Source of the DNA: Macrostomum lignano
Lineage: Eukaryota
Length of the DNA stretch: 64,000 nucleotides
NCBI GenBank assembly: GCA_002269645.1
Contig: NIVC01000620.1
Span: 186,001 to 250,000, forward strand
Reading direction: 5' to 3'
The stretch's first letter is position 1. Every line of letters starts with the position of its first letter. The translations under genes and the position numbers were made by a program. Positions 1 through 64,000 of the stretch are shown here, one piece after another. The notes under the pieces were generated by a model. That model did not search any database, was not told where the DNA came from, and saw nothing but the letters and a program-made list of their open reading frames with translations.

Positions 1-668
1 GCATAGGCATAGATGAACAATGGTGAACAAAATAAATATAGGCATAAGCATAGATGAGCAATGGTGTCAATTAATTATATTTATAGTCAGTTCATCCCAA
101 ACTCGATTGGCAAGTTGTTTTGTACTGGCCAACCGATGAGTACCGCAGTCCTGCAGACCTCGTGTCGGAGCTGCATCTGCTGGTGCGCCCATCCGGACTG
201 CATGACATGATGGACTGGAGGGCGTACATGACCGCCATACGCCATCGAGTCCTGCTGAGCCGGCCGCTGATTGGTGTATACCGCCGGCGGGGTCTCAGGT
301 GCTGGTGGCTGTCGCAGTGTAGACACCTGCTGACGGTTTAGTGGTGGCACATCGGCTGATGATGGCGGCAGAGATGACCTATGCCTGGTCGGGGTCGTCT
401 ATTCACGCTGCTGATTCGACTGCGGCGGTTTAAGCCGGATGAGCTTTGACCGTTTTGCGGGCACATACTGCGTAGTCGCAGAACCAACCGGGTATCGGCG
501 GGTCAATGTCGTCTCTGGGACGACTGGCTTTTCTGCCTGTCGCTTTAGTAAGGCTTGCCGAGCTTCGGGGTCGTGCGGCACTGGTAGCTTTTTAATGACT
601 ATTGACTTCAATACTGGCTTAGCACTTTTCTGGGTGTCTACCACCTCTTTCTGTTGAACTCGAAACGC

Positions 669-941
669 CTAATAGTTCTTCTTTAGGGTGTTCACCACCT
701 TCTGGGTGTGTACCACCTCTTCCTCTTTCTGCTGGGTGTTCACCACATCTTCCTCTTTCTGCTGGGTGTTCACCACCTCTTCCTCTTTCTGCTGGGTGTT
801 CACCACCTCTTCCTCTTTCTGTTGGGTGTTCACCACCTCTCCCTCTTTCTGCCGGGTGTTCACCACCTCTTCCTTATCTTGGCATACATCTGTAAAATTA
901 GCTAGCAGCTCGTCAAAAGCTATCGCGTCAAATTCTTCCAT
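669..941 (-). CDS. Short acidic low-complexity ORF built from a 30-bp tandem repeat (QQKEEEVVNT)n
   Basis: Unit caccacctcttcctctttctgctgggtgtt repeated ~5-6 times at ~693-870, in frame. Function unknown. Confidence 0.35.
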   Translation of the reverse strand: MEEFDAIAFDELLANFTDVCQDKEEVVNTRQKEGEVVNTQQKEEEVVNTQQKEEEVVNTQQKEEDVVNTQQKEEEVVHTQKVVNTLKKNY

Positions 942-1105
942 GATTATTTCCTAGCTAACTTCTAGCTCTAAATCTAGCTCTGAATTCTATCCTGACTCCC
1001 TTCTGTCTCAAGTGTCCTTTTTATGTAGTCTTGCTCCCCCCGCTAAGAATTATTTAAACAAACTGAAAAATGAAGGCCAACAGAAACATAAAAGTAAATT
1101 ATTAT

Positions 1106-1144
1106 AGCCAACGCGTTTCGACACAAGCGGTCATCTTCAGGGCT
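1106..1144 (-). ncRNA. Minimal type I hammerhead ribozyme of the Penelope-like-element type
   Basis: Minus strand reads AGCC-CTGAAGA-TGAC-CGCTTGT-GTC-GAAAC-GC-GTT-GGCT. It has the core CUGANGA and GAAA, stem I AGCC/GGCT, stem II GAC/GTC and the palindromic stem III ACGCGT typical of dimeric PLE hammerheads. Confidence 0.8.
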
Positions 1145-1448
1145 TGCACTCATGGTTCACAATTCCGTATATTTAAATAAATAAAGACAATCAAAGACTG
1201 TACAGGGCAATAGACGAATGGGTTCAGTCCAGTCAATAATTGTACATTAAGAGACAAAAATAAATTGTGTCCATTACTCTGCCGCGTTCAGTGGCTTGCC
1301 GGTGTACGATGTGCGGAGTAATGGGGTTTAAACTGTGAGGGGGGAGGCTGCATGCCTATTTATGCCGCCGCGCGGCCTTTGCACTCTCGCCACTCTTTGC
1401 GCTCAATTTTCTAACTAGCTATTTTTTAAGCAGGCTAGCTATTGAAAT

Positions 1449-1958
1449 ATGTGTGAACCGCAAGAACCGCTGAATCATTATACAGCCAAAGAGCTCGGTG
1501 GCCTTTTATTCAATTATGGGTGCAAACAACAAGGCAAAAAGAGTGAGCTCATTCAGCGCCTACGCCAAGCCATGCAGCAAAGCACACACAGCCGGAGATC
1601 TGAACGGAGACGCCAGGCTAAGGACGAAGAGGACGCCCTCTCTGCAGCGCTGGGTGCAGCCCGGATCAGCGACGGATCTGACGAGACTGCGCGGGGCCCC
1701 CGTCCCAGTCGGATGGCGACCGGAGAAAGCGGCTTCAGCACGAGGTGGAAGAGCTGGAATGTCGGGTCCTCGAGAACCGCAAGGCTCAGCTGCAGCGACA
1801 GCTAGGTGGGCTCGAGGCATCGGGATCATCGCTGTCTCAGCCAGGTGAGCGCCAGTCTGCGACTGATGTTTTGCGTGAATGTGCTGAAACGCTAGGCCAA
1901 TCGGTAGGGACTGGGCAGACGAGTGCCAATGGCAGTGCTATCCCGACAGGATCAGGCC
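1449..1958 (+). pseudogene. SAP-domain, gag-like 5' fragment (frameshifted) cut off by the Polinton left end
   Basis: YTAKELGGLLFNYGCKQQGKKSELIQRLRQAM fits the SAP pattern. A coiled-coil segment follows in another frame (1745-1963), and that ORF stops in the first TAG of the Polinton TIR. Confidence 0.6.
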
Positions 1959-2591
1959 AGTAGTAGTATGTTATAAGGGGCTGCGCCACACTTATTGCTC
2001 GGGCGCATTGCGCGCCAGCTCGCTGGATGACTCAGCCCCTTATAACATACTACTACTACCAGGAGGTCAGAGTTGCAAGTGTGTGATATTTAAATATACA
2101 TATATCTGTGAGTGAGGGTGTTGAGGGTGAGGGCATGTGGGGGCATTGGCCTGTGGAATATTTCACAGAACACAGATTTTCCGGAATTTTTATACTTTTA
2201 AAAAAGGGGGGTCGCCCTCGCCCTCATGCCCTCACTCATTTTGAAAATCAGTAAAAATAAGTAAAAAAATGACTAAAAACAGGTGAAAATGGTCTGAAAA
2301 CAGCGATTTTTGTGATTTTCAAAAATTTTGAAAAAGTGCAATTTTCACGATTCCAGCTCTAAAACCATGAGAAAAGTTGGATTCACGGGTCAATTCAATG
2401 CAATTTCAGGTATATAGAATATGAAAGTGTCATCCAGTTTAACGATAGTAAATTATATATATATAAAATGGCCTTCAGTAAACCATTATTTCTAGGAAAT
2501 GCTTTAGATATTCAGTCAGCTATAACAAAACTACCACCCATCTTCTCCACTGGAAAATATCCTGGCGAATTTCATATTCCAGGGTATTCTT
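1959..2591 (+). repeat. Polinton left TIR (~633 bp), including a terminal 25-bp hairpin and the first 124 nt of the PLA2 gene
   Basis: Reverse complement of 23457-24084. The differences I found are three 1-bp indels, one substitution and the last few terminal bases. Confidence 0.97.
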
Positions 2592-2847
2592 TTGCAAGCC
2601 AACAGCTCTGACTCACAATGCTGATGATGTATCAGATCCCCGTAACGTGGCACATTTTTGTCTATTTTTAGAACTAGAAAAAAATGAATGAAGCAAACAC
2701 AAAAGACTCTCAGACACACAGAGTGGGTGGCTCCACTGGAGCACAAAGGCAGCCTTTATTTCAAAGAGTTGTTTTCATGGTATATACTAAGGTAAGTAGC
2801 GCGGAGTGAATGTTTGAATGATAATTGTCACTTTAAGTAGTAGCATG

Positions 2848-3357
2848 TCAATTTTTCTGGACGTCCAGAAAAAATTCTGGATATTTGTCTGTCATGTGTT
2901 TATTCATAATAAAAGCGCTTCCCATTTCGCTAGTGGCTGCTTCAATCGTGTCGTTCTCTTCTTCATCAAGCATGCTGTCATCCTCTCCTTCAAAGTGCAG
3001 TTCGATGTCGAGTTCGAGGCGGCATGCGAAATTTTCATCTTCTGATGCTCTTTGTTCAATTGCCTTCTTGAACGTCAGAATGGTCTCAAAGCAATATCCA
3101 GAAATTACCAGACTCGGGTACTTTTTTGTTAGCTTGTAGAATGTAAATAGTCGCTGGGAAAACTTCACATCTATATCTAGCTTTCTCGCAACTCCTTCAA
3201 TGCTCAGTCCGAGTTTTTCTTGCAACGCAGCAATTACTTCTGCTTGCTTCTTCCTGGCAATACAACCCAGCACTTCAAGGTCGGCGATGAAACCTTCCAG
3301 TTGATTGAACCGTTCGATCATGCGAGTCTCATCATCGCCAATGATAGATGTGCACAC
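2848..3357 (-). CDS. Polinton hypothetical protein (possible HTH-like helical core, acidic tail), 169 aa
   Basis: Open ORF inside the element. No family recognised with certainty. Confidence 0.5.
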   Translation of the reverse strand: MCTSIIGDDETRMIERFNQLEGFIADLEVLGCIARKKQAEVIAALQEKLGLSIEGVARKLDIDVKFSQRLFTFYKLTKKYPSLVISGYCFETILTFKKAIEQRASEDENFACRLELDIELHFEGEDDSMLDEEENDTIEAATSEMGSAFIMNKHMTDKYPEFFLDVQKN

Positions 3358-3448
3358 CTCCTTTGCGTTGTAGAACCTATAATGAAAATGGACTCAAGTT
3401 ATGATATTTGCTTTTATTCAATGAAATTATGGAGATTGAAACTCAAAC

Positions 3449-3901
3449 TTACCGAGTCCTGATAGTTGTTACTTCGTTTGTCACTCCTCTCATTTTTTCG
3501 ATAAGGCGTCCAATAAATCGGCTTTCTCTAATAGATTTAGAATCGCTCTCTTTGCTCTTCTCTTCCTTCTTATTCTTCTTGAAGGACTCACATTCAATCT
3601 TTCGCAGTTTTTCCAGTAATGAGTTCTGCTCCTCGTTAGACAAGCGACTAACTGCAACTGCTGAACTTGATTGGTCTTTTGAGCTAATACTCTTAATCGT
3701 GGAAACTATCTTAGATGGAAGCTTTCTATCGCTGGAAGAAGCCATTTGAAATATGTTGTATAGATAGAATTCTAAACCTAAAGTAAATTTTCTCTTGCTC
3801 TTGCTTGCTAAGCTAAATGAAACTAATATAGTGATGAAGAGAAAAGTCGCAGTCAGCCGATAACAGATTACAACTAGCAAAAGTGTGTGGGTGTGAGCCA
3901 C
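3449..3901 (-). CDS. Polinton hypothetical Ser/Lys-rich coiled-coil protein (likely start MASSSDRK near 3745)
   Basis: ORF track only; low-complexity sequence. Confidence 0.35.
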   Translation of the reverse strand: MAHTHTLLLVVICYRLTATFLFITILVSFSLASKSKRKFTLGLEFYLYNIFQMASSSDRKLPSKIVSTIKSISSKDQSSSAVAVSRLSNEEQNSLLEKLRKIECESFKKNKKEEKSKESDSKSIRESRFIGRLIEKMRGVTNEVTTIRTR

Positions 3902-4645
3902 GCATTAAACTTAATATTATGTGTGTGAGTGTATTAGTTTCAACAAAGAATCTCTAACAATTACTCACGCGCTCGTTGTGCGAATTGAGATAGAGAGTAT
4001 CTTTTAATAAACACACACAAATAACTACCATAACGTTTGAGAGTTGGTGAGTGTGCCAGTCCTGCATCAGCCTGTAAATTGTTGTAAAAGACAGCTAGCA
4101 TGAGGGGTGCGCTTAGTGTCTTTTATGAGTTGAATAAGGGGGTTTGATGAAGATGAAAAAACACTGAACTCCTGTGAGAGTCTCGGGGAGTGGCAGCGGA
4201 GTGTGGTGTGAGTCAGTCTCAATCTCTCAATCAGCGAAACCAGAATTCCAAAACCAGATTGTAACTGCTAAATTTTCCTAGAAAAATGGAAGCTAATAAC
4301 CCAAATGTTCGAAATGCTCTACCACAAAAATACTATGATTCTATTATGAATTTCTCTCAAATAAAAACACCCACTTGAAAGTTTCGACTAATTGAAGAAA
4401 TTGATAAAGCTTACGATGAATATAAAGCAGAAATATTAAAACACACCGATTGTAAATGCCCCCTTATTTGTATTCATTCAGAGTATATCTTGCACATGTT
4501 GATAAATGGGCATTGATTTCGAGACAGCACATAAGGAATAATGAATTTTTCGTCATGCTGAAATTGAAGATTTTCAAACTCCCTAAAACCTTTGAGAAGT
4601 ACATTGAAACTGACGAATTATATTGTTAAATTTATTTTAAATAAA

Positions 4646-7095
4646 ATGGAAATAAAAAATCAAAATGATTCAAGTTTCTTTCCTGTGATCGTACAGGATC
4701 CGCTTCAAAACCATGATGCCCCACCACCAAGATTGACAAATTTAAAACAAACAAAATCGTACGATAAACTAATTAATCTCTATAGAGAACTTAATTTTAG
4801 ATTCGGAAGTTGCAGTATAACATGGAATAGTAAAACAGAGAAAAAATACCGTCAGGAATGTCAACCAAAGCAGATAGGAATTCAACCTCCCCACTATTTC
4901 GACCAGAGGTAGACAACATGATTTGGATAGATACCCGAAATTCAAATATAACCGTAATCGATATTGATAATGCTGACCTATGCCCTGAGTTGAATGAACT
5001 GTGTATGGCTCATTGTGATTGGATTGTTCAGACAAACAAGGGTCATCACTTTTACTTTAACAAGGTAGATAGTTAAAAAGTAACGATTCAACAAAGTGTG
5101 GGTTTTGATATTCCAGCTTTAGTATTTGCTCCACCAGGTTTCTATTATGTGGATGGTGAAATTAAGAAATACAAACGTATAAAGCCCGAAGGGTTAATAG
5201 ACATGCCAGATGTAATTCTTGATGAGATAAATAGATTAATTAAGCCACAGGATAAAACAGAAAACCAAGAACCCGATAAACAAGCACTAAAAAGCACCGT
5301 TCCACCACCCACTTGTGAAGGAGTTTCAAAGTTGTTAAGTATAATACAACACAAAAACCAAGACTATGATTCTTGGTACAAGGTGGCACTTATACTCCGC
5401 GACATAGACAATGGTGATGAAATTTACAAAGTATTCACTGATTGGTCAAAAGTCAATTATGATAAGTTCGATTCCGAGTCATGTAAAAAGGTTTGGAATA
5501 GCACCAGTGCCAGCTCTGCTGATGCACAGGACAGACTTACTATCGGTACGTTGAAGAAATGGGCAAGTGAAGAAAACTATAACAAATATAAGGAATGGAA
5601 AAGCAAATATGATTACTATGGTAGGATTGAGTATCTTGATGATAATTTCACTGACGTTAACATAACCAACTTTGTTTATGAATATTAGAAAAATAAGATA
5701 ATTTACAATAGCGATGGTATTTACTATTTTGATGATGATAAGTGGAGAGAACTAAGTAGTATAAATGACATATTTCTTAAAATATCAGACCTTGTTAGCA
5801 GTGAGTTAAACCACCGAAAGACTAGACTCGAAATTGCAATTAAGAAGGCTGATGATAAAGAGAAGTTAAAAGCACTTGAAAAGAAACTAAAGAACACAAT
5901 GAAGAATATAAATTCAATACAAGGAGCCAACAAACTCAAACAGGTAACTACTTTGTTCAAAGAGAGGTTTACTAACAATGAAATTGAATTCGATATGAAA
6001 TGGAATTTGCTAGGGTTTAACGATGGAGTATATGATCTCGCTACAGGTGAGTTTCGCGAGTATAGATATGACGATTACGTTACTAAATCGGTGGGATATA
6101 ATTACTCGGATGTACTTGGAGTTAGTGATGACGACTATGGCTTCATTGTTAATCTGCATAACCAAATTCATCCCGATCCAGAAAACAGAAAGAGTTGGGA
6201 ATCCGTTATAGCCACAGCTCTAATGGGTAAGAATGTTGAAAACTTTATAATGTTTGATGGCGCCGGTGGAAATGGCAAGGGGGTTGAGGACAACCTACTT
6301 CTTAGAACTCTAGGATCTGATTATGCAGCACCACTGAGTCCTGATGTTTTGAATTCATCAATAAGAATAGACAGGCCACAACCAGCCCTAGCACAGATTA
6401 ATAAAAAGTGATTAGTAATCAGTCAAGAAGTAAGTGGTGTCTTGAACCATACATCAATAAAATTACTAACTGGTGGAGGAGTTATTCAAGCTAGAACTTT
6501 ATATTCAAGCCAGTGTAATGTTGTTTTACACGCAACCCTAATAGTCGAATGCAACAACAAGCCTGACTTCAGACAAAATATTGGAGATGCAGAAAAAAGA
6601 CGAATTATAAATATTAATTACCCATGCAAATATACAACAGATACCGACATCATTGATCATGAGAAACACATTTATAAAGCCGATTCATATCTTAAAACCG
6701 AGGAATTTAAGAATAAATATAAGTTTGCTGAAATAAAACACCTACTAGAAATTTTCAAGCAAACAAAGGGTGAAATATATCTATCTCAAAAACACTAATA
6801 AATTCATACAGAATAGCAATTGGTTTGCTCAGTTCTTTGAAGAGAATTATGAATTTTAAGAAACTGGGGAAAAAAATTTATGCTTATTAGAGAAATTTAC
6901 ACTGCCGCAACAGAGAGTGAATACTATAGGACTCTAGCCCAACGCGAGAAACGTGAATTCCAACAACAATACATAACAGATTTCTTCAAGAATCACAAAG
7001 ACTATTGTAAGTATTATAAGGATAGATATAGGCGTAGGATAGATGGTAAACAGCAAGAAACTAGAAATGTTCTGTTTTACTGTGTGAAAAAATAA
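4646..7095 (+). pseudogene. Bifunctional primase-polymerase (PrimPol) + PriCT-2 + D5-like SF3 helicase, fragmented
   Basis: NITVIDID and VQTNKGHHFYF (PrimPol); DYDSWYKVAL...WS...FD...W...LTIGTLKKWA (PriCT-2); WNLLGFNDGVYDL (D5_N); FDGAGGNGKG (Walker A); LTGGGVIQARTLY and ECNNKP (SF3). Spread over ORFs 4592-4912, 4858-5076, 5098-5688, 5899-6411, 6442-6798 and 6880-7095. Confidence 0.88.
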
Positions 7096-7193
7096 ACGAA
7101 GATGTTATCAATGCGATTGAATTGGCTGATGAGGGACGGATCTTATAGGATCCAAATAATATCTTTTATCATCTAAAGGACTCATTGTTTATT

Positions 7194-10100
7194 TCATAAT
7201 ATCACGAATATATATTTTTTTTCAGATACAGTCATGCTTACTCTACCTCTTTGAATATCTTTGTAATCTGTCAATAGTATGTTTTTAAATGTTTCAAACG
7301 TTATATTTGTACTGCTTTTATCAACTCCCTTGATCTTAACACACTCTCCTGAAACTGTAGTGAAAGCATACTCCTTTGACCGCAGGAATACAGCTTCGGA
7401 AATTATTGAGCCATTCATTTCATCTTTCAACTTTCCAATAACTTTCTTGTTCGTCTCGGAGTATAGTGGATGCTCTGTTGGATAATCCGATGTGTCTAAG
7501 TGTTCTTTAATTTTTTCAAGATCCTCATAAAAATCCTGAGTAATCACTGAGAATATCAGAGAATCACAATCAGAATAGTGCAACTGACAGCTGTTCCTAT
7601 TCTTCTCAATAACATTGTAATAGCAATCGTACATTAGAATTTTTGCATAATCCAGAATGGCCATTCCTAAATAAATTGGCTTGTCACACGCAATTGTCTT
7701 TTTGTACATTTGGATACCAACTGCATCCTCACTAAACATAATGAAATCTTTGAAATTTGGTTTGAGAAAATAACGCCTTGCAGTTTTTTCTTCAGCTACA
7801 AGATGAAAGTTCGACCTATTCTTTACATTTTCTATTGTTTTACCGTACAATGAGTTGTTTAGTAGTTTCCACAGGTCTTTCTCAAATTTAGTTTTTGCTT
7901 CCATTCTCCGCCTGGTATTAAATTCGATGTATTTACTCAACCAGTTTGACTCTTTGAATGAAAGAATTCTATGAACTCTCGTAACTCGCATGCCCATCGA
8001 CTCATAAAACTCAAGTAGTCTGTGATGTAAAACATATTTCTCCTTGTTGTAAAATGTCAACATCAACTTTGACTGGACAAACTTTTTCTTTTCGACTTCG
8101 AGGTATTGCTTCTGTATGTCAGATAAATCCTCAAATCTAGTTGTTCGTCTTTCAGGAGCCAGTGGATATTTACCTGTAGCTTTCTTACACTCCTCTGTAT
8201 ATTCAAGGTCAACTTCAAGAAAACAACCCCTGCCATTAGGAATATTCTTGTGATACTCTAGATCATTTTCAAACTTGAAATCTCCCACAGGAAGATTTTT
8301 CATCATTGCTTCACCATATAAATTATTCTTGTCCAAGTATAACATGTATGACGATTCAGAATTGCTGTCATAATTTTCTAAATACTTATTGTTCATTTTT
8401 TTATATCGATCTCCAAGAACTCCAGAGAAACCACCGCGAATACCACTTTCTACCATGGATATCATATCTTTATCACCAAGTAATTCCAGCTCAACATTGG
8501 TATATTTCAACCCACATGCCCACGATAATCCAGAAAGGGAAAAGCAATAAGCAGGATCTATCTTGAAATATTTCAAAAATGTTGATCGAAACTTCTCAAA
8601 AGCGTTAACAAATGAGTAAATCTTTCTAATTACTGCTGTTGTATCACTGGGTGGCAAATATTTTATTTCTTCTTCAGAGAGTGTAAATGGTGGTTCCAAA
8701 AACCTAGATCCATTGTGATAAATAGGCAATTAGATAATAGCATGCACGGTAAGCAATTTTTTAGGCCCTAGACAAACCTACTTGGAGCGTTCGAAGATTT
8801 TAAAGCTATTAATCCTAATCGCCTATCGCCGGTCGGCGAGTCCTACCAGTCTTTCTCCAATAGCCGCAGGTACAGTACAAGAAAAGAAAGAACACGAGGG
8901 AACACAAACCGAAAGATTTAGAGAGTGATAATCCTATATGATACAACTGATGATTGGCTAGACGATTTAATTTGATTACTCAAGTTACAGGATTCAAGCA
9001 ATTCGCGACGCAGATAATTAGACTGATGATAACGAATAATAACGATTAATAATAACGATTATATTACGCACTGACAAGCGGATCTCAGCTTGAAGAAGAA
9101 GAAGGAGAAGGCACCGAACACAGGACCACGGAGAAAGACTCCTAACCCCTGGCCTAAGCCAGAACCTACTCTCAAACGAGAGCCCTGCCGAACCGACCGT
9201 TCAACGGAGTACCGACTAAATTCTATCGGCACTGCCCTTCAGTGTAACACTGAGGCCCTCGGGGTCGAGGCCGCGTACTTATCAGATCCGACAGTCTCTA
9301 TCTAACCGCGCTTGATAGCGACGACTTCAGACAGGAATTTGCCGTAGACGTTACGCCACAAGACTACTGCGGTTGGGCGGGAACAAAAATATGGACCGGG
9401 GGTGATGAATTCAGGCGCCTCAAAGCGCGAACCAAAGGGAACAGCTAGGCCACCGGCCGGGAGACAAGACAAAACCGGGGAAGAGAGGAGAGAGAAGGAG
9501 AGAAGGAAAAAGTGAGATCCGATTGCCAAACACACATTCATTTATAGTCAGAGTCACAACCCCTCAAAACCCCCCTCAAGCCGGGTGGTGGTCGTCTGGC
9601 TGGCCGCTTGCTTAAGCCGAATTGCACTGTGCCCGCGGCGCCGGGTAGAATTGAAACTTGCCGCGTGCCAGGGTCCAGGCCGGTTCTGATTGGCTGGCCG
9701 CGCAAAGCTGGGGTTCGCAGACAAACTCAACCCTCCGCTGAGTCACAAATTTGGCGTCTAACTCTAACCTGTTTACACAAAATTGATTCCAACTAACAAG
9801 GAAAAAGTACACCAAAAACGCATGACTAAACTAAAGCAAAATAACAATTCAATAACAATATAGAAACTAATGCAGTCAATTTACAACAAAATACACGCAA
9901 AGATGCTCACACTACACCATCTAAAAACACAACGCCACTTGTATAATTCCCCCACTTAATTGCAACATGGTCTTCCGATGTTTTAGAAATGAAATCCAAT
10001 TTATATGCTGCATTCTTTATTCTTGTTAATGGAACTATCGAATAGTTTAGATCTTTTCCAGATTCATTCAGGAGAAACAACGGTACTGTTTGATTCGCCT

Positions 10101-11382
10101 TGCCCTCTTTGGTATTACATGATTGACATGCTGCGCCGCGATATTTACCATTGTAGTGATTATGCTCTCGAATTTTCTTACTATCTACAAATGGGCTTGT
10201 GCAGAGAAAACATTGTTCTGCCGCTTTGCAATCAGTCTCTTCGACATCACTTAAACTTGGATGTTTATATCTATCCATTTCATTTTTAATATGCTCAAAC
10301 TTTTTGATTACGGTTTCAACGAATGATTCCACTGTAGTATTTGAAATAATATCCGACTGTATAATGTCTTCATAATCAGAACTAGTAAAAAGTGTCCATT
10401 GTGATAGTTCTAGCGATTTATCATCCATAGTTACATAATCCAATATAGCATAAAACACAAATGGCTTTCTCACACTCATGTGGTAGTTTTTAAACTTTAA
10501 TATCATCTTATCAATCTTTGGAACTTCAATTGACACCTTGAAGTCGACGCAAAGTGCTTTATGATTATCCAGTGCATCTTGGGAGTATTTCACTTGAAGA
10601 CACTTTCGACAAAGAAAAGCCCTGTTATTGGACGTCAGGAATAAGTTCAGGTCTGTTATTAAACAATAATGATTTTTGACAAGTAGTAAATCAATAACAT
10701 CGGGGTTGTCATAATCTTCAGTAAGACGAATTGAATATATGGACTCTTTAGTTTTAGTATCTCTCAATCCAAACACATTTATATGGAGGCTGTTCAACTT
10801 TTCAATCTCAGAGATATCTCGAATGTCTACTGGAAACGCAACGTCTCCTAAGTTTATTTCATTTATATACTGTGTATACTTAATAACTCTATATCTATGT
10901 TCCTTCACAGGATGGAGCTTTGCTAAAATAGACCAGAGAAAGCACCTATTGTCTTTAGTATTCTTAACATTTACTAATGCGTTTGATTTAATTGGAATTG
11001 GAATATAAGTTCCTCCTTTCAACTGATTAATGCCAACAACTTTCAACACAATCTTTACTAACTTAACAAAATAATATCCCGATCCCCTTTCATTAAAGCT
11101 ATCCTTCTATTCATCAAATTCATCCAGAACATCCCCGATTGTACTTTCAATACTAGCTTCAACTTGAAGCAGATTTAACAAAGTTCGATGCTTTGAATGA
11201 TATTGGAACTCAATCCAACTGTCGGTAGTTCCTTTATAAAATTCTGCGACAAAGGAAATTCTGTATTTTATTGAATCTCTAGCCATCAAAAATTCGGAAA
11301 GAATTGGAGAGATTAAACCGCGAATTTCTTCAACGGAGTCGAGTTCAAATTCATAAGAGGCCGCTGGTATTTTCCTTTCCAT
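7194..11382 (-). pseudogene. polB: Protein-primed family B DNA polymerase (TP-like N-terminus, vOTU-like protease, EndoVII/HNH-like insert, degenerate exonuclease, polymerase), split by a solo LTR
   Basis: YLDKNNLYGEAM (motif A), KLLNNSLYGKT (B), YSDCDS (C), KIKG. NTKDNRCFLWSI...NHY (vOTU-like Cys/His). CFLC...REHNHYNGKYRGAACQSCN (EndoVII-like). Removing 8714-9920 restores FLDGSRFLEPPF. One in-frame TAG at 11107-11109. Confidence 0.93.
8714..9916 (-). mobile_element. Solo LTR (1203 bp, probably Gypsy) inserted in PolB
   Basis: TG...CA ends and 4-bp TSD CCAT (8710-8713, 9917-9920). Excision restores the PolB frame. A minus-strand TATAAA (~9541-9546) and CCAAT (~9689-9693) suggest the orientation. 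Confidence 0.88.
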
Positions 11383-11407
11383 TTTTAAGAAAAAAAATTA
11401 TACAATA

Positions 11408-12148
11408 TTAATTGTAGGGAGGTGCACTTGGAGCGTTTGATTGAAGATTGAGTGTTGCCGAGTACTCTTTTGGCTTATCAGCTAGACCCATTTTTTCTCT
11501 CAGATCTTTCTCCAACAATTCCTTTTTAATTTTTTCCTTCGCTGAATGACCAAGTCTACTCTCTTTGAGGATTTTATCAACGACTTCCGAATGGTTAACT
11601 TCTTCAGGCGCAACACAGGCGTCTAACAATTGGTCTCTTTTTTCTCTGTATTCTGAATAAATTGCAGTAGCTGCTTGAACCTCTTCAACAGTTATTCTAT
11701 AATTATCAACTACTTTTTGGGAGTATATATACAATCTTTCTCTGTATTGATTTGCCAGATCTCTGAGAACAATTTATTTTGCCTTCTGCTTTTGGCAATG
11801 CATTTTCACAGTTGCAAACAACGACGTGGATTTTACAGCTTCAAAACCACTCATTGCCCCGATTACTACTCCAATGACTAAGGGATTCAATGTCAGTATC
11901 GATGATGCTATGCCAATCCCTGTAGCAGTCAAGAGACTTACATTTCCTGTCACAATGTTGATCCAATTTATCCTGCTACTTTGTCGTTTGTACTTTTTTA
12001 CCTTTTTGCTATAAATTGTAAGATCTTTAGTAATGCATTCAATACTGCCTTTGATTTCACCCCTTCTCTGATTGAAATAGTCCCGCTCCCTCAAATCTGC
12101 TTCATGCAGCTCAACCACAGGATAGATGTGTTCATTTTTCTCATTCAT
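11408..12148 (-). pseudogene. Polinton membrane-associated protein (IYP motif, coiled coil, hydrophobic Gly-rich segment), frameshifted
   Basis: ORFs 11774-12148 and 11408-11734. The pattern HIYP...KKYKR...GNVSLLTATGIGIASSILTLNPLVIGVVIG resembles a small ORF I recall from animal Polintons. Confidence 0.55.
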
Positions 12149-12150
12149 TT

Positions 12151-13530
12151 TTATGTGGCAATTATGTCTAAAATCGGATAAAGTTGAAAGCCTGAAACTA
12201 TAAGAACAGTTGATCCTTCAGTGGCTGAATTAATATGCACTCTATAAACGGAGAATTTTTCGGTGGAAGCTACTTCGAAATACTTCATCACTCCAGGAAC
12301 TAAACCAGCGTTTTCGGTAGAAAAAAATATTCTTTAAGTCTCTCTTGTTATTGCTTCCTTTCAGAATAAAACGTTTTGGTTGATTTTTTATAATTTCACT
12401 ACCTACTGCTTTGGTTCCTTTCAATCCGAATTTCCAAATTTGAATAGACTCGGGAAGTTGTACTTCAATGTAAGAATTGGAATCATTCCTCGATGCCCAT
12501 TCTGAATTAGATACTATATAACCCCAATTATCTGACGTTGCAAATGCTCCAGATGACGCTACATTGAAACCCCTTTCTCTCTAGTTTTGGTATGTTGCTA
12601 GTGAGGGAATATATCCTGTATAAGATTTGAAACCTAGTCCCCGCCTTAGTCGCAGCTCCACTGATTCAAGTACATTGTCTACGTATAGCTTTGGTACAGC
12701 TTGAAGTCTATCTATAGGCCACACTAAATCATTAACCACTGTTTCTCTCTCAAGTAATTCAATTTTTGTAAGCTTTACAGAACCAGAAAAATTTAGAGAA
12801 TAATGGAAATAATATGAGGGATTGGGTATTTGTTTCCTAAGATGTGCATTGCTCCTTCGTAGTTCAATGGGTGCACTTTGTTCAACAGGTGTCCAGTTTG
12901 TTCCATTTAGGCTCACACTAACAGACCAACCAGGCCACACCTCTCCTTCCAACTTTATCTCTACAACTTTCCTAGCTCTTTTCAAAAATTGAAATCGTAT
13001 CCACTTGTCTGAGTCATCTGCACTGCTCCATTCTGAAGCTGGGTTTGAATCTGCAACATGATATGCTGCTGAAGAGTTATGAGAAGCGGTCAATTTCATG
13101 TCAGGATGGGAAGTGTTTGAAGTCAGTAATGAAAGAATATTGACTAATTTCGAAGTCTCTGTACCCCCACAGTACCTTGCCTTTCTGCTAATAAAGTGTC
13201 AATTTCAGTTTTAGAATACATCTTAGTGTCAATTTCGGTTCTAGAATACATCTTAGTGTCAATCTCAGTTTTTGTGTAGACATTGTTTACGCGCCCATGA
13301 GCATCGTCAATTAATTGTAGCATGGTGATATTCATTGCGTCACTATCTTCCTTTGAATAACAGTCTGAAACATTTCTCTTTGCTAACAATAAACTATCTA
13401 TTTCCTCTCTCTTATATCCTTCACTTTCATTGATGTAGCGATCATCAGCTAACGCTATTGTTATTCCAGGCGCTATATCATTTGAATTTGACGAGTAACC
13501 AAATTGATTGGCAGTATTCTTGTAACTCAT
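12151..13530 (-). pseudogene. Fibre/receptor-binding-like protein: Y(T/S)KxEID repeats + discoidin (F5/8 type C-like) domain + C-terminal domain; frameshifted
   Basis: YTKTEIDTKMYSRTEIDTKMYSKTEID repeats, then LTSNTSHPDMKLTAS...D.NPASEWSS...WIRFQF...SLNGTNWTPV. The last fragment ends at TAA 12151-12153. Confidence 0.65.
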
Positions 13531-13967
13531 TTTAATTGCTGCAAAATTTCATTAAAGCTATCTCCTTTATCGATTCGGTGTAAAAAGTACAGCGACATTT
13601 GACCACAATATTTCTTATCAAAAGTTTGAATTTGTTCTTCCATGTCTCCACATATTCTATTCTTTGTGTGATTAAACTTTTCCATAATTTCCAGTGTGGG
13701 GGGTAGTGCATAGGAATCAAAATAATAAACCTTATCAGGAGCTGAAAAGATAGCTGAATGATGTATACCCCGTTCTTTCGAAGTGTGAATATTTGTCATA
13801 AAGTAACCATACTGTGGTAAACCAACAATTTCATCTCTCATGGCATAACGAAATGGTTTTAACTTGAGATATTTTGCCCAATTTATCAGATCAATATTAG
13901 TCGTAGTGTCAGTCCCAAACTTTTGTTTAAATGCGTTCCATGTGTCAGCTTTGCTCATTTTTAACAC
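13527..13967 (-). CDS. Adenain-like (C5) cysteine maturation protease (ATG probably 13958)
   Basis: N...RGIHHS, YYFDSY, QIQ and YCG give His/Asp/Gln/Cys in adenain order. Confidence 0.85.
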   Translation of the reverse strand: MLKMSKADTWNAFKQKFGTDTTTNIDLINWAKYLKLKPFRYAMRDEIVGLPQYGYFMTNIHTSKERGIHHSAIFSAPDKVYYFDSYALPPTLEIMEKFNHTKNRICGDMEEQIQTFDKKYCGQMSLYFLHRIDKGDSFNEILQQLK

Positions 13968-14152
13968 TCATATTTGTCGTACGTGTAGATTTATAAATAT
14001 TTCCTCGCCAAGAAATATTGGGATCGTTTTATGAGAACCAGATAATATCTGCAAGCTAAGCTTGGTCAGCTAATGTTAGTTTAATTTTAGACTTTTAGTG
14101 ACTCTAAGGGATCTTGTGGTTTTTTTCTTGGTTCACAAAATTTAACATAAAG

Positions 14153-14482
14153 TCAAAGTGAAATTAAAATAAAAAATAAAAGTTGTGGAATTATTAGTAA
14201 TGTACTTGATATTACTATTAATGATATTGCAATTTTTATATTTGATTCATCATTATTTGATATTCCTATGATATTCAATTTTTTAGATAAAAATAAGGCG
14301 GGAAAAATAATCATCATAAGTAAGATTAGTAAAATAATAGGAATTATAATATTTTGATAGCTGTTCGTTTCACTTGGTTGGTTATCATCCGTTACTTTAC
14401 GCTCTTTGTCTTTATCAAATAAAAGGGGCGCTGCTGCTATAGGATGGGTGCTGTCACAGGTGTTGGCACAATCTGTTGCCAT
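14153..14482 (-). CDS. Small two-transmembrane protein in the inserted cassette
   Basis: Two long hydrophobic runs (IIIPIILLILLMMIIFPALF; IAISLIVISSTLLIIPQLLFFILISL) and a TATAAAATG start. The frame continues ~23 codons past the TGA. Confidence 0.55.
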   Translation of the reverse strand: MATDCANTCDSTHPIAAAPLLFDKDKERKVTDDNQPSETNSYQNIIIPIILLILLMMIIFPALFLSKKLNIIGISNNDESNIKIAISLIVISSTLLIIPQLLFFILISL

Positions 14483-14483
14483 T

Positions 14484-14744
14484 TTATAGTTTATTTTTTA
14501 AATAAACCTTATCAGGAGCTGAAAAGATAGCTGAATGATGCATACCCCGTTCTTTCGAAGTGTGAATATTTGTCATAAAGTAACCATACTGTGGTAAATC
14601 AACAATTTCATCTCTCATGGCATAACGAAATGGTTTTAACTTGAGATATTTTGCCCAGTTTATCAGATCAATATTAGTCGTAGTGTCAGTCCCAAACTTT
14701 TGTTTAAATGCATTCCATGTCTCAGCTTCGCTCATTTTTAACAC
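14484..14744 (-). pseudogene. Truncated second copy of the protease
   Basis: Near-identical to the N-terminal ~80 aa of 13527-13967 and lacks the Asp/Gln/Cys half. Confidence 0.9.
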
Positions 14745-15539
14745 TCATATTTGTCGTACGTGTAGATTTATAAATATTTCCTCGCCATCAAAGTCGTATA
14801 GAACACCAGACTCATCTTCGATGACAAAATCGAATGTGCTCAACATGTTTGTAGTTAGTGGTAGGTACACAGGATTTGCAGGCTCTTGAATAATTTTACT
14901 TCCCATTGGGACGGAGAACGATGGAATTGAGAGAAGTATTTGCTTATCAATTAAATGATTTCGATTCGCTGGATCAGTGATAAAACCCCCCTTGATATTT
15001 AGACAACGAACCATGATTGCACTTCTAGCTCCGTCTATCCGAGCTGGATTTGGAGCTCTCTCAAATGGTTTCAAATACACTTCCGAATCGAATCCCAACA
15101 GTCTTCTAAAATTATTGGAATGTGCATCCCTGAAATCAACTTGATAATTTGTGGCTAACCGTAACTCAGCTCTACGCGTGTCTAGGCTTGCACTAAAAAC
15201 AATAGCCCCCTCTTTCCAATCATTTGCAGCTGTTAGCAATCTTTGAATCTCGCTTGGCAGACTTTTAACTTCCTATGAACCTGCTTGAATCTTTATTTTT
15301 CTCCATGTTCTACCACTATCCCTCGAGTATCGCAACTCATTATTGCCTCCTTCAATATTGTTAATGGCATCAAATACTGCAAACTTTTTTATACCAGCTT
15401 CGTATTCTCGATCTTCATAAAGATTTATAGGAGTGCCTAGAGTTTGTCGAAATGAGTTTTTAATTGAAAAGAAGTCAAATGTGCGTTGAAACTTTTTACT
15501 CAAGAGGATGTTGACTTTTTCTATTTCTTTTTTCCATTT
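14745..15539 (-). pseudogene. Minor capsid protein (penton)
   Basis: AINNIEGGNNELRY, NNFRRLLGF, VRCLNI, SVPMGSKIIQEPANPVYLP, FDFVIEDESG. One in-frame TAG at 15273-15275 and a homopolymer frameshift near the ATG. Confidence 0.8.
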
Positions 15540-16271
15540 TTAAGCAAATAATTCTGCTAGCTCTTTATCAACATTGTTATGTCCCTCTGCCTTAGCTGCT
15601 AGTAATGTCAACACTCTTTCACTGAGTCCAGATCCCGGTTTTACTCGATATCCTGGTGGATTATCTTTCAATATCCTTACTGCTTGCTTATAATTCCCAC
15701 TTGATTTGGCCGCTGGATTTTTACAATGTTCAATGAGGTTAACATAATCCTGCAATGTTTGCATCTTGAATTGCTTCAGCTCTTCACCATTTTCAGTTAC
15801 TTTAGGCATTTTGAACAACTCTTCAAGATCTTCAGAAAATGGCATTCGGAATTCGTTGACAATGATGTCTCGACCTTGTTCATGGAATTCAACATCTATT
15901 ACAGATGATCCAAATATATATCCAGCATCAGTTTTTTGAATTCGTATACTAGGTGCTGGTCTTTGAGTTATTGGAATCTTTCCAATTTCTTCAATTATTT
16001 TGTCAAATACTTCCAGAGGTTCAAATCGTCCTTTTGGTGTACTTGATTGCGGAACTGGAACTTTTTGATTCTGAAGTTTATCAACAAGGTTGGCATTGAC
16101 ATCAATAAATTCATCAAGCTTTTCTGTGACAGGTTTTTGAGCTAATGGATCCACTCTTGCATATAAACTCTCTTCTCCAATTTTCAAATAGCGTTGAGCA
16201 TCATTTCTGGATTTGTACATTTCTCGCTGCTTTGCTAAATTAATGAGATCTTTTATATATTCATTAGTCAT
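15540..16271 (-). CDS. Conserved Polinton core-like protein, 243 aa
   Basis: C-terminal GSGLSERVLTLLAAKAEGHNN resembles the GxGL...RLxLL...AGNN motif I recall from Polinton core proteins. Confidence 0.6.
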   Translation of the reverse strand: MTNEYIKDLINLAKQREMYKSRNDAQRYLKIGEESLYARVDPLAQKPVTEKLDEFIDVNANLVDKLQNQKVPVPQSSTPKGRFEPLEVFDKIIEEIGKIPITQRPAPSIRIQKTDAGYIFGSSVIDVEFHEQGRDIIVNEFRMPFSEDLEELFKMPKVTENGEELKQFKMQTLQDYVNLIEHCKNPAAKSSGNYKQAVRILKDNPPGYRVKPGSGLSERVLTLLAAKAEGHNNVDKELAELFA

Positions 16272-16273
16272 TT

Positions 16274-17045
16274 TTACAATGGGATTTTAGTTAGAACATC
16301 CTTATACAAATCTTGCTCATCCTCATCAGCTCTTGTATTTATATAGATATAGCCATACTTCTTTTTCCAAGCCTTTCTACATTTAGCCTTGAATATAGCG
16401 GGTTCATAATTCGTTTCTATATTTCTAGCAATGTGATTCAAGTTTGTATCTTTTTGTTTAAAGATTATGTAGCATGTCGTATTCTCCCTGACAGTATTGC
16501 GATCTAGTTTGGTAAAATTTTGAGCTAGATAAAAACCACAACAGTTTCCATGCCTGCCTCTCTGAAACAGACTTTCCTGAAATGTTTGATTAGCCTCTCC
16601 CAAAACATCGTCCAATATCACATGTCTTTAGTCCATTATGAAAAATTTCTTCATTTGGAGTATGAGAAAGAGTGACAGGAATTTTTTTGATTTCTTCATT
16701 TTTTTCTGATGTGCTTTGCACTCGACCAAGGTCGGCTGCCTCTCGACAAATATGTCTAATATCTTCAGGAGATGCATCCTCACTCACCTGGTAGACATGA
16801 TAGAGTGAGTTGATAAGAGAAGGTGGGAGACCATTTTCAAAGCCATGCTTTAGAAACTGATACTCTGGATCCATTTGAGATGCTCTGGGAACATATAAAA
16901 CTAACTCATTAAAGTCCACTAGTTTTTCAGGACTTGTAAGAATATGGAATAGTAAATATGTTTTACCCGTATTTGTAGCGCCGATAAAACAACATAAAAG
17001 AGGATTAGGGAAAATAGGATCATGCTGAAATTTTACTTTGGGCAT
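16274..17045 (-). pseudogene. A32/FtsK-like DNA packaging ATPase, frameshifted
   Basis: GATNTGKT (Walker A), ILDD (Walker B), RGRH, AQN and FKQ motifs across ORFs 16590-17045 and 16274-16621. Confidence 0.92.
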
Positions 17046-17066
17046 TTAAAAAAAGAAAAAATGACC

Positions 17067-18434
17067 TTATTCGACGCGGCCCATTTGAGGGTGAGGCCCA
17101 CTGATAACTTGGATTACATTATTTGTTTGTTCAAGAATTAGTGCAAAAGCTGTCAGCTCAACATTGGTTGACTTCTTGATAAATAATTGAATATTCACTC
17201 CAATCTTGACAAGAAACTCATCCTGAGCTGTTAGATCAAAGCAGAATATTGGATAGATGGTTAGATAGTCTTGTTTATTGAATGGTGGAGTTACACCGAA
17301 ATGGCTGCAGATGCCCTCGTACATTTCACACGCTTTATGAATGTCTTGAGCTACTGGATCAATATCAACATAATCAGTTGGATACATCACTTGATTTAAT
17401 CTGACTTGAAGCTGGGTTATTTTTACTGCATTTGCTCCAGTCTTGTAAGACACATACTTGTGATCATTAACTATATATGATGGGTTGTTTACGTCATATT
17501 TGAAGGCTACAAAGATTGCAAGTGGCATATTGGAGATGCTGGTTTTGTTCCATGTATATGGGCTTCCTTGAATGAGTTGTGGCGGAATCGTTACCCTCTC
17601 TGGAAATGATACTATAATGCTCTTGTTGAGTGATTCTAGAAAAGCTGCTTCAGCACTGGGTGACAAAGTAATAGCAGGGATCCAAATCTCAAAGCTATTA
17701 ATAGTTAACTTAGCTTCGGTCCCGGCAGCTCCAAAGAAAATTTCAGCATCGTTAGTCTTTCTTGTCCATGTAAATTTGTATTTAATTCCTTTGCTAATTT
17801 TCTGCCAATCAAGGAACCCAATGAGGGGTGTTAATGATAGTTTGATTGTTCCACCTCTGTTTGGAGCATTAGTGACATTATTATAATTTTCAAGCCTCCT
17901 AATGTATCCAGTATTCGAATCCTTCTTATTAAGTCTATTTTTCATAGCGATTGCTGCAGTTCTCACAGCTTCAGCATCTGCGTTGTTTGCTAGAGGTATA
18001 TCAGAAACAGTCCCAGCATCCCCAGTGTCTGGAATCCAACCGTATGCTTCTCCGACTTCATTCATCAATTTTGAGTACATTACGGATTTTAAGATTGTGT
18101 CATACTCTCCAGGTTCATTATAGACTTCCTTTGATCCTCCTATGTCCACAATAAGTTGAGAAAACAGACGCATAGGCCAATTATGTTCTAGAGTAATGTT
18201 CGTATTCAAGTCTGTGTTATCTCGCTGTGTTATCGAGTATCTTATAAAACCGAATGCCTCTGACATGAGAATGTATGCCTCTGTTGAATTGACTTCATGA
18301 ACTATTTGACCTCCAGCAACATTGACATTATTACTGCTACCTGCTGTTGGCGAAATCTTAATATAATCTTTCTTTTTGAAAAAGCTAAAAGTTTTGTCCT
18401 CATATAGGTTCAGTATATCCTTTTTGTTTTCCAT
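17067..18434 (-). CDS. Double jelly-roll major capsid protein, 455 aa, intact
   Basis: Size, position next to the ATPase, beta-rich pattern and C-terminal YPIFCFDLTAQ resemble Polinton MCPs. Confidence 0.8.
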   Translation of the reverse strand: MENKKDILNLYEDKTFSFFKKKDYIKISPTAGSSNNVNVAGGQIVHEVNSTEAYILMSEAFGFIRYSITQRDNTDLNTNITLEHNWPMRLFSQLIVDIGGSKEVYNEPGEYDTILKSVMYSKLMNEVGEAYGWIPDTGDAGTVSDIPLANNADAEAVRTAAIAMKNRLNKKDSNTGYIRRLENYNNVTNAPNRGGTIKLSLTPLIGFLDWQKISKGIKYKFTWTRKTNDAEIFFGAAGTEAKLTINSFEIWIPAITLSPSAEAAFLESLNKSIIVSFPERVTIPPQLIQGSPYTWNKTSISNMPLAIFVAFKYDVNNPSYIVNDHKYVSYKTGANAVKITQLQVRLNQVMYPTDYVDIDPVAQDIHKACEMYEGICSHFGVTPPFNKQDYLTIYPIFCFDLTAQDEFLVKIGVNIQLFIKKSTNVELTAFALILEQTNNVIQVISGPHPQMGRVE

Positions 18435-18820
18435 TTTTATACGAGAAATTTAAACTAAGCTTCATGAGGTCTAAGAATTATCCCATTACCCTGTTTCTCC
18501 TTTTCAACTTTAAAAGTCTTTAGCAGCCACTTAACTGCTTCACTGGGTACTTGTTCGACTCTTTTAGCCGCATCAACTAATACACCACTCCCTTGAGCTT
18601 TTTTAAATTCTTCTAGTTTTTGTCGTTCAATGCTTTCTAATGTCTTATTATGTTTAGCATTGTTGGCTGTATTAACACTTTTTGCAATCATTGTACCAAC
18701 TCCTGAGGCTGCTCCGATACCACCCAAAATTGCTGGTAGTAAGCCTAATAGAGGAATTATTCCACCTTCATGTTCTTTCTGTTTGTCTTGCAATTCTCGA
18801 ATCTTCTCTTTAGAAAGATA

Positions 18821-21752
18821 CTAGCAGAACCCCCCGCTTAAAGTGTCCCATCCACGGAAAATTCCAATCTATTGCATAACTCCCCCATTAAATTTTCCCA
18901 TCCGTGAAAAATTCCAATCTATGGGATGCAAATCCTCGGAATCCTAGTCTTACAGTATGTGAGCCAACATAATTTTAATTGATATTATTAAAATTCGATA
19001 ACAAATCGCAATAGACAATGCAACGGAAATACTTAAAATAATACTGAAATGCTGTGTAGTGTGACTTTCACATCTTGTACTTATTTGCAAAAAAATCGAT
19101 GCGATGGCACAAATCGAATTTACGCGCTGAGTTTATTGATGGAGTTTATTGACTTTGAGGACAGCTCAGCAAGAATCAAATTTTACAATAAAAATGACTC
19201 ACATTCTACGGAGTTGAAAAGCTCTACTTTTCTCTACTACTCTTCTCTGAAAAGCTCTGCAATTTTTAACATATCATCTGTAAATTCAGTAAGTCCATGA
19301 AATAAATGATATATACTTCTATTACAGTCCTTGACGTCAGTGCGATTTATCGGCGGCTGCTTCACACCGCTTCATTCAGTATCGATGGTTTCATTAGCTG
19401 ACTCTGCAGGCAAATCCTTGGACATACAGGAGGCGTCAGGGTTGTCTGCCTCACACCGATCTGGTCCCAGCCGAGGTTCCTTCCGTCGTGGCGTCAGTTC
19501 CTCCGATTCGTCCAGTCTCTCTCCAAGGATTGATTCCAGATGGTCCCGCTCTGCCCGAACGATGTCCAAATCGTACCTGAGTATGGCGATCTCGTCGTCC
19601 CTCGCCTTCTGCCCTTCTTCCAATTCTGCGATGCGCTTTCTCAGATCGGCTATTGTTGAACCCTGTTCTCCTACAATATCGGAGAACACTTCCGCCGCCA
19701 CGCAGGTGTAGAATCACGTCCCGCATTGTCACAGGGCCCTCACCATCATCAGCAGTCTCAGTGCCAGTCAAGACAGCAACCTCACTGACAGCAGGAAGGT
19801 TAAAGCGTCTGTAAATGCAGAAAAATAATAGTTATAATAATATTAGTCATACAAATAGGAATAGTTTGGAATAATTAAAACCATGTATGTTCACAACATC
19901 TCAAAATCATTTACCTTAAGTGTTCCCCAGCTGGCTTTCGGTCCGCGCGAATCACAAGAGACGAATGCTTCAGCTGAGGGTCCTCAGTCAGTCTCTCAAT
20001 CGCAGCTTTGAAACTGCGCACATAAGAATTGTGTCGGTGCAGCAAGTTCTGAAGCAATTCTATCAGCTGGCGGTCAATGCCCTGGACCATGGCCATCCTT
20101 GTCTCCAATTCGGAGTCACAAAAAAAAGATCTGACAAAACTTTGCTGCACAATTTCCTTCAGGGAGCAAACTTCCCATTCGGTGGTGAAACTCTCCATGA
20201 ACAATCACGTTAATACATCCACCAGGTAGTAGTCTCTCATTCACTCCCAATGAACACATGTGAAGCAGAGCATTGATCTTTCTTACGTTGTTCAGGAAGT
20301 TGGCGCTTTTGTCGCGCTCACCCAGGTAAAGTCTCTTGAGCTCGTCCGGGATTTGTGGCGGCGTCAATTTCACCTTTTCGCCCTTACAGCACATTCCAGG
20401 TGGTTCATATTGCCAGAGCAGGGCGCTGCATTTCTTGCATTGTAACGCCATTCGCCCCGCAAAATGTGGCTTCATAGCAGTCGCAGTCAGCTGCCAACTC
20501 TGGCGCAGGGCATCTCGGGCACGTGCTGCACTCAGTCGGGCAGCACTGTCCGTCTCAGTCTCGACATTATTGTAAACACGGGTGGAGATCTCAGAGAGGT
20601 CGGGTAGCTCCGCCTGTGCACTGCTCATAGAACGAGCACCGCTATCAGACCCCACTGTAGCATCTAAAAAAACATCCACTGATGACGCGCAGCGACTCGT
20701 AATGCTGGCTACTGCGGTGGTACAGCAGCAGAACGGTGGCCACAGACGGCAGCGTCGCTGCTGGTGAGCTCTGCACGCAGGTCAGCCTGTCGTCTTGGGA
20801 CTCGTCAAGCTGATAAATAGCGAAATCCACGTTCAGGATTTTGCCAAGCAAAGGCGCGACAAAATCATGAACGTAGACCCCATCAGTCAAGGTGTCCCGT
20901 ACCACCTGCTCGATGGTCAGCCGCTCGACCTGCAGCAGGGCAGCCTGCTCCTGGAGCAGAGGCGGGAGTCTGTCTGCCATTGTTCGCCTGACCATGGCGT
21001 GGTCCATGGCCAGCGGCGTTCCGCGCAACTGATCCGCAACGGCGTGAAAGTAGCAGTTGCCGTCCCCACTGACAGGAGTAACCTGGGTGCAGGTTACACT
21101 GAGCGCGCGACCCGTGACTGACCTGCAGTTAACAACGTTTAATACTTTAAATCCAACGTTTAATCCATGTTTAGATTAAGGGGCGAAGGCAGATTTATTT
21201 CAAAACACGATAAATCTCAATGTTCATGAGTTCATTGGTTGCTAGGGTCTTCGAATTGGTTGCTAGGGTCTTCGAATTGGTTGCTAAGGTCCTCGAATTG
21301 GTTGCTAGGGTCTTCGAATTGGTTGCTAGGGTCCTCGAATTGGTTGCTAGGATCCTCGAATTGGTTGCTAGGATCCTCGAATTGGTTGCTAGGGTCCTCG
21401 AATTGGTTGCTAGGGTCCTCGAATTGGTTGCTAGGGTCCTCGAATTGGTTGCTAGGGTATTTTTGATTTTGGTTGCTACGGTCTCGTGCTTTGGTTGCTG
21501 GGGTCTCGTTTTTTGTTGCTTTTAACTGCAACTTGCTTTTATGACTGCAACAAGAATGCACTAAGGAGATAGGAAAAATACAGTTTTTCCCACATTGCCA
21601 AGCTCCCTGTCAACATTAAGGCGATTTGAAACATGCCACATTGTCCCAGAAAGATGTGCCATCGAATGGTACAGGTCCCACGGACGGCGGACCAGCCGTT
21701 CGCCCGGAAACGTGACGCGCACAGACAGACAAACTCAACTTTAGGTATATGA
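18821..21752 (-). mobile_element. Non-autonomous, internally deleted Helitron (2932 bp)
   Basis: Inserted between A and T; 5' TCATATACCTAAAGTTGAGTTTGTCTG, 3' CTAG. Carries OTU-like (HYESLR), Zn-finger (CKKC...CC.GEKVKL) and Rep N-terminal pieces homologous to 39265-47529. No HUH or helicase region. Confidence 0.9.
21234..21460. repeat. 21-bp minisatellite (gtcctcgaattggttgctagg)n inside the Helitron
   Basis: About 11 near-perfect units. Confidence 0.95.
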
Positions 21753-21847
21753 TTGCTTTTGCTTATTTACAGTAACATATCTTGGTTTTCCCTCTCGAAC
21801 ATATCGATTGAGTCTTGCTTCGGTGTTTTTCTCGCTCATTTTTAAGT

Positions 21848-22270
21848 TCAGAATTTCTTCAAACCATTGCCTTGTCTCAAAGACACTTGAGACTGTTCTG
21901 CTGTTCCTAGAGCCTTTTTAACAATATCTTGAATGGCCTTGTTTGATTGCGAAGCTATCTGTTGCTCTTCTTCCATTCTTTTCTTTGCTTCTTTTTCTCG
22001 GCGTTTCTTTTTAATATATTCCAGTTCCTCGCCTGCTTTAGACATGTCACTGTATGATTTCTTCGCATCAAATATGTTTTTCGCTGTGGTAGCTGTTTTA
22101 CCTATTGCATCGGCTCCACTCACAATTTTACTTCCATGATTTGATAAAAAGTTTGTGACACCACTGATCATATCACCAATTCCTTCACCCTCTTTATCAG
22201 CTAGTAGTTGTGAATCAGACGTTTCAATCTGACCTTTCGCCCGTTTGCAGTTTGTTCGATAGGCGCTCAT
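21848..22270 (-). CDS. Basic/coiled-coil virion core-like protein with GEGI and GNGL motifs
   Basis: Start TAAAAATG at 22270. The GxG-hydrophobic motifs are shared with other core ORFs of the element. Confidence 0.6.
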   Translation of the reverse strand: MSAYRTNCKRAKGQIETSDSQLLADKEGEGIGDMISGVTNFLSNHGSKIVSGADAIGKTATTAKNIFDAKKSYSDMSKAGEELEYIKKKRREKEAKKRMEEEQQIASQSNKAIQDIVKKALGTAEQSQVSLRQGNGLKKF

Positions 22271-23038
22271 TTTTAGTTGGAAAATTTGCTGGTAAAAGCT
22301 GGGATTTGTAAAATGATCCAATTTCTTCTCCATTCTCATCCTCAATAATGTAAGTTATGGGATTTGAGTAAACTATTTTCTTTATCCTAAACACTTCTGA
22401 AATTTTCCAATAACCTCTTCGGCCCTTTTCAAAGTGCTCCTTGTATCTATAGATATGAACTTTGTCACCTACTTTGAAGTTTGGTTTCTCATTTGAATAC
22501 TCGAAGGAAGGCTTTGGTACTCGCTCAGGATGTTTAGATGCTTCTGAAGGAGTTATCAGAATCTCAGAATGGATTGTGTTGTTGTATTTTTCAACAATAG
22601 TTGGCAATATGTGGAGCCACTTCTGGTTTCCTTGTAGATCAAATTCAAACCAGAGTTTATTTGTGAGAGTACGATTGAACCTCTCAATCATTGCATTCTT
22701 AGACTCACCATAAATTGAGAACATCTTGTTAATATACTCCCCATTTTCATCTTTCTTTCTTATGTCGTCTTTTGAAAACGAGTATAGCTTGTGTACATAT
22801 GCTGATTATAAAACTCCTTGCCTTCATCTACACAAAGTCTCTCTGATCGTCTTCCTGATTCCTTAAATACTTTTTGGAAAGCTTCTGCAACTTCCGCTCC
22901 CGTCTTTGTTTTCAAAGGTACTGCCCAAGCGTAACGTGTAAAACCATCTATGATAGTGAGTGCATATTTGTAACCTCTTTCAGGAGGAAGGATAATGATA
23001 TCTGCATGCCAAATTGTGTCTTTTGCATAGTGAATCAT
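22224..23038 (-). pseudogene. Polinton retroviral-type (rve, DDE) integrase, frameshifted
   Basis: IWHAD, TIIDGFTRYAWAVPLK, VDEGKEFYN, IERFNRTL, YNNTIHS, FKVGDKV and NPITYIIED...GSFY. Confidence 0.93.
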
Positions 23039-23580
23039 TTTCTAAATACTCTTGGCTTTCGATATTCTTTATGCAATTTCAAAGCATCTTCATAGCTAAG
23101 ACCATTGCCGTATATGGTTAGACAGTCTATACAATTGTTGGGGGTGTGAGTATGAATGCCTAATCCAAACCGAACTTTAGCTTTAATAACACGCTTTACT
23201 AGATTTCTAATCAGTCTCTCTTTCACAGACAAGTCTCTGGTTGGAATAGCATCTAAATCAGCAATCATTTTTTCATCAGCAATATGCTTCTTTGCTAGGG
23301 CTTCCTCTGGAGTTGAAGACGTCTTTTCAGCATCTCTATAGCTTTTGTCATAATAGTAAGCAGTCCAATCGATTGGGTTAATTGGTAGACTATCATACCG
23401 AGGCCTGTCTGTAATTGGATTGAGTCTTTTGTCTAAATTTGTACCTGGGCCAGTACAAGAATACCCTGGAATATGAAATTCGCCAGGATATTTTCCAGTG
23501 GAGAAGATGGGTGGTAGTTTTGTTATAGCTGACTGAATATCTAAAGCATTTCCTAGAAATAATGGTTTACTGAAGGCCAT
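23035..23580 (-). CDS. Parvovirus-VP1-like phospholipase A2 domain, probably the N-terminus of a PLA2-integrase fusion
   Basis: HIPGYSCTGPGTNLDKRL...PINPIDWTAYYYDKSY (the catalytic HD reads YD). The ORF end LHKEYRKPRVFRK matches the usual N-terminal lead-in of Polinton integrases. Confidence 0.85.
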   Translation of the reverse strand: MAFSKPLFLGNALDIQSAITKLPPIFSTGKYPGEFHIPGYSCTGPGTNLDKRLNPITDRPRYDSLPINPIDWTAYYYDKSYRDAEKTSSTPEEALAKKHIADEKMIADLDAIPTRDLSVKERLIRNLVKRVIKAKVRFGLGIHTHTPNNCIDCLTIYGNGLSYEDALKLHKEYRKPRVFRK

Positions 23581-24084
23581 TTTATATATATATAATTTAC
23601 TATCGTTAAACTGGATGACACTTTCATATTCTATATACCTGAAATTGCATTGAATTGACCCGTGAATCCAACTTTTCTCATGGTTTTAGAGCTGGAATCG
23701 TGAAAATTGCACTTTTTCAAAATTTTTGAAAATCACAAAAAATCGCTGTTTTCAGACCATTTTCACCTGTTTTTAGTCATTTTTTACTTATTTTTACTGA
23801 TTTTCAAAATGAGTGAGGGCATGAGGGCGAGGGCACCCCCCTTTTTTAAAAGTATAAAAATTCCGGAAAATCTGTGTTCTGTGAAATATTCCACAGGCCA
23901 ATGCCCCCACATGCCCTCACCCTCAACACCCTCACTCACAGATATATGTATATTTAAATATCACACACTTGCAACTCTGACCTCCTGGTAGTAGTAGTAT
24001 GTTATAAGGGGCTGAGTCATCCAGCGAGCTGGCGCGCAATGCGCCCGAGCAATAAGTGTGGCGCAGCCCCTTATGACATACTAC
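23457..24084 (-). repeat. Polinton right TIR (~628 bp)
   Basis: Inverted copy of 1959-2591. It ends catactac and runs into (gagactac)-type octamers instead of tact. Confidence 0.97.
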
Positions 24085-24156
24085 GAGACTACGAGACTAC
24101 GAGGCTACGAGACTAGCGCTGTCTGGGATTTTGATGAGGATTACCGCAAGCTCATG

Positions 24157-24198
24157 CCTGATTCCACAGGGAGCCAGTGTACTCCCTGTGGAATCAGG
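24157..24198. other. Perfect 17-bp inverted repeat with an 8-nt spacer
   Basis: cctgattccacagggag-ccagtgta-ctccctgtggaatcagg. Confidence 0.9.
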
Positions 24199-24329
24199 GA
24201 GAGACAAGAAGAGACAAAAATAAATTAAATTATTAGGCAATCACACAGAACAAACAAACACAGAGCAAACAATATTGGCGGGGAGAGAGCCGCAAACCCA
24301 CACCAAGCCTAGAAAACTTTGAGCTGTAA

Positions 24330-25195
24330 ACTCGCTCCTCCGCCTGCAAGCTGAGTATTCAGACTTGGTCTATGATGCTTAATGTGCAAGGCTTCCAGCT
24401 CTGAGTTTGCCATTAAATCTACATCTATCCAGAACAGTGAAAAGCTCATGCTCACAACAAGCATTACAACTAAGCAATTGGTCATGCACTGCAGAGTTAT
24501 TCATTCCATGCTCCCTAGCCGTAGTGTACAGTTGCCTTTTGTTTTTTTTATGTAGGAAATGCTCTGATCACCAGAGCAACAAAATTGATGGATGACACCA
24601 GCCGACAGGGCTCTAGGGGCCTTCGACTTCAACCTGCTAACAAACTGGCCGATTTTGGCGGTCTGAAACACAACCATGATCCGAGAGTTAAAATACTTCA
24701 AGAAAGTTCTTTTAAGCCTCTTTTTCCAGACAGGACAGGACACCAAGGAAGGAGAGTTTGATCAGCACATCACTGGAATTCGACCTCTTAGCTTCGTCAG
24801 TCAAACCAGACTCAGTCATTTTCTTAGTCAGAAATCTGTTCAGCACTTTACCAACAAATCCCTAGGGAAACCATTACGTTGAAAAATGTCAGTGAGCTTG
24901 ACCACTTCTTGGTGGAAAGATTGCCAGGTACTACAGATATTGAACGCTCTGTGCATCATGAAACGGACAAGACCAGCCTTCCATTGACTGAGCTGCTCGG
25001 TATACAGGTTTATAACCTCGAAGATTTGGGAGCACCATCGATTGAAGATTCAGATACTGGCTGTGCAGTGAGAAATTCATTGCTGCACTACGAGTACAGT
25101 TGGCTTAAGCCAAAGTTCTGCATCAACTTAAGAAGCGAGCAGTGTCCGTGGCACAGGGGCAGTAAAGTTGGCAGAGGATTTGGTGAATAAATAAA
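24330..25195 (-). mobile_element. Penelope-like element 3' fragment (RT thumb + GIY-YIG), decayed
   Basis: WKAGLVRFMMHRAFNICSTWQSFHQEVVKLTDIFQRNGFP (PLE RT C-terminus); VIHQFCC...YIKKT...LRL and EALHIK (GIY-YIG). Confidence 0.8.
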
Positions 25196-25563
25196 GGATC
25201 GAAATGAGTCCACCTGCAGCTACAGCCCTAACAGTGACCAATCTGGTTGGCGGAGTGGATCTGAGCCTGGGTGGAGACGGGTGCCCAGCTGCCTCTACGG
25301 GAACTGGCTCTCAGCATGGCTCATGTGATCTACCGGCCCGTCTGGCCCCGGGTGCTCATCAAGCGGATGCGAAGTCCCAGAGTGACTCTGCTACTCTACC
25401 CTACTGGGCAACTGAGCATCTGCGGTGCCAAGACCCACGCTGACACCAAAAGGGCTGCCCGTCGCTCCGTGGCTATGCTGCATCGGAGAGTGCCGGCTCA
25501 ACTGCTGCCTCATTAAACTATTTGTGTTCGAATTAAAACTAATACTGCTCATGGACGGTTTAA

Positions 25564-27939
25564 CCGCAAGACTGCGGATGGCCTGCTCTGCAGGTCATGG
25601 TCTCATATCTATGGTCTGCGGCTCAATTTGCTGCTGATATGTGAAAACATTTCTAATGAGTCTTAGTTTGCGGCTGTGGCCTGCAGAGCAGGCCATGAAA
25701 AAGTCGGTTGTTTTAAGTAACTTTTTTGTTCCTTTTAACATCTGATTTTTTCTATACTATGGCGCAACAGGGATACTAAACGAGTTATGAAATGTGAATA
25801 TATTTTCTCAACAGTCATTGGAACAGTGAACAAAAGTTCAAAGGCATGGTGAAAAATTTACGAAAACAAGTAATACGAACAAGTTTAAAATAATATGCGA
25901 GTAATTCAACAACGACCAACAAACATCGATAACACCAAGTACGAGTAGCAGTCATAGGCATAACAGCAGGTGAGTCACAATTTAACAAATAGTTATAATT
26001 AATTTTGATTGGCATGCCAATCTCCGAAGCAGGGCACAGCGCAAAGACCTGGATTTCCCTGACAGTGATCGCAGCAATAGACATTTTTCTTGACTCGGCC
26101 ACTCTTGTAACACTGTCTGCAACGCTTGGCTGGCCGAGCCTGGGCACCTGTTGGCCGGAGGCGCTTCAGGAGATGCTGCTGCCTATTGGGTCCTGTGCCA
26201 GGCTGTGCTTGAATTTGCCGGCTCCGTGCAGGTCCAGTAGTCTGGATGAAGCCCTTGATGGTTAATTCCAAGAACTTAAGGAAGTCGGGACTGGTACACA
26301 ACCCAACCGTTTCTGACAAGGACCAAGAAAAAGTGGGCCCCTAGCTTGGCAAACCACTTTTGTGTCCTTCTGTTTGGGCTATACGGCTGTAGGCCCGAGT
26401 CCAGCTTATCAACACCGCCCATAAAGCTATTGTACGATGTTGCTGTTAGAGGCTTGAGTTCGACAACTTCCTGATTTCCTTGAATGGTGCGGTGAACATG
26501 TTGAATGGCGGCGGCATTTTTGGTGTCAATAAAATACACCGTCTTTGTACCAGATGCCTTTCTGACGACGTACTTCACAGCAAGTACACTGCCGCTTCGC
26601 ATGAAGGCACAGCCTGGAGCGGGCACGGCCAGATCTCTCAATTCAACGGGGACACCGCGGTTTGCACGCACTGTGCAGGTCAGCAGTGTGCCGTGATGCA
26701 GCAGGTAGTCTGCTAGGCGATGCGATCCGAACCAGCTGTCGCAAACGACATGGTAGCCAAGGTCCAGTACATATCGGCATGTCTCAACCAGCACCTTCTC
26801 GCTCATCGAAAGTCCTTCACATCCCAGATCTTGACCAAACTTATCATTCTCGGCTCTGCTCGAATGCACAAGAAAGTTGCAAACATAACCTGTTTTTGCC
26901 TCGCACAAGCAATAAATTTTAATGCCATACCGCGCTTTCTTTGCTGGAATATATTGGCGGAACAGTACTCTTCCTCTGAACAGCACCAGTTCTTCGTCTA
27001 CGCTTAGCTCCTTCTCTGGCATGTACACGTTCCGGCAGATCCGCGACACACAGTTGATGAAGGGCCTGGCCTTAGCCAGAGGATCAGCGGCGTCAAAGTT
27101 GGAGCAGTCATAGAAGCGTAGTAGACTGCTGATCTGCTGAAACCTGTCTCTTGGCAGACATGCTTGCTGCTGGAAGAATGGCGTAGAATAGAAGTCGCTT
27201 TTAGACCAATAGTGGGTCACTTCCGGTTTTTTTACTACTCCCATATAAAGGGACATTGCGACGAACTTTGAAATCTCATTTACAGTGACATCCTTCCAGC
27301 TGGAAAATCGCGATGGTAGCTGTTCATCCTGAAGATCTTCGAACTCGCGCCACGTTCGAGCATTCGTCCAGTCGCACAGCTTCTGTAGCAATTCGGGTGT
27401 CAGAAACATTCGGCTGAAAGCTTCTGGATCTTCGTCAGCGTTCTCGGGTTGCGGCAAATCCGGATTGACACCTGGCATGCCAAGGAACTCCGGGTCCTGA
27501 TTCGGCTTCTGATCTTGGCCAGGGTGGCATGCATGCCAAACATTGGTTGCACCATGGGCAGCGGCCAAGCCTTCATCTACCTCTTGCATTTCCATGCCTC
27601 CTTGTTCGGTTTCGTCCTCATCATCAGTGAAAAAACTGTCGTCTCCTTCTTCAAACTCGGGATCAGTATCAGTATCAAAATGCTCCGCTTGAGCCATAAT
27701 GACGATAAATAGTGTTAAAAAATTGAAAAGGACGTTAATAGAAACTGCTCTAGCTTAAAAAAATGAGCCACAAGCTGTACAAATACAATCCAAAAGTTTC
27801 AAAGACTAAATACTCAGTAGGAGCTGCTACCGCAAACTAAAGACATGTCAGCCAAAGATTAAAAAATGTTCATGGCCTGCAGGGCAGGCCAAGCCGCAAA
27901 CTGTGTCTATGGCATAAACTCATCAACGCAGTCTAGGGG
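25564..27939 (-). mobile_element. piggyBac transposon (2376 bp)
   Basis: TTAA TSD at 25560-25563 and 27940-27943. Imperfect TIRs ccgcaagactgcg / cccctagactgcg, plus subterminal GGCCTGC...GCAGGCC palindromes. Confidence 0.92.
25999..27697 (-). pseudogene. piggyBac transposase with a frameshift before the Cys-rich domain
   Basis: SVDEE, VCDSWF and MGGVDKLD (DDD triad) in 26276-27697; CRQC...YCCDHC...LCAVPCF..WH in 25999-26319. Confidence 0.93.
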
Positions 27940-29519
27940 TTAAGCTCCAAAATGCGCGACCGCTTACCGAACTTGTTAAAGTATTGCCCAAAGCCCAGTA
28001 TGAGCCATAAACATTTTCAGCTTTAGTTTGTCAACTTAAGTATTGTAAATGCTTGCTTCTCCATAATGCCTGTTATATTCTTAGTGGGGCGAAATCTCTG
28101 CGTATGCTAAAATCCGACAGTTCTTCCCTGTTTCGCTCTGTTAACACACTTATGCAACTAAAATAAAGCACAAGAATTATCCGCCTTTAATCGGACTCTG
28201 AAAACTCGCTTGAGTCCTGCTCTGCCACTTTGCCTGTTATTTGGTTCCCTTAGCTGCAAGTTGTGTGGTCAAATACATCTCTAATGCTCTAATGCTTAAA
28301 CTTTTAAGCTATTTTATTCATGCGAGAAACCAATATTGAAATTGATTAAATAGAAACGAAATTCCAACTTATCCAGTCGCAATGAAGTAAAAAATCGAAG
28401 GCATTGCGAAATTCTAGCAGTATATTTTTACTGCAAATTTCTGCATCAAAGTACAGGGAACTGAATTCGTTAACTAAAGAATTGCACACTAAGCACACTC
28501 CGAAACGTCAACTGATGTTGAACCAACGCATGTTGATCCCACAATTTCTTAGACTTACAATGCTAACAGAGTAAGCTTTTGAATGTCAAAATATTTGTTT
28601 TTAAAAAATGAAAAATTGAAAAGCTCACAATGGAGCTAATGTAACAGTGTTTATACCAAAATAAATGGCATATCCAGCACTAGAAATTGGTGGTAGGACA
28701 AGTTGTAGCCGGCTGCTAAGATTGCTTACAGGAACCGACTCTGGGGCAGCAATCGGGTTTGTAGCGTACTTTAATACTTTCTCGGAATTTCGTCAGATTT
28801 CTAAAAGTCAATACATTATTATTTTTCTAGAAACTTCTTCGAGTTAGCAGCTTATTTAAGGTACGCATTATAAATAGTAAATAATTAATTACGACCTAAC
28901 TTTTTATATTCTACTTGTATTTGCGCAACGTATATAATTAAGTGTTTAATCGCTTTGTTAAGATGTGTTCAATCTTCCTAGAAATTTCCGGAAAGCTTTA
29001 TAAGTCTACAAATATACGGCGACGGCAGTGACATCAATCACGCCGCCTTATTTTTCTCTCTTCGAATCCCCGATCTAATTTGCGTCTATAAACAACCAAA
29101 AGAACCACCGCTTTGCTGTCATTCAATAACCAACAAAGCCGTCAACAGGTTCATTGTCCCAAAACTGGGGGCAGCATCGGCTTGTCCTTGGATCAGAAAT
29201 TCCAGGAGGGACTCAGCCATCTCGTTTTCAGGTTGCTGTTTCTGCTGCTGCTCGCTGATGCTCTTTGCTTTGCTACCTCCTCTCACAGTGCAGCAGAGTT
29301 GCATAAGCGTTTCGCCACCCAGCCAATCACACCTACCCCACGCCCCTTATTTCCATTGGCTATCTCAGCTGGCTCTTTTACGCCCTCCTATTCTTTTACA
29401 TTACCGCCTATCTCCGCCGTGCAGGTGCGGCAGAGTTGCATATACTCATACTACCCCCTTTACGATTGGCGATCTTAGTCTGGCTGTACATTTATATGCT
29501 CTTTGTAAAACATTTCGGT

Positions 29520-30060
29520 TGTAAAAATGTTTGTGGGAACTAAAAATTTTATTCAGTGCTGCTACACCAAAAGTGTTCGCAGACTTAATGAGTTGTTTTT
29601 GTTTTCACCCTCCTGAAAACCGGGTTCTGTTGTCTGTACCCAGCCCTAAAATTCCCCAAACTTTCTCAGACATCTTGTATCAATAATATTCCACAGGGGG
29701 TGCTGCTTAGTGCTTGCCTTCCACCTAACCGACAAACCCCACGCTAGGCGCGCTGGGCCTCTCCAAGTTTTCCAGTTCAACCAACCCCACACTCTGACTT
29801 GCACTCCTACCCCCAATTGCCCCGTACGCTCGCTCTCCTATCTCCACACTGTTCGGCAGGGTTGCTGCTCTCACTTTTCTGCTCTGTATCGGCTGGTTCA
29901 CTTTCGAGCTGCTTCGATGAGTCAGTCTCAGAGTAGTGGACCTCCGACTCGGAGTAGTTATGCGCCGCCGGCTTTAAGTCTTCCAACTCACTCCAGTCTC
30001 CAGCCTCTGCTTCATCAGTTTCACTCCAATCCTCTAATTCTGATTCACTCCAGTCTCTAG
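29520..30060. repeat. Dispersed repeat, diverged relative of ~34650-35300
   Basis: Shared blocks gggaact.aa.attt..ttcagtgctgc and ctcctatctcc(a/g)cactgttcggcaggg. Boundaries approximate. Confidence 0.6.
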
Positions 30061-30419
30061 AGCTGCCCCTACTATTGGAACCGCTATAGCTAGATTGAAG
30101 CTGCAATGTTTGAGTATTTTTAACAGCAATAGAAGTTTATATTTGGAAAAAATGTTGCTAACATAATTTGAAGTTTTTTTTACATAAAACAATCAGAGGA
30201 ATTTTTATCCAAAGATAAAAATGATTCCAGTCTTTCATTTCACTTTCTAATTCAACAGTTCTCATTCAATATAACAAAAGTGATTTTGTCTTTTATATAG
30301 CTGGATGAACCATAAGCATCAAATGACACAATAAGCTGTTAAAAGCAATTTGAGGAAGTTATTAGGGGAAATGGTGAAATCAGGAAGCCAGCTGAACAAT
30401 TACAAAGGGACAAATTTAA

Positions 30420-30860
30420 TTGAATTTCCTTCAAAATACTTGTTGGCCTCTGTGAGGTGATGGGGCACCCATACCGATGTGACACAACGCAGCTCCAGGT
30501 CTTCTCTCAAAATTCGATGCACCGTTGACTTGTCAACCTCCAGCCAGTCAGCAAGGGTCCGTACTGACACTTTTGGATCGTCTTCAATCAGAACACGCAC
30601 ATCGCTGATCAGCTCTGGTGTTCGAGTTGATCGAGGTCTCCCGGCACCGCTGGCACTCGGGCAGTCGCCTGCTCCTTTAGTGGGGCTGGTCTTGGCATCA
30701 GCGGTGGCTGCCTTGAAATAATTAAATACAGTTGCACGGCATGGAGCTCCACTGCCATACGCGGAAGACAACTCTTCAAAGCACTGTTGAGCACTGATTC
30801 CAAGCTGCTGCTGCGTCCATGCGTAAAATTTAAAGTTTTATTTGCTTGGCTCCAATCGTT
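30420..30860 (-). pseudogene. mariner-type transposase, N-terminal fragment (two HTH + WVPHxL linker)
   Basis: YG..APCRATVF...GRPRS...DDPKVSVRTLA...VHRILREDL...VWVPHHLTE. Truncated before the DD34D domain. Confidence 0.88.
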
Positions 30861-32777
30861 TTTGCACTGGCGTTGCAGTAGGCAAAACTGAGCTATAAAA
30901 ATCTATAGTGATGCGCAAGAGAGGGTGCAGTGATACTTAAATCTCTTGTGCGTCTTCGGTACTGTCTATGGTAGCATGTGGTGCGCTGACAGCTGTAGCT
31001 ATTGTTCACTCTTCAAATAGCAGCAGTAATCTAAATAAATTTGGGACACCTGAAGTACAGCGCATATCCACCATCAGAAATTGGTGGCAAAATGAGTTGC
31101 AGTCCTCCTTGCCAGCTACTCAAAACATTCGCGGCTACATTGTTTGGCTGCTGCTGCTGGGTTGAGCCAGGCAGTTCCATCTCAGCGGGCAGCTTAGTGA
31201 AGCCGGTCTGCTGCATCTTGGCGGGCAGCTGGGCGAAGTCGGTCTGCTGGATGCAGGTGCCGGTGGTGACTTCTTCGCCAATGATGACGAAATCCTCTTC
31301 ATCCTTACCATCGAGGTCTACGTCTTTCTCCTCCGAGATGTCGCTGATATGCGGGTCATTAATTCGGAGAGTCTTGTCCTTGATCTAAGGACGACGACGA
31401 TGAGAGCCAGTTGGCTGCTCAAATACATCCTGCTGCCGACTTGGTTGTACAACCAAGTCGTCATCGCTGTTGCTGCAGGCCTCTCTCACCTCCTCGATAA
31501 CTTGGCTTAAAGCCTGCCGAGTTGCCTCCCCATCGGCCGCCAGCTGCTGTGCCTTCTGCATTACCATGCGCCTCAGATTGCACATGCCTCCATCTCCACT
31601 GGGCAGTTGCTGGTGTTGTGAGCCCCGTCCTCCGGAGCAACGCCTACAGCTTTAACCTGTCGGGAAGCTGCGACCCCCAGGTCCCCAGTCAGAGCTCCCG
31701 TCCCGCGCCCTAGGGAGAAGCAGAAAAAGGACAGTAACTCGCGAACACGAACTTACACCCCGTAGCCGATGCAGTTCGCCGTGCACTTTTTATGGTAGAT
31801 CGACGAGTCGTTTTATTCAATAGCCAACGGAGGCGGACCAACGCGCGCAAGGGAGGAGTCTGCCCTCCAGACAGCGACTATATATTTTTCATTGGTCCTA
31901 CGCGTACATGAATATAAATTAAGAACAAATGTACGGTACAGCAGGGGAGGTGGGGCGGGGTGGCGTGATCGGCGTACGCATTCATTATTGATTGGAGGGG
32001 TAGGGCAGACTGGAAGGTTGGGGCGGGGCAGGAGGGCGAGAAAGGGCACGATTGCACAACACTGGTGTCCACTGTGCCCTCGCAGCGTTTCGAGTTTAAC
32101 TGTACGTTTTTTTATAACCCCGAGCTGCTGTGAGCTGGCCCACAGCAACTTTGTGGCAGTTAAGCCAAACCTCGAATTGAGCACAGTTGCTGCTTTTTGT
32201 TTTCATTGTAGCAGATTTAAATTCAGAAAAACACGAAATTCACTACTTTTCAGTCGTCTAGGGAACACAATTTGGGTTTTCAAAAACTACCAAATTGGGG
32301 GTTTATATAGCTGCAAAAGTTTATTAATAATAATACGAGCTATTTACTATCTTTGTTATATTTATTTAACATTTGCTATCAATGTCCATTTTATTTTTTC
32401 AGCATAGCCCCCCCTTTCAGAGTTCAACCAAAAAACAAACATTTCCACCCTATCCTCTACTACATTGCGAACTCCCACCCCTCCTTTCGATTAGCGGTCT
32501 GTTGTACATATTTTTGAAGTGCTGTCCCGGAAGGTTTCGCGAAGAAAACATTGGGCTACTGCCCGAGCCTATACTGGCCCATCATCCGGGTAGCATATTA
32601 GCTGGTTTTATGGCGTGGAAACCGCTGGAAAACCGGTACAACCCCCCGTCCAGGTGGTCAAGTCAGCCAACTCTTTATCTAGAGCAGCGTCATGAACATG
32701 GGACCAGCCGGGACTGCCGGGCGGATGCCTGAAACTGGTCCGGACGTTACCGAACGCCGGAGCCACCAACACGCTAA

Positions 32778-33701
32778 CTACTCTCTCCGATTACGACCTT
32801 CAACCTGCGCAAAATTAATCCCAGTCCTCTTTCTGAAAACCTCCGCGCACCAGACCGAGCCTTCTAGAACTCTGACCGAGGCCAGCCTCCTAGACTCGAG
32901 CGGTACGCCCATCTTCTTAAGCCACTCATCAGTCTTCTTTTCACAACATCCCCTCCAGTTCCAAACCAAACCAATCACGCTCTGGGCACCTGGGCCCGCC
33001 ACCTTCGCGACCTCAGTCGCAAGACCCTCGTCTGAATAATATTTGCTTTTATTGTCCCTAGCGAGGGCCATAGGCCCCGCTCCTCTGTCCGCACAGATCG
33101 TAACGTCAGCAATCCAAACCTTCTCCTTATAAAATATTATTAAATCAGGTCGTCTATGCCCCCTAGGAGTCGCAAAAGACTTTTCCTTCAAAACACTGAA
33201 CCCAAGACGCTCTAACTGGCTCGCAATGAACTCTACCATCCTATCGTGCCTCGCCCCTCTCTTATCCCAAGTCCTGTTGCACTGCTGCAGAATATGCCCC
33301 AATCCCTCAATTTGCCTGCACCCTGCATCACACAGAGGCGCTTGCCTCCTACCTCTGGACGCACAAGCTGCAGTCGGCCAAACATTCCATCTAATTTTCA
33401 GACATTTGATGTACATCTCATCTGTGAGCAGGGACGAACCGTCAGTCACCCAAGAGTGGACTTGTGGGACGTCCGCTGCTTCACCCAAGCCAAAGCCGTC
33501 AAGGTTAACTAACAACTTATTTTTCCAGAACACCCTATAATCAGCTCTATCGTTAAAACTGGTCTGCGCACCTTTGAGTTGGAATCGCTTACGAATGGCA
33601 GGTAGTTGGGCTAAGTCACGGACCAATGCGTCCGGAACCTCTTCGAGGCTCACCAACTTCTGCCATTTGTACATAGGAACGAGCGTAAGTAAATAAGACA
33701 A
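32778..33701 (-). mobile_element. 5'-truncated R2-like non-LTR retrotransposon (CCHC knuckle + restriction-like endonuclease)
   Basis: CDAGCRQIEGLGHILQQC...RHD...RRPDLII...IADVTI...KSKYY. No RT domain remains. Confidence 0.88.
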
Positions 33702-34649
33702 GACAAGTCAGTTAACGTTTATTAATGTGAATAACGGTCACAGGCCGATCCTAAATTATCATTTAAAGCTCAACTGATGTCGCAGTAACAAGCCCTAAGC
33801 CTTATTAGGTGTCAATTTAATGTTGCCCAAACAGCGTAGGTTGTAAGCCACGAGACCGAATCCAGACGGTGTTGAAGGTCTAGCGTGCTGTCGACACAGT
33901 AGCCTGCGGCAGTCTTAATGAGCAATGGCAGCTGCAACGAATGTTTGCTTGTAGGTTATCCCTAGGAAAAACGTCTAGCGAATCTGCCTAAGCTAGTTCG
34001 TCTAGGAAAAGTGTCTGGGAATACTAGCTCTTGCTCGAAGTCAAGCAGGCGGTCTCCGAAGGATCGGACGATGGTCTCTTTTGGGCCCTCACCTACTCCG
34101 TATTTATACTAAAATCGGGGCTCAGGGCCAATAGGAGGCTCAGAGGCAGTTTCGTGGCAGATCCTGTGGCAGTTCCGTGGACTACCTGGAGCCAGGAACG
34201 ATCTCGGAGATCTCCATAAGACATCTTCCTCATCACGAGGCCTCCGCATGGCCTACTGGTACACTGCTTGCATGTTGCAGCATGCAAGGAGTGTACCCCC
34301 AAAATCCCACAGGAGCCTACCCAGGTCGGAGAGCTATGCTCTCGTTCCCGCTGACTAACAAAGACTCTACTAAAAGGAATGTCCCACTGACTAATGTTCT
34401 ATTTTAGCCCATTGCAGCCTGCGCCAGGGGGAGAGGGGGAGAGAGTCTCTCTCCCTGTCCCGCGACAGCTGCACACCCGAGCCTGCACAAGGGATGGGGA
34501 GGAAGGGAAGGGCGCGCTGAAAGCGCACAGACTCTATACCCAGCTCCCAGAGCTACAGCTCAAACACTAACTAACTATGACTAAGCGGGTATCCAAGGCG
34601 CAGCCTATGCTAACTATGCTGGATCACCACACTATATTGAACGTTTCTG

Positions 34650-35300
34650 CTGTAAACATTTACGGGAACTGAATATTTAGTTCAGTGCTGCACTAAAGCT
34701 ATTCCCAGAATTTCATGCCTTGTTTTGCTCAAGATAACCCCACCCCACTCCAACGGACTCCCTTATCACCGCCAACCACCCCAAGACCCACAACACCCCC
34801 AAGACCCAGACACACACAAAAATTCGATGCGATCGCTTTTTACTCCTGTTATCTTTTAATTACTTATTACTTTTATTGTTTTGCCTTCCAACTCACACTA
34901 TCTTACAATCCTACCCAATCCGCCCTGTGCGCCCCCTCCCATCTCCATACTGCTTACTTTCTAGCCAAACCCCAACCCACACCCCAACTCCTTGCGCCGA
35001 CCTCACCTCCACCCCGCCCATCGCCACTCTGCCCTCCTATCTCCGCACTGTTCGGCAGGGCTCTGCTAACTTTTCAGCCGACCCGCCCCAACTCATTGCG
35101 ACGGCCTCACCTCCACCCCGCCACTCTGCCCACCCACCCCAACTCCTTGCACCACCTCACCTCCGCCCATCGCCACTCTGACCTCCTATCTCCGCACTGT
35201 TCGGCAGGGTTCTGCTAACCCATACTACTTGCACCACCTCACCTCCGCCCATCGCTACTCTGACCTCCTATCTCCGCACTGTTCGACAGGGTTCTGCTAA
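34650..35300. repeat. Dispersed repeat with internal tandem C-rich units
   Basis: Three copies of cacctcacctcc.ccc...cgc.actctg.cctcctatctccgcactgttcg.caggg; related to 29520-30060. Confidence 0.7.
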
Positions 35301-36132
35301 CCCATAATACTTTTGTGTACAACTCTGAGCCTACGGCTTCTGGTGTCTGTACAGCTTTGCCTCCCTTTGAACCTACACGGCTTCTGTTATTTGTACAGCT
35401 TTGAGCCTACACGGCTTCTGGTGTCTGTGCAGCTTTATCTCTGACTCGAAAAACACTAACAAAGATCAGCTTTCTCAGCCAAAAGTCAAGTTTGCAAAAC
35501 TGGTCACAGACCAAGAGCAGAAACGTTAACGAAGTTTTAGCAAAAACCAAGTTGTATATTTTTCTGTTAAATTCAGGCCCTTTATAAAGCAAAAAGGAGG
35601 GGGTAATTGTTACGTTTAAACAAATTATTTGTAAAATATTTACAAAGCTAATTTAAATAAAAATTCTGCGCATTGAAACAAGAAATTCTGTGATTGGTAG
35701 AGAATTATTTCGCAAATCATATTACAAGAAGTAGTATAGTATGCCCCTATTACATAATATAAGATATTGTGTACTTCTAGTGCTTCTAGTGTAACTTTTG
35801 GCAATTGAATTCTTTCAAACTGTATTGGGTGCGGCCATAGACGACTAAGTCGCACACACACCCAGCCATGAGCTAAAGAAACGATGCTTCAAGCTTGGAA
35901 ATAAAAAAATAGAAGTTACGATACATGAAATAAGGCGCTCTGTTCAGGGTGCAAACATTTCGGTGACCTTGTTGATCTTGACTCACTGTCTTCCGCTAGA
36001 GAAGAAGTCATAACAGTGGCGTCGCAAGCAGGAGGGCTAGATGGGCCACTGGGTCGGCCCCGCCCGCTTGTCCCTGGCCGGCGAGGCGCCCCCGCCAGCG
36101 CCCAGCCGCTGCACTGCGTCTATTTGCTGACT

Positions 36133-37190
36133 TTAGGCGGCTTGGTCTATGGGCCTGGCACCGGCCGCGCGGCAGAATTCGGCATACACCTCATAGGAGA
36201 CAGCCTGAACGCTCGCTGAATTGTCGAGCCACTGTTGGAGCGCCGCGCTGGTCCGGGCCATGCTAGTTTTGAAGCTTACTAGCAGGTGCCTCCAGTCGTA
36301 GCTATAATCGGCAAAGCTGTTGCACAGCCACGTGGCGCCATTGCGCACGATCGTAGAGGCACCAAAGCTGTGCAACGGGCGCAGCACCTCGAAGAAGGTC
36401 GAGAGGTGGCCCATGCTGTTGTTGGTGCACTCGAGGTCTAGCACCAACTGGGCTTCGCCGGTCAGGTAGTAGCTGCCCACGTGGTAGCGGGCCCGAGGCT
36501 TATTAGCGTGCTGGATGCCGTTGATCGGGCCAGGCAAGCCCGCAGCGTCGTCGCGCTGGCCCAGCGCACTCTCATCTAGGATTGCTCGCTCTAGATCCAG
36601 GACCTGCATGCAGGCGGCGAGCACATCGGTGGGGATCGCAAAAGCTAGTTTGTGCTTTTGCACAGCACGGGCCATACCGGCCGCTAGGACCAGGCGATGG
36701 GTGCCAGATGGGCAGTCGGTCATTCTCAGGACTACGTCCTGCGCCAGGTTCGTCTGGGGCAAGGCAGGGCTGTACTCCGCGGGCTCTAGTATGCCTTGGA
36801 GGCCCATAGCGCGGAGCAGCCGCTTGGTGCTGGCCCAATGACTGATCGTATGCACCACCTTGGTATAGGTCTCAAGGCAGGCCTCATCAAAGCCGGGCCA
36901 CGTCTAGAGCACCTTGAGGACGTAGCCCTGGAGGGTCCTGCCGCCGGTGTGGTGATTGGTCGCCCACCGCATCACTTTGCTAGCAAGCACAAGGTTTGCG
37001 GCAATGCGCAGCCGGCCCTGGTCCTCATCAATGAGGTGCCTGGTCTCGGCTACATGGGCCGGCTCGAGCTGGGTTGGGGCAGCCTCCACCAGAACGTCTC
37101 CATCTTCCAGTCTTACCCACCCGAGGGCAACGCCCGAAGAATCTTTCCGAGTTAGAATCCTTCCTTGGACTTGTGATGCACTTTTATATA
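36133..37190 (-). pseudogene. Qinviridae-like putative nucleocapsid protein (endogenous RNA-virus gene)
   Basis: KVMRWATNHHTGG...QGYVLKV, HTISHWASTKRLL..MGLQGI, LRMTDCPSGT and RYHVGSYYLTG match motifs I recall from the qinvirus segment-2 protein (not verified). One in-frame TAG joins ORFs 36904-37089 and 36133-36858. Confidence 0.65.
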
Positions 37191-37399
37191 CTTTATTTAA
37201 CTAGTTGGCGACCAGCCCCCCACTCTCCTACCCTCGCACATGACTCAGCGTACATAGCCTGATCGCAACTCTAGCTCATATTTAATGTACATTGCTCAAT
37301 GCTCAATATCGGCAACAGTCAAATATTCTAAATAAATATAATCGCATCGACCGTCTAGGGGCTCTAAGCTTTTTCTCTTCGGCCAGTTCTGCCAAAGCA

Positions 37400-38872
37400 T
37401 ACTTGAACTCTTACAGGACTGATTACGTTCTTCTCGCGATTCATTCCAAACCTTTCTGGAATATCGGCTCCGTTGGTACACCTGAAGCGCAAAGTTGTGG
37501 AGTTTCGTTGGGGCGCAAAAGAACAAAATGCGTTCAGAAATCTTCAGAAATCACTTTCAGAAGACGCTGCTTTGCATGCGTACGACCCAAAGCTACCGGT
37601 TGAGCTCGAAGTAGACGCTTCGCAAATTGCCCTTGGTGGTGTCCCGAGTCAACAAGGACGCCCTGTCTTGTACATCAGCAAACTTTTGTCATCATCGGAG
37701 CGAAATTATTCACAAATAGAGCGAGAAGCGCTTGCGATAATTTGGGGTGTTAGAAGATGTCATCGTTTTCTCTGTGGCAGAAAATTTAAGCTAATAACCG
37801 ACCATCGCCCTCTCGTGTACATCTTAGCTTGTGACATAGAGCTACCATCGAGAGTGTCCGCAAGGCTGCAGTGATGGGCGATATTTCTCACGGCGTACGA
37901 TTACGAGATCGAGCATCGTAAATCTAAAGCTATGGCATCTGACGCGCTCTCAAGATTGGTTCCGCAAGGAAGAAGCGGTGAAACACTCGAGATTGGTAAC
38001 ATTCACACCGTTTCAACTTCACTGTCTCTGGAAGATAGAGGCTGTGAGTCCTTGGGATAGAGTCCATATCGAATTTGCAGGACCGGTCGACAACCGTTAC
38101 ATGCTCGTTCTGGTAGTGGTAGATTCTTACAGCGGATATCCTGAAGTCCATGTTACTAAAGATATGACTTTTCGAACTGTCATTCAGTGTCTCAGGAGGA
38201 CATTTTCTCAGCTTGGAATTCCAAGGACACTTGTGTCAGATAACGGACCATGCTTTATCAGCAAGGACTTTACGGAGTGGTTGGCAGGAATTGACTGTGA
38301 GCACCTAACTATCGCAGCTTATCAGCCACAAAGTAATGGGGTTGCAGAGCATTTCGTACGCACGCTAAAAAAGCATCAAGGCAAATGGCTTTAGTCAAGA
38401 GTCTGTTGACCGCTTCTTTCTGTTTTATCGGACATCAGACAATAAATCGGGATCGTCACCAGCGGAGCAGCTACTGGGGCACAAGCTCAGGGTTCCGTTT
38501 ACTAAGAGGCCAGTCGGACTAGAGGATCCAGTTATCTACAAAAAAGAGAGAGACAGGCCCATCACTGCAAAACTGCTCTTGCCTATCGGAAGGAGCATGG
38601 CCATGATCAAGACAGATGAACCGAACTCGAATTATCGGAAAGTTCACCTGGATCAGCTACATCCGTACAGTCCAACCGGCGAGGAGCCCGCAGAAACCGA
38701 CAGAATGCCACCCGGAGCTGGCGAACACGTGGAAGGGAGAAAACAAGAGGAGCCTCCACAACAAGAGGGGCTGCGTACATCTCCAATCCCTGCGGTTCCC
38801 GAGGATACTATGATTAAACTCAGGAGAAGCATCCGACTTTCGGAGAAACCCAAAGTTAACTATAAGTACTAA
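37400..38872 (+). pseudogene. Gypsy pol remnant: RT C-terminus, RNase H, integrase
   Basis: FIPNLSGISAPL; EVDASQIALGG...ERNYSQIEREALAI...ITDHRPL; PWDRVHIEFAGP, LVSDNGPCF, QPQSNGVAE; terminal LRRSIR. Confidence 0.93.
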
Positions 38873-39877
38873 AATTTGTTTCTCCCGCATTAACTTTAAA
38901 AATTGTTCTTTGCCATTGTAAGGGGGGAGATGTTGGGTGCGGCCATAAACGACTCAGTCGCACACACACCCAGCCATGAGCTAAATAAGCGATGCTTCAA
39001 GCTTGGAAATAAAAAATAAAAGTTCGATAACATGAAATAAGAAGCTCTGTTCAGAGTGCAAACATTTCGGTGACCTTGTTGATCTTGACTCACTGTCTTC
39101 CGCTAGAGAAGAAGTCATAACAAACTGCAACATACTTCATCCACGAAAACGAGAGCTTAATTTAGAATATGCCATAGACAGTAGCGTTTGCGCTAAATGT
39201 TTCATCCCAGTTAGCAAAACTTTTCGTTCTCAGTCCAATTCATTTAACAACTTTAGTTGATAGACTAGCAATAGTTGACCCCCCTTCGGGGAGAGTATTT
39301 AGTACAGTTATTTATCGCAATTGATTAACTAATATTCATAATAATCTCTCTTATTCACCGTATCTATAATTCAATGTCTCAATAATTCAATATGAATATT
39401 CATAAATCAATTTTTATATTCATTCTTATTCATAGGTCTCATTCATTTAGTCATTAATATTTTATTACACTACAATACACCACAGAAAGAAAGAACTCAA
39501 GCTATCTCCATTACAGAATAGAGGATCGAAAAGTAAGAAGGAGAATGTTGGCTATAGACAATTATAGCAATTTTAGCCCCCTCCGGGGAGATGCTCAGGT
39601 TCAGAGCAATGAATTGATTATATTATTTATTTGAAAACAATAGTTATTTTTTTTGTATTATTCTCTTATTTTTTACTGAATCAGATGCATACAGCGTTTA
39701 TTGTCTTATTTTTTTTAGTATCAACAATCAATCAGAATTATTATCAGAATAACATTGCTGCTTCTGCAACACCCAACCCCGGAGATTGACAGTGTGCACT
39801 TTATTGTTATTAAACTTAGCAGCTGCAACACCCAACACCAGAGATTGACTGTGTTGCTTTATCAATGACAATTCTTT

Positions 39878-41031
39878 TTAATCGTCCTCATTGATAGTAG
39901 AATGCGACGGTCCAGCGATTGGAGTAGACTCCATTTGGCCCAGTGACACGTCGCCTCCGCGTTTGTCTCGCGAAAAAATAATTTCGTCGTCTCCGCAGCG
40001 TACTTGCATTATTTGTACATTGCGGAATGATGCGAACATTTCAGGAGAGCACTGGAACACAAATGTGTCCCTCCGAACTTCCTGGTTATCAGGCGGTCTC
40101 GCAGTCGATTGGGTCTTTTGGACTGGCTCAAAGATTTGCTGACTCGACTGAGCCCTTTCAAACCACTCCGTCAAGTCAGAGTCATTGGCAGGATATTGGC
40201 GAACATTGGCCCTGGTACAATTTAGCGAAATATCATTGCCATATTCTTGCACTTGGGCTCCTTGAACCTCTAGGGTGTCGCCCACAGTCCAGTGATTCAC
40301 CAGACTTGCACTGTCGGCCCAGAATGTGCAGGAGACAGACGATGCCGAGTCATCGACCAGTGTCACCTTGGCCAAGTTAGTGGTAGTTCCTCGTTTTGTT
40401 TGGATTTCCCTTTGCGCCATAGTACTGGAAATGACGCCTCGAATGTCAACCTTCCTACATGACCATTGAAGAATTTTGCCATTAATTGTTAATCACATCC
40501 AAAACGAATGTTGCTTAGAATGAATGGTACGAGTACGACTTTAACTTACTTTCTCAGTGTAAAGGTTGAGAGAACGCCAATTTTTATGTACTGGGCTTTG
40601 CGCTGCTGGACAATTTCGTTGCTAGCAACAAGGACTCCATCTTTATCCACTGACAGAGTCATTTCGAGCTCGTTGTCGGTTGAGTTGTACATAGAATTTG
40701 AGGCTTTCAACCAACCACCAGATACGCGCACGGCCGTAGCGTTTTTGCACAAGTAATGGTGTGTTCTCAAATTTGTTCCGAACACGCTTACCCGAATCTC
40801 GCTGTCTTCGTCTGCAAGATTAAAAGAGAACACTTGGCCAGTTCCCTTTGCGTTTGAATAATTTCTGATGTCCGTTAGCATTGACACCAATCCGATTATT
40901 GCGCCCTTTATCATGCCGGACACCAGCGCAGCGATGTTCAGCCTCTGCTGATTGGGCACTGTGTAGGAACCTTCCATTATAATTTGATTAGCACAGTTTA
41001 TAATTGATTTAATTGACAAATCGTAATGCAC
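39878..41031 (-). CDS. RPA70-like ssDNA-binding protein with two OB folds; exons ~41031-40550 and 40454-39878
   Basis: GQVFSFNLADEDSEIRVSVF...SNSMYN...EMTL (DBD-A-like). A GTAAGT...TAG intron at 40549-40455 splices in frame to KVDIRGVI...VTLVDDS...SCTFWAD (DBD-B-like). Confidence 0.8.
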
Positions 41032-41521
41032 TTATCTTTATTGTTGACACGCGGTGGCTGCTGTAGATGAAGAAAGATTATCTTTATTGTTGACACGCGG
41101 TGGCTGCTGTAGATGAAGAAAGATTTAGTTTTGACTTTGATTTGAAGCGTGAATTATTTTTCGGGCTTTAATCCCAACCGCTTAGGCTTACCTGTATGCG
41201 TCATAGACGCCTAAGTGGCACATGTACTTTTTTAACATAGACGTACAAGCTGCGATGTTCTGCTCGAGAATGCGTATCATAGATCACGCACAAACGCACA
41301 CACACACACACACTTGTGCTTTTCCATCGATAACTTGTTATTCAATGACAATCCGATAGAAAGGATATATTTTTCTGTATTTACACATGCGTGTAAGTTG
41401 ACAGTGTGCATTTTATTTATTTATCACGATTGAGCAGCTGCAACACCCAACCCCAGAGATTGACAGTGTGCATACTATTTCGTCTTAATAGTAATTGTGA
41501 GCAATCCTTTTAGATGGCCAT

Positions 41522-44500
41522 TCAAACAGTCAGCACTTCAGGGTACACGACATTTCTCGTCTTATCTCCAGAGATTCGGACCCGTACATTGGCCGCATTC
41601 TTTGCTCGCGACAGCGCAGTGTACAGCTGGCCGTGCGCAAAACAGCCGACAGCCAGGTCGATGCCCACGGTGTCGAGCGACTGGCCCTGTGACTTGTGGA
41701 TCGTCAGGCAAAAGCTCGGCTTAACTGGGAACTGCAGCCGCTTGAAGCAGACTGGCAGGTCAGCATTGTTGGGCTGCAGCGGAATCCTCGGCAGTAAGAT
41801 TTCATCACCAGAGAACTGGCCGGCAGCGACCTTGCAGCGCAGCACGTTCTCGCCCAGCTCCAGGATGATCAGCCGGGTGCCGTTGCACAGCCTTGGCGGA
41901 TTCAGATTCCGCAGCAGAACCAGCGGCATGCCCACCTTGAGCTTAAGCAGGTGAGTAGGAAAGTTCGGAGCATCCAGCTGGTTCAGCAGCTCCGGAGGAA
42001 AGTGCGTGGCCGCTTCCTCGTCAGCCACGCTGTCCACTGAGCGATACTCTCGCAGTTGGCCTGGGAACATTGCCAGGCACTCGCTGTTGATCGCGTCAAC
42101 CGCATCGTTGTAGGGCGCCAGGATTGCCCGGCTTGAAAAGTAGCCGTCACGCTCCGCTGACGCCTCGAACGAAGGGTACACGAACTGGATCAGCGCGGAG
42201 AGCGGCGCCTCTGCCGGAATGACGATCTCGGCAGGAAGGCGGACTGTGTCATCCGACTGATCAGCCGGCCCTGAGCCGATCTGTGCGGGATGTGCAGAAA
42301 ATGCATGAGAATCTCATGTTGCCACGCTCATATAAGCAGCAAGAGAAATATTCACCTGCATGAGCAGTTGCATATAGCGATTGTACAGCTCAGCATCAGC
42401 ACAGCGTTGCAGCCGGATGTTCTTAGAAAGTCTGTGCCTGTGGAATAAAGGCCACAGATTAGATTTGCTTACACAAGCTAAAATGTTGTTTGCCCTGGTG
42501 CCATTCTGCACCACCGGCAGCAACTGGCGAAAGTCTCCAGCGCAGACCAAAACGATGCCGCCGAATGGACGGTCTTGCTTCCGTAGGTCTCGGAGACTGC
42601 GGTCGACAGCCTCCAGATCCTTCCGATTCGTCATGGAGATTTCATCCCAGACTATAAGCCGCACGGTGCGAAACACTGCGGCCTGTCTTGATTGGGCTCG
42701 GACAGAACACACGTCCTTGTCGGTGCGAACCAGCCGCACTGGGATCTTGAATGTCGAATGCGCCGTCTGTCCACCCGGCAGCAGGGTGGCTGCGATGCCA
42801 GACGACGCAACGGCGAGTGCGACTTCCCCTCGACTACGCACAAACGCCAGCAGAACCTCAAGCAAGAAGGTCTTGCCGGTGCCTGCGGGAGCGTCAAGGA
42901 AATGCAGCCCACCTGAGCCATTGTAAATATCCTCAGTCACGGCCTCATAGATGACCCGCTGCTCAGCCGTCAGCATTGGCAGCCGCGTCTCTGTGATCTC
43001 CGCCTGCTCGACCGTGTCGAACTGCTGCGGCCCGACTTGCGGCATAGCGGAGGCAGCAGGAAGTCCGTATTCTGGCAGACTGCTGCCGCCCATTGACGTC
43101 AGCATGCTCTGCAGCTCTCGCAGAGCCAAGTCGCTGACTTCCTCGGCGCTCAGGTCCGGGTTGTGGAATCGCAGGTCTTCGCAGAGATCCTCTGCAAAGC
43201 TGCTCCACAGGTTGGCGCCATCGTCTGGCTCTCCCCAGATGAGGACGACAGCCAGCAGGTGCCTCAGAGCTCGCGGCATTCGGCTCTGGACAGCCTCAGT
43301 CAGGCAGTGGTGCCAGTGGTCATCGCGTTGCAGCAGGCCGAGAGCCATGCAGGCAGCCTTGGCGCTGACGAAATGAACACCGGCCACGGTCTGCAACGAC
43401 TCGAAGCTGGTCGGTCCTCGCACGTGCAGCAGCAGCAGTCGCAGGTAGAACAGATCACCTGCTCTAGGACTAACTGTGTACATGCGAGATATGTTTGAAT
43501 TGCGCTTTACGCCAGGATGCCCTTCGACATCGGCGCCCTGCTTTGCCCGACGCCACTCTCTTGCACTCGGATGCCACACAAAGTAGGAGGCCACCTCGTT
43601 GTAGAGTAGACGCCGAGCAAACTCGTCAGTGCGGCACAGCTTGAAGAAGGCCGTCAGTGTCGAATCTCTGGGCGCCTTGGCTTTGGCGCTGGCGGTCCGC
43701 TCGTTGAAATACACAAGCTGCTCTTCAGACTTGTGCACGCAGAGTCTGATGACCGCCGGGTACCTGTTGTGCACCTGGGTGTTAAGATGTTAAGGATCGT
43801 GTCATTGGAAATAAGATAAAACAGGTAATCACAACTGATTACTCACCTCAAAGGCCAAGATGGTGTTTACAGCTTCCATTGGGCCAATGTAGCGTGCAGA
43901 CAGGTACTCTGAGATTTCGTCACGTGGCTTCTCTAGCTGTTTGACAGGCTGAGCTTCAGTGGCTCCAGCGTCGGCAACTTTGAAAACAGCCATATCGCCA
44001 CTTTTCATCAAATACTTGATTACGTACTTGACAGACTTGACGGTGGCACAAACTTCAACGTTCAAGTGGCATGCGAACTGGAGCAGCAGGTCAGGGTTGT
44101 ATGGCACAACCCACCTAGAGAAAGAAGAAGAAGAAGAAGATAGGAAAGATAGGAAGATAGGATTTAACTGTATAGTACAGAAATGCTATGGCTAAGCATC
44201 TGCAGACTCACCTGTTGTCCATTCGGATGCTGCGGCCCTTGAACAGTTTGTCCACCGTGAAGCCTCCCATCTCAGGAGAGCGCCTCCTGTAGAACGGGTA
44301 CCCGGTGTCGCTGGTCAGCGTCTCCGGCTGAAAGTCCTTCGGGAAGGCCTTGCTGCACTTGCCGTTCTCCATGCAAGGGCAGGCCGGGTTCAGCTCGCCA
44401 CACGGTCCGTGGATCATGTGGATCTTGACCAGCTCGTACAGCACTGGCTGCCGCTGTGGGTCTGGGATCTCCGCAGACACGATGGCATCGTAGCGATCCG

Positions 44501-47164
44501 GAGTGACTCGACTTCCGTTTGCCAGCCACAGCAGAAAGTGCACATAGGGAAGGCCTGTGTTGAATGTTTTATAAATAAGTAATGTCTTATAATTAATCAT
44601 GAGACAAAATACATTAATTATAAGACATTACTTTTTGCAGTTCATCACAGAGAAAACGGATCAACTCACCGCGCTTCTGGTACTCCAGTGAGCAGACATG
44701 CGCAGCTTCCTTGCCAAAGCGCTTCCTGAGCTCTTCAATCAGAGCTTTTTTCTTTAATTCAAACACCCGGGTCACAATGTCCGGACGGTCTTCAGGCCGC
44801 TGACCAGGCAGCAGCTGCACCGTAATCTCTGGCCACTTCGGGTTGCACGTGGCCGTGACAAACAGGTCTGGCTTACCAAACTTGTGCACGTAGGACATTG
44901 CGTCCTGCAGCCTCTCCATCAGGTACCTGGGTCCACCAACAAAACTGGAGGACAGATACACATGAGCAGGCTTACCAATCTCATTGGGATCGGCTTCAGT
45001 GTGCCTGCCATCAGCAGCAAACAGGGCGTCTCTCAGGCCGCTGTAAGTCTCGCTGCGCAGGTCCTCCTGATGAGTCCGCAGGTACAGCAGCCTCTCGGAC
45101 TCGATCTTGGCAGCCATGTCCACCAGGTACTGCTGGAACAGACGCCTGCCGTGGTGCAGCACATTGAACTGGCCAGCTCGCACCATGATTTCGCTGGCGT
45201 AGTACTTCATGGGCGTCAGCTTCCGCCCATTCGCCATCTTCAGCTCCGGGTGCCAGCCGTCCTCGCCATTGGAAAACAGCAGCACGTACTCCAGAGGGTC
45301 ATAGGACCGGTGCGTCTCGGCTATGCGCTGGACTTGGCCACCACGCAGTCGGATCACAACGTCACGATTTGTCGTTGCGTCCTCTGTGCCACCAACGATA
45401 AGAATGCCAACCTCATTGGCCATAGGAAGATTGTAGCGCCTGAGGAAAAATCATATTTTTATATTTTTATATTTTTATATATTGTATCATGTATATATAC
45501 AATATATACATCATAGTTTATTTTGACACCACAAACTCACCGAATGTGTTCCCCTGCTGGTCTTCGGTCCGGGTGAATCACAATTCGCGCATCTCCCAGC
45601 TCAGGGTCGCCACTGATTCGCTGAACAGCAGCTCGAAGGCTTTGCACGTAGCCGTTGGATTGATGCAGCAGAGTTTGCAGCAGCTTTAGCAGCTCCGGCT
45701 TCACTCTCTGACTGAGGCTCAGGCGGCTCTCCAATTCGTGGTCAGTAAAATACACCTGCCAGCCATGCGGCTCGGCTGAGGGGTCGGCAAGCAGCGGCCC
45801 CATATTGTGATGCAGCTGGCCGCTGATGATGAAGCTGGGACTATAGCCAGGCACCATTCTGAGCTTCACACCCAGAGATGTGAGGTGCAGCACCGCATTG
45901 TAGCTCCTGATGTGGGCCAGGAACTCTGCACTGAGTCGGTGCTGCCCCGTGTAAAGATCTGCCAAGACCTGCGGCATCGTACGGGTGGGCAGCTTCACCT
46001 TGCCCTTGGCGCAGCAGAAGTTGCGCGTCTCTTTGGCCCAAAACAATGCGCCACAGTCATTGCAGGCGTTGTTCATTGGTCCACACTGGTGAGCCGGGGC
46101 CTCTGGCAGCAATGGCTCGGCACGCCTGTGAGTACAGTGGAATAAGACATGTTGTGAGGACAGCAGTTCAAATCAAAAAGACAAATGAAGAAGACTCACC
46201 GATGATCACCCGATGCTCCAATGTCGGCACATGAGCTGTGGATGTCAACTGGCACTGCCTTTGAGCCGCTTGCCATTGGCCTGGGACACTCTGCACCTGA
46301 AGAAGCTTGCAGAGACGGTCGAAGTCTGAGCGACTCGTAGTGCTCGTGACTCAAGAGCACACGCACAGTGGCATTGGGAGGCTGCTTGTCACACTTGAAA
46401 TATTGCAGCACATTACCATTGGACTGGTAAATCACCAGGTCCATGTCAAAGCAGCTACTAAACAGAGCTGCCACTTCGTCTGAAATATAAACCCCTTCCT
46501 GAAAGGAGGAATTCGCAATCTCATCGGCGCAATCAGGCGCGATGATGCCATTCGCGACCAACTGTGGCAAAAGTTCAACTGCACGACAGGCCAACTCGTG
46601 CCGAAGGGTAGCGGCATCGGTTTCATGCGGTGTGCCACGTAGCTGGTCGCACACGGCATGAAAAAAGCAGTTGCCATCGCCAATGGTGGTATTGACCTGC
46701 AACTGACTAAAGGGCACAATAGATTCGACACAAGGTAACCTGGTGACAGATTCACCGCGCCGACAATCAGCCTGTCTCTGCCGCTGCTCTTCCAGACGGG
46801 TAATCCGCTCAGCCTCGTCCTCAGCAGCGCGAAACTCAGCCTGTCTCTGCCGCTGTTCCTCCAGACGGGCAATCCGCTCAGCCTCGTCTTCAGCAGCGCG
46901 AAACAAAGCCTGTCTCTGCCGCTGTTCCTCCAGACGGGCAATCCGCTCAGCCTCGTCTTCAGCAACGCGACACTCAGCCTGTCTCTGCCGCTGTTCCTCC
47001 AGACGGACAAACCGCTCAGCCTCGTCTTCAACAGCGCGGCGTTCGGCGTCTCGCCGCCGCTGCTCTTCCAGACGGGCATCGCGCTCTCCAGCAGACTCGG
47101 CCAGTCGTCTTTTCTTTGCGTCACGGCTTCTCTTCAAATGGCTTGCGCCACGGCGCACCATCAT
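41522..47164 (-). CDS. Helitron RepHel: charged repeats, OTU, Zn finger, Rep (HUH/Y2), Pif1 helicase; multi-exon
   Basis: GDGNCFFHAV/HYESL (OTU); CNDCGALFW...CCAKGKV; FVTATCNPKW, EYQKRG|LPYVH, YVIKYLMK (Rep); DAPAGTGKT, IVWDEISM, GDFRQLLPV, TIHKSQGQS, HGQLYTALSR (Pif1). GT-AG introns lie between the ORF blocks. Confidence 0.92.
46760..47100 (-). repeat. 69-bp coding tandem repeat (RLEEQRQRQA...AEDEAERIA) in the RepHel N-terminus
   Basis: About 5 units, period 69 nt. Confidence 0.9.
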
Positions 47165-47612
47165 ACAGTGGGGCTAAATAGATAAAGCACTATTAGAGGG
47201 TTCAAAAACCAAAGAAAAGAAAGAAGGAAAGGAAGCAGTGGGCTACATAAAAACCAAGCAGCCTACAGCTATTAGCATTATAATCTATGGCCAAAACCGT
47301 TTTCAAGCTCTCACTGCCGAAAAAATACATTAGCGAGATGGGCAAAAACCTGTTTTCTGACAATTGAGAGGCCTCTTTAATTTGGATAGCTTATTAAAAA
47401 TACGTGTACCGATTCCGGACAATTTGCCATCTAATGGTGCAAAAACGGAGAAAATCGGTCATTCCGTTCGCAAGATTTTCTGTTACAAGCAAACAAACAA
47501 ACAAACAAACTCAACTTTAGTAAATAAGAAAAACTAATAGTGTCAGCATTAGAAGATTAACTATCTATGTTAGTCTAGGGGACGAAATTTTTTGTAGTTT
47601 GGGCAAAATCAA

Positions 47613-50600
47613 AGTCTTAATTTATTTGCACCACGGTGCAGATAAATGCCGCTACCTCCTCGTGGTCAGAGTGGAGAGCCGCGCTTAACTGCTGCGGCGG
47701 CCAAATGCGGCAGGACTAAGCGAGGGCAGCGGAGCGCCCGTCGGCGTGTTGAGCGTCGGCGTGAGCGGAACCGACGAGGCCGGCTGCGTGGCGCCGCCCG
47801 TCGAACTGCCGCGCGGGTCCACTCAGATCCTCCGGGTGGCGCCGGGGACCGTGAGGCTCAACTGCATCAAGCCCCAGCCGTACCACAGGGCATGCTTCGG
47901 GTCGGGACGCTGAACTGCCGCACTCTCAAGGCTACTTGGCGTAGAGGTGTGCTGGCGAAGCTAGCGTACGACCTGAGCTGCGACGTCATTTCGCTACAGG
48001 AGGTGTCTATCAAGGCCGACCCGGGACTTCATTGTGAGGACTTGGGCGCCGGGTGGACCCTCTTCTATACTTCTGCGGACCAGCGAGGTCGTGGAGGAGT
48101 TGGAGCGCTGATCGGGCCGAGGCTGCAGCAGAGCTGTCGCTGCGTCTCCCCCCCCCCCCCGGTTGCTTCGGATCGACGTCCGGCTTCGCGGTCGGAATGC
48201 TCGCCTGTTCTGCGCGTACGCGCCCCCTGCCACACGCCCTGACGAGGCTCAAGAGTTTTTTGAGCAGCTCTCAGCGCAGGTAGAGGCGACGGCGCAGCGT
48301 GACACAGCGGTCGTCCTCGGAGACCTGAACGCAGACCTGCGTAGGTCCGAGAGGTCGCTGTTCGTGACGTGGTGGGAACAACAACACCGAGGCATTGGAG
48401 GACTTCCTGGAGAGGCAGGACATGGTGTCGGCCAACACCCGCTTCCGCAAGCCACTGAGTGGTCTCGCAACCTTCGTGGGCTGCAAGCGGAGGCGACGGA
48501 ACGCGCGTGGCAGGAACGCAACCCGGAGACAAGCACAGCTCGACCACGTGCTCGTACGTTTCCGTGAGCGTCGTCGCGCCGTCAACTGCCGTACCATCAC
48601 GCCGCTGGCTCTGCGGTCCGATCACCGGCTCCTCATCTGCAACCTCAACCTTCGCGATCCGCTCTACCGTCCGCCGAAGCGGCCACCGCAGCGCTACTAC
48701 CGCGCGCTCAGAACCACCGATACGCAGCGTCGCTTTGCTAGCGCCTTTAACGCCGCGCTGGGCGACAAGCGTGGAAGTGCCGAGTATGCGGAAGTTTGCG
48801 CTGCAGTCAGAACCGCCGCGGAGCAAGCAGTCCCGATGATGCAACCGGCTCAACGTGGGAAGCCGGTCTGGCAGGACGACCCCGCGATTCAGGCAGCGAG
48901 GGAAGATCTGGAGAGGCTCCGCTTGAGCAGGCGACCAACCCGCGAGGCAGAGGTAGCTCTGGCAGCTGTCTACCTGCAGCGCCAACAAGCGGATGTCGAT
49001 GACGCCATTCAGGCTGTCTCTGCCGCTGGGCCCGATGCCAGAGGGCGCGTGGCCTGGTCCACCATCAACGCTCTGACGGGGCGAAAGCGGCGCAATCCAC
49101 TGAACTGGCTGGTGACACTCCGGACGAGCGCAGGAACGAGCTGCGCGAGTTCTTCGCCGCCATCTTTAACGCGCCGCCACCCCCGCTGCCAGACAATCTG
49201 ACACTGCCGCCGGAGACGCCGTTGCCGGCAGAGGAGAGTTTCAGCGTAGCCCCAGTCAACGCAGCCGACGTTGTCAAGCTCGCCCAGCAGTCACCGGGCG
49301 GGTCCGGACGAGGTGCCTATCGAGGCGTTGCGCATCCCCTGTGTTGCCGCTGAGGTCGCCAGAGTGATGAACCGCGTGCTCTTCGGTGAGGCGGCGCCCA
49401 ACGAATGGACCACGGCGCACATCGTCGCTGTTCCAAAGAAGCCGGGCATCACTAGGCTTGAAGACCATCGAGGCATCTGCCTTCAGTCCTGTGCAGCGAA
49501 GCTGTTCAACCGGATGCTGCTTTCGCGGTTGCAGCCCGTGCTGGATCCGTACCTGCGCCCAGAGCAGAACGGGCTCCGGCCCTATCGCGGCACAGTGGCG
49601 CAGATCCTGGCTCTTCGCGGAGTCATCGAGGAGGCGTGGATTCGCCAGTCGATCCTGATTCTAATCTTTATTGATTTCAAGAAGGCATTCGACTCGGTTG
49701 TCAGAGCCGTGCTTCCAATGGTTCTCCGCGCGTACAACGTGCCTGGGCAGCTGATCTCCGCCATCATGGCGATGTATCGTGATACGACAGCTGCTGCGAC
49801 AACACCGGACGGCCTATCGGACTCCTTTAAGATATTCTCCGGAGTGCTTCAGGGAGATACGCTGGCGCCGTTCCTGTTCGTCCTGGTGCTTGACTGGGTG
49901 CTGCGGACTGCTCTTCCTACCGACGACGACGGCTTTCTGCTGCGGCGACGCGTGGGTCGACGTCAACCGGAGAAGCGGCTCATCGTGCTTGGCTACGCCG
50001 ACGACCTCGCCCTGCTATCCTCGACCGTCGAGGGCGCCCTACGGCAGCTGGACAGGCTAGTTGCCGTTGCGGCGAGCGTCGGCCTGGTGGTCAACACGCA
50101 GAAGACCGTTGTGCTCTGCGTGCCGGACGACATCGAGGCTGCAATATTCTGCCGAGGCGCTGACGGGCAGGCGACCGAGCTCCCGCGATGTCAGCAGTTC
50201 TTCTACCTCGGCGGTCTGGTTCCAGACGCTCGCGAGGACCTGCGACGCTGCCGCGGACTTGCCTGGGCTGACTTTCGTTCTGTGAGGGCAGTCCTGCAGT
50301 CCGAGGCCCTACCGGACCGCCAGAGGGCGGCGCTGTTCCAGGCGGTAATCGAGACCGTCCTGCTCTACAACGCCGAGACCGTCCTGCTCTACAACGCCGA
50401 GACCGTCCTGCTCAACAACGCCGAGAACTAGACGCTGACGGACTCGCTCAAACAGCAAGTCGATGCGGCGCACGCTGGCCTGCTGCGCGCCTCCTTCAAC
50501 ATCGGCGTCGAGCGAGTCAACAACGCGGCACTCTATCGCCGCGCTGGCCTGCCACGTCCAAGCGATCTACTGCGCCGTCGGCGACTCCAGCCCGCAGGCC

Positions 50601-50838
50601 ATCTCATCCGCGCCGAGTCGTACTGCCCACAGCCGGTGCAGGAGGTGCTGCTGCTCACGCTGCCGGCACCCTACCGGCGAGGTCAAGCGCGAACTCGGCG
50701 TTACGTAGACTGTCTGCTGGCTGACGCTGGCGCCTCGGACACTGCCGGTGGCGCGGCCTTTGTTCGCGCCCAAGCCATGAAGCGCGCCCTGCGACGCTGA
50801 CTTTTGCCATCCTGACAGCGTATTTTGTTGTTGTTGTT
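47613..50838 (+). mobile_element. APE-type LINE (RTE-like), near full length, frameshifted
   Basis: APE motifs GTLNCRTL, LQEV, GDLNA, LDHVL and SDH; RT motifs FIDFKKAFDSV, GVLQGDTLAPFLF and YADD. (TTG)n tail; candidate 10-bp TSD GCAAAATCAA (47603-47612, 50839-50848). Confidence 0.9.
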
Positions 50839-51013
50839 GCAAAATCAATTGCAAAAAGGAACAGTTTAAAGCCACTTTTACTCTAGGCATTACTTTGTGC
50901 ATAGTAAATGAATTCTTAGGAGGCTCACCCATTGTTCATTCTCAGGGTGTTCGGGCCATTGCCGCACCTCCTGCAATGTAAAATTCCAGGCTACGTCCTG
51001 TCGATTTGCGTTT

Positions 51014-51280
51014 CCCAATGTAGAGATAGGGCTCATATCTCCGCAGTGCTCAGCTGTCCCCAATGTAGAGATAGGGCTCATCTCTCCGCAGTGCTTAGCC
51101 GTCCCCAATGTAGAGATAGGGCTCATATCTCCGCAGTGCTCAGCCGTCCCCAATGCAGAGATAGGGTTCACATCTCTGTAGTGCTCAGCCGTCTTCAATC
51201 TATCCATAGAGATGGGTCTCACATCTCCGCAGTGCTCAGACATCCCCAATGCAAAGAGATAGGGCTCATATCTCCGTAGT
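51014..51280. repeat. 45-bp minisatellite with an internal GAGAT...ATCTC stem
   Basis: About 6 units of ccccaatgtagagatagggctcatatctccgcagtgctcagccgt. Confidence 0.93.
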
Positions 51281-54095
51281 GTATTTTTCCTTCATTTGCA
51301 TTGCCGCCTATCTCGCCAGTGCTAGTGCGGCAGTACCATAATTCGCCCTACTACTGTCATAAAACTTGACCTTCTTGCCGTTTTTGGCGTTTACCTTGAT
51401 ACCGTTTTTGCCAAGCCAGTATTGGAGGATTCGTATGTATTTTTGGAGGTGTGTAGAAGCAATTTCGTTGTTTAGTGAATAAGAGCAAGGCGGTGGTTTG
51501 TTTAGGTTTTTTTAACAAAAATTAGATCAGTACAAGAGTTAGAAATCTGAAGTTTTTATACTACGCCATAAGATAGGTAGGAAAGTATGAAATGCCCAGG
51601 TGCAATGAAGGGCGAGGCAGAAAAGCACAATGTAACGCCCCAGATAGCCTTTAAAAGGGCAAACAGAAGCAGCATTAAGATAATTAATCAACTGTCAAGT
51701 CAAATTTGAATGACCGAATCTAATAAAGCCCCTTTCCATTCCAGTGAGTAGCAACACCCCGCCTCAGGCACAATGGCGCTCAAACCGGCCGGGAGAAGCA
51801 AACCGAGGAGAGGCCCGGTTGAGACAGCAATGACGTCAAAAAGAGCAATCGGCCCGTGGCACGCGTCAGAACCTGGCGAACTTTGGAGGAGAAACGCACG
51901 GCCCGCCCACGGACTTCTATTCAACCTGAAGCTGCACAAGAGGGCGAGATCAACCCCAAGTAGCTTGACAACTGAGAGAGAGAGAGAAAGGACTGCATCA
52001 ACCATATCAACCATGGACAGAGTTAAGAGAAGGAAAATTAAGCTCTTTGTCTTTGTAATCCTTCTATCTCAAAATTTACCCAACTCAACGCATAGATTTG
52101 CAAAACTCCCAAATAATCTCTAACCCACACACTTAGCAACTTACTAGAACTAACTAAATTCGTGTACAACTAGGAGAATGAGTCCCAGATTTTTTATTGC
52201 TGAAAACCCCCGCCGTTGCTAACCACGCGAAGACACCCCACCGGCGGCGGGGGAGGTAAAAAATGCCAATCTGTATAAAATAGACGCCCATCTCAAACCG
52301 GAGCGGTGCTACTTTCTCGCGCGGTTTCAGATCTTAACCCGCTCTATTTGTGTTGGTCTCATGGATTATCCAGTTGGCTTAAATCTAAGTCTTGAAATCA
52401 ATTATTTGCCTTAAAAGGTTACACAGAGCGAATTAATATTCGTGTGATTCAATTCAGGTTCTTGATTCTTGCAGTCACACGGGGGGAATGATTTCCGACA
52501 CATTTTTAACCAGTGTCATGAACTCTTCAAGCCAGCGATAGACAGCACTCTTTGAGATCGCGCTTACTCCGTGGATTTCAGTCAGCTGGCTAACAATTTC
52601 GCTACCTCGCTTCCCCAATTTCTACTGGGAGAACACGAACTGGCGCTGACCTTCTTTCGACGAAACGCTAAACATTGAACAATTGAATATGGAAAAAAGA
52701 AAATCCACTCAAGCACCACATCGATTTCCGAGATTGTCTATTGTTTCTGTTGGTGTCAGTGCTGTTTCTTTTGTCAACTCTGCTTCTGGTTTTACTGCTT
52801 CTGCCTTCTTTTTGCCTAATTTTCCCACTATTTTTGGGACACCCATTGAATGAGTTATCTAGACTTTAGAGTGATGCACGGCTATCTCATAACTGTTTAC
52901 ACTTAAATTAGACATTTAATATTGCAGTAAAATTTGCTCATTCTAGTGTAATTTGAACCTCAGTTTCTCTACTAAATCTGGAGCACAAGCACTTACATGT
53001 AACTCGCGCAGCATACGGCTGGATATTATCAAATAATGATTAAAAGTAATGAAAATCGTTTAAGTCACTGCACTAGTCCTTAAACTCCGCGTGTCCAACG
53101 TTGATATTTATTGGTGACAGTAAAGAATTATTAAATAAATTAGATAGTACAAATGGTGGGCAGAAAGCTACATGCAGGAAACAAATTACGTCGTATGAGT
53201 TAAAAGCAGGCGGCAGTACGACATCGCAAGAACGATTTAAAAATGCCTAAACCATGCCACAGACGACATGTTGACTCGATCCCTGCTGAAAACGGTCCGT
53301 GCAGTTCAAGGCGGCGTAGTCACTGGCATCTCTGTTTTCGCTGAGGGGGGAGTCGAACTGATGCTATTCCGGGCGACGGTTCTCTCCGGAGTCCGGGATC
53401 AGGGGATTGGGACTTGACGAAATAACTATAAGGTTGGATCAAAGGTGATATCTTGGGTCAGTTTAATCTATGATTGATTGCTGATTGCTGATTGATTGCT
53501 GATCCTAGGGCTGGGGGCTCGTCCAGGGTGAGCATGAATCTGCGTCAGGTGATTTCCGAGGTTGGGGACTGGTCTACTAGCAGCAGATCGTGAAAGGTAC
53601 TGGAAACATCAGGTGGGGAAGGAAACGAAGTATTTTAGATATCAGGCAAAATGAGCAGCTTATATAGAGCTGGAATCGCGTCTTATGCGCGTGGCTAGTG
53701 ATGCACAAGACCTTGAACTGCGCTGGACCTCACCTGCCTAGCCCTACGTTGATTGGCTAATAGAATCTGGTTTGGAAGAGATGGCTTATGAGAGGGGAGT
53801 TCATTTGGTGAATTCCGGTTCAGTGATTTCGAACAATGGAACGGAGGTTGAAGAAGGGGGAAAGGAATGGGATTTGCGTAGTGATGAGTTATCGGATGAA
53901 CCTTATGGCGGAAGGGGCCTGGATATCCAGGGTTCTGATCGCGTTCGGTGGACTTAAACCGTCATTATTAAGGCGTTGGTTTGGCTACCAAATCATAATA
54001 ATCAGCCTGGTTGATCTTTGTTACCTTAAAAGTCATTAGCTTGTACATACACGCATTTTCTGTCTTTCAGTAAGTTACGTCAATTGTTGATAACA

Positions 54096-55700
54096 TCAGT
54101 CAGAGTGTACTTGACGCTCCGGATCCAGCTGCCAAGTAATGAAAAGGACGCCTCTGCCTTTGATCTGCACCAACTTGAACTCTGTCTCACCATCAGCGGT
54201 CAAAGTGTATCGGGGTTTCTTAGACAATGGTAATCTTACCAAAAACGATATGCTACGGAACAGATTGAAGTCAGCCGAGGTTGGCTGGCTTCCCGTAATC
54301 GTGAAAACCCTGTCAATATTGTCTTCAATCTTAAAGAAACTTATCCATATGTCATCTTTGAAAGACCTGCAGCAAACAAGCTTTTCTGTGATAGTACAGA
54401 TGGTGAACACATCGCAGCGGTCAGACAATATTAACATTCGATCCCGAACTGCCATGCGAGTGTCTTTCTTAATAAGCTCGCAATCATGAGGCACTGGAAA
54501 AGTCATTTGAATCTGATTAGAATCTTTGTTGAGCCCTAAAATTGTTAAATCATCACTCTGCTCTTTAATCAAAGCGAACAACTTGTCGCAGTTTCCAGCA
54601 ATGCAGTACAGCTTCTTAGTACTTTCGTGCAACTCAGTGATGCAGATTCTTGACTTGTGAGCTCCGCTGAGGTCGGTCACTGTCACCGCTTGCTCTTGAG
54701 CGATGAACAGCAGCTGTCGCTCATTGTCGCAGTGGAGATCTCAGATTGGCTGATCGGCCTCCCAGCTGCAGGCCAGGCGACCCACAATATCCGCATCAGG
54801 AGACAGGAGCAGAATTTTGGATTCAGGAAAGTTTTTGACGCCTCTAGTATCGGCTTCGCTATCCGAGCTCTCCGAGGCAACCTGAACCTCAACAGCTACA
54901 AAAATGCTCGGCTGAGGCAGTCGGCTGGGATCTGTAGAATGCTCGGCAGACTTCTTAACGATATCCGAGTCATGTATGACGAACCCAGCGGTGTTGTTGC
55001 ACACGGTAAGACACGTGGCTTTCTCGCTTTCTTGAAGCTTTGCTTCTTTTCTGCTTTCCTTTGCTTTCAGCTGAATTTTATTGCATCGGACAGAGTCCGA
55101 AACGTCGATCTGTTCAACATACTTTTTTAACATTGTCAGCTCGGATTTTACGGCATTTTGCAGCTCCCTTACTGACGAGTTCAAATCTGGATAAGCGACA
55201 AGCTCGACTTCCCCTTCATCCTCATCCATTCTCACCAGCTTCGAGTCCAACTGAAGCGTCCTTAGCGATGCCTCCAAGCTCCTGTTGATGAGGAAGACCT
55301 GCCTCATATTGTTGTTATTCTTTGCTTGCTTTAACTCTCTCTCAGAGTCTCCCAGCTCCGAGACACTTGATAGAGAGACCATTAGCTCGTCATGCTGTTT
55401 AGTAACGACAGCACAGAGCTCACTTTGGCACCGGTCCAATGTCTCTCTCAGTTCGGCGAATGAGTCATCAAGAAGCTGCAGGTCAGACGCGAGTCTCTGC
55501 TGCATCAGTCTTATTGGCGCTTGATATGCCTTGAAGTGATGTATCCTCTCAGCGACTGAGGCTTCCAACGCGTCTAATTCAGCAAAATCGTTTTGCAGGT
55601 GCGAGACGCAGAGAGGCTGAAAGGTGATTGGAGAATCGCTTGTAGCAGCACTGCGGCAGAGTCGCACGGAACAGCGACAAGGTGACTCCATAGCTTGCAA
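54096..55700 (-). pseudogene. Intronless Zn-finger/coiled-coil/beta-rich (TRIM-like) paralogue with one nonsense codon
   Basis: Colinear with 57876-59525. QPI*DLH versus QPIRDLH is a CGA-to-TGA-type stop at 54741-54743; the frame continues to 54096. Confidence 0.8.
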
Positions 55701-57553
55701 TTGGTTTTAATTTCGAGGCAGTTACAGGTAGCTCGTCTTCGTTTCTGTAAGGAGTTTCTTAAGTCTAAGACTCGTACGTCCAGTTAAAAGTGTACTGCGC
55801 CGTACGTTCACAATGCGAATTAAAGCTGATGAAGGCTTCATTTGTGCTTTTTACGAGCGCTCGTAGTAGTAGGGTTCTAATTTCCTGCACTAGAGGGCCA
55901 AAATTGCAGGCTATTCATGCACAACTTAATTGTACTTAGAGAATGCTCTGTAGGATAGAAAAGCTGAAATATCAGGCCAAACCTTACAAATACTGCTGTA
56001 GAGGCTGCGTCAGAACATTTTGTGGGCCGTTTTGATGCAGTTGGTGCAGATATGATGCTAGAGATGCAAATTGATAACTGAAAAGCATAAGAATAGCGGG
56101 TCATAGCTGGGTTGCAGACAGTCTAAGTAGTATGCTAGTAGAAGGACGGTTTTTTATTGTTCTAACTAAATATGAACAATTAATGGCTAAAAGTGAAATT
56201 TTATTGATTTTTCTATCCAGAAGACACAAACAAAGTTTTTTTGACTGATCAAACTTACTGACACTTGGTTTTTACCAGGGCAAAAAAACAAAAGCACCAA
56301 AAAATTACAACTCATCGTTTTTCTCATTTGTTCTTTGTAATAAATTAAACCTCGTATGCTTTGATCCTTCAATTAAAACAATACACTCGGAAAAGCATCG
56401 CAATGCCGCCGATAGTCTAGCAATGAAAGTGATAGCGATAGATAACAATAGGCGATGGTTTGTCCTGATAGAAACGATTCGTTGTCTTTAGTGATCACCA
56501 TTATCCCCCTCTTAAAGCAGCCTTCTCAGACACAGCCTCCACCTGTAGCAACGCACTTCTCCCGTCGCGTGAAACGCATCAAAACAGCATGTCTGGGAAG
56601 ACAATAGGGGAGACTGCGCCGGAATTTCTCTCCCAAATGATCTCTGCACCAACTCACCTCAAACGATCAAGGAAGTTACGTAAGCAGAAGATCCAGTATG
56701 AGTGAATTAACTCACAACAGTGGTTCAGAAACCACTGGGCCTGAAAATCAACGCTTTTTAAATTCGCTGACACTTTTACAAAATTTTGTGACGAATACCG
56801 ATTAACAATGCCAGGTTAAAACGCAAATGGGTTGAAAGTTAACGATATTTGCTTAATGTGATTATGGAAACTTCCAGCGATCGTGGTGGTAGCACCTGAA
56901 TCCCAAGCGGACTCAGATTGATGCAAAACGAGTTAGAATCTAACTTCTAATGAGCTAATTAATCAATGTATATACAGTCACACTGAACTATGCAACTAAA
57001 TAGTTCTATCGATCTATCGAGTCTAATGCAGGGAGTTCAATAGGCAACGACTACTCGCTCTGAGCTCCGCACAACGCCCGCTTGGAAGAAACCCGATTCA
57101 AATTGTATTTTATATGAACGCAACCCTTACTTAATAAAACAAATATCAGTCAAGTTACTGCGCTACTTACAAACTTTTCTTCAGCAACGCAAGATGTTAA
57201 ATTACTCGTACATATTTTAATAGATGGCGCAAGCAATTACAGAAATCGAATAAGTGACTAACCCCAAAATAGGATAACGACAGAAGTGACATCGTCACAA
57301 TTTAAATAACAACAAAGTTGTTCCATTTCAACCGTGATAAAGATGGAAACATGGAAAAATGACAGCTCTTGTCTGCGAATAGTACAGATTAAAATTATCT
57401 AATGGAAAAATCGAACGTCTAATCAATCGATTATGATAGCATACATATTAGTTCTGACATCACAGAGTTCTGATGAGAAGCACATGATAGGGTAAAAAAA
57501 CTTTCTACGATTAAAAAGCTAAAGACTTTTTTACTTTAACAGCTAAAACAAAC

Positions 57554-57772
57554 GGGATGTCAACTTAAGCACCAGAATGGAGCCCGAAGTTCAGCTTCGA
57601 AGTTGACATGAGATCCCCAGTTTATCCCCTTTATCCCCTGGGACCCCAAGGAACGGACCCGGATGGGATGTCTCGGCGATTCTTGTCGTCTGGGCCGACG
57701 AGTTATCGATTGCAGTCGGTTCGGTCCGGAGCTGAACTTCGGGCCCCATTCCGGCGCTTAAGTTGACATCCC
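57554..57772. mobile_element. MITE-like element with ~46-bp imperfect TIRs
   Basis: gggatgtcaacttaagcaccagaatggagcccgaagttcagct ... agctgaacttcgggccccattccggcgcttaagttgacatccc. No clear TSD. Confidence 0.75.
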
Positions 57773-57875
57773 CTTTAACTCAAATTTTCTTTATTGTTGA
57801 TTGTTTAACTAAATAAAGACTACTGAAAATCGATATCAAGTCGGTATGATTGTGCTACACCAAAACAGTCGGAGT

Positions 57876-59525
57876 TCAGAATTCAAAAACGCGCTGCCTC
57901 AAGGAATTGTTAGCCACATCGAAGGCCACGCAGCGCTTGCCGTCAGTGCTAAACTCAATCGCCGAGTCGTCGGTGAACGGAACTTTGATTGCAGCACCGA
58001 AGTAGGGCGTTCCGAAGCCGCTGCTCACCTGCTGAGCAACGAGAGCGGCCATGTTTCGGTTGCCTCGCAGCAGTTCAGCATTCAAGTCGAACTTTCCTTT
58101 GTCCTGAGCACTGTTCGAGGCCAGCAGCATCCCAGTGATGGAGCACACTGTGTGCAGCTTCTCACCGTTATCAATGAACAGCATGCGGTCCCTCACCGAA
58201 ATCCGAGGCCTGGCGCCCGCCTTGTCGATGCCGGTCACCGCGAGCTTCAGCTGGACTTCGTTCGACTTCTTGGACAGTCCGAAAATCATCGGCTTGCCGT
58301 CAGCTCGCTCGGCGAGGATGAACAGCTTGTCAGAGTCTCCGGCGATGCAGCGCAGCTTCTGCACGTCATCTTGCAGGTCGGAGATACCGACTCGAGACTG
58401 CTCCACTCCGCACATGTCGGCGATGATCAGCTGTCGATCTTGAGCGATGAACAGCAGTTGCAGTTTTGTGTCGGAGTGAAGGTCTCTGATGGGCTGATCC
58501 CAGCTGCCGGGTACCTTGCCGACCTCCTCGGAGTCGAATGAAAACAAAACGACATTTTTCTCGCTGGCAGAACGATCCACGGCGACAAGAATGGATTTGG
58601 GAGGCAGCTGACGTGTTTCAGACACTTGGGTCACTTCTGCAGTTGCTGTCTGAGATACGTCGATGACTTCAGTAGCTGTCTGAGATGCTTCGATGACTTC
58701 AGTAGTTGGCTGATGTATTTGAGTGTCTTCAGAAGCTGGTTGAGGCACTCGCTTTGTACGCGACTTATGATGTCCACTCGCTGTTTTAGCTTTAACGATG
58801 CTACCAGATCCGTCAAGAGCAAAGCCCTCAGTGCTATTCCACACTGTCAAGCAAGACGGGGTTCCGATGAGTCGGACATTGTTTTGTTTTGGAACTACAT
58901 CAGTACTTGGACCACCCTGGCTTTTGCAAGCGCGAATATCAAGGCTTTTAACCAATTTCTGAGCAAGCTGAAGCGACATCTCGAAGCTCATCTGCAGGTT
59001 TCTAACCATCGAGTTGACATCCGGGAAGGCAGCCATCGTGACCTCGGTTTTCCCTTCATTCATGCACACAAGCTCTGAGTTAAGCTCAAGTGACTCAAGC
59101 GACTTGTCCATATTCTCCGTGATGAGGAAAGCCTGTCTCAGGTCGCTCTCGTTTTTCGCCGTCCTAAGCTCCGTCTCAAGATCGTCAACCACGGCTAGAG
59201 TCGCAAGAGACTCCGACACCTTTTCGTAGTGCTCGCTGACGGCTTCAGTGAGCTCCGCCTGGCACTTTTCGAATGAGTCGCGCAGATCTTGAAAGGTGTC
59301 ACAGAGAAGCTCCAGGTCGAACGCCAGCCTCTGCTGCATGAGACGCAGCGGGCGCTGGTAATTGCGGAAGTGAGCGATTCTCTCCGCCACAGCGGCCTCC
59401 GCATTCTCGCACTTGCGCAGGTCGGCCTGCAGGTGGTGCTCACAGAGCGGCTGGTCCGAGATCGGAGACTTACTGGCTGACGGATTTCTGCACAGTCTCA
59501 CGAAGCAAGTCGCTTTGGTGTCCAT
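57876..59525 (-). CDS. Intronless 549-aa protein: N-terminal Cys/His Zn motif, coiled coil, Thr/Glu repeat linker, beta-rich C-terminus (TRIM/NHL-like architecture)
   Basis: Long intact ORF; CFVRLC...PLCEHH motif conserved with its paralogue. Family not identified. Confidence 0.7.
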   Translation of the reverse strand: MDTKATCFVRLCRNPSASKSPISDQPLCEHHLQADLRKCENAEAAVAERIAHFRNYQRPLRLMQQRLAFDLELLCDTFQDLRDSFEKCQAELTEAVSEHYEKVSESLATLAVVDDLETELRTAKNESDLRQAFLITENMDKSLESLELNSELVCMNEGKTEVTMAAFPDVNSMVRNLQMSFEMSLQLAQKLVKSLDIRACKSQGGPSTDVVPKQNNVRLIGTPSCLTVWNSTEGFALDGSGSIVKAKTASGHHKSRTKRVPQPASEDTQIHQPTTEVIEASQTATEVIDVSQTATAEVTQVSETRQLPPKSILVAVDRSASEKNVVLFSFDSEEVGKVPGSWDQPIRDLHSDTKLQLLFIAQDRQLIIADMCGVEQSRVGISDLQDDVQKLRCIAGDSDKLFILAERADGKPMIFGLSKKSNEVQLKLAVTGIDKAGARPRISVRDRMLFIDNGEKLHTVCSITGMLLASNSAQDKGKFDLNAELLRGNRNMAALVAQQVSSGFGTPYFGAAIKVPFTDDSAIEFSTDGKRCVAFDVANNSLRQRVFEF

Positions 59526-59699
59526 TCTTGTGTCCGAAATTCAGTGAGTGATTAAGCTTTGGAGTGACTAAGAAATGAAAGCCTGTAAGCGTTACGAAAA
59601 TGTGATGCTGCTAATACAATAGAACTACGAGGCAGTATGTGGGCTGTATTTACTGCAATCCCGGAATGTTTATAGCCATGTAATTCATTACACGTACAG

Positions 59700-59890
59700 T
59701 CCGAGACAACGTGTACGTAGGCAATGTGCAAAGTTTTTAGCCTGCACATGTACGGCATGCGAAGTTCCGCTTTTTCTAAAGCCGATGTAGCTGCATCTGC
59801 ATTTCATGTACAGGCCGAGATTACGTGCAAGGGCGAAATGTGCAAAGTTTTATCCTGTACGGCATGCGAAGTTCCGCTTTTTTCGAAGCT
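59700..59890. repeat. Imperfect direct duplication upstream of the 549-aa gene
   Basis: atgtgcaaagtttt...tgtacggcatgcgaagttccgctttt occurs twice. Confidence 0.7.
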
Positions 59891-61147
59891 GATTTAGGCA
59901 CTTGCTGGTCTAGTGACGGGGAAATGCCTGGCCAACTGAGCAACGTGTTTTGTAAAGTACTGCGTCTGTGACCTTTTACGAGTACGTGGGGAGCAGCCTA
60001 AGTACTGTGGGTTAGCGATCGCGTCGTGGAGGGGCCGCTCCAGGCTTGGATTGGCTCTCTGCGCTGTGCTTTCTCTTTCACTGCTGTCTCGCGGGGGGGG
60101 GGGTGTGCGTTCGAGCCTCCTCATCTCAACCCGTTGGGTGTTTTTCTATGCCGCCGCCCGGGGCTGCTGCCCGGTCTCTCCCTTGCACGCTAATTTTTTC
60201 TCCATGCGCCCTTATTCTATCCTATCTTTTTCAATCACCGTTTTTATACTGTTGTACGCTCGTATTTGAGTGCGCGGCGGACATGGGCTTGTCTAAATGG
60301 CAAACTTGACATATTAAAACTCCACACCTGACTCCGCGATTCTCTGCGGCACCAATGGAACACCAATCCTGTAGATTGATTTCGTCTGGTGGACTGTCCA
60401 CTCCATTTTAACGCCGGGCAGCACTTGTCTGAATTTAACTGCTCTGCGTCTTGAAATTAATGCGCAGCCACAGACGGTGTTTTGACCATAGACAAAAGTA
60501 GAAACATTGTTGAATATGATTGGCAGTGTCTTAAAAATGAATGTTCAAATTTCTAAAATTCTATAGTGTATGTACTACTGTTAGTATAACACTTACCTAA
60601 CTTTTACTTCTAATCCAATCTGTACTTCTCGCTTCTAAGCTCTTATTACCCAACGGTCCAACACGGCACTTCGATGTGCCAGCGGCCCAGGCTCGATTCC
60701 AAGTGCAGTCACATTAATTTGGGGCTGAATTGGAATCTCGGCTTGGCTCTGCTCGTGCAATTAATGACTAACGCCATTGAGGGCCAACCCCCGAGGAACA
60801 GTGAAGTGTATATGCCTAACGATAAATAAAGTTAGGGCCGCTGTACACTCCTGTGTGAGTGTGTGCCTGCTCAGCGAAATCGGCGGAATGGGCAGTAATG
60901 CCTCTCGCCGGTTATGTGAAAATGCCGCTTAAAAGTTCCCACAGCCCTTGACACTAATAAAAAACCCATTACTGTAAGTAGCTAATTAGCACTTTAAGTT
61001 TCAGATAAAAATCTGAATAAAAAACTTTAACAGAATCGAAGGCAGCAATGATTTTGTCTGTTTTTTCAATAGTAAATGATTAACAGTTATCGCCACTCTG
61101 ATAGAAATCGCAAAATCTTAATTAGTAGTATAACAAGTTAAAGCCAA

Positions 61148-61680
61148 TGGCGACTTAAGTAGAAGGACGGGAGACCTCGTCTCTTAGAAAATGTTAGAAG
61201 GCAGGTTTTCCCGAGAAAACACACTACGGAGATAGAAAGCTTTCATTTTTTCAGCACAAAAATTGTTATTGCTTTTGATAGGAGGCAGATCCAGTGTTCA
61301 TCTTTTGATATGTTGTGCCTTTCTTATTGCTCTATCGATATTCATATCAGGATTCTATGTTAATTTTAATTCTACGTACATTTCCTGTACCTAAAAACAA
61401 TAATAATGCATTGCACAGCTCTAAATCTTTGGTTTTATGAATCTATTTCATCATTTGTGCTACGCATATTTGTTACACAGTCAGCTAAAAATGATAAAAC
61501 AGACTCATAAAGCCAAAGAGCCGAGCTGTGCCATTCTAATGGTTTTTAGGCACAAGACATGCGCAAATTGTGCTGAAAAAATGAAAACTTCCTATCTCCG
61601 CAGTGTATTCTCTCGGGAAAACCGGCCTTCTAAATTTTTCTAAGAAACCAGGTTTTCCGTCTTTCTACTTAAGTCGTCCT
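61148..61680. mobile_element. MITE-like element with ~115-bp imperfect TIRs
   Basis: cgacttaagtagaaggacgg...ttttcccgag...ggagatag...tttttcagcac is mirrored at ~61565-61680. TTAA lies near both ends (61138, 61684). Confidence 0.8.
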
Positions 61681-61863
61681 TGATTAAAGCATTCAGCATT
61701 GATAATTTTTTATGAGCCTGACCAAAAAATCCTTGAGTTACAGTTCCATGCTTCAAATTAACTCAATTTAATCAGAACAATCACTCTAGATAGAAGACAA
61801 TAGAAAGACAATTATTCTTTTATTGAAAATTTCTATCATGCAGGCGAGAAGGAATGGAGAGCA

Positions 61864-62010
61864 TCAGATTCCGCGAATCCGCAGCAGCAGGAGGGCCAGC
61901 AGCAGCAGCCCCGAGGCCCAGGCGATCGCCGACACGAAGCCCAAATAGACAGGGGCGGCCGTGAAGCCGAAACCTGCAGTGCGGCGGGTTATCAGTGCTT
62001 GCATAATGCG

Positions 62011-62046
<36 letters not shown>

Positions 62047-62047
62047 T

Positions 62048-62090
<43 letters not shown>

Positions 62091-62207
62091 GGCAGACAGG
62101 CAGACAGACACACAGACAGACAGACACACAGACAGACAGACACACAGACAGACAGACACACAGACAGACAGACACACAGACAGACAGACACACAGACAGA
62201 CAGACAC

Positions 62208-62242
<35 letters not shown>

Positions 62243-62369
62243 CAGACAGACAGACAGACAGACAGACAGGCAGACAGACAGACAGACAGACAGACAGACA
62301 CACAGACAGACAGACAGACAGGCAGACAGACAGACAGACAGACAGACACACAGACAGACAGACGGACAC

Positions 62370-62404
<35 letters not shown>

Positions 62405-63396
62405 CACAGACAGACAGACAGACAGACAGACACACAGACAGACAGACAGACAGACACTAAGATGGACAGACAGACAGACACTAAAAAAGACAGGTAGGCA
62501 TGCATGCAGACAGACAGACAGACAGACAGATAGACAGGCAACCCAGACCGGACACGCAGCAGCTCAATCTCACCCCTGCTCAGCACGGATCTCATGGCCT
62601 CCACAGACTGGCTGATCGGCAGTCCCCTACTGATGAAGCGCAGATACTGCGGCATGGCCTCAGCAGGCCAGATGATGCCGCTGAGCAGCAGGTTGGGGTA
62701 CATGGTGCCCAGGGCAGCTTGAATAGCGGAGTTCTCAGCTGAGCACAGGGCGGAGATCATGAGCCCGAGTGACATTCCGGTGAAACCATTCAACAGCGCC
62801 AGCAGGATGACCCATAGCACGGAACCGTGACACGGCACCTGAAACACCACCAGAGAGAAGAACAGAAGCAAGCCGGTCTGCCCGGCCATGATGAGCAGCT
62901 GGGTGAGCATATGGCCCAGCATCAGCTCCAGTATGGTGACCCCGGCAACAAGACTTCGATCTAGCAGGCCCTCCTTTCGTTCCAACACGAAGCTGAGCGC
63001 AGTGAGTCCGGTAGCCATGAAGAATACAATGGTGACAATCATTCCAGGGGCCATGAACTCCGTAAAGCTGGGATTATCAGTTCCTAGCAACGGAGCGTCC
63101 ATGACAACCGGTAGACTGACCAGCTCTGGCGATAATCCAAATTGGGAGAGCAAATCTCCGGCAAATTTTTGAAATGATTCAGCGACAGACTTTTGAATCA
63201 TCAGGCTGACTTGATAGTTGGAGTTGTCCAGTTGCAGGTGGACACTGCCGCCACTCAGGGTGGCGTTGGTGGCAGCCGTCGGGTTTGAGAAGCGCGCGAG
63301 CAGGTCGGTAGAGAAATTTGCGCCAAGAGAGAGCACCGCCCAGGCGCGAACGTTGCGAACTTCAGTGCGAGCTTCTTCCAGATTTTTGAATGGTTT
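61864..63396 (-). CDS. ABC-2-type (ABCH-like) transporter, last two exons (63396-62574 and 61973-61864)
   Basis: [44 protein letters not shown]...[15 protein letters not shown] intron 62573-61974; acceptor CAG at 63397-63399. Confidence 0.9.
62005..62540. repeat. (CAGA)n-type compound microsatellite filling the last intron
   Basis: Directly visible in the sequence. Confidence 0.98.
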
Positions 63397-63404
63397 CTGT
63401 GGGT

Positions 63405-64000
63405 GGGAGTTTGAGTAGGGTGTCTGCAGTGGAGTTTGAGTAGGGTGTCTTTACATATAGTAGAGTTTGAGTAGGGTGTCTGTAGTACAGTTTGAGTAGG
63501 GGGTCTGTAGTACAGCTTGAGTAGGGGGTCTGTATTAGATTGAGTAGGGTGTCTGTAGTAGAGTTTGAGTAGGGTGTCTGTAGTATAGTTTAAGTAGGTT
63601 TTCTGTAGTAGAGTTTGACTAGGGTGTCTAGTAGATTGAGTAAGGTGTCTTAATTAGACTGAGTAGGGTATCCGTAGTAGACTGAGTAGGGTGTCTGTAG
63701 TAGAGTTTGAGTAGGGTGTCTGTCTGTAGTAGAGTTTGAGTAGGGTGTCTGTCTGTAGTAGAGTTTGAGTAGGGTGTCTGTCTGTAGTAGAGTTTGAGTA
63801 GGGTGTCTGTCTGTAGTAGAGTTTGAGTAGGGTGTCTGTCTGTAGTAGAGTTTGAGTAGGGTGTCTGTCTGTAGTAGAGTTTGAGTAGGGTGTCTGTCTG
63901 TAGTAGAGTTTGAGTAGGGTGTCTGTAGTAGAGTTTGAGTAGGGTGTCTGTAGTACAGTTTGAGTAGGGTGTCTGTCTGTAGTAGAGTTTGAGTAGGGTG
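63405..64000. repeat. 25/29-bp intronic minisatellite (gtctgtagtagagtttgagtagggt)n, runs off the window
   Basis: Directly visible in the sequence. Confidence 0.97.

Follow-up and report, generated by a model that had tools for sequence, protein, structure and literature searches.

A decayed Polinton and its left terminus

The window, by which we mean the entire 64,000-nt stretch of DNA that was analysed, harbours at 1959-24084 a decayed, multi-copy Polinton, and the assignment of the hairpin site to a Polinton terminus in the initial annotation holds. The genes and terminal features of the element are as follows.

1959..2600, plus strand: left terminal inverted repeat, about 640 bp, reaching into the start of the PLA2-integrase gene
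1959..1983, plus strand: outer arm of the left hairpin, the first 25 bp of the element, beginning with the (AGT)3 end motif
1984..2032, no strand: mismatched interior of the rod, with the apex GCGCA-T-TGCGC at 2003-2013
2033..2057, minus strand: inner arm, a perfect inverted copy of the terminal 25 bp
5077..6798, plus strand: D5-like primase-helicase gene (PriCT_2 E 3e-12, D5_N E 7.7e-14), interrupted by stops
7194..11397, minus strand: protein-primed family B polymerase, disrupted by a stop and by an inserted segment of about 1.2 kb
10087..10224, minus strand: EndoVII-like polymerase insert (PF02945, E 3.6e-7)
16274..17045, minus strand: packaging ATPase in two pieces (Pox_A32 E 0.0012, under the cut-off, for the C-terminal piece)
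17067..18434, minus strand: double jelly-roll capsid protein (PF21738, E 1.5e-10)
22224..23580, minus strand: PLA2-domain/rve integrase gene, broken, in three frames (rve, PF00665, E 1.7e-11; Phospholip_A2_4, E 1.2e-6)
23448..24084, minus strand: right terminal inverted repeat, partner of the left repeat
23990..24084, minus strand: right terminal hairpin, loop oriented as at the left, with one mismatch and without its last 4 nt
24085..24115, plus strand: about four 8-nt repeats, with CTAC in common with the broken element end

The two terminal repeats are 99.4% identical over 630 columns (1 mismatch, 3 gaps). Their length falls within the 100-1500 bp of Polinton terminal repeats and they bear the AGT or AG end motifs, with (AGT)3 at the left; the element further possesses the Polinton rve integrase and a protein-primed family B polymerase (pPolB) with terminal-protein and vOTU domains, both broken. 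A Walker A motif is present in the N-terminal piece of the packaging ATPase, and the closest match of the capsid protein, 92% identical, is named for Macrostomum lignano, which makes a flatworm the probable host. An ORF at 13527-13958 was recognized by eye as protease-like and has no Pfam match; the start of this gene is repeated in a direct duplication spanning 13527-14792 (777-nt spacing, 97% over 292 nt). The PLA2-integrase gene begins within the terminal repeat, so that its first part is found at both ends of the element; its PLA2 domain is of the parvovirus type and is fused to the integrase N-terminus in 10 of 18 relatives of the clade.

At about 8700-9900, a GC-richer segment of about 1.2 kb that starts with TG, ends with CA, and is flanked by a short duplication splits the polymerase gene; it is probably a solo LTR. 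A second insertion probably occupies 19911-21175, a GC-rich stretch with a weak OTU match whose ORFs presumably resemble Helitron proteins; it is followed by a 21-nt tandem array at 21192-21506. Outside the element, the window contains a piggyBac-type transposase ORF at 26276-27697 (PF13843, E 7.6e-61) and MITE-like inverted repeats at 57550-57776 and 61145-61682.

At the right end, 23990-24084, the same structure is present as first described, with one mismatch in the outer arm and that arm 4 nt short; the loop orientation is identical left and right, bearing out the observation that there is no flip-flop between the ends. This right end is not the native one: about four 8-nt repeats adjoin it, and a 6-bp target-site duplication is absent, the CAGGCC at the left having no match at the right junction. 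The repeats at 24085-24115 probably represent a deletion junction into host DNA that arose in a later event. The duplication is missing because the right end is broken, and its absence reduces the intactness of this copy more than its membership among the Polintons.

Copies of the family were checked in the contigs (Logan) of four public sequencing runs. Unrelated sequence precedes position 1959 in 6, 7, and 6 contigs of three runs (agreement 0.44-0.49), and a contig from organism B tracks the flank of the window up to 1958 and diverges thereafter. Summed contig depth over the hairpin exceeds that over the flank by a factor in the tens (21,099 versus 336 in run X1); it is not a copy number. 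The departure of contigs at 1958/1959 and the depth of the hairpin together establish that 1959 is the true end of the element and that the hairpin is a family feature rather than an accident of this copy. No flipped loop was seen in the four runs and 0 of the 5 joints listed change strand, in contigs, which drop rare forms. The substitution 2045 A>T occurs in 6, 15, and 6 contigs, and its partner position 1971 is not among the 40 of 184 rows listed. In run X5 (organism B), over 2041-2300 of the window, a contig aligns inward from the final 17 nt of the inner arm, and 266 unlike bases precede the aligned part; this contig may derive from a sister family whose hairpin interior differs.

A predicted rod without branches

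The repeat at the heart of the initial annotation is exact: the 25 bp at 1959-1983 recur as a perfect inverted copy at 2033-2057. The 99-nt hairpin strand folds with a z-score of -8.75, equalled by 0 of 200 shuffles, and a 20-nt arm pattern has 4 occurrences in the 64,000-nt window versus 0 in 100 shuffles. The description of the hairpin as branched was not sustained. The two mini-stems noted in the 49-nt loop are present as letters but are disfavoured by folding, and two such mini-stems arise in 3.1% of 20,000 loop shuffles. The branched fold reaches -27.5 kcal/mol versus -32.5 kcal/mol for the best fold, and is thus 5 kcal/mol worse than an unbranched rod centred on 2008; the pair probability of the GCGC stem is 0.29 on the plus strand and about 0.12 on the minus strand, and that of the CCAG stem is 0.05 and about 0.01, respectively. 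Folded alone, the loop is no better structured than its shuffles (z 0.03). When the loop is read as an in-register, mismatched continuation of the stem about the axis at 2008, 13 of 24 positions pair, which is matched by 0.35% of 100,000 loop shuffles.

The terminal structure predicted in the window is an unbranched, mismatched rod. A minor branched form may exist alongside it, because the folding energy model may omit bonuses for special DNA tetraloops. The proposed likeness to the branched ITRs of parvoviruses is lost with the branches, the best fold in the window being unbranched and the relatives described below folding as rods. Across 1700-2900, Rfam returned no family at threshold; the single match was at chance level and lay outside the hairpin.

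Recurrence and strand bias in distant Polintons

Relatives were fetched with alignments of 32 polymerases and 17 integrases from viral, metagenome, and genome collections, and together with further contig stretches they make up a set of 235 loci (2.2 Mb, overlaps and duplicates included); the window polymerase has 1580 homologues. Each AGTAGT on the two strands was scored by how well its first 20 nt were matched in inverted orientation, taking the best match. Matches of at least 16 of 20 were found for 2 of 326, 2 of 224, 3 of 154, and 0 of 98 AGTAGT starts (7 of 802 overall), six duplicate loci having been excluded from the 326-start batch, and all 7 belong to three hairpins. As most of the scanned AGTAGT words are internal, the scan serves as a chance control and not as a frequency among termini. 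Seen from the palindromes, 3 of 70 distinct perfect-arm hairpins of at least 17 bp open at AGTAGT (one with a single extra outer pair), a word that has a frequency of 1.8e-4 per base. The three hairpins are as follows.

L175, 3459-3590: 132-nt hairpin, after the polymerase and integrase genes
L275, 5614-5742: 129-nt hairpin, 150 nt ahead of an intact 1248-aa polymerase
L307, 7327-7612: 286-nt hairpin, upstream of a 1350-aa polymerase, with a GC step as in L275

On the outer side of the L275 hairpin there is no ORF of 150 aa and the GC content is higher. One end of each of these elements is visible, and their status as termini is judged by motif, position, and composition. Perfect bases of 19, 19, and 29 bp, respectively, give way to an imperfect rod, and all three fold as rods; the perfect bases have only AGTAGT in common with the window. 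The polymerases of the hairpin bearers are 21-46% identical and are scattered on a 131-sequence tree. Absence of the palindrome from sister families, named in the initial annotation as a refuting result, was not observed: the hairpin recurs in distant Polintons with a different sequence. The same tip design written in different letters in distant elements suggests that the copied single strand folds its own end. We regard it as an even proposition that the hairpin is a functional end structure in a subset of AGTAGT-ended Polintons and would act on the 3'-terminal single strand.

The structure is not essential across the group, because L137 starts with an AGT repeat and lacks a hairpin (best match 14 of 20); its distribution is patchy, if the start of the L137 contig is a true end. 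An AATGCG word near the apex of three hairpins is compatible with chance by a rough estimate. Beyond the L175 hairpin, at 3591-3689, fragments of 5-9 nt from the terminal arm, in either orientation, make up 88 of 99 nt (mean of 15 and maximum of 47 in shuffles), and this tail may reflect slippage synthesis at an uncapped end or an assembly artefact.

Other palindromes were considered and set aside as termini. A 184-nt imperfect palindrome at L136 4657-4840, running from TGAT to ATCA 144 nt ahead of an intact polymerase, starts with TGAT and has viral genes on both sides; it is possibly the junction of a circular or tandem form, and its mismatches are 3:0 in the predicted direction if it is read as a left end. 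The palindrome at L173 1430-1541 starts with ACACAC and the polymerase start is missing, that of L208 is devoid of the end motif, that of L265 is an insertion within the integrase, and those of L297/L310 are intergenic; palindromes of L133 and L227 were likewise considered and not counted. L262 contains the first 15 nt of the window, as a direct repeat with no hairpin. Long inverted repeats flanking polymerases in G007 and G006 resemble host transposons or rearranged copies. The repeats of G003, G010:C2, G011, G013, L139, and L236 reached no recognisable end motif, and therefore no count of hairpin-free ends is given. A generic AGTAGTAG-gap-CTACTACT scan returned 121 loci with arms of at most 13 bp, as expected by chance. 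Scans of viral contigs with the window integrase, a 17-nt terminal pattern, a capsid alignment, and the L307 polymerase yielded no relatives, and the phage collection gave no match. We also observed a 63-nt hairpin at L305 6605-6667 and G010:C2 21744-21806, inside a Polinton-flanking inverted repeat and not at its tip. G006, a bacterial bin of 12 Mb, contains 177 polymerase matches on many contigs (e.g. C212, C328, C288), many of the matches being in three pieces, and several GTDB bins carry eukaryotic Polinton contigs as contamination.

The mismatches within the rods are unevenly distributed between the two strands. In 4 of 4 elements, the strand with the terminal 3' end folds better (-35.2, -42.2, -45.1, and -107.1 versus -32.5, -33.3, -40.5, and -102.2 kcal/mol), for which the sign alone gives p = 1/16. 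Mismatches were counted with a wobble-blind aligner and pooled over the four hairpins. On the 3'-end strand, G·T outnumbers A·C by 14 to 0, A·G outnumbers C·T by 14 to 3, G·G outnumbers C·C by 7 to 2, and T·T outnumbers A·A by 11 to 4. The ratio of G-containing to C-containing mismatches, which are not independent inside one hairpin, is 35:5, or 23:2 under a strict filter for well-aligned positions, and holds under 5 scoring schemes. In DNA, the mismatches that contain G are the more stable. The adjacent inner 250 nt show no comparable G excess (38/63, 38/27, 42/34, and 40/37). The window's own share of the bias is weak (G·T 2:0, G:C 6:3), and some non-terminal palindromes are skewed too (L208 7:0, L265 6:2, L227 15:9), most of the 17 controls being balanced. 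Decay of C to T by cytosine deamination in single strands could explain the G·T excess, but not that of G·A or G·G.

We also queried the priming machinery. Among 52 aligned N-terminal rows, S occupies the GSG serine position in 45, and the Cys and the His of the vOTU domain each occur in 51; the window polymerase retains all three residues. The predicted structure of the L275 polymerase N-terminus (mean pLDDT 84.5) is a beta-alpha-beta-beta-alpha-beta domain with the GSG serine in the loop between the helix 196-216 and the last strand, 222-235; the terminal-protein linking residue is placed at the corresponding loop in the accessible part of bioRxiv 10.1101/2024.03.18.585575. This model matches the polymerases of adintoviruses and MELD viruses in BFVD (best E 1.4e-30) and has no match at E <= 0.001 in the PDB.

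The statement that the polymerase contains an EndoVII-like insert proved correct, the Endonuclease_7 match being above the cut-off. A special link between EndoVII and hairpins did not emerge: the motif is present in 52 of 71 full-length relatives, including the hairpin-free L137, and absent from the hairpin-bearing L307, whose polymerase has a weak HNH match (E 0.0016) at another place. All three complete polymerases of hairpin-bearing elements thus have a nuclease-type insert, EndoVII in the window and L275 and the weak HNH in L307. The accessible parts of two preprints read such polymerase inserts as mobile homing nucleases (bioRxiv 10.1101/2024.03.18.585575) and report HNH and VSR inserts (bioRxiv 10.1101/2023.08.22.554363). 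A PDB search with the EndoVII piece returned only Hpy99I (E 0.3). At 10087-10224, the window insert reads EHNH...AACQSCN..EG, partly so in the two nearest relatives, and that of most other relatives reads DHxH...AAHxxCN.

The proposed folded 3' end and its known counterparts

To our knowledge, the replication of Polintons and their exit from the chromosome have never been observed. In the working model, as redrawn in the accessible part of bioRxiv 10.64898/2026.07.28.741278, the two distant terminal repeats anneal; a conserved fold-back at each tip would be an alternative to repeat annealing, testable on 100-nt oligonucleotides. We propose a cycle, every step of which we infer from sequence. 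A single strand would be released through strand displacement during synthesis, through excision, or as the 3' overhang that the primase-helicase leaves, and its 3' terminal 19-29 nt would pair with the inner copy, rebuilding a short local duplex origin without a 20-kb panhandle. The folded 3' end would be hidden from nucleases, and the inner copy could be the template for restoring lost terminal bases. The terminal protein would prime on the (AGT)n repeat by slide-back and the polymerase would open the stem; the loop would never be inverted, so that no flip-flop would arise. In the accessible parts of both sources, jumping-back priming is expected for (AGT)2//(ACT)2 end motifs (PMC8097293), and fold-back repair of a protein-capped end is shown in Streptomyces (PMC5449611). 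We assign a probability of about 0.5 to this reading, in which snap-back of the 3' end of the displaced strand would furnish a local duplex origin and a repair template for protein priming. A role alongside protein priming is favoured because the terminal-protein motif and the slide-back repeat are kept, no flip-flop was seen, and the mismatch bias is confined to one strand.

Self-priming, which the initial annotation had raised, survives as an unlikely alternative, as the features just named favour protein priming. Under self-priming, the folded 3' end would itself be the primer, in a rolling-hairpin or poxvirus-like manner, and a nuclease, such as the EndoVII or HNH insert, would open the closed end, perhaps with the D5 primase-helicase. 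The fold leaves a paired 3'-OH facing a template that continues inward, a D5-like primase-helicase is encoded in the element, the complete hairpin-bearing polymerases all have a nuclease-type insert, and a bias on the 3' strand would suit a primer too. In its accessible part, bioRxiv 10.64898/2026.07.28.741278 ties terminal palindromes to non-pPolB replication genes and proposes the same model. Resolution of the AAV type, however, yields both flip and flop ends (PMC11575299, accessible part), and none were seen between the two ends or among the 5 joints listed. A lasting inversion would also erase the strand bias. The left end of MVM is resolved by a route that gives one orientation, and such a route would escape the flip-flop objection. 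Further against self-priming, a Pfam scan of the 32 ORFs found no Rep/NS1-type nickase, the terminal-protein serine and slide-back repeat are kept, and EndoVII is found in relatives regardless of hairpins.

The remaining readings fit less well. The hairpin could be a functionless by-product, whereby a past fold-back (template switch) duplicated the end, the two repeats copied it mutually, and fold-back repair keeps the base of the stem perfect as the interior decays. This is quite unlikely: although the interior pairs in register as a decayed palindrome, the hairpins have a patchy distribution on the polymerase tree, and the L175 tail of pieces from its own terminal arm indicates ends prone to such events, neutral decay would hardly give large palindromes in at least four lineages with G·A, G·G, and G·T on one strand, and the window hairpin is common to many copies in three studies. 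Accidental annealing is offered as an alternative in the accessible part of bioRxiv 10.64898/2026.07.28.741278. Very doubtful is a role in duplex DNA, in which the head-to-head end copies would form a paired site, or a cruciform, for an integrase or origin-binding protein in excision or integration. At 19-29 bp, the perfect part is roughly as long as a protein-binding site, and the end motif is preserved in the inner copy. A duplex site, on the other hand, predicts neither mismatches biased to one strand nor pairing that extends over the full rod (about 120 bp in L307); the two copies are spaced 99 to 286 nt apart, depending on the element, and among the loose ends listed none marks integration at the inner copy. 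Finally, a hairpin of the 3'-end strand sequence in transcripts reaching the element end (a terminator or double-stranded RNA) is highly improbable, for although G·U, G·A, and U·U mismatches stabilise RNA as well and the L175 integrase is transcribed toward its hairpin, the gene closest to the hairpin points away from it in the window, L275, and L307, the start of an RNA hairpin would not have to coincide with the terminal base, and 1700-2900 contains no Rfam family at threshold.

Returning to snap-back with protein priming, we advance a broader version tentatively and with the odds against it: a widespread animal- and protist-associated class of Polintons may possess structured 3' telomeres, the conserved imperfect rod being the real substrate for terminal-protein priming and end repair. 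Given the D5 primase-helicase, copying might then proceed from inside, the terminal protein only patching the ends as in Streptomyces. Such telomeres, if real, would be intermediate between protein-primed and hairpin-ended DNA viruses. The hairpin in the window is a real, conserved end structure, and its strand-bias signature makes the mechanism testable: the bias separates folding of the 3' strand only from parvovirus-like flipping and is applicable to thousands of mapped termini.

Comparisons with published systems refer to the accessible parts of the cited texts. The nearest precedent is the endogenous virophages/PLVs of Halocafeteria seosinensis, for which terminal palindromes adjoining the target duplication have been described and hairpin priming proposed (bioRxiv 10.64898/2026.07.28.741278). 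As there, the palindrome described here sits at the outermost part of the terminal repeat and directly abuts the host junction, in an element with an rve integrase. The Halocafeteria palindromes are short (52 nt shown), whereas the rods here are imperfect and 99-286 nt long; they occur mostly in non-pPolB elements, whereas the present elements are pPolB Polintons with (AGT)n ends, a kept terminal-protein motif, and a one-strand mismatch bias. The window element encodes pPolB as well as a D5-like primase-helicase; its three relatives are represented by partial contigs. The Halocafeteria search was limited to gaps of 10 nt or less and to 4 mismatches or fewer, and that gap limit would miss the 49-nt mismatched interior in the window. 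The 2026 preprint already combines terminal palindromes with a proposal of self-priming; an imperfect rod with a strand bias was not found for pPolB Polintons in the texts consulted. The rods described here extend terminal palindromes from protist virophages/PLVs to pPolB Polintons, where standard palindrome settings miss them.

The window element shares with described Polinton/Maverick termini (PMC8097293) the end motif, long terminal inverted repeats, pPolB, rve integrase, capsid, and ATPase, and differs in that the end motif recurs inverted, 99 nt inside. The accessible text of that paper contains neither 'hairpin' nor 'palindrom', and the examined part of its supplementary file gives motifs and coordinates rather than repeat sequences; 'agtagt' is absent from the 4.0 million characters examined of the PMC8502044 supplementary file, and 'hairpin' is used for other things in PMC11296320, PMC6431247, and PMC6723459. 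Neither the strand bias nor an imperfect rod at the ends of pPolB Polintons is described in the accessible parts of vertebrate, nematode, coral, and adintovirus papers, in a search that covered mainly literature outside subscription.

Parvovirus/AAV ITRs likewise comprise a palindrome of about 100-130 nt at the terminus, with a 3' end that could act as a primer (PMC11575299). The AAV structure is T-shaped, flips and flops, and needs the Rep nickase, whereas the window has an unbranched rod in one orientation and, among the 32 ORFs scanned, no Pfam family of HUH Rep/NS1 nickases. Streptomyces telomeres (PMC5449611) offer a closer parallel, with a protein-primed end, a 3' strand that folds, a terminal sequence that pairs with an inner copy, and fold-back that restores bases. 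The two differ in that Streptomyces has several packed palindromes with GNA loops and the window a single rod, and they have no sequence or proteins in common; repair in Streptomyces uses a small terminal palindrome and not the long-range 'rabbit-ears' pairing. By analogy, the proposed end would resemble the Streptomyces 'rabbit-ears' telomere, or a miniature adenovirus panhandle, and not an AAV ITR, and we take Streptomyces telomeres as its closest working analogy, not as a relative.

Follow-up and report, generated by a model that had tools for sequence, protein, structure and literature searches.

Exonuclease motif loss and a D5-like primase-helicase gene in a group-2 Polinton/Maverick family of Macrostomum lignano

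Introduction

How might a Polinton replicate when the exonuclease domain of its protein-primed polymerase (pPolB) has degenerated and a primase-helicase gene lies beside it? The question is raised by a locus in the window, the 64,000-nucleotide stretch of Macrostomum lignano contig NIVC01000620.1 (positions 186,001 to 250,000) analysed here, for which an initial annotation had proposed a lineage without proofreading that uses primase- or hairpin-primed, error-prone replication resembling that of PLVs or virophages. Intact exonuclease motifs are a usual trait of Polintons and lie outside their definition by PolB and integrase. Jeong 2023 (PMC10748475) reports that exonuclease motifs are conserved in Polinton pPolBs across all taxon groups.

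Results and Discussion

A group-2 Polinton/Maverick and its gene content

The element (Table 1) is confirmed as a group-2 Polinton/Maverick. It possesses long TIRs with AGT-repeat ends, left and right matching over 630 nt with 1 mismatch and 3 gaps; a DJR major capsid protein (MCP; PF21738) with a packaging ATPase (weak Pox_A32 match); and a pPolB with motifs A-C, TP-like domain and vOTU that places within group-2 pPolBs in the polymerase tree. PF21738 was the sole Pfam match of the MCP, no virophage-type capsid match being found, and the protein is only ~24% identical to the MCP of a second family in the same genome, hereafter the sister family. By eye, 6-bp TSDs were identified at C219, C2232, C944, C4094 and C4788 (the last two having common flanks), and were absent at C3947, the window copy and the look-alike of the window copy on C1101; none is visible where the right TIR of the window copy meets the tandem repeat. 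The ORF at 13527-13967, a putative maturation cysteine protease by its motifs, is ~60% identical to the gene of the sister family, and similar ORFs occur in Polinton-like viral contigs. The element is also covered by sequencing runs that are only tentatively RNA and may contain DNA; these were left out of account as evidence of expression.

Table 1. Features of the element, in window coordinates
Feature	Position	Strand	Remarks
Whole element	1959-24084		broken copy of group-2 Polinton/Maverick, Macrostomum lignano
Left TIR	1959..2600	+	starts AGTAGTAGT
Terminal hairpin	1959..2057	.	25-bp arms, 49-nt loop; within TIR; mirrored at 23990-24084
D5-like AEP(PrimPol)-PriCT2-D5N-superfamily 3 helicase gene	4646..7095	+	4 stops, 3 frameshifts in window copy
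AEP motif DID	4954-4968	+	
AEP motif TNKGHH	5029-5052	+	
Walker A	6259-6282	+	
Walker B	6412-6429	+	
Helicase motif C	6541-6558	+	
pPolB, C-terminal part	7120..8713	-	shortened Exo III region 8595-8708, motifs A, B, C; 3' end approximate
Polymerase motif C	7560-7577	-	
Polymerase motif B	7839-7868	-	
Polymerase motif A	8313-8339	-	
Degenerate Exo III, IRKIYSFVNAFE	8595-8630	-	
Solo LTR	8714..9916	.	TG...CA, 1203 bp, CCAT target duplication; splits pPolB of window copy
pPolB, N-terminal part	9917..11382	-	TP-like domain, vOTU, degenerate Exo I/II, HNH insert
Degenerate Exo II, LLNESGKD	10051-10074	-	
EndoVII-like HNH insert	about 10090-10230	-	PF02945
Degenerate Exo I, YAILD	10438-10452	-	
vOTU His	10657-10674	-	
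vOTU Cys	10933-10953	-	
TP-domain Ser loop ERGSG	11077-11091	-	
Putative maturation cysteine protease	13527..13967	-	no Pfam match
Putative minor capsid protein, two pieces	14745..15539	-	named by position; no Pfam match
Packaging ATPase, two pieces	16274..17045	-	Pox_A32 E 0.0013, below cut-off
DJR MCP	17067..18449	-	PF21738 E 1.5e-10
RVE integrase, two pieces	22224..23041	-	PF00665 E 1.7e-11
Phospholipase A2-like gene	23035..23685	-	PF08398 E 1.2e-6; frequent in group-2 Mavericks
Right TIR	23448..24084	-	final bases merge into 8-nt tandem repeat at 24080-24115

Exonuclease motif loss is a trait of the family

The insertion that interrupts pPolB is a solo LTR, as initially annotated, given its TG...CA ends, its CCAT duplication and 40 scored matches elsewhere, some paired ~9.3 kb apart; contigs from two other sequencing runs join across it. 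Polymerase motifs A, B and C and the vOTU Cys and His, likewise said to be kept, were all located, and motifs A-C are intact in 11/11 further copies of the family (sister copies). Ten of these 11 also retain the ERGSG loop, whose position agrees with that of the linking residue in section 6 of PMC11161782, and a TP fold is predicted for the window pPolB from alignment. The protein ends past the thumb region at ~1020 aa, the helicase residing unfused on a separate S3H gene. Conservation within the exonuclease region is highest in the HNH insert, which has 0.60 identity to near homologs and matched T4 endonuclease VII alone in a PDB sequence search.

Canonical proofreading residues comprise Exo I DxE, Exo II Asp, Exo III Tyr/Asp and the Kx2h Lys (PMC4974454). 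The strings YAILD, LLNESGKD and IRKIYSFVNAFE were recovered as first described, and the Exo I Asp, the KG.YPYEY (Kx2h-type) segment and the Exo III Tyr/Asp are gone outright. To this extent the reported loss of proofreading motifs stands; it does not extend to the Exo II Asp, the only canonical residue in the window family and kept (N-ESGK-D) in 11/11 sister copies, and the Exo I Glu position is occupied by Asp. A normal exonuclease was found in none of the sister copies: YAILD was matched in 9/11 and Y[AC]DxE in 0/11, and KG.YPYEY and Exo III are missing from all. The FLD-to-AFE segment spans 39 aa in uninterrupted sister copies (9/11; 2 are unreadable in one frame), whereas its length is 127 aa in the sister family and, in most outside homologs, 107-125 aa. 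All four carboxylates are present in 259/274 polymerases that cover the stretch from Exo I to motif A; P0210 and P0446 also have a partly degenerate exonuclease. The segment is short or missing in two Mytilus gene models, P0049 (which has its carboxylates) and P0050, which were set aside as gene-model artefacts.

Variants shared within the family yield a dN/dS of ~0.17 for the polymerase (58 N/83 S) and ~0.29 for the D5-like gene (57/48), indicating that both are under purifying selection, with the PrimPol part least constrained (~0.5; 18/9). Given this selection and the absence of KG.YPYEY and Exo III from every sister copy, the alignments support exonuclease loss as a family trait predating the spread of the family, in agreement with the original view of evolved change rather than post-insertion decay, and exonuclease activity has probably been lost.

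The D5-like gene tracks exonuclease motif loss

The D5-like gene and the polymerase gene abut tail to tail. Pfam matches of the former comprise PriCT_2 and D5_N, along with a weak Prim-Pol match below cut-off; from these domains, the AEP motifs, Walker A/B, motif C and an Arg finger, an AEP-S3H protein is predicted, which resembles Prim-Pol by ESM features (0.97). The AEP motifs are retained in 9-10/11 copies, and none of the 11 sister copies has polymerase and D5 genes both open. A PDB sequence search with the D5-like protein gave no match, its relatives are ~30% identical, and its tree placement is unsupported (0.53). Two viral contigs with such relatives, L121 and L122, appear virophage-like and have no polymerase in the stretch covered.

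The sister family, which the polymerase tree places beside the window family as its sister (FastTree support 0.99), has intact exonuclease motifs in 8/8 loci, one of them carrying a variant Exo II, and the D5 gene is absent from 4/4 of its TIR-bounded elements. D5 matches occur on 26/27 contigs of the window family versus 0/52 sister-type contigs. The co-occurrence in relatives that had initially been proposed as a test was observed, also in the L123 lineage described below. The polymerase domain has a dN/dS of 0.14 in the window family versus 0.05 in the sister family, and the respective branches in the polymerase tree measure 0.49 and 0.35. Close relatives of the window polymerase outside Macrostomum lignano were found neither among 120 listed of 1716 matches, nor among 150 listed of 2031 (P0194 being the family itself), nor in JGI metagenomes.

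The suggestion of error-prone replication gained no support. Private substitutions amount to 0.03-0.98% in the 11 sister copies versus 0.11-4.5% in eight sister-family loci, and shared third-position Ts/Tv to 50/13 versus 61/36, both comparisons being confounded by age and sampling; in these weak tests, neither private changes nor transversions were in excess in the window family, as hypermutation would require.

A second lineage with the same pairing

An unrelated virophage clade of seven proteins (P0238, P0342, P0359-P0363) has lost the same segment. In L123, the one contig of this clade with context, a 900-aa D5-like gene adjoins the exonuclease-deficient polymerase. As in the window, the polymerase is a group-2-type pPolB that contains HNH, has dead Exo I/II and lacks the segment, accompanied by a neighbouring D5-like gene and an RVE integrase; in contrast, the capsid is Sputnik-type, its MCP matching Sputnik models, and the gene layout is divergent rather than convergent. 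Since the polymerases are far apart (distance 2.8 in the tree) and the D5 proteins 27% identical, the segment losses are convergent. Scans of viral contigs revealed no further members of the clade, and the pairing occurs here in only two independent lineages, one from one contig. An S3H match was obtained in 0/31 IMG/VR group-2 pPolB loci, which are partial, with a profile that may miss divergent helicases. L166 has an SF2 helicase, its exonuclease region lying outside the sequence covered.

A model of replication and its alternatives

We favour, with modest confidence, a model in which the window family still employs a protein-primed pPolB and the S3H helicase makes up for strand displacement that disappeared together with the exonuclease domain. 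The TP domain would prime at the AGTAGT ends, and vOTU would subsequently cut the TP off. With the 3'-5' exonuclease domain dead and partly deleted, strand displacement would be impaired, and the acquired AEP-S3H protein would separate the strands in front of the polymerase. The primase domain of this protein may serve for re-priming or for copying the strand that is displaced, and the exonuclease remnant may be retained as a scaffold bearing the HNH insert. A helicase would be needed because the exonuclease domain of protein-primed polymerases also supports strand displacement, in which phi29 exonuclease metal-ligand mutants are defective (PMC6351526). Mavirus and PLVs gained a helicase alongside exonuclease loss (PMC11161782). 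We infer both the dependence on a helicase and the order of events, and consider the helicase half of the D5-like protein the more likely compensating function. Counting against this model are the surviving Exo II Asp and the acidic residue still present at the Exo I Glu position, the small number of independent lineages with the pairing, the absence of a sister copy with both genes open, and the Oxyrrhis SF1-pPolB, in which a helicase goes together with an intact exonuclease (PMC12721341). The widely kept AEP motifs would also be unneeded in a pure helicase role, though the PrimPol part is the least constrained.

Protein priming itself appears to be retained, as the ERGSG loop, the vOTU Cys/His and the AGTAGT ends run counter to its earlier-proposed replacement by a primase. 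The same features, kept under purifying selection, along with polymerase motifs intact in 11/11, make it unlikely that a module takeover is under way, in which internal priming and unwinding fall to the AEP-S3H protein and pPolB merely elongates or is departing, the family being intermediate toward group-2 Mavericks with AEP-SF3 in place of pPolB. This reading draws on the retained AEP motifs, the Prim-Pol-like ESM features, and the lower constraint and longer branch of the polymerase relative to the sister family; further, AEP-SF3 often substitutes for pPolB in group-2 members (10.64898/2026.06.19.733378), and the pPolB plus D5 of Halocafeteria virophages has been taken as a transient state (10.64898/2026.07.28.741278).

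Alternatively, D5 could be a passenger, with exonuclease loss tolerated otherwise, or the proofreading polymerase of the sister family, abundant in the same genome (52 contigs), could act in trans. The few independent cases and the partly degenerate P0210 and P0446 are compatible with such coincidence or dependence, which we nonetheless hold improbable: polymerase and D5 are both under purifying selection, the termini of the two families diverge in sequence past AGTAGTAG, and the pairing recurs in L123 with so dissimilar a D5.

Hairpin priming of a parvovirus- or poxvirus-like kind, with the 99-nt terminal hairpin giving the 3'-OH, D5 unwinding and HNH resolving the closed end, has been put forward for the Halocafeteria elements (10.64898/2026.07.28.741278). 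The window hairpin folds strongly as DNA (-33.6 kcal/mol, z -7.8, 0/200 shuffles), both arms carry coordinated changes in 2/29 termini and partly in a third, and the conservation of the HNH insert would also fit. Conversely, loop orientation is identical in 34/34 distinct termini, with flip/flop in none (integrated copies, from the 40 highest-scoring of 122 candidates and the 40 highest-scoring of 144), no HUH nuclease occurs among the Pfam matches of 26 window ORFs, and larger terminal hairpins are present in the exonuclease-intact, D5-less sister family (7/7 ends folded). The hairpin was accordingly rejected as a marker of the exonuclease-deficient lineage, and hairpin priming, initially suggested as a trait of this lineage, is very improbable. 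Finally, post-insertion decay or an LTR-insertion or assembly artefact, to which the heavily damaged window copy (1.8-2.3% private changes) and the LTR within the shortened segment might point, has a negligible probability, being refuted by the same short segment in LTR-free sisters and opposed by X15, a contig of another run that spans the region with few differences.

Comparison with known systems

Krupovic et al. 2024 proposed, from two ancient cases that preserve no intermediate steps, that helicase gain and exonuclease loss are linked by compensation. In the window family, the dead exonuclease domain still aligns residue by residue, and the closest polymerase found belongs to the same genome, with an intact exonuclease and no helicase. 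With the two families, the proposed trade-off in virus evolution is directly testable by biochemistry: whether strand displacement, fidelity or both are rescued by the helicase, and whether the primase takes part. More tentatively, and with some doubt, the window family may be an animal Polinton in mid-swap, in which a non-proofreading pPolB extends primers supplied by the D5-like primase at a two-enzyme, primase-assisted fork, and the deletion from KG.YPYEY to Exo III repeatably follows helicase capture in unrelated lineages. If true, it would represent a living intermediate from Polintons to helicase-driven PLVs and virophages, in a laboratory animal and beside a sister family in the ancestral state. 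From the motifs alone, animal Polintons would seem not to be uniformly proofreading.

A literature search returned no report of exonuclease loss with helicase gain in an animal Polinton, the combination being published for virophages and PLVs. One homolog of the adintovirus-type window pPolB, P0088, bears the name adintovirus PolB; in passages of the adintovirus paper, mention of S3H is confined to figure legends that concern non-animal hosts. With group-2 Mavericks/Polintons (Polintoviricetes), the window family shares TIRs, RVE integrase, DJR MCP, ATPase, PLA2, the TP-vOTU-Exo-Pol layout and the HNH insert, but it lacks the Exo I Asp, KG.YPYEY and Exo III and adds an AEP-S3H gene. Tlr1-like pPolB-S1H proteins of PLVs and transpovirons have similarly lost the exonuclease and gained a helicase, although their S1H is fused to the polymerase whereas the AEP-S3H is separate. 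Halocafeteria virophages and PLVs likewise combine pPolB with a D5 primase-helicase and terminal palindromes in TIRs, but have a protist host, their exonuclease state being unreported in 10.64898/2026.07.28.741278. The resemblance to PLVs and virophages noted at the outset includes mavirus-like virophages, in which TP, vOTU and palm are kept, the exonuclease is lost, and a separate S3H gene and an RVE integrase are present (PMC11161782). In contrast to these, the window family has a Polinton-type rather than Sputnik-type MCP, an animal host, an independent origin and a large exonuclease remnant with HNH, and its helicase bears an AEP primase domain where the mavirus S3H has no further domain (PMC3671162). 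With an exonuclease-deficient pPolB and a separate S3H gene, the window family would function like mavirus, yet belongs to the Polintons.

State of the window copy

The element in the window is a bona fide group-2 Polinton, carrying genes for an RVE integrase, a DJR capsid protein, an ATPase and PLA2 together with its pPolB and D5-like gene. This copy is broken in both of the latter, with four stops and three frameshifts in the D5-like gene and two stops and one frameshift in pPolB; the N-terminal half of the window pPolB shares 95% identity with an NCBI protein named as Macrostomum lignano.

Features of the Polinton and its surroundings (window coordinates)
Feature	Position	Strand	Remark
Polinton/Maverick, complete element	1959-24084		TIR-bounded, TIRs ~640 nt
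Terminal hairpin	1959-2057		mirrored at 23990-24084
Two small ORFs	2848-3904	-	
D5-like gene	4646-7095	+	ends tail to tail with pPolB
pPolB	~7120-11382	-	ends tail to tail with D5-like gene
Solo LTR	8714-9916		1203 bp, inside pPolB of this copy
EndoVII-like HNH insert	~10090-10230	-	
Direct repeat	13724-14792		292 nt, copies 777 nt apart
MCP	17067-18449		
GC-rich insert	~19700-21600		within the element
8-nt tandem repeat at right TIR end	24080-24115		
ORF of 492 aa	26276-27754	-	outside the Polinton

The left and right TIRs differ by one mismatch and three gaps over 630 nt, against 1.8-2.3% private changes in the genes, which may reflect either TIR homogenisation or a non-autonomous history of long duration; a look-alike insertion on another contig of the genome (C1101) has 10 TIR mismatches. 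At the right end the last bases are replaced by an 8-nt tandem repeat (4.5 copies), and no TSD was seen there. The direct repeat, which duplicates the protease gene start, is skipped by contigs of other runs. The GC-rich insert includes a 21-nt tandem array, has low coverage in other runs, and contains ORF pieces that we take to be OTU-like and Helitron-like. The 492-aa ORF presumably resembles a piggyBac-type transposase.

Exonuclease loss across the family

Searching the same genome for the polymerase yielded 90 matches in two groups (84 of 1219 candidates scored): family 1, that of the window copy, mostly 75-97% identical and on at least 27 contigs, and the related family 2, 51-55% identical and on at least 52 contigs. 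Eleven family-1 and nine family-2-type loci were fetched, one fragmentary family-2-type locus (L040) being excluded from later counts. All 11 family-1 loci had IRKIYSFVNAFE at the Exo III position and LLNESGKD, nine had YAILD, and none had Y[AC]DxE; the FLD-to-AFE segment spans 39 residues versus 127 in family 2, with ~88 missing. On the phi29 exonuclease scheme (Asp12, Glu14, Asp66, Asp169, Tyr165, Lys143; outlined in part of PMC4974454), equivalents of Asp12, Asp169, Tyr165 and Lys143 are absent, and Asp occupies the Glu14 position. The initial annotation had read Exo I-III as deviating from the family consensus; the Exo I Asp, Exo III and KG.YPYEY are indeed lost, but the Exo II Asp, the Asp66 equivalent, is retained. 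Because catalytic residues of this scheme are missing, exonuclease activity has probably been lost in the family-1 pPolB.

Purifying selection was evident among variants shared by several copies, in the polymerase (dN/dS ~0.17), the exonuclease remnant (0.34 and 0.15, on small counts) and the D5 gene (0.29); family 1 therefore spread carrying the exonuclease-altered polymerase. Exonuclease loss is a trait of family 1, and its proposed origin by evolution rather than decay is borne out by the absence of KG.YPYEY and Exo III from 11/11 loci and by the polymerase dN/dS. The most conserved portion of the dead region is the HNH insert, which aligns to T4 endonuclease VII and may be the reason for retention of the exonuclease scaffold.

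Pairing with the D5-like gene

Four of the 11 sisters (other family-1 copies) have a naturally open D5 frame of ~840 codons; these frames encode Prim-Pol (a weak match), PriCT-2 and D5_N domains with intact Walker motifs. The co-occurrence of D5 with exonuclease loss, raised for relatives by the initial annotation, is supported: 26 of 27 family-1 contigs carry D5 matches, and none of 52 family-2-type contigs does (75 of 120 candidates scored). D5 was likewise absent from four TIR-bounded family-2 elements, all with homologs of most genes for structure and integration. Family 2 is taken as the ancestral state, since its polymerase is sister to that of family 1 in two trees (support 0.995 and 0.994).

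Identity between the families is 52-65% for protease, integrase and polymerase but only ~24% for the MCP, which may reflect either a swapped capsid gene or rapid evolution. The two small ORFs are 58-62% identical to L035, one of four family-2 elements only, which suggests genes exchanged between the families.

Among 31 IMG/VR loci with group-2 pPolB (motifs intact in most, several loci partial), none gave a match to a superfamily 3 helicase (S3H), and one of their 39 long ORFs was an SF2 helicase, at a locus without the exonuclease region. No S3H was found across 13.8 of 15.5 kb of an exonuclease-intact virophage (L154). On two Polinton-like viral contigs, an SF2 helicase adjoins the polymerase (L166:2449-4251), and a PLA2-like domain is fused to an ADP-ribosyltransferase-like domain (L165:6201-7595).

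Rarity and a parallel clade

Exo I to motif A is spanned by 274 of 371 aligned sequences, which are homologs of family 1 and of protein P0238 and no unbiased survey. All four carboxylates occur in 259, three in 4 and two in 3; at the canonical columns family 1 has one, and seven proteins of one other clade none. Exonuclease loss thus appears rare in these polymerases, and parts of Jeong et al. (PMC10748475), whose supplements may list flatworm elements, describe the exonuclease motifs of Polinton pPolBs as conserved in all taxon groups. In P0210 and P0446 the Exo I and Exo III Asp are changed and the segment retained, possibly early-stage loss; P0012 and P0022 have an intein within polymerase motif C.

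The second exonuclease-dead clade (P0238, P0342, P0359-P0363) comprises virophage-associated, group-2-type pPolBs with YLAME-type Exo I and HGLKEREAH-type Exo II, also lacking the segment missing in family 1. Its tree position, distant from family 1 and sister to exonuclease-intact P0364, points to a parallel, independent case. The only contig giving its gene context (L123, JGI, 16.3 kb) is a virophage with an RVE integrase, Sputnik-type capsid genes and a 900-aa D5-like gene adjoining the polymerase.

Proposed replication mechanism

An ERGSG loop lies at the helix-strand junction of the TP-like domain in 10 of 11 sisters, by alignment the putative linking-Ser position, which PMC11161782 (section 6) predicts in the helix-strand loop of Polinton TP domains. 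The vOTU Cys/His are kept, five of six paired sisters have flanking 6-bp TSDs, and elements end in AGTAGTAGT, a kind of terminal repeat that serves sliding- or jumping-back initiation according to a passage of PMC4974454. Because these features persist, protein priming looks retained. Sections of PMC6351526 describe the phi29 template tunnel as formed by the exonuclease domain and TPR2, and loss of strand displacement in exonuclease metal-ligand mutants; from this behaviour, a gutted exonuclease domain should create a need for a helicase. We somewhat favour a model in which TP-domain protein priming continues, the S3H of the D5-like protein would meet that need, and its primase domain, the least constrained portion of D5, may serve in re-priming or in copying the displaced strand.

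The main rival, a replication takeover by the primase domain and S3H now under way, seems unlikely here, though AEP-SF3 is said in section 5 of 10.64898/2026.06.19.733378 often to stand in for pPolB in group-2 Mavericks. Hairpin-primed replication, suggested initially, is not supported: the terminal hairpin is real, but its loop is never flipped in 34 distinct termini of integrated copies (from the best 40 of 122 and best 40 of 144 candidates), and exonuclease-intact family 2 has hairpins too (L032, L037, L039, L103, L106, L110, L114). In both families the inner arm is an inverted repeat of the end, with 25-bp and ~80-bp arms that co-vary in a few copies. Error-prone replication, also suggested, left no visible trace in family-1 sequences, the sole hints being a 1.4-fold longer polymerase branch and a polymerase domain under looser constraint.

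Comparison with known systems

Searches of open-access main texts, which included passages of PMC8502044, turned up no animal Polinton described as pairing an exonuclease-dead pPolB with D5, nor a published account of these flatworm elements. PMC3671162 notes in part that some Polintons encode S3H and terms pPolB with a primase-helicase uncommon; Halocafeteria virophages combine pPolB, D5 and terminal palindromes (passages of 10.64898/2026.07.28.741278), and a helicase fused to an intact exonuclease exists (excerpted from PMC12721341). Exonuclease loss accompanies S3H gain in mavirus and S1H (superfamily 1) gain in Tlr1-like PLVs, a compensatory link proposed in a section of PMC11161782 and echoed in one of PMC13215967. 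Family 1 would work like mavirus, and is valuable because it represents a recent, still alignable intermediate with an in-genome control in family 2 and an independent parallel in the P0238 clade.

Follow-up and report, generated by a model that had tools for sequence, protein, structure and literature searches.

A decayed Polinton/Maverick gene of Macrostomum lignano encoding a PLA2-integrase chain, a probable protease-cut virion precursor

Entry enzymes, integrases and precursor cleavage in described systems

The retroviral integrase is produced as the C-terminal part of the Gag-Pol precursor, which is made via frameshift or readthrough, and is freed by an aspartic protease. The PLA2 of parvoviruses enters the particle as a capsid fusion within VP1u, which is not known to be removed by a viral cysteine protease. 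Adenovirus protein VI lyses membranes. The parvovirus PLA2 acts in entry, according to the available portions of PMC4642659 and PMC8502044. The gene described here, in which a PLA2 and an integrase are fused, resembles both arrangements: its PLA2 would ride into the particle as part of a fusion, as VP1u does, and its integrase would occupy the C-terminal position of a precursor and be freed by a viral protease, as in Gag-Pol.

Two virus groups provide cleavage rules that bear on such a precursor. According to the available parts of Born et al. 2018 (PMC6048507), the clan CE protease of mavirus cuts GG↓X and GX↓G (the arrow marks the cut), two GXG sites stay uncut, and the virions hold the integrase together with the lipase-like protein MV13, the latter split into two fragments, possibly at a GK↓G site. 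In the same account, the mavirus integrase (MV02) and lipase (MV13, an alpha/beta hydrolase) are separate genes, unlike the fusion described here, and the capsid protein is the main protease substrate, whereas the MCP of the present element has no GxG. In adenoviruses, the adenain motifs (M/I/L)XGX↓G and (M/I/L)XGG↓X free virion-internal proteins, and the AVP precursors are pVI, pVII and pX (PMC7998265, in the portions available). In the fusion family, unlike in adenoviruses, P4 is mostly Lys/Arg and the protease would act on a pair of enzymes; neither an integrase nor a PLA2 is known from adenoviruses.

As far as the available text of the reports goes, Polinton PLA2 and integrase are described as two genes, the former standing alone as PLA2X or CAP. 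The alpha adintovirus PLA2X (Starrett et al. 2021, PMC8502044; Sf Mavericks, PMC5803895) carries a pX-like tail, and the separate integrase carries a chromodomain. The present element departs from PLA2X systems in several respects: PLA2 and integrase form one chain, a pX-like ORF lies elsewhere (18820-18458), the clade lacks the chromodomain, and a PriCT-2/D5 primase-helicase is also found. Assignment to PLA2X was rejected because the PLA2 runs on into the integrase instead of forming its own gene with a pX-like domain. Neither a PLA2-integrase fusion nor a Polinton protease motif is mentioned in the accessible text passages of PMC8502044, PMC11161782, PMC3671162, PMC4061559, PMC5803895, PMC4642659, 10.64898/2026.06.19.733378, PMC11071296, PMC11296320, 10.1101/2019.12.13.875310, PMC7998265, PMC6048507, PMC11131425, PMC8097293 and PMC12220804. 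All parts of the arrangement are known; the precursor arrangement and its motif appear to be undescribed in the literature so covered, and the architecture bears an automatic Atlas name, apparently without an interpretation. The locus bears on the possible formation of infectious particles by animal Polintons, on the substrates of their protease, and on the route by which the integrase reaches the genome of a new cell.

A decayed element with a damaged copy of the fusion gene

The window, i.e., the whole 64,000-nucleotide stretch of M. lignano contig NIVC01000620.1 that was analysed, contains a 22-kb Polinton/Maverick bounded by terminal inverted repeats (TIRs), with the fusion gene at its right end. 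The left TIR (1963-2591, + strand) and the right TIR (23457-24084, - strand) are ~630 bp long and identical at 626 of 627 aligned bases, with 3 gaps. The right TIR overlaps the start of the fusion gene, and the left one carries a dead-end copy of the first ~43 codons of the PLA2 gene. The left end reads AGTAGT, the (AGT)2 end typical of Polintons/Mavericks; AGTAGT termini are described for Mavericks in the available parts of PMC8097293. The right TIR lacks its outermost 4 bases and is followed at 24085-24116 by a short GAGACTAC-type 8-mer tandem. No 5-6-bp target-site duplication was seen by eye in the element flanks, which we attribute to damage, i.e., the abraded right end and the 8-mer tandem, rather than to membership of another family. 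The terminal ~100 bases (1959-2057) form an imperfect palindrome with arms that are 78% complementary, possibly an origin hairpin.

The gene content is likewise that of a Polinton/Maverick, comprising an rve-type DDE integrase (PF00665) and the set of double jelly-roll (DJR) capsid, packaging ATPase and clan CE protease. The MCP (17067-18434, - strand) matches PF21738 above the cut-off (E 1.4e-10). The A32-type packaging ATPase (16277-17045, - strand) is in two pieces, one matching Pox_A32 below the cut-off (E 0.0012) and the other carrying the P-loop. A probable family B DNA polymerase (7194-11397, - strand), also in pieces and with a domain of the endonuclease VII type, is indicated by PolB motifs identified by eye and by Endonuclease_7; Pfam, PHROG and PDB searches with the polymerase pieces gave no polymerase match, and the polymerase is 34% identical to a 1253-aa polymerase-like ORF of L001, a Polinton-like viral contig. 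The PriCT-2/D5-type primase-helicase (5077-6795, + strand) is stop-broken and adjoins the PolB gene. The element is a Polinton/Maverick, and a decayed one: its polymerase, ATPase and helicase genes are all broken.

Several further features lie in or near the element. GC-rich stretches at 8730-9900 and 19300-21600 break into it, one of them splitting the polymerase; the second contains a 21-base tandem array (21192-21506) and ORFs that, in our reading, recall a Helitron, for which Pfam and PHROG gave no match above the cut-off. The stretch 14501-14792 duplicates the 5' part of the protease gene (13724-14015) over 292 bases at 97% identity. The ORF at 15539-14745 (- strand) has no Pfam or PHROG match. 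Fibre-like ORF pieces at 12245-13530 (- strand) include an F5/8 discoidin domain (E 1.1e-06) and an RRGLGF motif. Outside the element, 26276-27697 and 32778-33674 (-) presumably represent a piggyBac-like transposase ORF and a non-LTR retrotransposon-like ORF.

The fusion gene as a whole spans 23580-22224 (- strand) and is interrupted by two frame breaks, in addition to a Tyr at the catalytic His column. Its first part (23580-23035, - strand; 181 aa; PF08398, E 9e-07) comprises a PLA2 of the parvovirus VP1u-like group, the linker and the first integrase residues, and stops at the first frame break (23035-23041, - strand). There, the preliminary description had noted that the PLA2 stop overlaps the ATG of the integrase; the overlap exists, the PLA2 ORF ending at 23035 and the integrase piece starting at 23038. 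The first piece of the integrase core (22760-23038, - strand; PF00665, E 1.7e-11) reaches a second frame break near 22790-22805, inside the core, which had been overlooked, and the second piece with the C-terminal domain follows (22224-22805, - strand; rve_3 below the cut-off, E 0.013; no chromodomain). Relatives read through the first break. P0154, a natural 423-aa fusion, aligns by tblastn to three successive frames at 74%, 69% and 68% identity, the PLA2 ORF being 74% identical to its residues 1-173 and the second integrase piece 68% identical to its residues 239-423. The overlapping ATG corresponds to an internal Met, found mid-chain in P0002 and P0154 and replaced by Ile in P0001 and P0003. 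The fusion gene begins inside the TIR, its first 41 codons lying within the repeat, and loose contig ends near 23457-23559 in sister copies hint that the inner border of the TIR perhaps varies between copies.

Taken at face value, the ATGA overlap would mean two genes, or a programmed frameshift, with a PLA2 that is a pseudo-enzyme. Such a reading could draw on the overlap itself, on the published arrangement of stand-alone PLA2X and integrase genes and on the programmed -1 frameshift fusions suggested for other adintovirus genes (PMC11071296), both as given in the available portions of the sources. It is largely refuted, and we regard it as very improbable: besides the second break in the integrase core, this same copy has breaks in its polymerase, ATPase and helicase genes; the Met varies among relatives, a start there would lose the integrase His conserved in 53/56 fused relatives, and neither break nor the catalytic codon looks in sister contigs as it does in the window.

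These sister copies, whose junction run and His codon the preliminary description had proposed as places to inspect, are contigs from four runs of four studies of the same organism, compared over 21800-23700. Being short, the contigs merge several copies, and none of them covers the whole gene; the window itself may derive from one of the runs. The window differs from them at both breaks and at the codon in 4/4 runs. Length variants occur at the junction and at the second break in all four; at the junction, the variant accounts for 243/256 and 66/66 of the depth in two runs, and for 1566/3817 and 440/1055 in the other two (~41-42%, a count made imprecise by short contig ends). None of the depth at the catalytic codon, in any of the four runs, carries the window's base. 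The family is high-copy in the host, with depth up to thousands, and over 1.9 kb some 90 positions separate the window from most sister contigs. Because the sister contigs differ at the breaks and the codon, the window holds a damaged member of a high-copy family, the damage being due either to mutation or to assembly error, and not a split gene or a pseudo-enzyme. A stop-start gene pair was rejected since relatives read through the junction and sister contigs differ in length there. The Tyr, correctly placed by the preliminary description in the catalytic His column (residue 77; 23350-23352, - strand), had been left there as either decay or the mark of a pseudo-enzyme; only decay stands, since His occupies this column in 53/56 fused relatives and the window's base is absent from the depth of the four runs. 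The near-identity of TIRs around a damaged interior suggests that a defective copy moved in trans, or that the TIRs are corrected during replication. There is also a warning for annotation: fusion proteins of this kind are filed as 'transposase' or 'hypothetical', and decayed pieces mimic separate PLA2 and integrase genes.

Spread and conservation of the PLA2-integrase chain

Of 412 candidates for longer relatives of the PLA2 ORF, 2 matched, both continuous PLA2-integrase chains (70% and 74% identity), and the clusters of these two relatives yielded two further single chains. The earlier proposal that PLA2 and integrase form one chain is borne out by these single-chain relatives at 70-74% identity and by a large family. 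The survey for N-terminal PLA2 fusions on integrases that had been suggested alongside it finds the fusion to be widespread (121 proteins, and clusters in the Atlas). When the PLA2 alone was searched against representatives at 50% identity, 308 matches were obtained, and phmmer found an integrase in 17 of the 150 listed; a profile of the integrase start detected it within the same chain in 29 of the 150 listed PLA2 representatives versus 0/150 for reversed sequences, and many of the other listed representatives are fragments ending soon past the PLA2. Atlas clusters with both Pfam families have 184, 111 and 72 members (scores 0.90, 0.87 and 0.86, two of the three below 0.9) and mostly belong to Preplasmiviricota where the assignment is known. 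A two-domain profile gave 1744 matches, with both domains in 106 of the 120 listed, a query-biased figure that does not represent a frequency among Polinton integrases. That the PLA2-integrase fusion is real can be considered practically certain. A more distant fused relative, at 36% identity, comes from the coral Oculina patagonica. Scanning viral contigs and metagenome contigs for loci with both the fusion and a protease gene returned none for the fused relatives; a single locus, L001, was obtained, and it bears a different fusion.

The 121 fused proteins reduce to 56 at <70% identity, the set on which all conservation counts are based. In the PLA2 part, the catalytic residues are His in 53 (with 2 gaps and 1 Tyr), Asp in 52 and the second Asp in 53; in the integrase part, the D, D and E residues are found in 56, 51 and 49, the remainder being gaps. 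Since both active sites are conserved, both halves are under selection as enzymes, and the option of a pseudo-enzyme PLA2 falls. The family shows the VP1u-type PLA2 signature (GPG calcium loop, His-Asp dyad and second Asp), which the window copy departs from at the His; the match of the PLA2 to AAV VP1 is weak (E 0.019).

The chain is laid out as a short leader, the PLA2, a linker of 9-79 aa depending on the family member, and the rve integrase; some relatives add an N-terminal DUF5679 or a C-terminal chromodomain. DUF5679 (PF18930) opens many fused relatives (P0222, P0235, P0245-P0269), with GG/GxG between it and the PLA2, and may be a third product of the precursor. A PDB sequence search with P0154 gave no match. 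AlphaFold modelled P0154 from a 32-sequence alignment (mean pLDDT 77, pTM 0.48); in this model, the N-terminal part matches an entomopoxvirus PLA2-like protein and the C-terminal part matches the integrases of mavirus, MELD-virus and foamy virus (PFV intasome). A quick PLA2 tree has fused and short forms mixed throughout; as many short forms are probably fragments, it gives neither a date nor a number of fusion origins.

Glycine motifs at the domain borders and the clan CE protease

The FGLGI and YGNGL motifs of the PLA2 ORF, already reported from this copy, are at residues 138-142 and 157-161. The first, RFGLGI (23155-23172, - strand), is the main candidate protease site and lies directly past the last PLA2 helix; the second, YGNGL (23098-23112, - strand), is clade-specific and lies in the disordered linker. 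At the first motif, the first Gly is present in 56/56 fused proteins and the second in 49/56. Where the second Gly is absent, the middle residue is Gly in 4/7 versus 3/49 otherwise (Fisher p 0.003, for related sequences uncorrected for kinship), and by this alternation of GxG and GG, 53/56 fused proteins read one or the other at the PLA2 end. These are the cut motifs of adenain and of the mavirus protease in the available parts of PMC7998265 and PMC6048507. A clan CE substrate would carry GG↓X or GX↓G where a domain border is open to the protease, as the same 53/56 do. At the PLA2's opposite end, GG/GxG occurs within 7 residues upstream of its start in 37/43 (13 with too short a leader being excluded), against a background of 9/1842 integrase windows, 11/151 windows further upstream and 6/145 elsewhere in the linker. 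In the window's clade this N-side motif is missing, and P0154 is among the 6 misses. The family consists of two separately folded domains joined by a disordered, variable linker, with a conserved GxG/GG at the C-terminal end of the PLA2 and, mostly, also before it.

The preliminary description had treated both GxG motifs of the linker as candidate sites. The first is conserved across the family, whereas YGNGL is present in P0002, P0153, P0154, P0003 and P0178 and missing from P0001; a second GG/GxG is found in just 8/56 linkers, and YGNGL was rejected as a universal site. The same five proteins have, in the part of the linker corresponding to 23122-23154 (- strand), a His-rich stretch and a CxxC, possibly a small metal site, which P0001 has lost.

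It has to be considered whether the fusion works uncut as a two-domain protein, in which the glycines would cap the last PLA2 helix and form a hinge, and the PLA2 might replace a missing integrase N-terminal domain or tether the protein to membranes. The P0154 model lends itself to this: helix 112-131 is the last of the PLA2, the glycines follow it directly as motif 132-134, and the first Gly may, as modelled, be a helix cap. P3-P6 of the motif lie in this last helix, so that cutting would require unwinding. The shortest linkers leave 9 residues from the Gly to the integrase His, so that these integrases are without the additional N-terminal stretch of L001. P4 is Lys in 35, Arg in 5 and Phe in 7 of the 56, departing from the M/I/L of adenain. 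Among PLA2 homologues for which a fusion is not demonstrated, the motif is kept in 67/87 (34/121 did not reach the column); the motif therefore marks the PLA2 end generally and not the fusion, and a stand-alone PLA2 precursor could be cut there too. A helix cap accounts for one Gly, however, and not for the second or for the GG/GxG alternation, and it leaves unexplained both the motif before the PLA2 (37/43) and the enrichment in unrelated small ORFs described below. In addition, the model has disorder from 134 to about 171, with pLDDT <50 from 134, and this disordered linker together with the low pTM (0.48) predicts no fixed contact between the domains. An uncut protein is, altogether, unlikely.

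The same type of motif recurs elsewhere in the element, as had been proposed for its core-like proteins. GxG followed by a hydrophobic residue occurs 9 times in the 1688 aa of 11 non-enzyme ORFs versus 1.25 expected (reached in 0/5000 shuffles; the PLA2 itself contributes 2 of the 9), and twice in the 2991 aa of 14 enzyme or capsid pieces versus 1.81 expected, i.e., at chance level; the proposal of a shared motif stands for these small ORFs. The narrower [KR]xGxG form, defined after seeing the data, occurs 6 times versus 0.19 expected in the non-enzyme ORFs and 0 times versus 0.24 in the enzyme and capsid pieces. A small basic ORF with an inferred core-like role (21848-22270, - strand) has KEGEGI and RQGNGL; among its homologues, both Gly of the first motif are kept in 12/12 while the middle residue varies, and RQGNGL is found in 8/12. 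An ORF that we take to be similar to adenovirus pX/pVI (18458-18820, - strand; no Pfam or PHROG match) has GG followed by a hydrophobic stretch, then AQGSGV and KQGNGI, and a core-like ORF presumed to be of PZ type (15540-16271, - strand) has KPGSGL.

The element encodes a clan CE (adenain-like) cysteine protease in an open frame (13527-13958, - strand) with His66, Asp81, Gln111 and Cys118. A protease ORF had been placed at 13527-13967; the ORF itself is confirmed, and its true span runs from the ATG at 13958 to 13527, 13967 being merely the stop-to-stop limit. Look-alikes in the Atlas carry Peptidase_C5 (scores 0.95-0.97), and the protease aligns (E 2e-5) to a protease domain that itself matches ASFV pS273R (E 1.1e-4). 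A PDB sequence search with the element protease gave no match, and a single-sequence model reached a pLDDT of 39.7. L001 encodes, at 2740-4251 (+ strand), a 503-aa protease-integrase-chromodomain fusion, whose protease domain matches ASFV pS273R (E 1.1e-4) and whose protease-integrase junction reads IVGRG, the exact adenain consensus; it is a single example, and a rescan for fusions of this type returned L001 alone.

On balance, the favoured interpretation is a decayed Polinton/Maverick gene for a one-chain virion precursor cut by the clan CE protease of the element. Cleavage at the first motif by the viral protease is quite likely, and it is rather likely that the chain is packaged and acts in the next cell; packaging and the maturation cut are proposed by analogy with mavirus virions, which hold the integrase and a two-fragment lipase-like protein, and with the entry role of the parvovirus PLA2. 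In this model, the PLA2-integrase chain would be packaged whole into the virion and, as the latter matures, be cut at Gly-x↓Gly or Gly-Gly↓x by the clan CE protease. The freed PLA2 would help the particle to leave the endosome, as in parvoviruses, and the freed integrase would travel with the genome in order to insert it, a role also proposed in mavirus. Being fused, the two entry enzymes would share one packaging route at 1:1, by the same logic as in retroviral Gag-Pol. With its conserved active sites and GG/GxG borders, the widespread PLA2-integrase chain links an enzyme of entry to one of integration, a link that is meaningful only if there is a particle stage, and the fusion names a concrete candidate substrate and motif for the uncharacterised Polinton protease.

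Cleavage could also take place in the producer cell, the fusion allowing a single eukaryotic mRNA, with its start in the terminal repeat, to supply two proteins, with an integrase that transposes within the cell and no delivery by particles. The gene does start within the TIR, the family is high-copy in the host, and no Maverick particles had been seen as of PMC8097293, in the portions available. Yet only particles give a reason to conserve the catalytic residues in a PLA2 of the parvovirus entry type, clan CE proteases act in virion maturation, and mavirus packages its own integrase; we hold this explanation to be improbable, more so than the uncut protein. Returning to the packaged precursor, one can tentatively speculate that Polintons in general make the integrase as the C-terminal portion of a virion precursor matured by the protease, a strategy that would parallel Gag-Pol and have arisen independently of it. 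The N-terminal partner would then be swappable (PLA2 here, protease in L001), the specificity of the Polinton protease would be [KR]-x-G-x↓G, and the fusion would keep the lytic PLA2 and the integrase latent until maturation.

A 99%-identical partial protein from Macrostomum lignano, P0271, is present at NCBI for the stretch 21848-22339 (- strand), which includes the small basic ORF.

Follow-up and report, generated by a model that had tools for sequence, protein, structure and literature searches.

Capture of RNA-virus sequence by LTR retrotransposons is known; the origin of heritable DNA from non-retroviral RNA has mostly been inferred from proximity to transposons. Among the closest described systems is eBxnv-1 of Bursaphelenchus xylophilus, a nodavirus RdRp within a Bel/Pao LTR element (Cotton et al., 2016, PMC5177903). 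As described there, the element has two LTRs, a primer-binding site (PBS), a polypurine tract (PPT) and pol remnants without gag, occupies one locus that only some strains have, and is proposed to have arisen by copy-choice in reverse transcription. LTR-mediated retroposition of cellular mRNAs, as presented by Tan et al. (2016, PMC5131818), likewise yields elements in which internal ORFs are replaced by a partial gene, both LTRs are kept and the junctions have short similarity; some of these retrocopies re-transposed, and the main text of that paper uses neither the word PBS nor the word tRNA. Recombinant LCMV-IAP cDNA, as reviewed in PMC3205384, provides a case of an LTR retrotransposon that copies the RNA of a segmented negative-sense or ambisense virus into DNA and integrates it. 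In addition, the account of Aedes aegypti by Whitfield et al. (10.1101/127498) links endogenous viral elements (EVEs) to neighboring Ty3/gypsy elements, with a template-switch hypothesis and a possible small-RNA source. For qinviruses, an RdRp EVE is on record in ants according to PMC6540820, and PMC6955108 mentions EVEs of this group in arthropods.

Here we describe a locus of Macrostomum lignano that has much in common with these systems, found in a 64,000-nucleotide stretch of contig NIVC01000620.1 (hereafter the window, whose own numbering is used). It differs from eBxnv-1, a positive-sense virus RdRp reported as expressed and with conserved catalytic sites, in that the element is Gypsy and the cargo is a fragment of a negative-sense virus nucleoprotein (N) gene, antisense and broken, with a tRNA-length junction signature. 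In contrast to the retrocopies in the account of Tan et al., the donor is viral, the chimera did not re-transpose, and the return step appears to have been not a second switch to element RNA but plus-strand transfer onto an end extended by tRNA sequence. Unlike the LCMV-IAP recombinants, which that review describes as somatic and experimental, it is germline-fixed; and whereas the enrichment described for A. aegypti is strongest for EVEs and elements in the same orientation, with antisense RNA arising through cluster transcription, N in the window is opposite to its element. Among titles and abstract openings of the open-access papers listed, none described an LTR element with a qinvirus N within it or an EVE junction extended by tRNA sequence. 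What is new is the junction record and the antisense polarity.

Structure of the chimeric element

The element lies on the forward strand between two copies of the target-site duplication (TSD) AACTG (35818..35822 and 39123..39127), the left boundary being consistent with an empty-site joint in public run X1. Its 5' LTR (35823..36015) starts with TA instead of TG and ends with CA, and the 3' LTR (38931..39122) runs from TG to CA; the two differ by 9 substitutions and 3 gap columns, a divergence of ~5% in which different templates of the two LTRs may have a part. A PBS for tRNA-Ser(AGA) (36017..36034, of which the 14 nt to 36030 are family-shared and 17 or 18 nt match here) and a PPT (38920..38930) complete the hallmarks of a Gypsy element, all as a sequence-only reading of this DNA had recognized. 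The Ty3/Gypsy domain order PR-RT-RH-IN is also followed, the window holding the RT tail, RNase H and then integrase. The chimera's own subfamily was not found in the assembly, where the closest non-chimeric LTR is 91% identical to the 5' LTR. Among full-length relatives, three of seven have a single ORF of 1313-1314 aa, and the LTR pairs of these intact single-ORF copies are 97-100% alike.

Alignment of the window with intact Gypsy copies stops at 36030 and resumes at 37134, at element position 2321-2331 in five of the seven copies; one more is shifted by an indel, and copy L052, in which the motif was not located, gave no position. About 2.1 kb of gag-PR-RT is thus gone, and 1.1 kb of N-antisense sequence (36031..37133, reverse strand) stands in its place, so that the internal ORFs are replaced rather than interrupted; the insert edges carry no duplication. 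One contig of the independent run X1 (record 3, 36001-37157) crosses both insert junctions, which shows that the chimera is not an assembly artefact: the joining of a Gypsy element and a viral N gene is real.

Past the viral junction, the first 38 nt (37134..37171) are Gypsy RT tail (pol aa ~702-714), followed by a solo LTR of a different family (37172..37415; TG..CA, 244 bp) with its own TSD, GGACT (37167-37171 and 37416-37420). Relatives of this solo LTR (L087-L089) have a tRNA-Ser PBS after the LTR. The RT tail and RNase H then continue with one stop (37416..38035, pol aa 712-921), and the integrase core and C-terminus follow with a frameshift near 38369 (38038..38869, pol aa 1039-1312); ~352 bp of pol (aa 922-1038), including the HHCC zinc finger of integrase, are deleted at 38035/38038. 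The RT tail, RNase H and integrase noted earlier are therefore present, with the amendment that a solo LTR splits RT and that integrase has lost its HHCC motif.

Viral identity of the antisense insert

Several lines of evidence support the assignment of the insert to the N gene, of the segment-2 type, of Qinviridae, which the sequence-only reading had suggested. The insert is an internal fragment without start or natural end, spanning only positions 82-394 of a 434-position profile. Its minus-strand frame has a GC content of 0.60-0.64 and an internal TAG (36904-36906). A TAA at 36133-36135 is not the end of the gene, since a paralogue on contig C500 stays in frame there, and N-like coding runs past it, over a frameshift within the last 100 nt, up to the PBS. 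The GC-rich opposite-strand ORF of ~1.05 kb that had been described thus stands, but with more breaks than the single nonsense codon and without the ~120-bp gap after the 5' LTR; nor is its far end viral, as 37134-37171 belongs to Gypsy RT, read in reverse, and the letters from 37172 to 37200 to the solo LTR.

A phmmer search with the N fragment gave 101 matches at E<=1e-3, among them Wuhan insect virus 15 (E 1.4e-7), a classified qinvirid whose S-segment protein (YP_009342457) aligned pairwise at 28% over 250 columns (E 8e-23). A profile of 69 homologues from which the window row was left out scores the window at E 1.9e-63, the homologues having themselves been gathered with the window N as query. 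The predicted structure (pLDDT 85, drawing on the homologue alignment) gave eight rows at E<=1e-3 in a BFVD fold search, comprising six qinvirus or qin-like proteins, one unnamed and one yue-like. In a VIA fold search the top six rows were mononegaviral N (Z 5.0-6.0, rmsd 5-7), weak if taken alone. The fragment is thus related in fold to qinvirid and to mononegaviral (paramyxovirid) N, and the kinship with paramyxovirus N that the ICTV profile describes for the Qinviridae S-segment N (PMC10721934) is weakly seen here too. The family is defined on the RdRp, and the same profile gives a host list without flatworms, the host group of this insert. Twenty N homologues that were examined lie mostly on contigs of 1.3-2.9 kb, consistent with S segments of the family's bisegmented negative-sense RNA genome. 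In an N tree (FastTree only, with SH support, no bootstrap, and three rows less than half filled) four genomic N fragments group with one environmental fragment in a separate clade on a long stem (SH 100).

Other searches returned little. Pfam gave no family for the N fragment and none common to the 70 aligned proteins, and all leads from the ESM Atlas stayed below 0.9. A word-indexed protein search had no match with the single fragment and seven unnamed proteins with the alignment as query; the PDB yielded 0 matches by sequence and none by Foldseek at E<=1e-3. No polymerase was found beside an N homologue in a viral-contig scan with one homologue as query. Of 13 PF00946 matches in the genome, the best is a nyami-like one, at 88% to Macroli virus; no cognate qinvirus polymerase was identified among these matches, only the best of which is classified.

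A single decayed insertion

DNA searches of the genome with the insert matched only the window contig, contig C859 and contig C500. Collinearity between C859 and the window extends for tens of kb at 96-99%, and C859 likewise carries the TSD AACTG, so both near-identical copies (2/2) share TSD and flanks; the genome-wide search for the same junctions with different TSDs, which had been suggested as a check, found none at a second site. The nearest other N locus has 71% DNA identity, and four public runs showed no further flank among the matches listed. In run X1 a joint from 35815 to 39121 skips 3305 nt, and an empty allele is thus present; among assembly copies and public runs only filled and empty alleles were seen at the AACTG site, and none with intact gag. 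The chimera is therefore a decayed single insertion and not a spreading hybrid. Under the LTR promoter the N fragment offers no intact, sense, translatable ORF, and a nucleocapsid is not made from this promoter, only antisense RNA at most. In run X11, guessed to be RNA, insert and flanks have similar low depth, which tells neither for nor against expression.

The primer-binding-site junction

In non-chimeric Gypsy copies the match to tRNA-Ser(AGA) is 14 nt in all nine rows, which were chosen by exact pattern and represent ~8 insertions (C1 and C3276 have common flanks). In the chimera it extends to 17 nt in the window and 18 nt in the C859 haplotype, ending at tRNA A58, and the 18-nt variant was found in run X1 too. 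The chance of drawing the four extra letters from the composition of the insert is ~0.003-0.004. The C500 paralogue shares at least two of these letters, which may therefore be viral rather than tRNA-derived, and the codons over the tRNA-matching letters read L-L-A in both paralogue and window, an agreement that hints at microhomology on the PBS side. At the RT-side junction, comparison with Gypsy copies and the C500 paralogue revealed no clear microhomology.

The modified base m1A58 is described as the plus-strand stop in retroviruses (PMC13191261); no passage on A58 was found in the accessible text of PMC12789967. As a PBS match to A58 coincides with the end of plus-strand strong-stop DNA, capture likely took place during reverse transcription, and the proposal of such a capture in the sequence-only reading gains support from a signature that it had missed. 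An 18-nt plus-strand stop in this Gypsy family is an assumption of our proposal. In yeast Ty1 and Ty3, as described in PMC5371799, tRNA-extended strong-stop DNA is a 12-nt dead end and the tRNA is not the source of the inherited PBS; the use of a tRNA-extended strong-stop here must then be aberrant.

Proposed capture mechanism and alternatives

We propose, with a probability of about 0.7, that this single-insertion, decayed Gypsy element exchanged gag, PR and most of RT for an antisense qinvirus-type N fragment in one round of reverse transcription. In this scheme tRNA-Ser(AGA) would prime minus-strand DNA, which would pass U3, PPT, integrase, RNase H and the RT tail, and at element position ~2321 reverse transcriptase would jump to a co-packaged viral RNA. 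As the N ORF lies on the minus strand, this template would be N-antisense, most simply the negative-sense S-segment genome. Some 1.1 kb further on, PPT-primed plus-strand strong-stop DNA carrying an 18-nt tRNA copy ending at m1A58 would anneal to the viral cDNA via short similarity, in place of the element's own 14-nt PBS. The two-LTR product would then integrate normally with a 5-bp TSD, and decay by nonsense codons, frameshifts and the integrase deletion would follow, the solo LTR inserting at some point. We infer the order of these steps and the identity of the template from the junctions and the orientation: the tRNA length of the junction suggests one particular step, plus-strand transfer, and the orientation suggests which strand served as template.

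A double template switch on the model of Tan et al., in which reverse transcriptase returns at the 3' edge of the PBS and the extra letters either match the tRNA by chance as viral sequence or derive from a lost progenitor whose PBS was longer, would equally replace the internal ORFs and retain both LTRs, as presented in PMC5131818. Part of the PBS extension is indeed found in the C500 paralogue, and the absence of the direct parent subfamily from the assembly leaves room for a progenitor with an 18-nt PBS. However, all nine non-chimeric rows, the closest subfamily included, stop at 14 nt, and the match of the chimera ends exactly at A58 (chance ~0.004); we consider this switch unlikely. Viral genomic RNA is usually encapsidated and less exposed, and further N-like loci exist in the genome, so that the same steps might have used an antisense host transcript of an older endogenous N copy, such as a small-RNA precursor. 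Such a template is improbable, as the DNA search showed no source copy and the nearest other locus, at 71% DNA identity, diverges in the pattern of viral coding evolution.

Breakage of a full-length Gypsy element and its repair with viral cDNA at the DNA level would fit the single insertion, the later damage within the element and the lack of clear RT-side microhomology. The sequence-only reading would have taken a single-copy chimera with insertion hallmarks inside the element as a post-integration accident, and single-copy it is; but the junction falls exactly at the end of the PBS with tRNA-matching letters that the element lacks, a second chimera has the same polarity, and only filled and empty alleles are seen, which makes such repair very improbable. 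The further suggestion of a non-autonomous but mobile chimera, which would spread a viral gene or put a nucleocapsid in the place of Gag, is scarcely credible. LTRs, PBS and PPT are there and intact relatives could provide proteins in trans, but both near-identical copies occupy one site and the LTRs are ~5% apart, and an N that is antisense, start-less, truncated and broken does not support a role as Gag substitute. We thus retain capture within one round of reverse transcription as the preferred reading.

Other viral loci and significance

A second chimera, in which N-antisense is joined directly to the integrase of another Gypsy family (L118:5141), has the same polarity, and its junction is independent of that in the window; at the two loci of certain polarity, N and the element run in opposite directions. 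A third, LTR-flanked N piece lies on C500 beside a 930-bp LTR-like family, for which the exact pattern of LTR end plus TGG had 0 matches and the examined flanks showed no PBS or PPT. Between the window and C500, N has dN 0.19 and dS 2.65, with 142 of 236 differences at third positions, a divergence like that of viral genes under purifying selection, so that the two are separate captures. The C247/C1377/C4099/C3130 N locus showed no hallmark of a retroelement.

As a working element the chimera is unremarkable, being single, broken and only putatively expressed. Its value lies in the fact that one genome holds both junctions, both LTRs, the TSD, near-intact relatives and the priming tRNA. The loci together record several entries of an undescribed qinvirid-like lineage into the flatworm germline, and the insert may have a putative antisense, antiviral small-RNA role. 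It is conceivable, if doubtful, that Gypsy elements repeatedly copy the genome strand of this qinvirid and are rescued by tRNA-extended strong-stop DNA, each capture being born as an LTR-driven antisense cassette against N mRNA. This would be a ready-made, heritable source of antiviral small RNAs outside insects, without insertion into a piRNA cluster. The locus also yields a testable rule for other genomes, namely that junctions of EVEs and LTRs may carry a PBS extended to A58. The nyami-like polymerase fragment elsewhere in the genome, with no polymerase sequence between it and a Gypsy RT 3 kb off, has the same orientation as a weak BEL/Pao-type domain (DUF5641, E 5.6e-7), which indicates that antisense capture is no rule in this genome.

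Structure of the Chimeric Element

In the Gypsy element at 35823..39122, an antisense Qinviridae-type nucleoprotein (N) fragment (36031..37133) occupies the place of gag-PR-RT. Its paired plus-strand LTRs (5′ LTR, 35823-36015, with a primer-binding site, PBS; 3′ LTR, 38931-39122, with a polypurine tract) lie inside AACTG target-site duplications (TSDs). From 69 candidates, an LTR search produced 40 scored matches, and seven LTR pairs about 4.2 kb apart formed the comparison set. These relatives are 4.39-4.42 kb long, each with its own TSD; the two LTRs of a pair are 97.4-100% alike, and three of the seven retain a single open ORF of 1313-1314 aa. Alignment of the window to these seven elements breaks off after 36030 and resumes at 37134; the chimera has thus lost about 2.1 kb (pol aa 1-701) and carries 1.1 kb of GC-rich DNA in its place. 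In the relatives, the 38 nt of 37134-37171 run straight into 37416; between these positions the chimera holds a 244-bp TG..CA sequence within a GGACT duplication, which is a solo LTR from a different family, because a tRNA-Ser PBS comes next in its relatives (L087-L089). Pol aa 922-1038 are deleted from the chimera. In its RT/RH block, comparison with one intact copy shows 17 synonymous and 9 non-synonymous codon differences and 1 stop. The K2P distance between its two LTRs is 0.049-0.054, and on LTR divergence the chimera is judged older than the intact copies.

Identity of the Insert

The viral identity proposed from the sequence alone was confirmed. A search of 1.84 billion representatives with the 256-aa open part of the insert yielded 101 proteins at E<=1e-3; of 20 homologues looked up, one was named as a virus protein, that of Wuhan insect virus 15 (Qinviridae), with 28% identity over 250 columns and the NHH, HW.ST, P.GTH and H.G..YLTG motifs in common. 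One homologue cluster includes a beetle-genome protein labelled capsid protein. A structure model built from a 70-row alignment (pLDDT 85) matched eight viral structures at E<=1e-3, with qinvirus folds on top (six qinvirus or qin-like by name, one unnamed, one yue-like). In a wide PDB search, paramyxovirus and bornavirus nucleoproteins ranked first, at Z scores of 5-6 that are weak alone, in agreement with the nucleoprotein likeness described in the ICTV Qinviridae profile (PMC10721934).

The fragment corresponds to profile positions 82-394 of 434. No start codon is present where it begins, at the RT junction. Opposite the TAA at 36133-36135, a paralogous N on contig C500 has a sense codon, and N-like coding continues past this stop, across a frameshift, to the PBS. 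The insert is thus an internal, broken piece of N. It encodes no usable nucleocapsid, and the sequence-only reading, which suggested one in place of Gag, overstated its function.

Copy Number and Genomic Setting

The only near-identical copy, on contig C859, has 17 differing columns in 3.3 kb and the identical TSD, and C859 is collinear with the window across tens of kb at 96-99%, large insertion polymorphisms aside. C859 holds this very insertion, either on a second haplotype or as a duplicate; the mobile unit envisaged in the sequence-only reading therefore finds no support. Two to four near-identical copies were also seen for other loci of the assembly. Some of the chimera's stretch is present in 15 of 24 public runs; among four runs compared, an independent one (X1) yielded one contig spanning both junctions, and also an empty-site joint skipping 3305 nt.

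The region is dense in transposons, and no gene is evident there. We take 26276-27754, 32778-33707 and 47646-50431 to be remnants of a piggyBac-like transposase, an R2-like endonuclease end and an RTE-like LINE, respectively. An 8.2-kb insertion missing from the C859 haplotype (39265-47511) encodes an RPA OB-fold ORF by domain search and, presumably, from reading the ORFs, a helicase; it looks like a Helitron.

Probable Capture at the Primer-Binding Site

A template copied by minus-strand synthesis ends up in the element's plus strand; as N lies antisense, the template would have been N-antisense, most simply the viral genome strand. tRNA-Ser(AGA) serves as primer: its pattern has 17 exact matches, and of five loci tested, four were identified as tRNA genes. 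The exact LTR-end and PBS pattern occurs in 11 rows, and in all nine non-chimeric ones the match to the tRNA 3′ end is 14 nt, vs 17 nt in the window and 18 nt in C859, beyond which it ends. The 18-nt variant is also carried by run X1. Four matching letters have a chance expectation of about 0.003-0.004. By standard numbering (our count), 18 nt equals tRNA positions 76-59, the next base being A58. The C500 paralogue has the identical three residues over the tRNA-matching stretch; the viral RNA therefore probably resembled the tRNA end at this point, as an annealing step needs. We infer that plus strong-stop DNA annealed to viral cDNA, with the caveat that the exact parent subfamily is absent from the assembly. 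According to PMC13191261, retroviral plus-strand strong-stop DNA terminates before m1A58, and in PMC5371799 the tRNA-extended product of Ty3 is a 12-nt dead end.

The broad mechanism first suggested, viral RNA captured during reverse transcription, is upheld by this junction at the PBS with its tRNA-matching letters, and the chimera is a fossil left when an LTR element captured RNA-virus sequence. Such capture of foreign or viral RNA is already described in PMC5177903, PMC5131818, 10.1101/127498 and PMC3205384; unusual here are the retained junction, pointing to the plus-strand transfer step, and the antisense polarity, seen twice.

Other N-like Loci and Candidate Captures

Protein searches found at least four N-like loci in the assembly. 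On C2101 (duplicate C2176; L118:4624-5447), an antisense fragment comprising the N-terminal half of a related N of qinvirus type abuts without spacer, at L118:5141, an integrase that belongs to a different Gypsy family (57% aa to the chimera's family; at the DNA level, 86-87% to three other loci). Next comes a 60-bp repeat of that family, and a mariner-type transposase remnant cuts the opposite side. This is a second, independent chimera. N is antisense to the element at both loci of known polarity, whereas a same-orientation bias is reported for Aedes EVEs (10.1101/127498); two cases prove no rule.

The third fragment (C500, L011:2969-5714; 73% aa) lies inside an ATAT duplication, flanked on one side by a full ~920-bp TG..CA LTR-like repeat and on the other by the final ~279 bp of that family, and looks like a candidate strong-stop DNA jump onto viral RNA. 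With dN 0.19 and dS 2.65, the window and C500 N derive from different viruses or strains. The fourth, a C-terminal half with an Ala/Pro/Gly-rich tail (L013:4604-5494), is one locus in four near-identical copies (C1377, C247, C4099, C3130); its frame is open in one copy, and others carry frameshifts or stops; no retroelement hallmark was found there. In a 76-row tree, the four genomic fragments group with one environmental fragment in a single long-stemmed clade (SH 100).

A nyami-like polymerase fragment (C498, duplicate C497; L139:5413-6998) has a 461-aa open stretch and 88% identity to Macroli virus, which the ICTV update traces to a macrostomid flatworm transcriptome, pointing to a flatworm of this kind as the likely host; a weak DUF5641 (BEL/Pao-type) match follows in sense. 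The fragment is a recent endogenisation. Decayed Mononegavirales-type polymerase fragments also occur at C1166, C1292/C4304/C838 and C56, one of which could be the missing qinvirid L. Finally, between two sequences distantly related to the 244-bp solo LTR, L113:1001-6278 (C3503) carries a 556-aa minus-strand ORF unlike pol, the start of which is repeated just past the flanked stretch; this may be a tandem duplication or a further captured gene.
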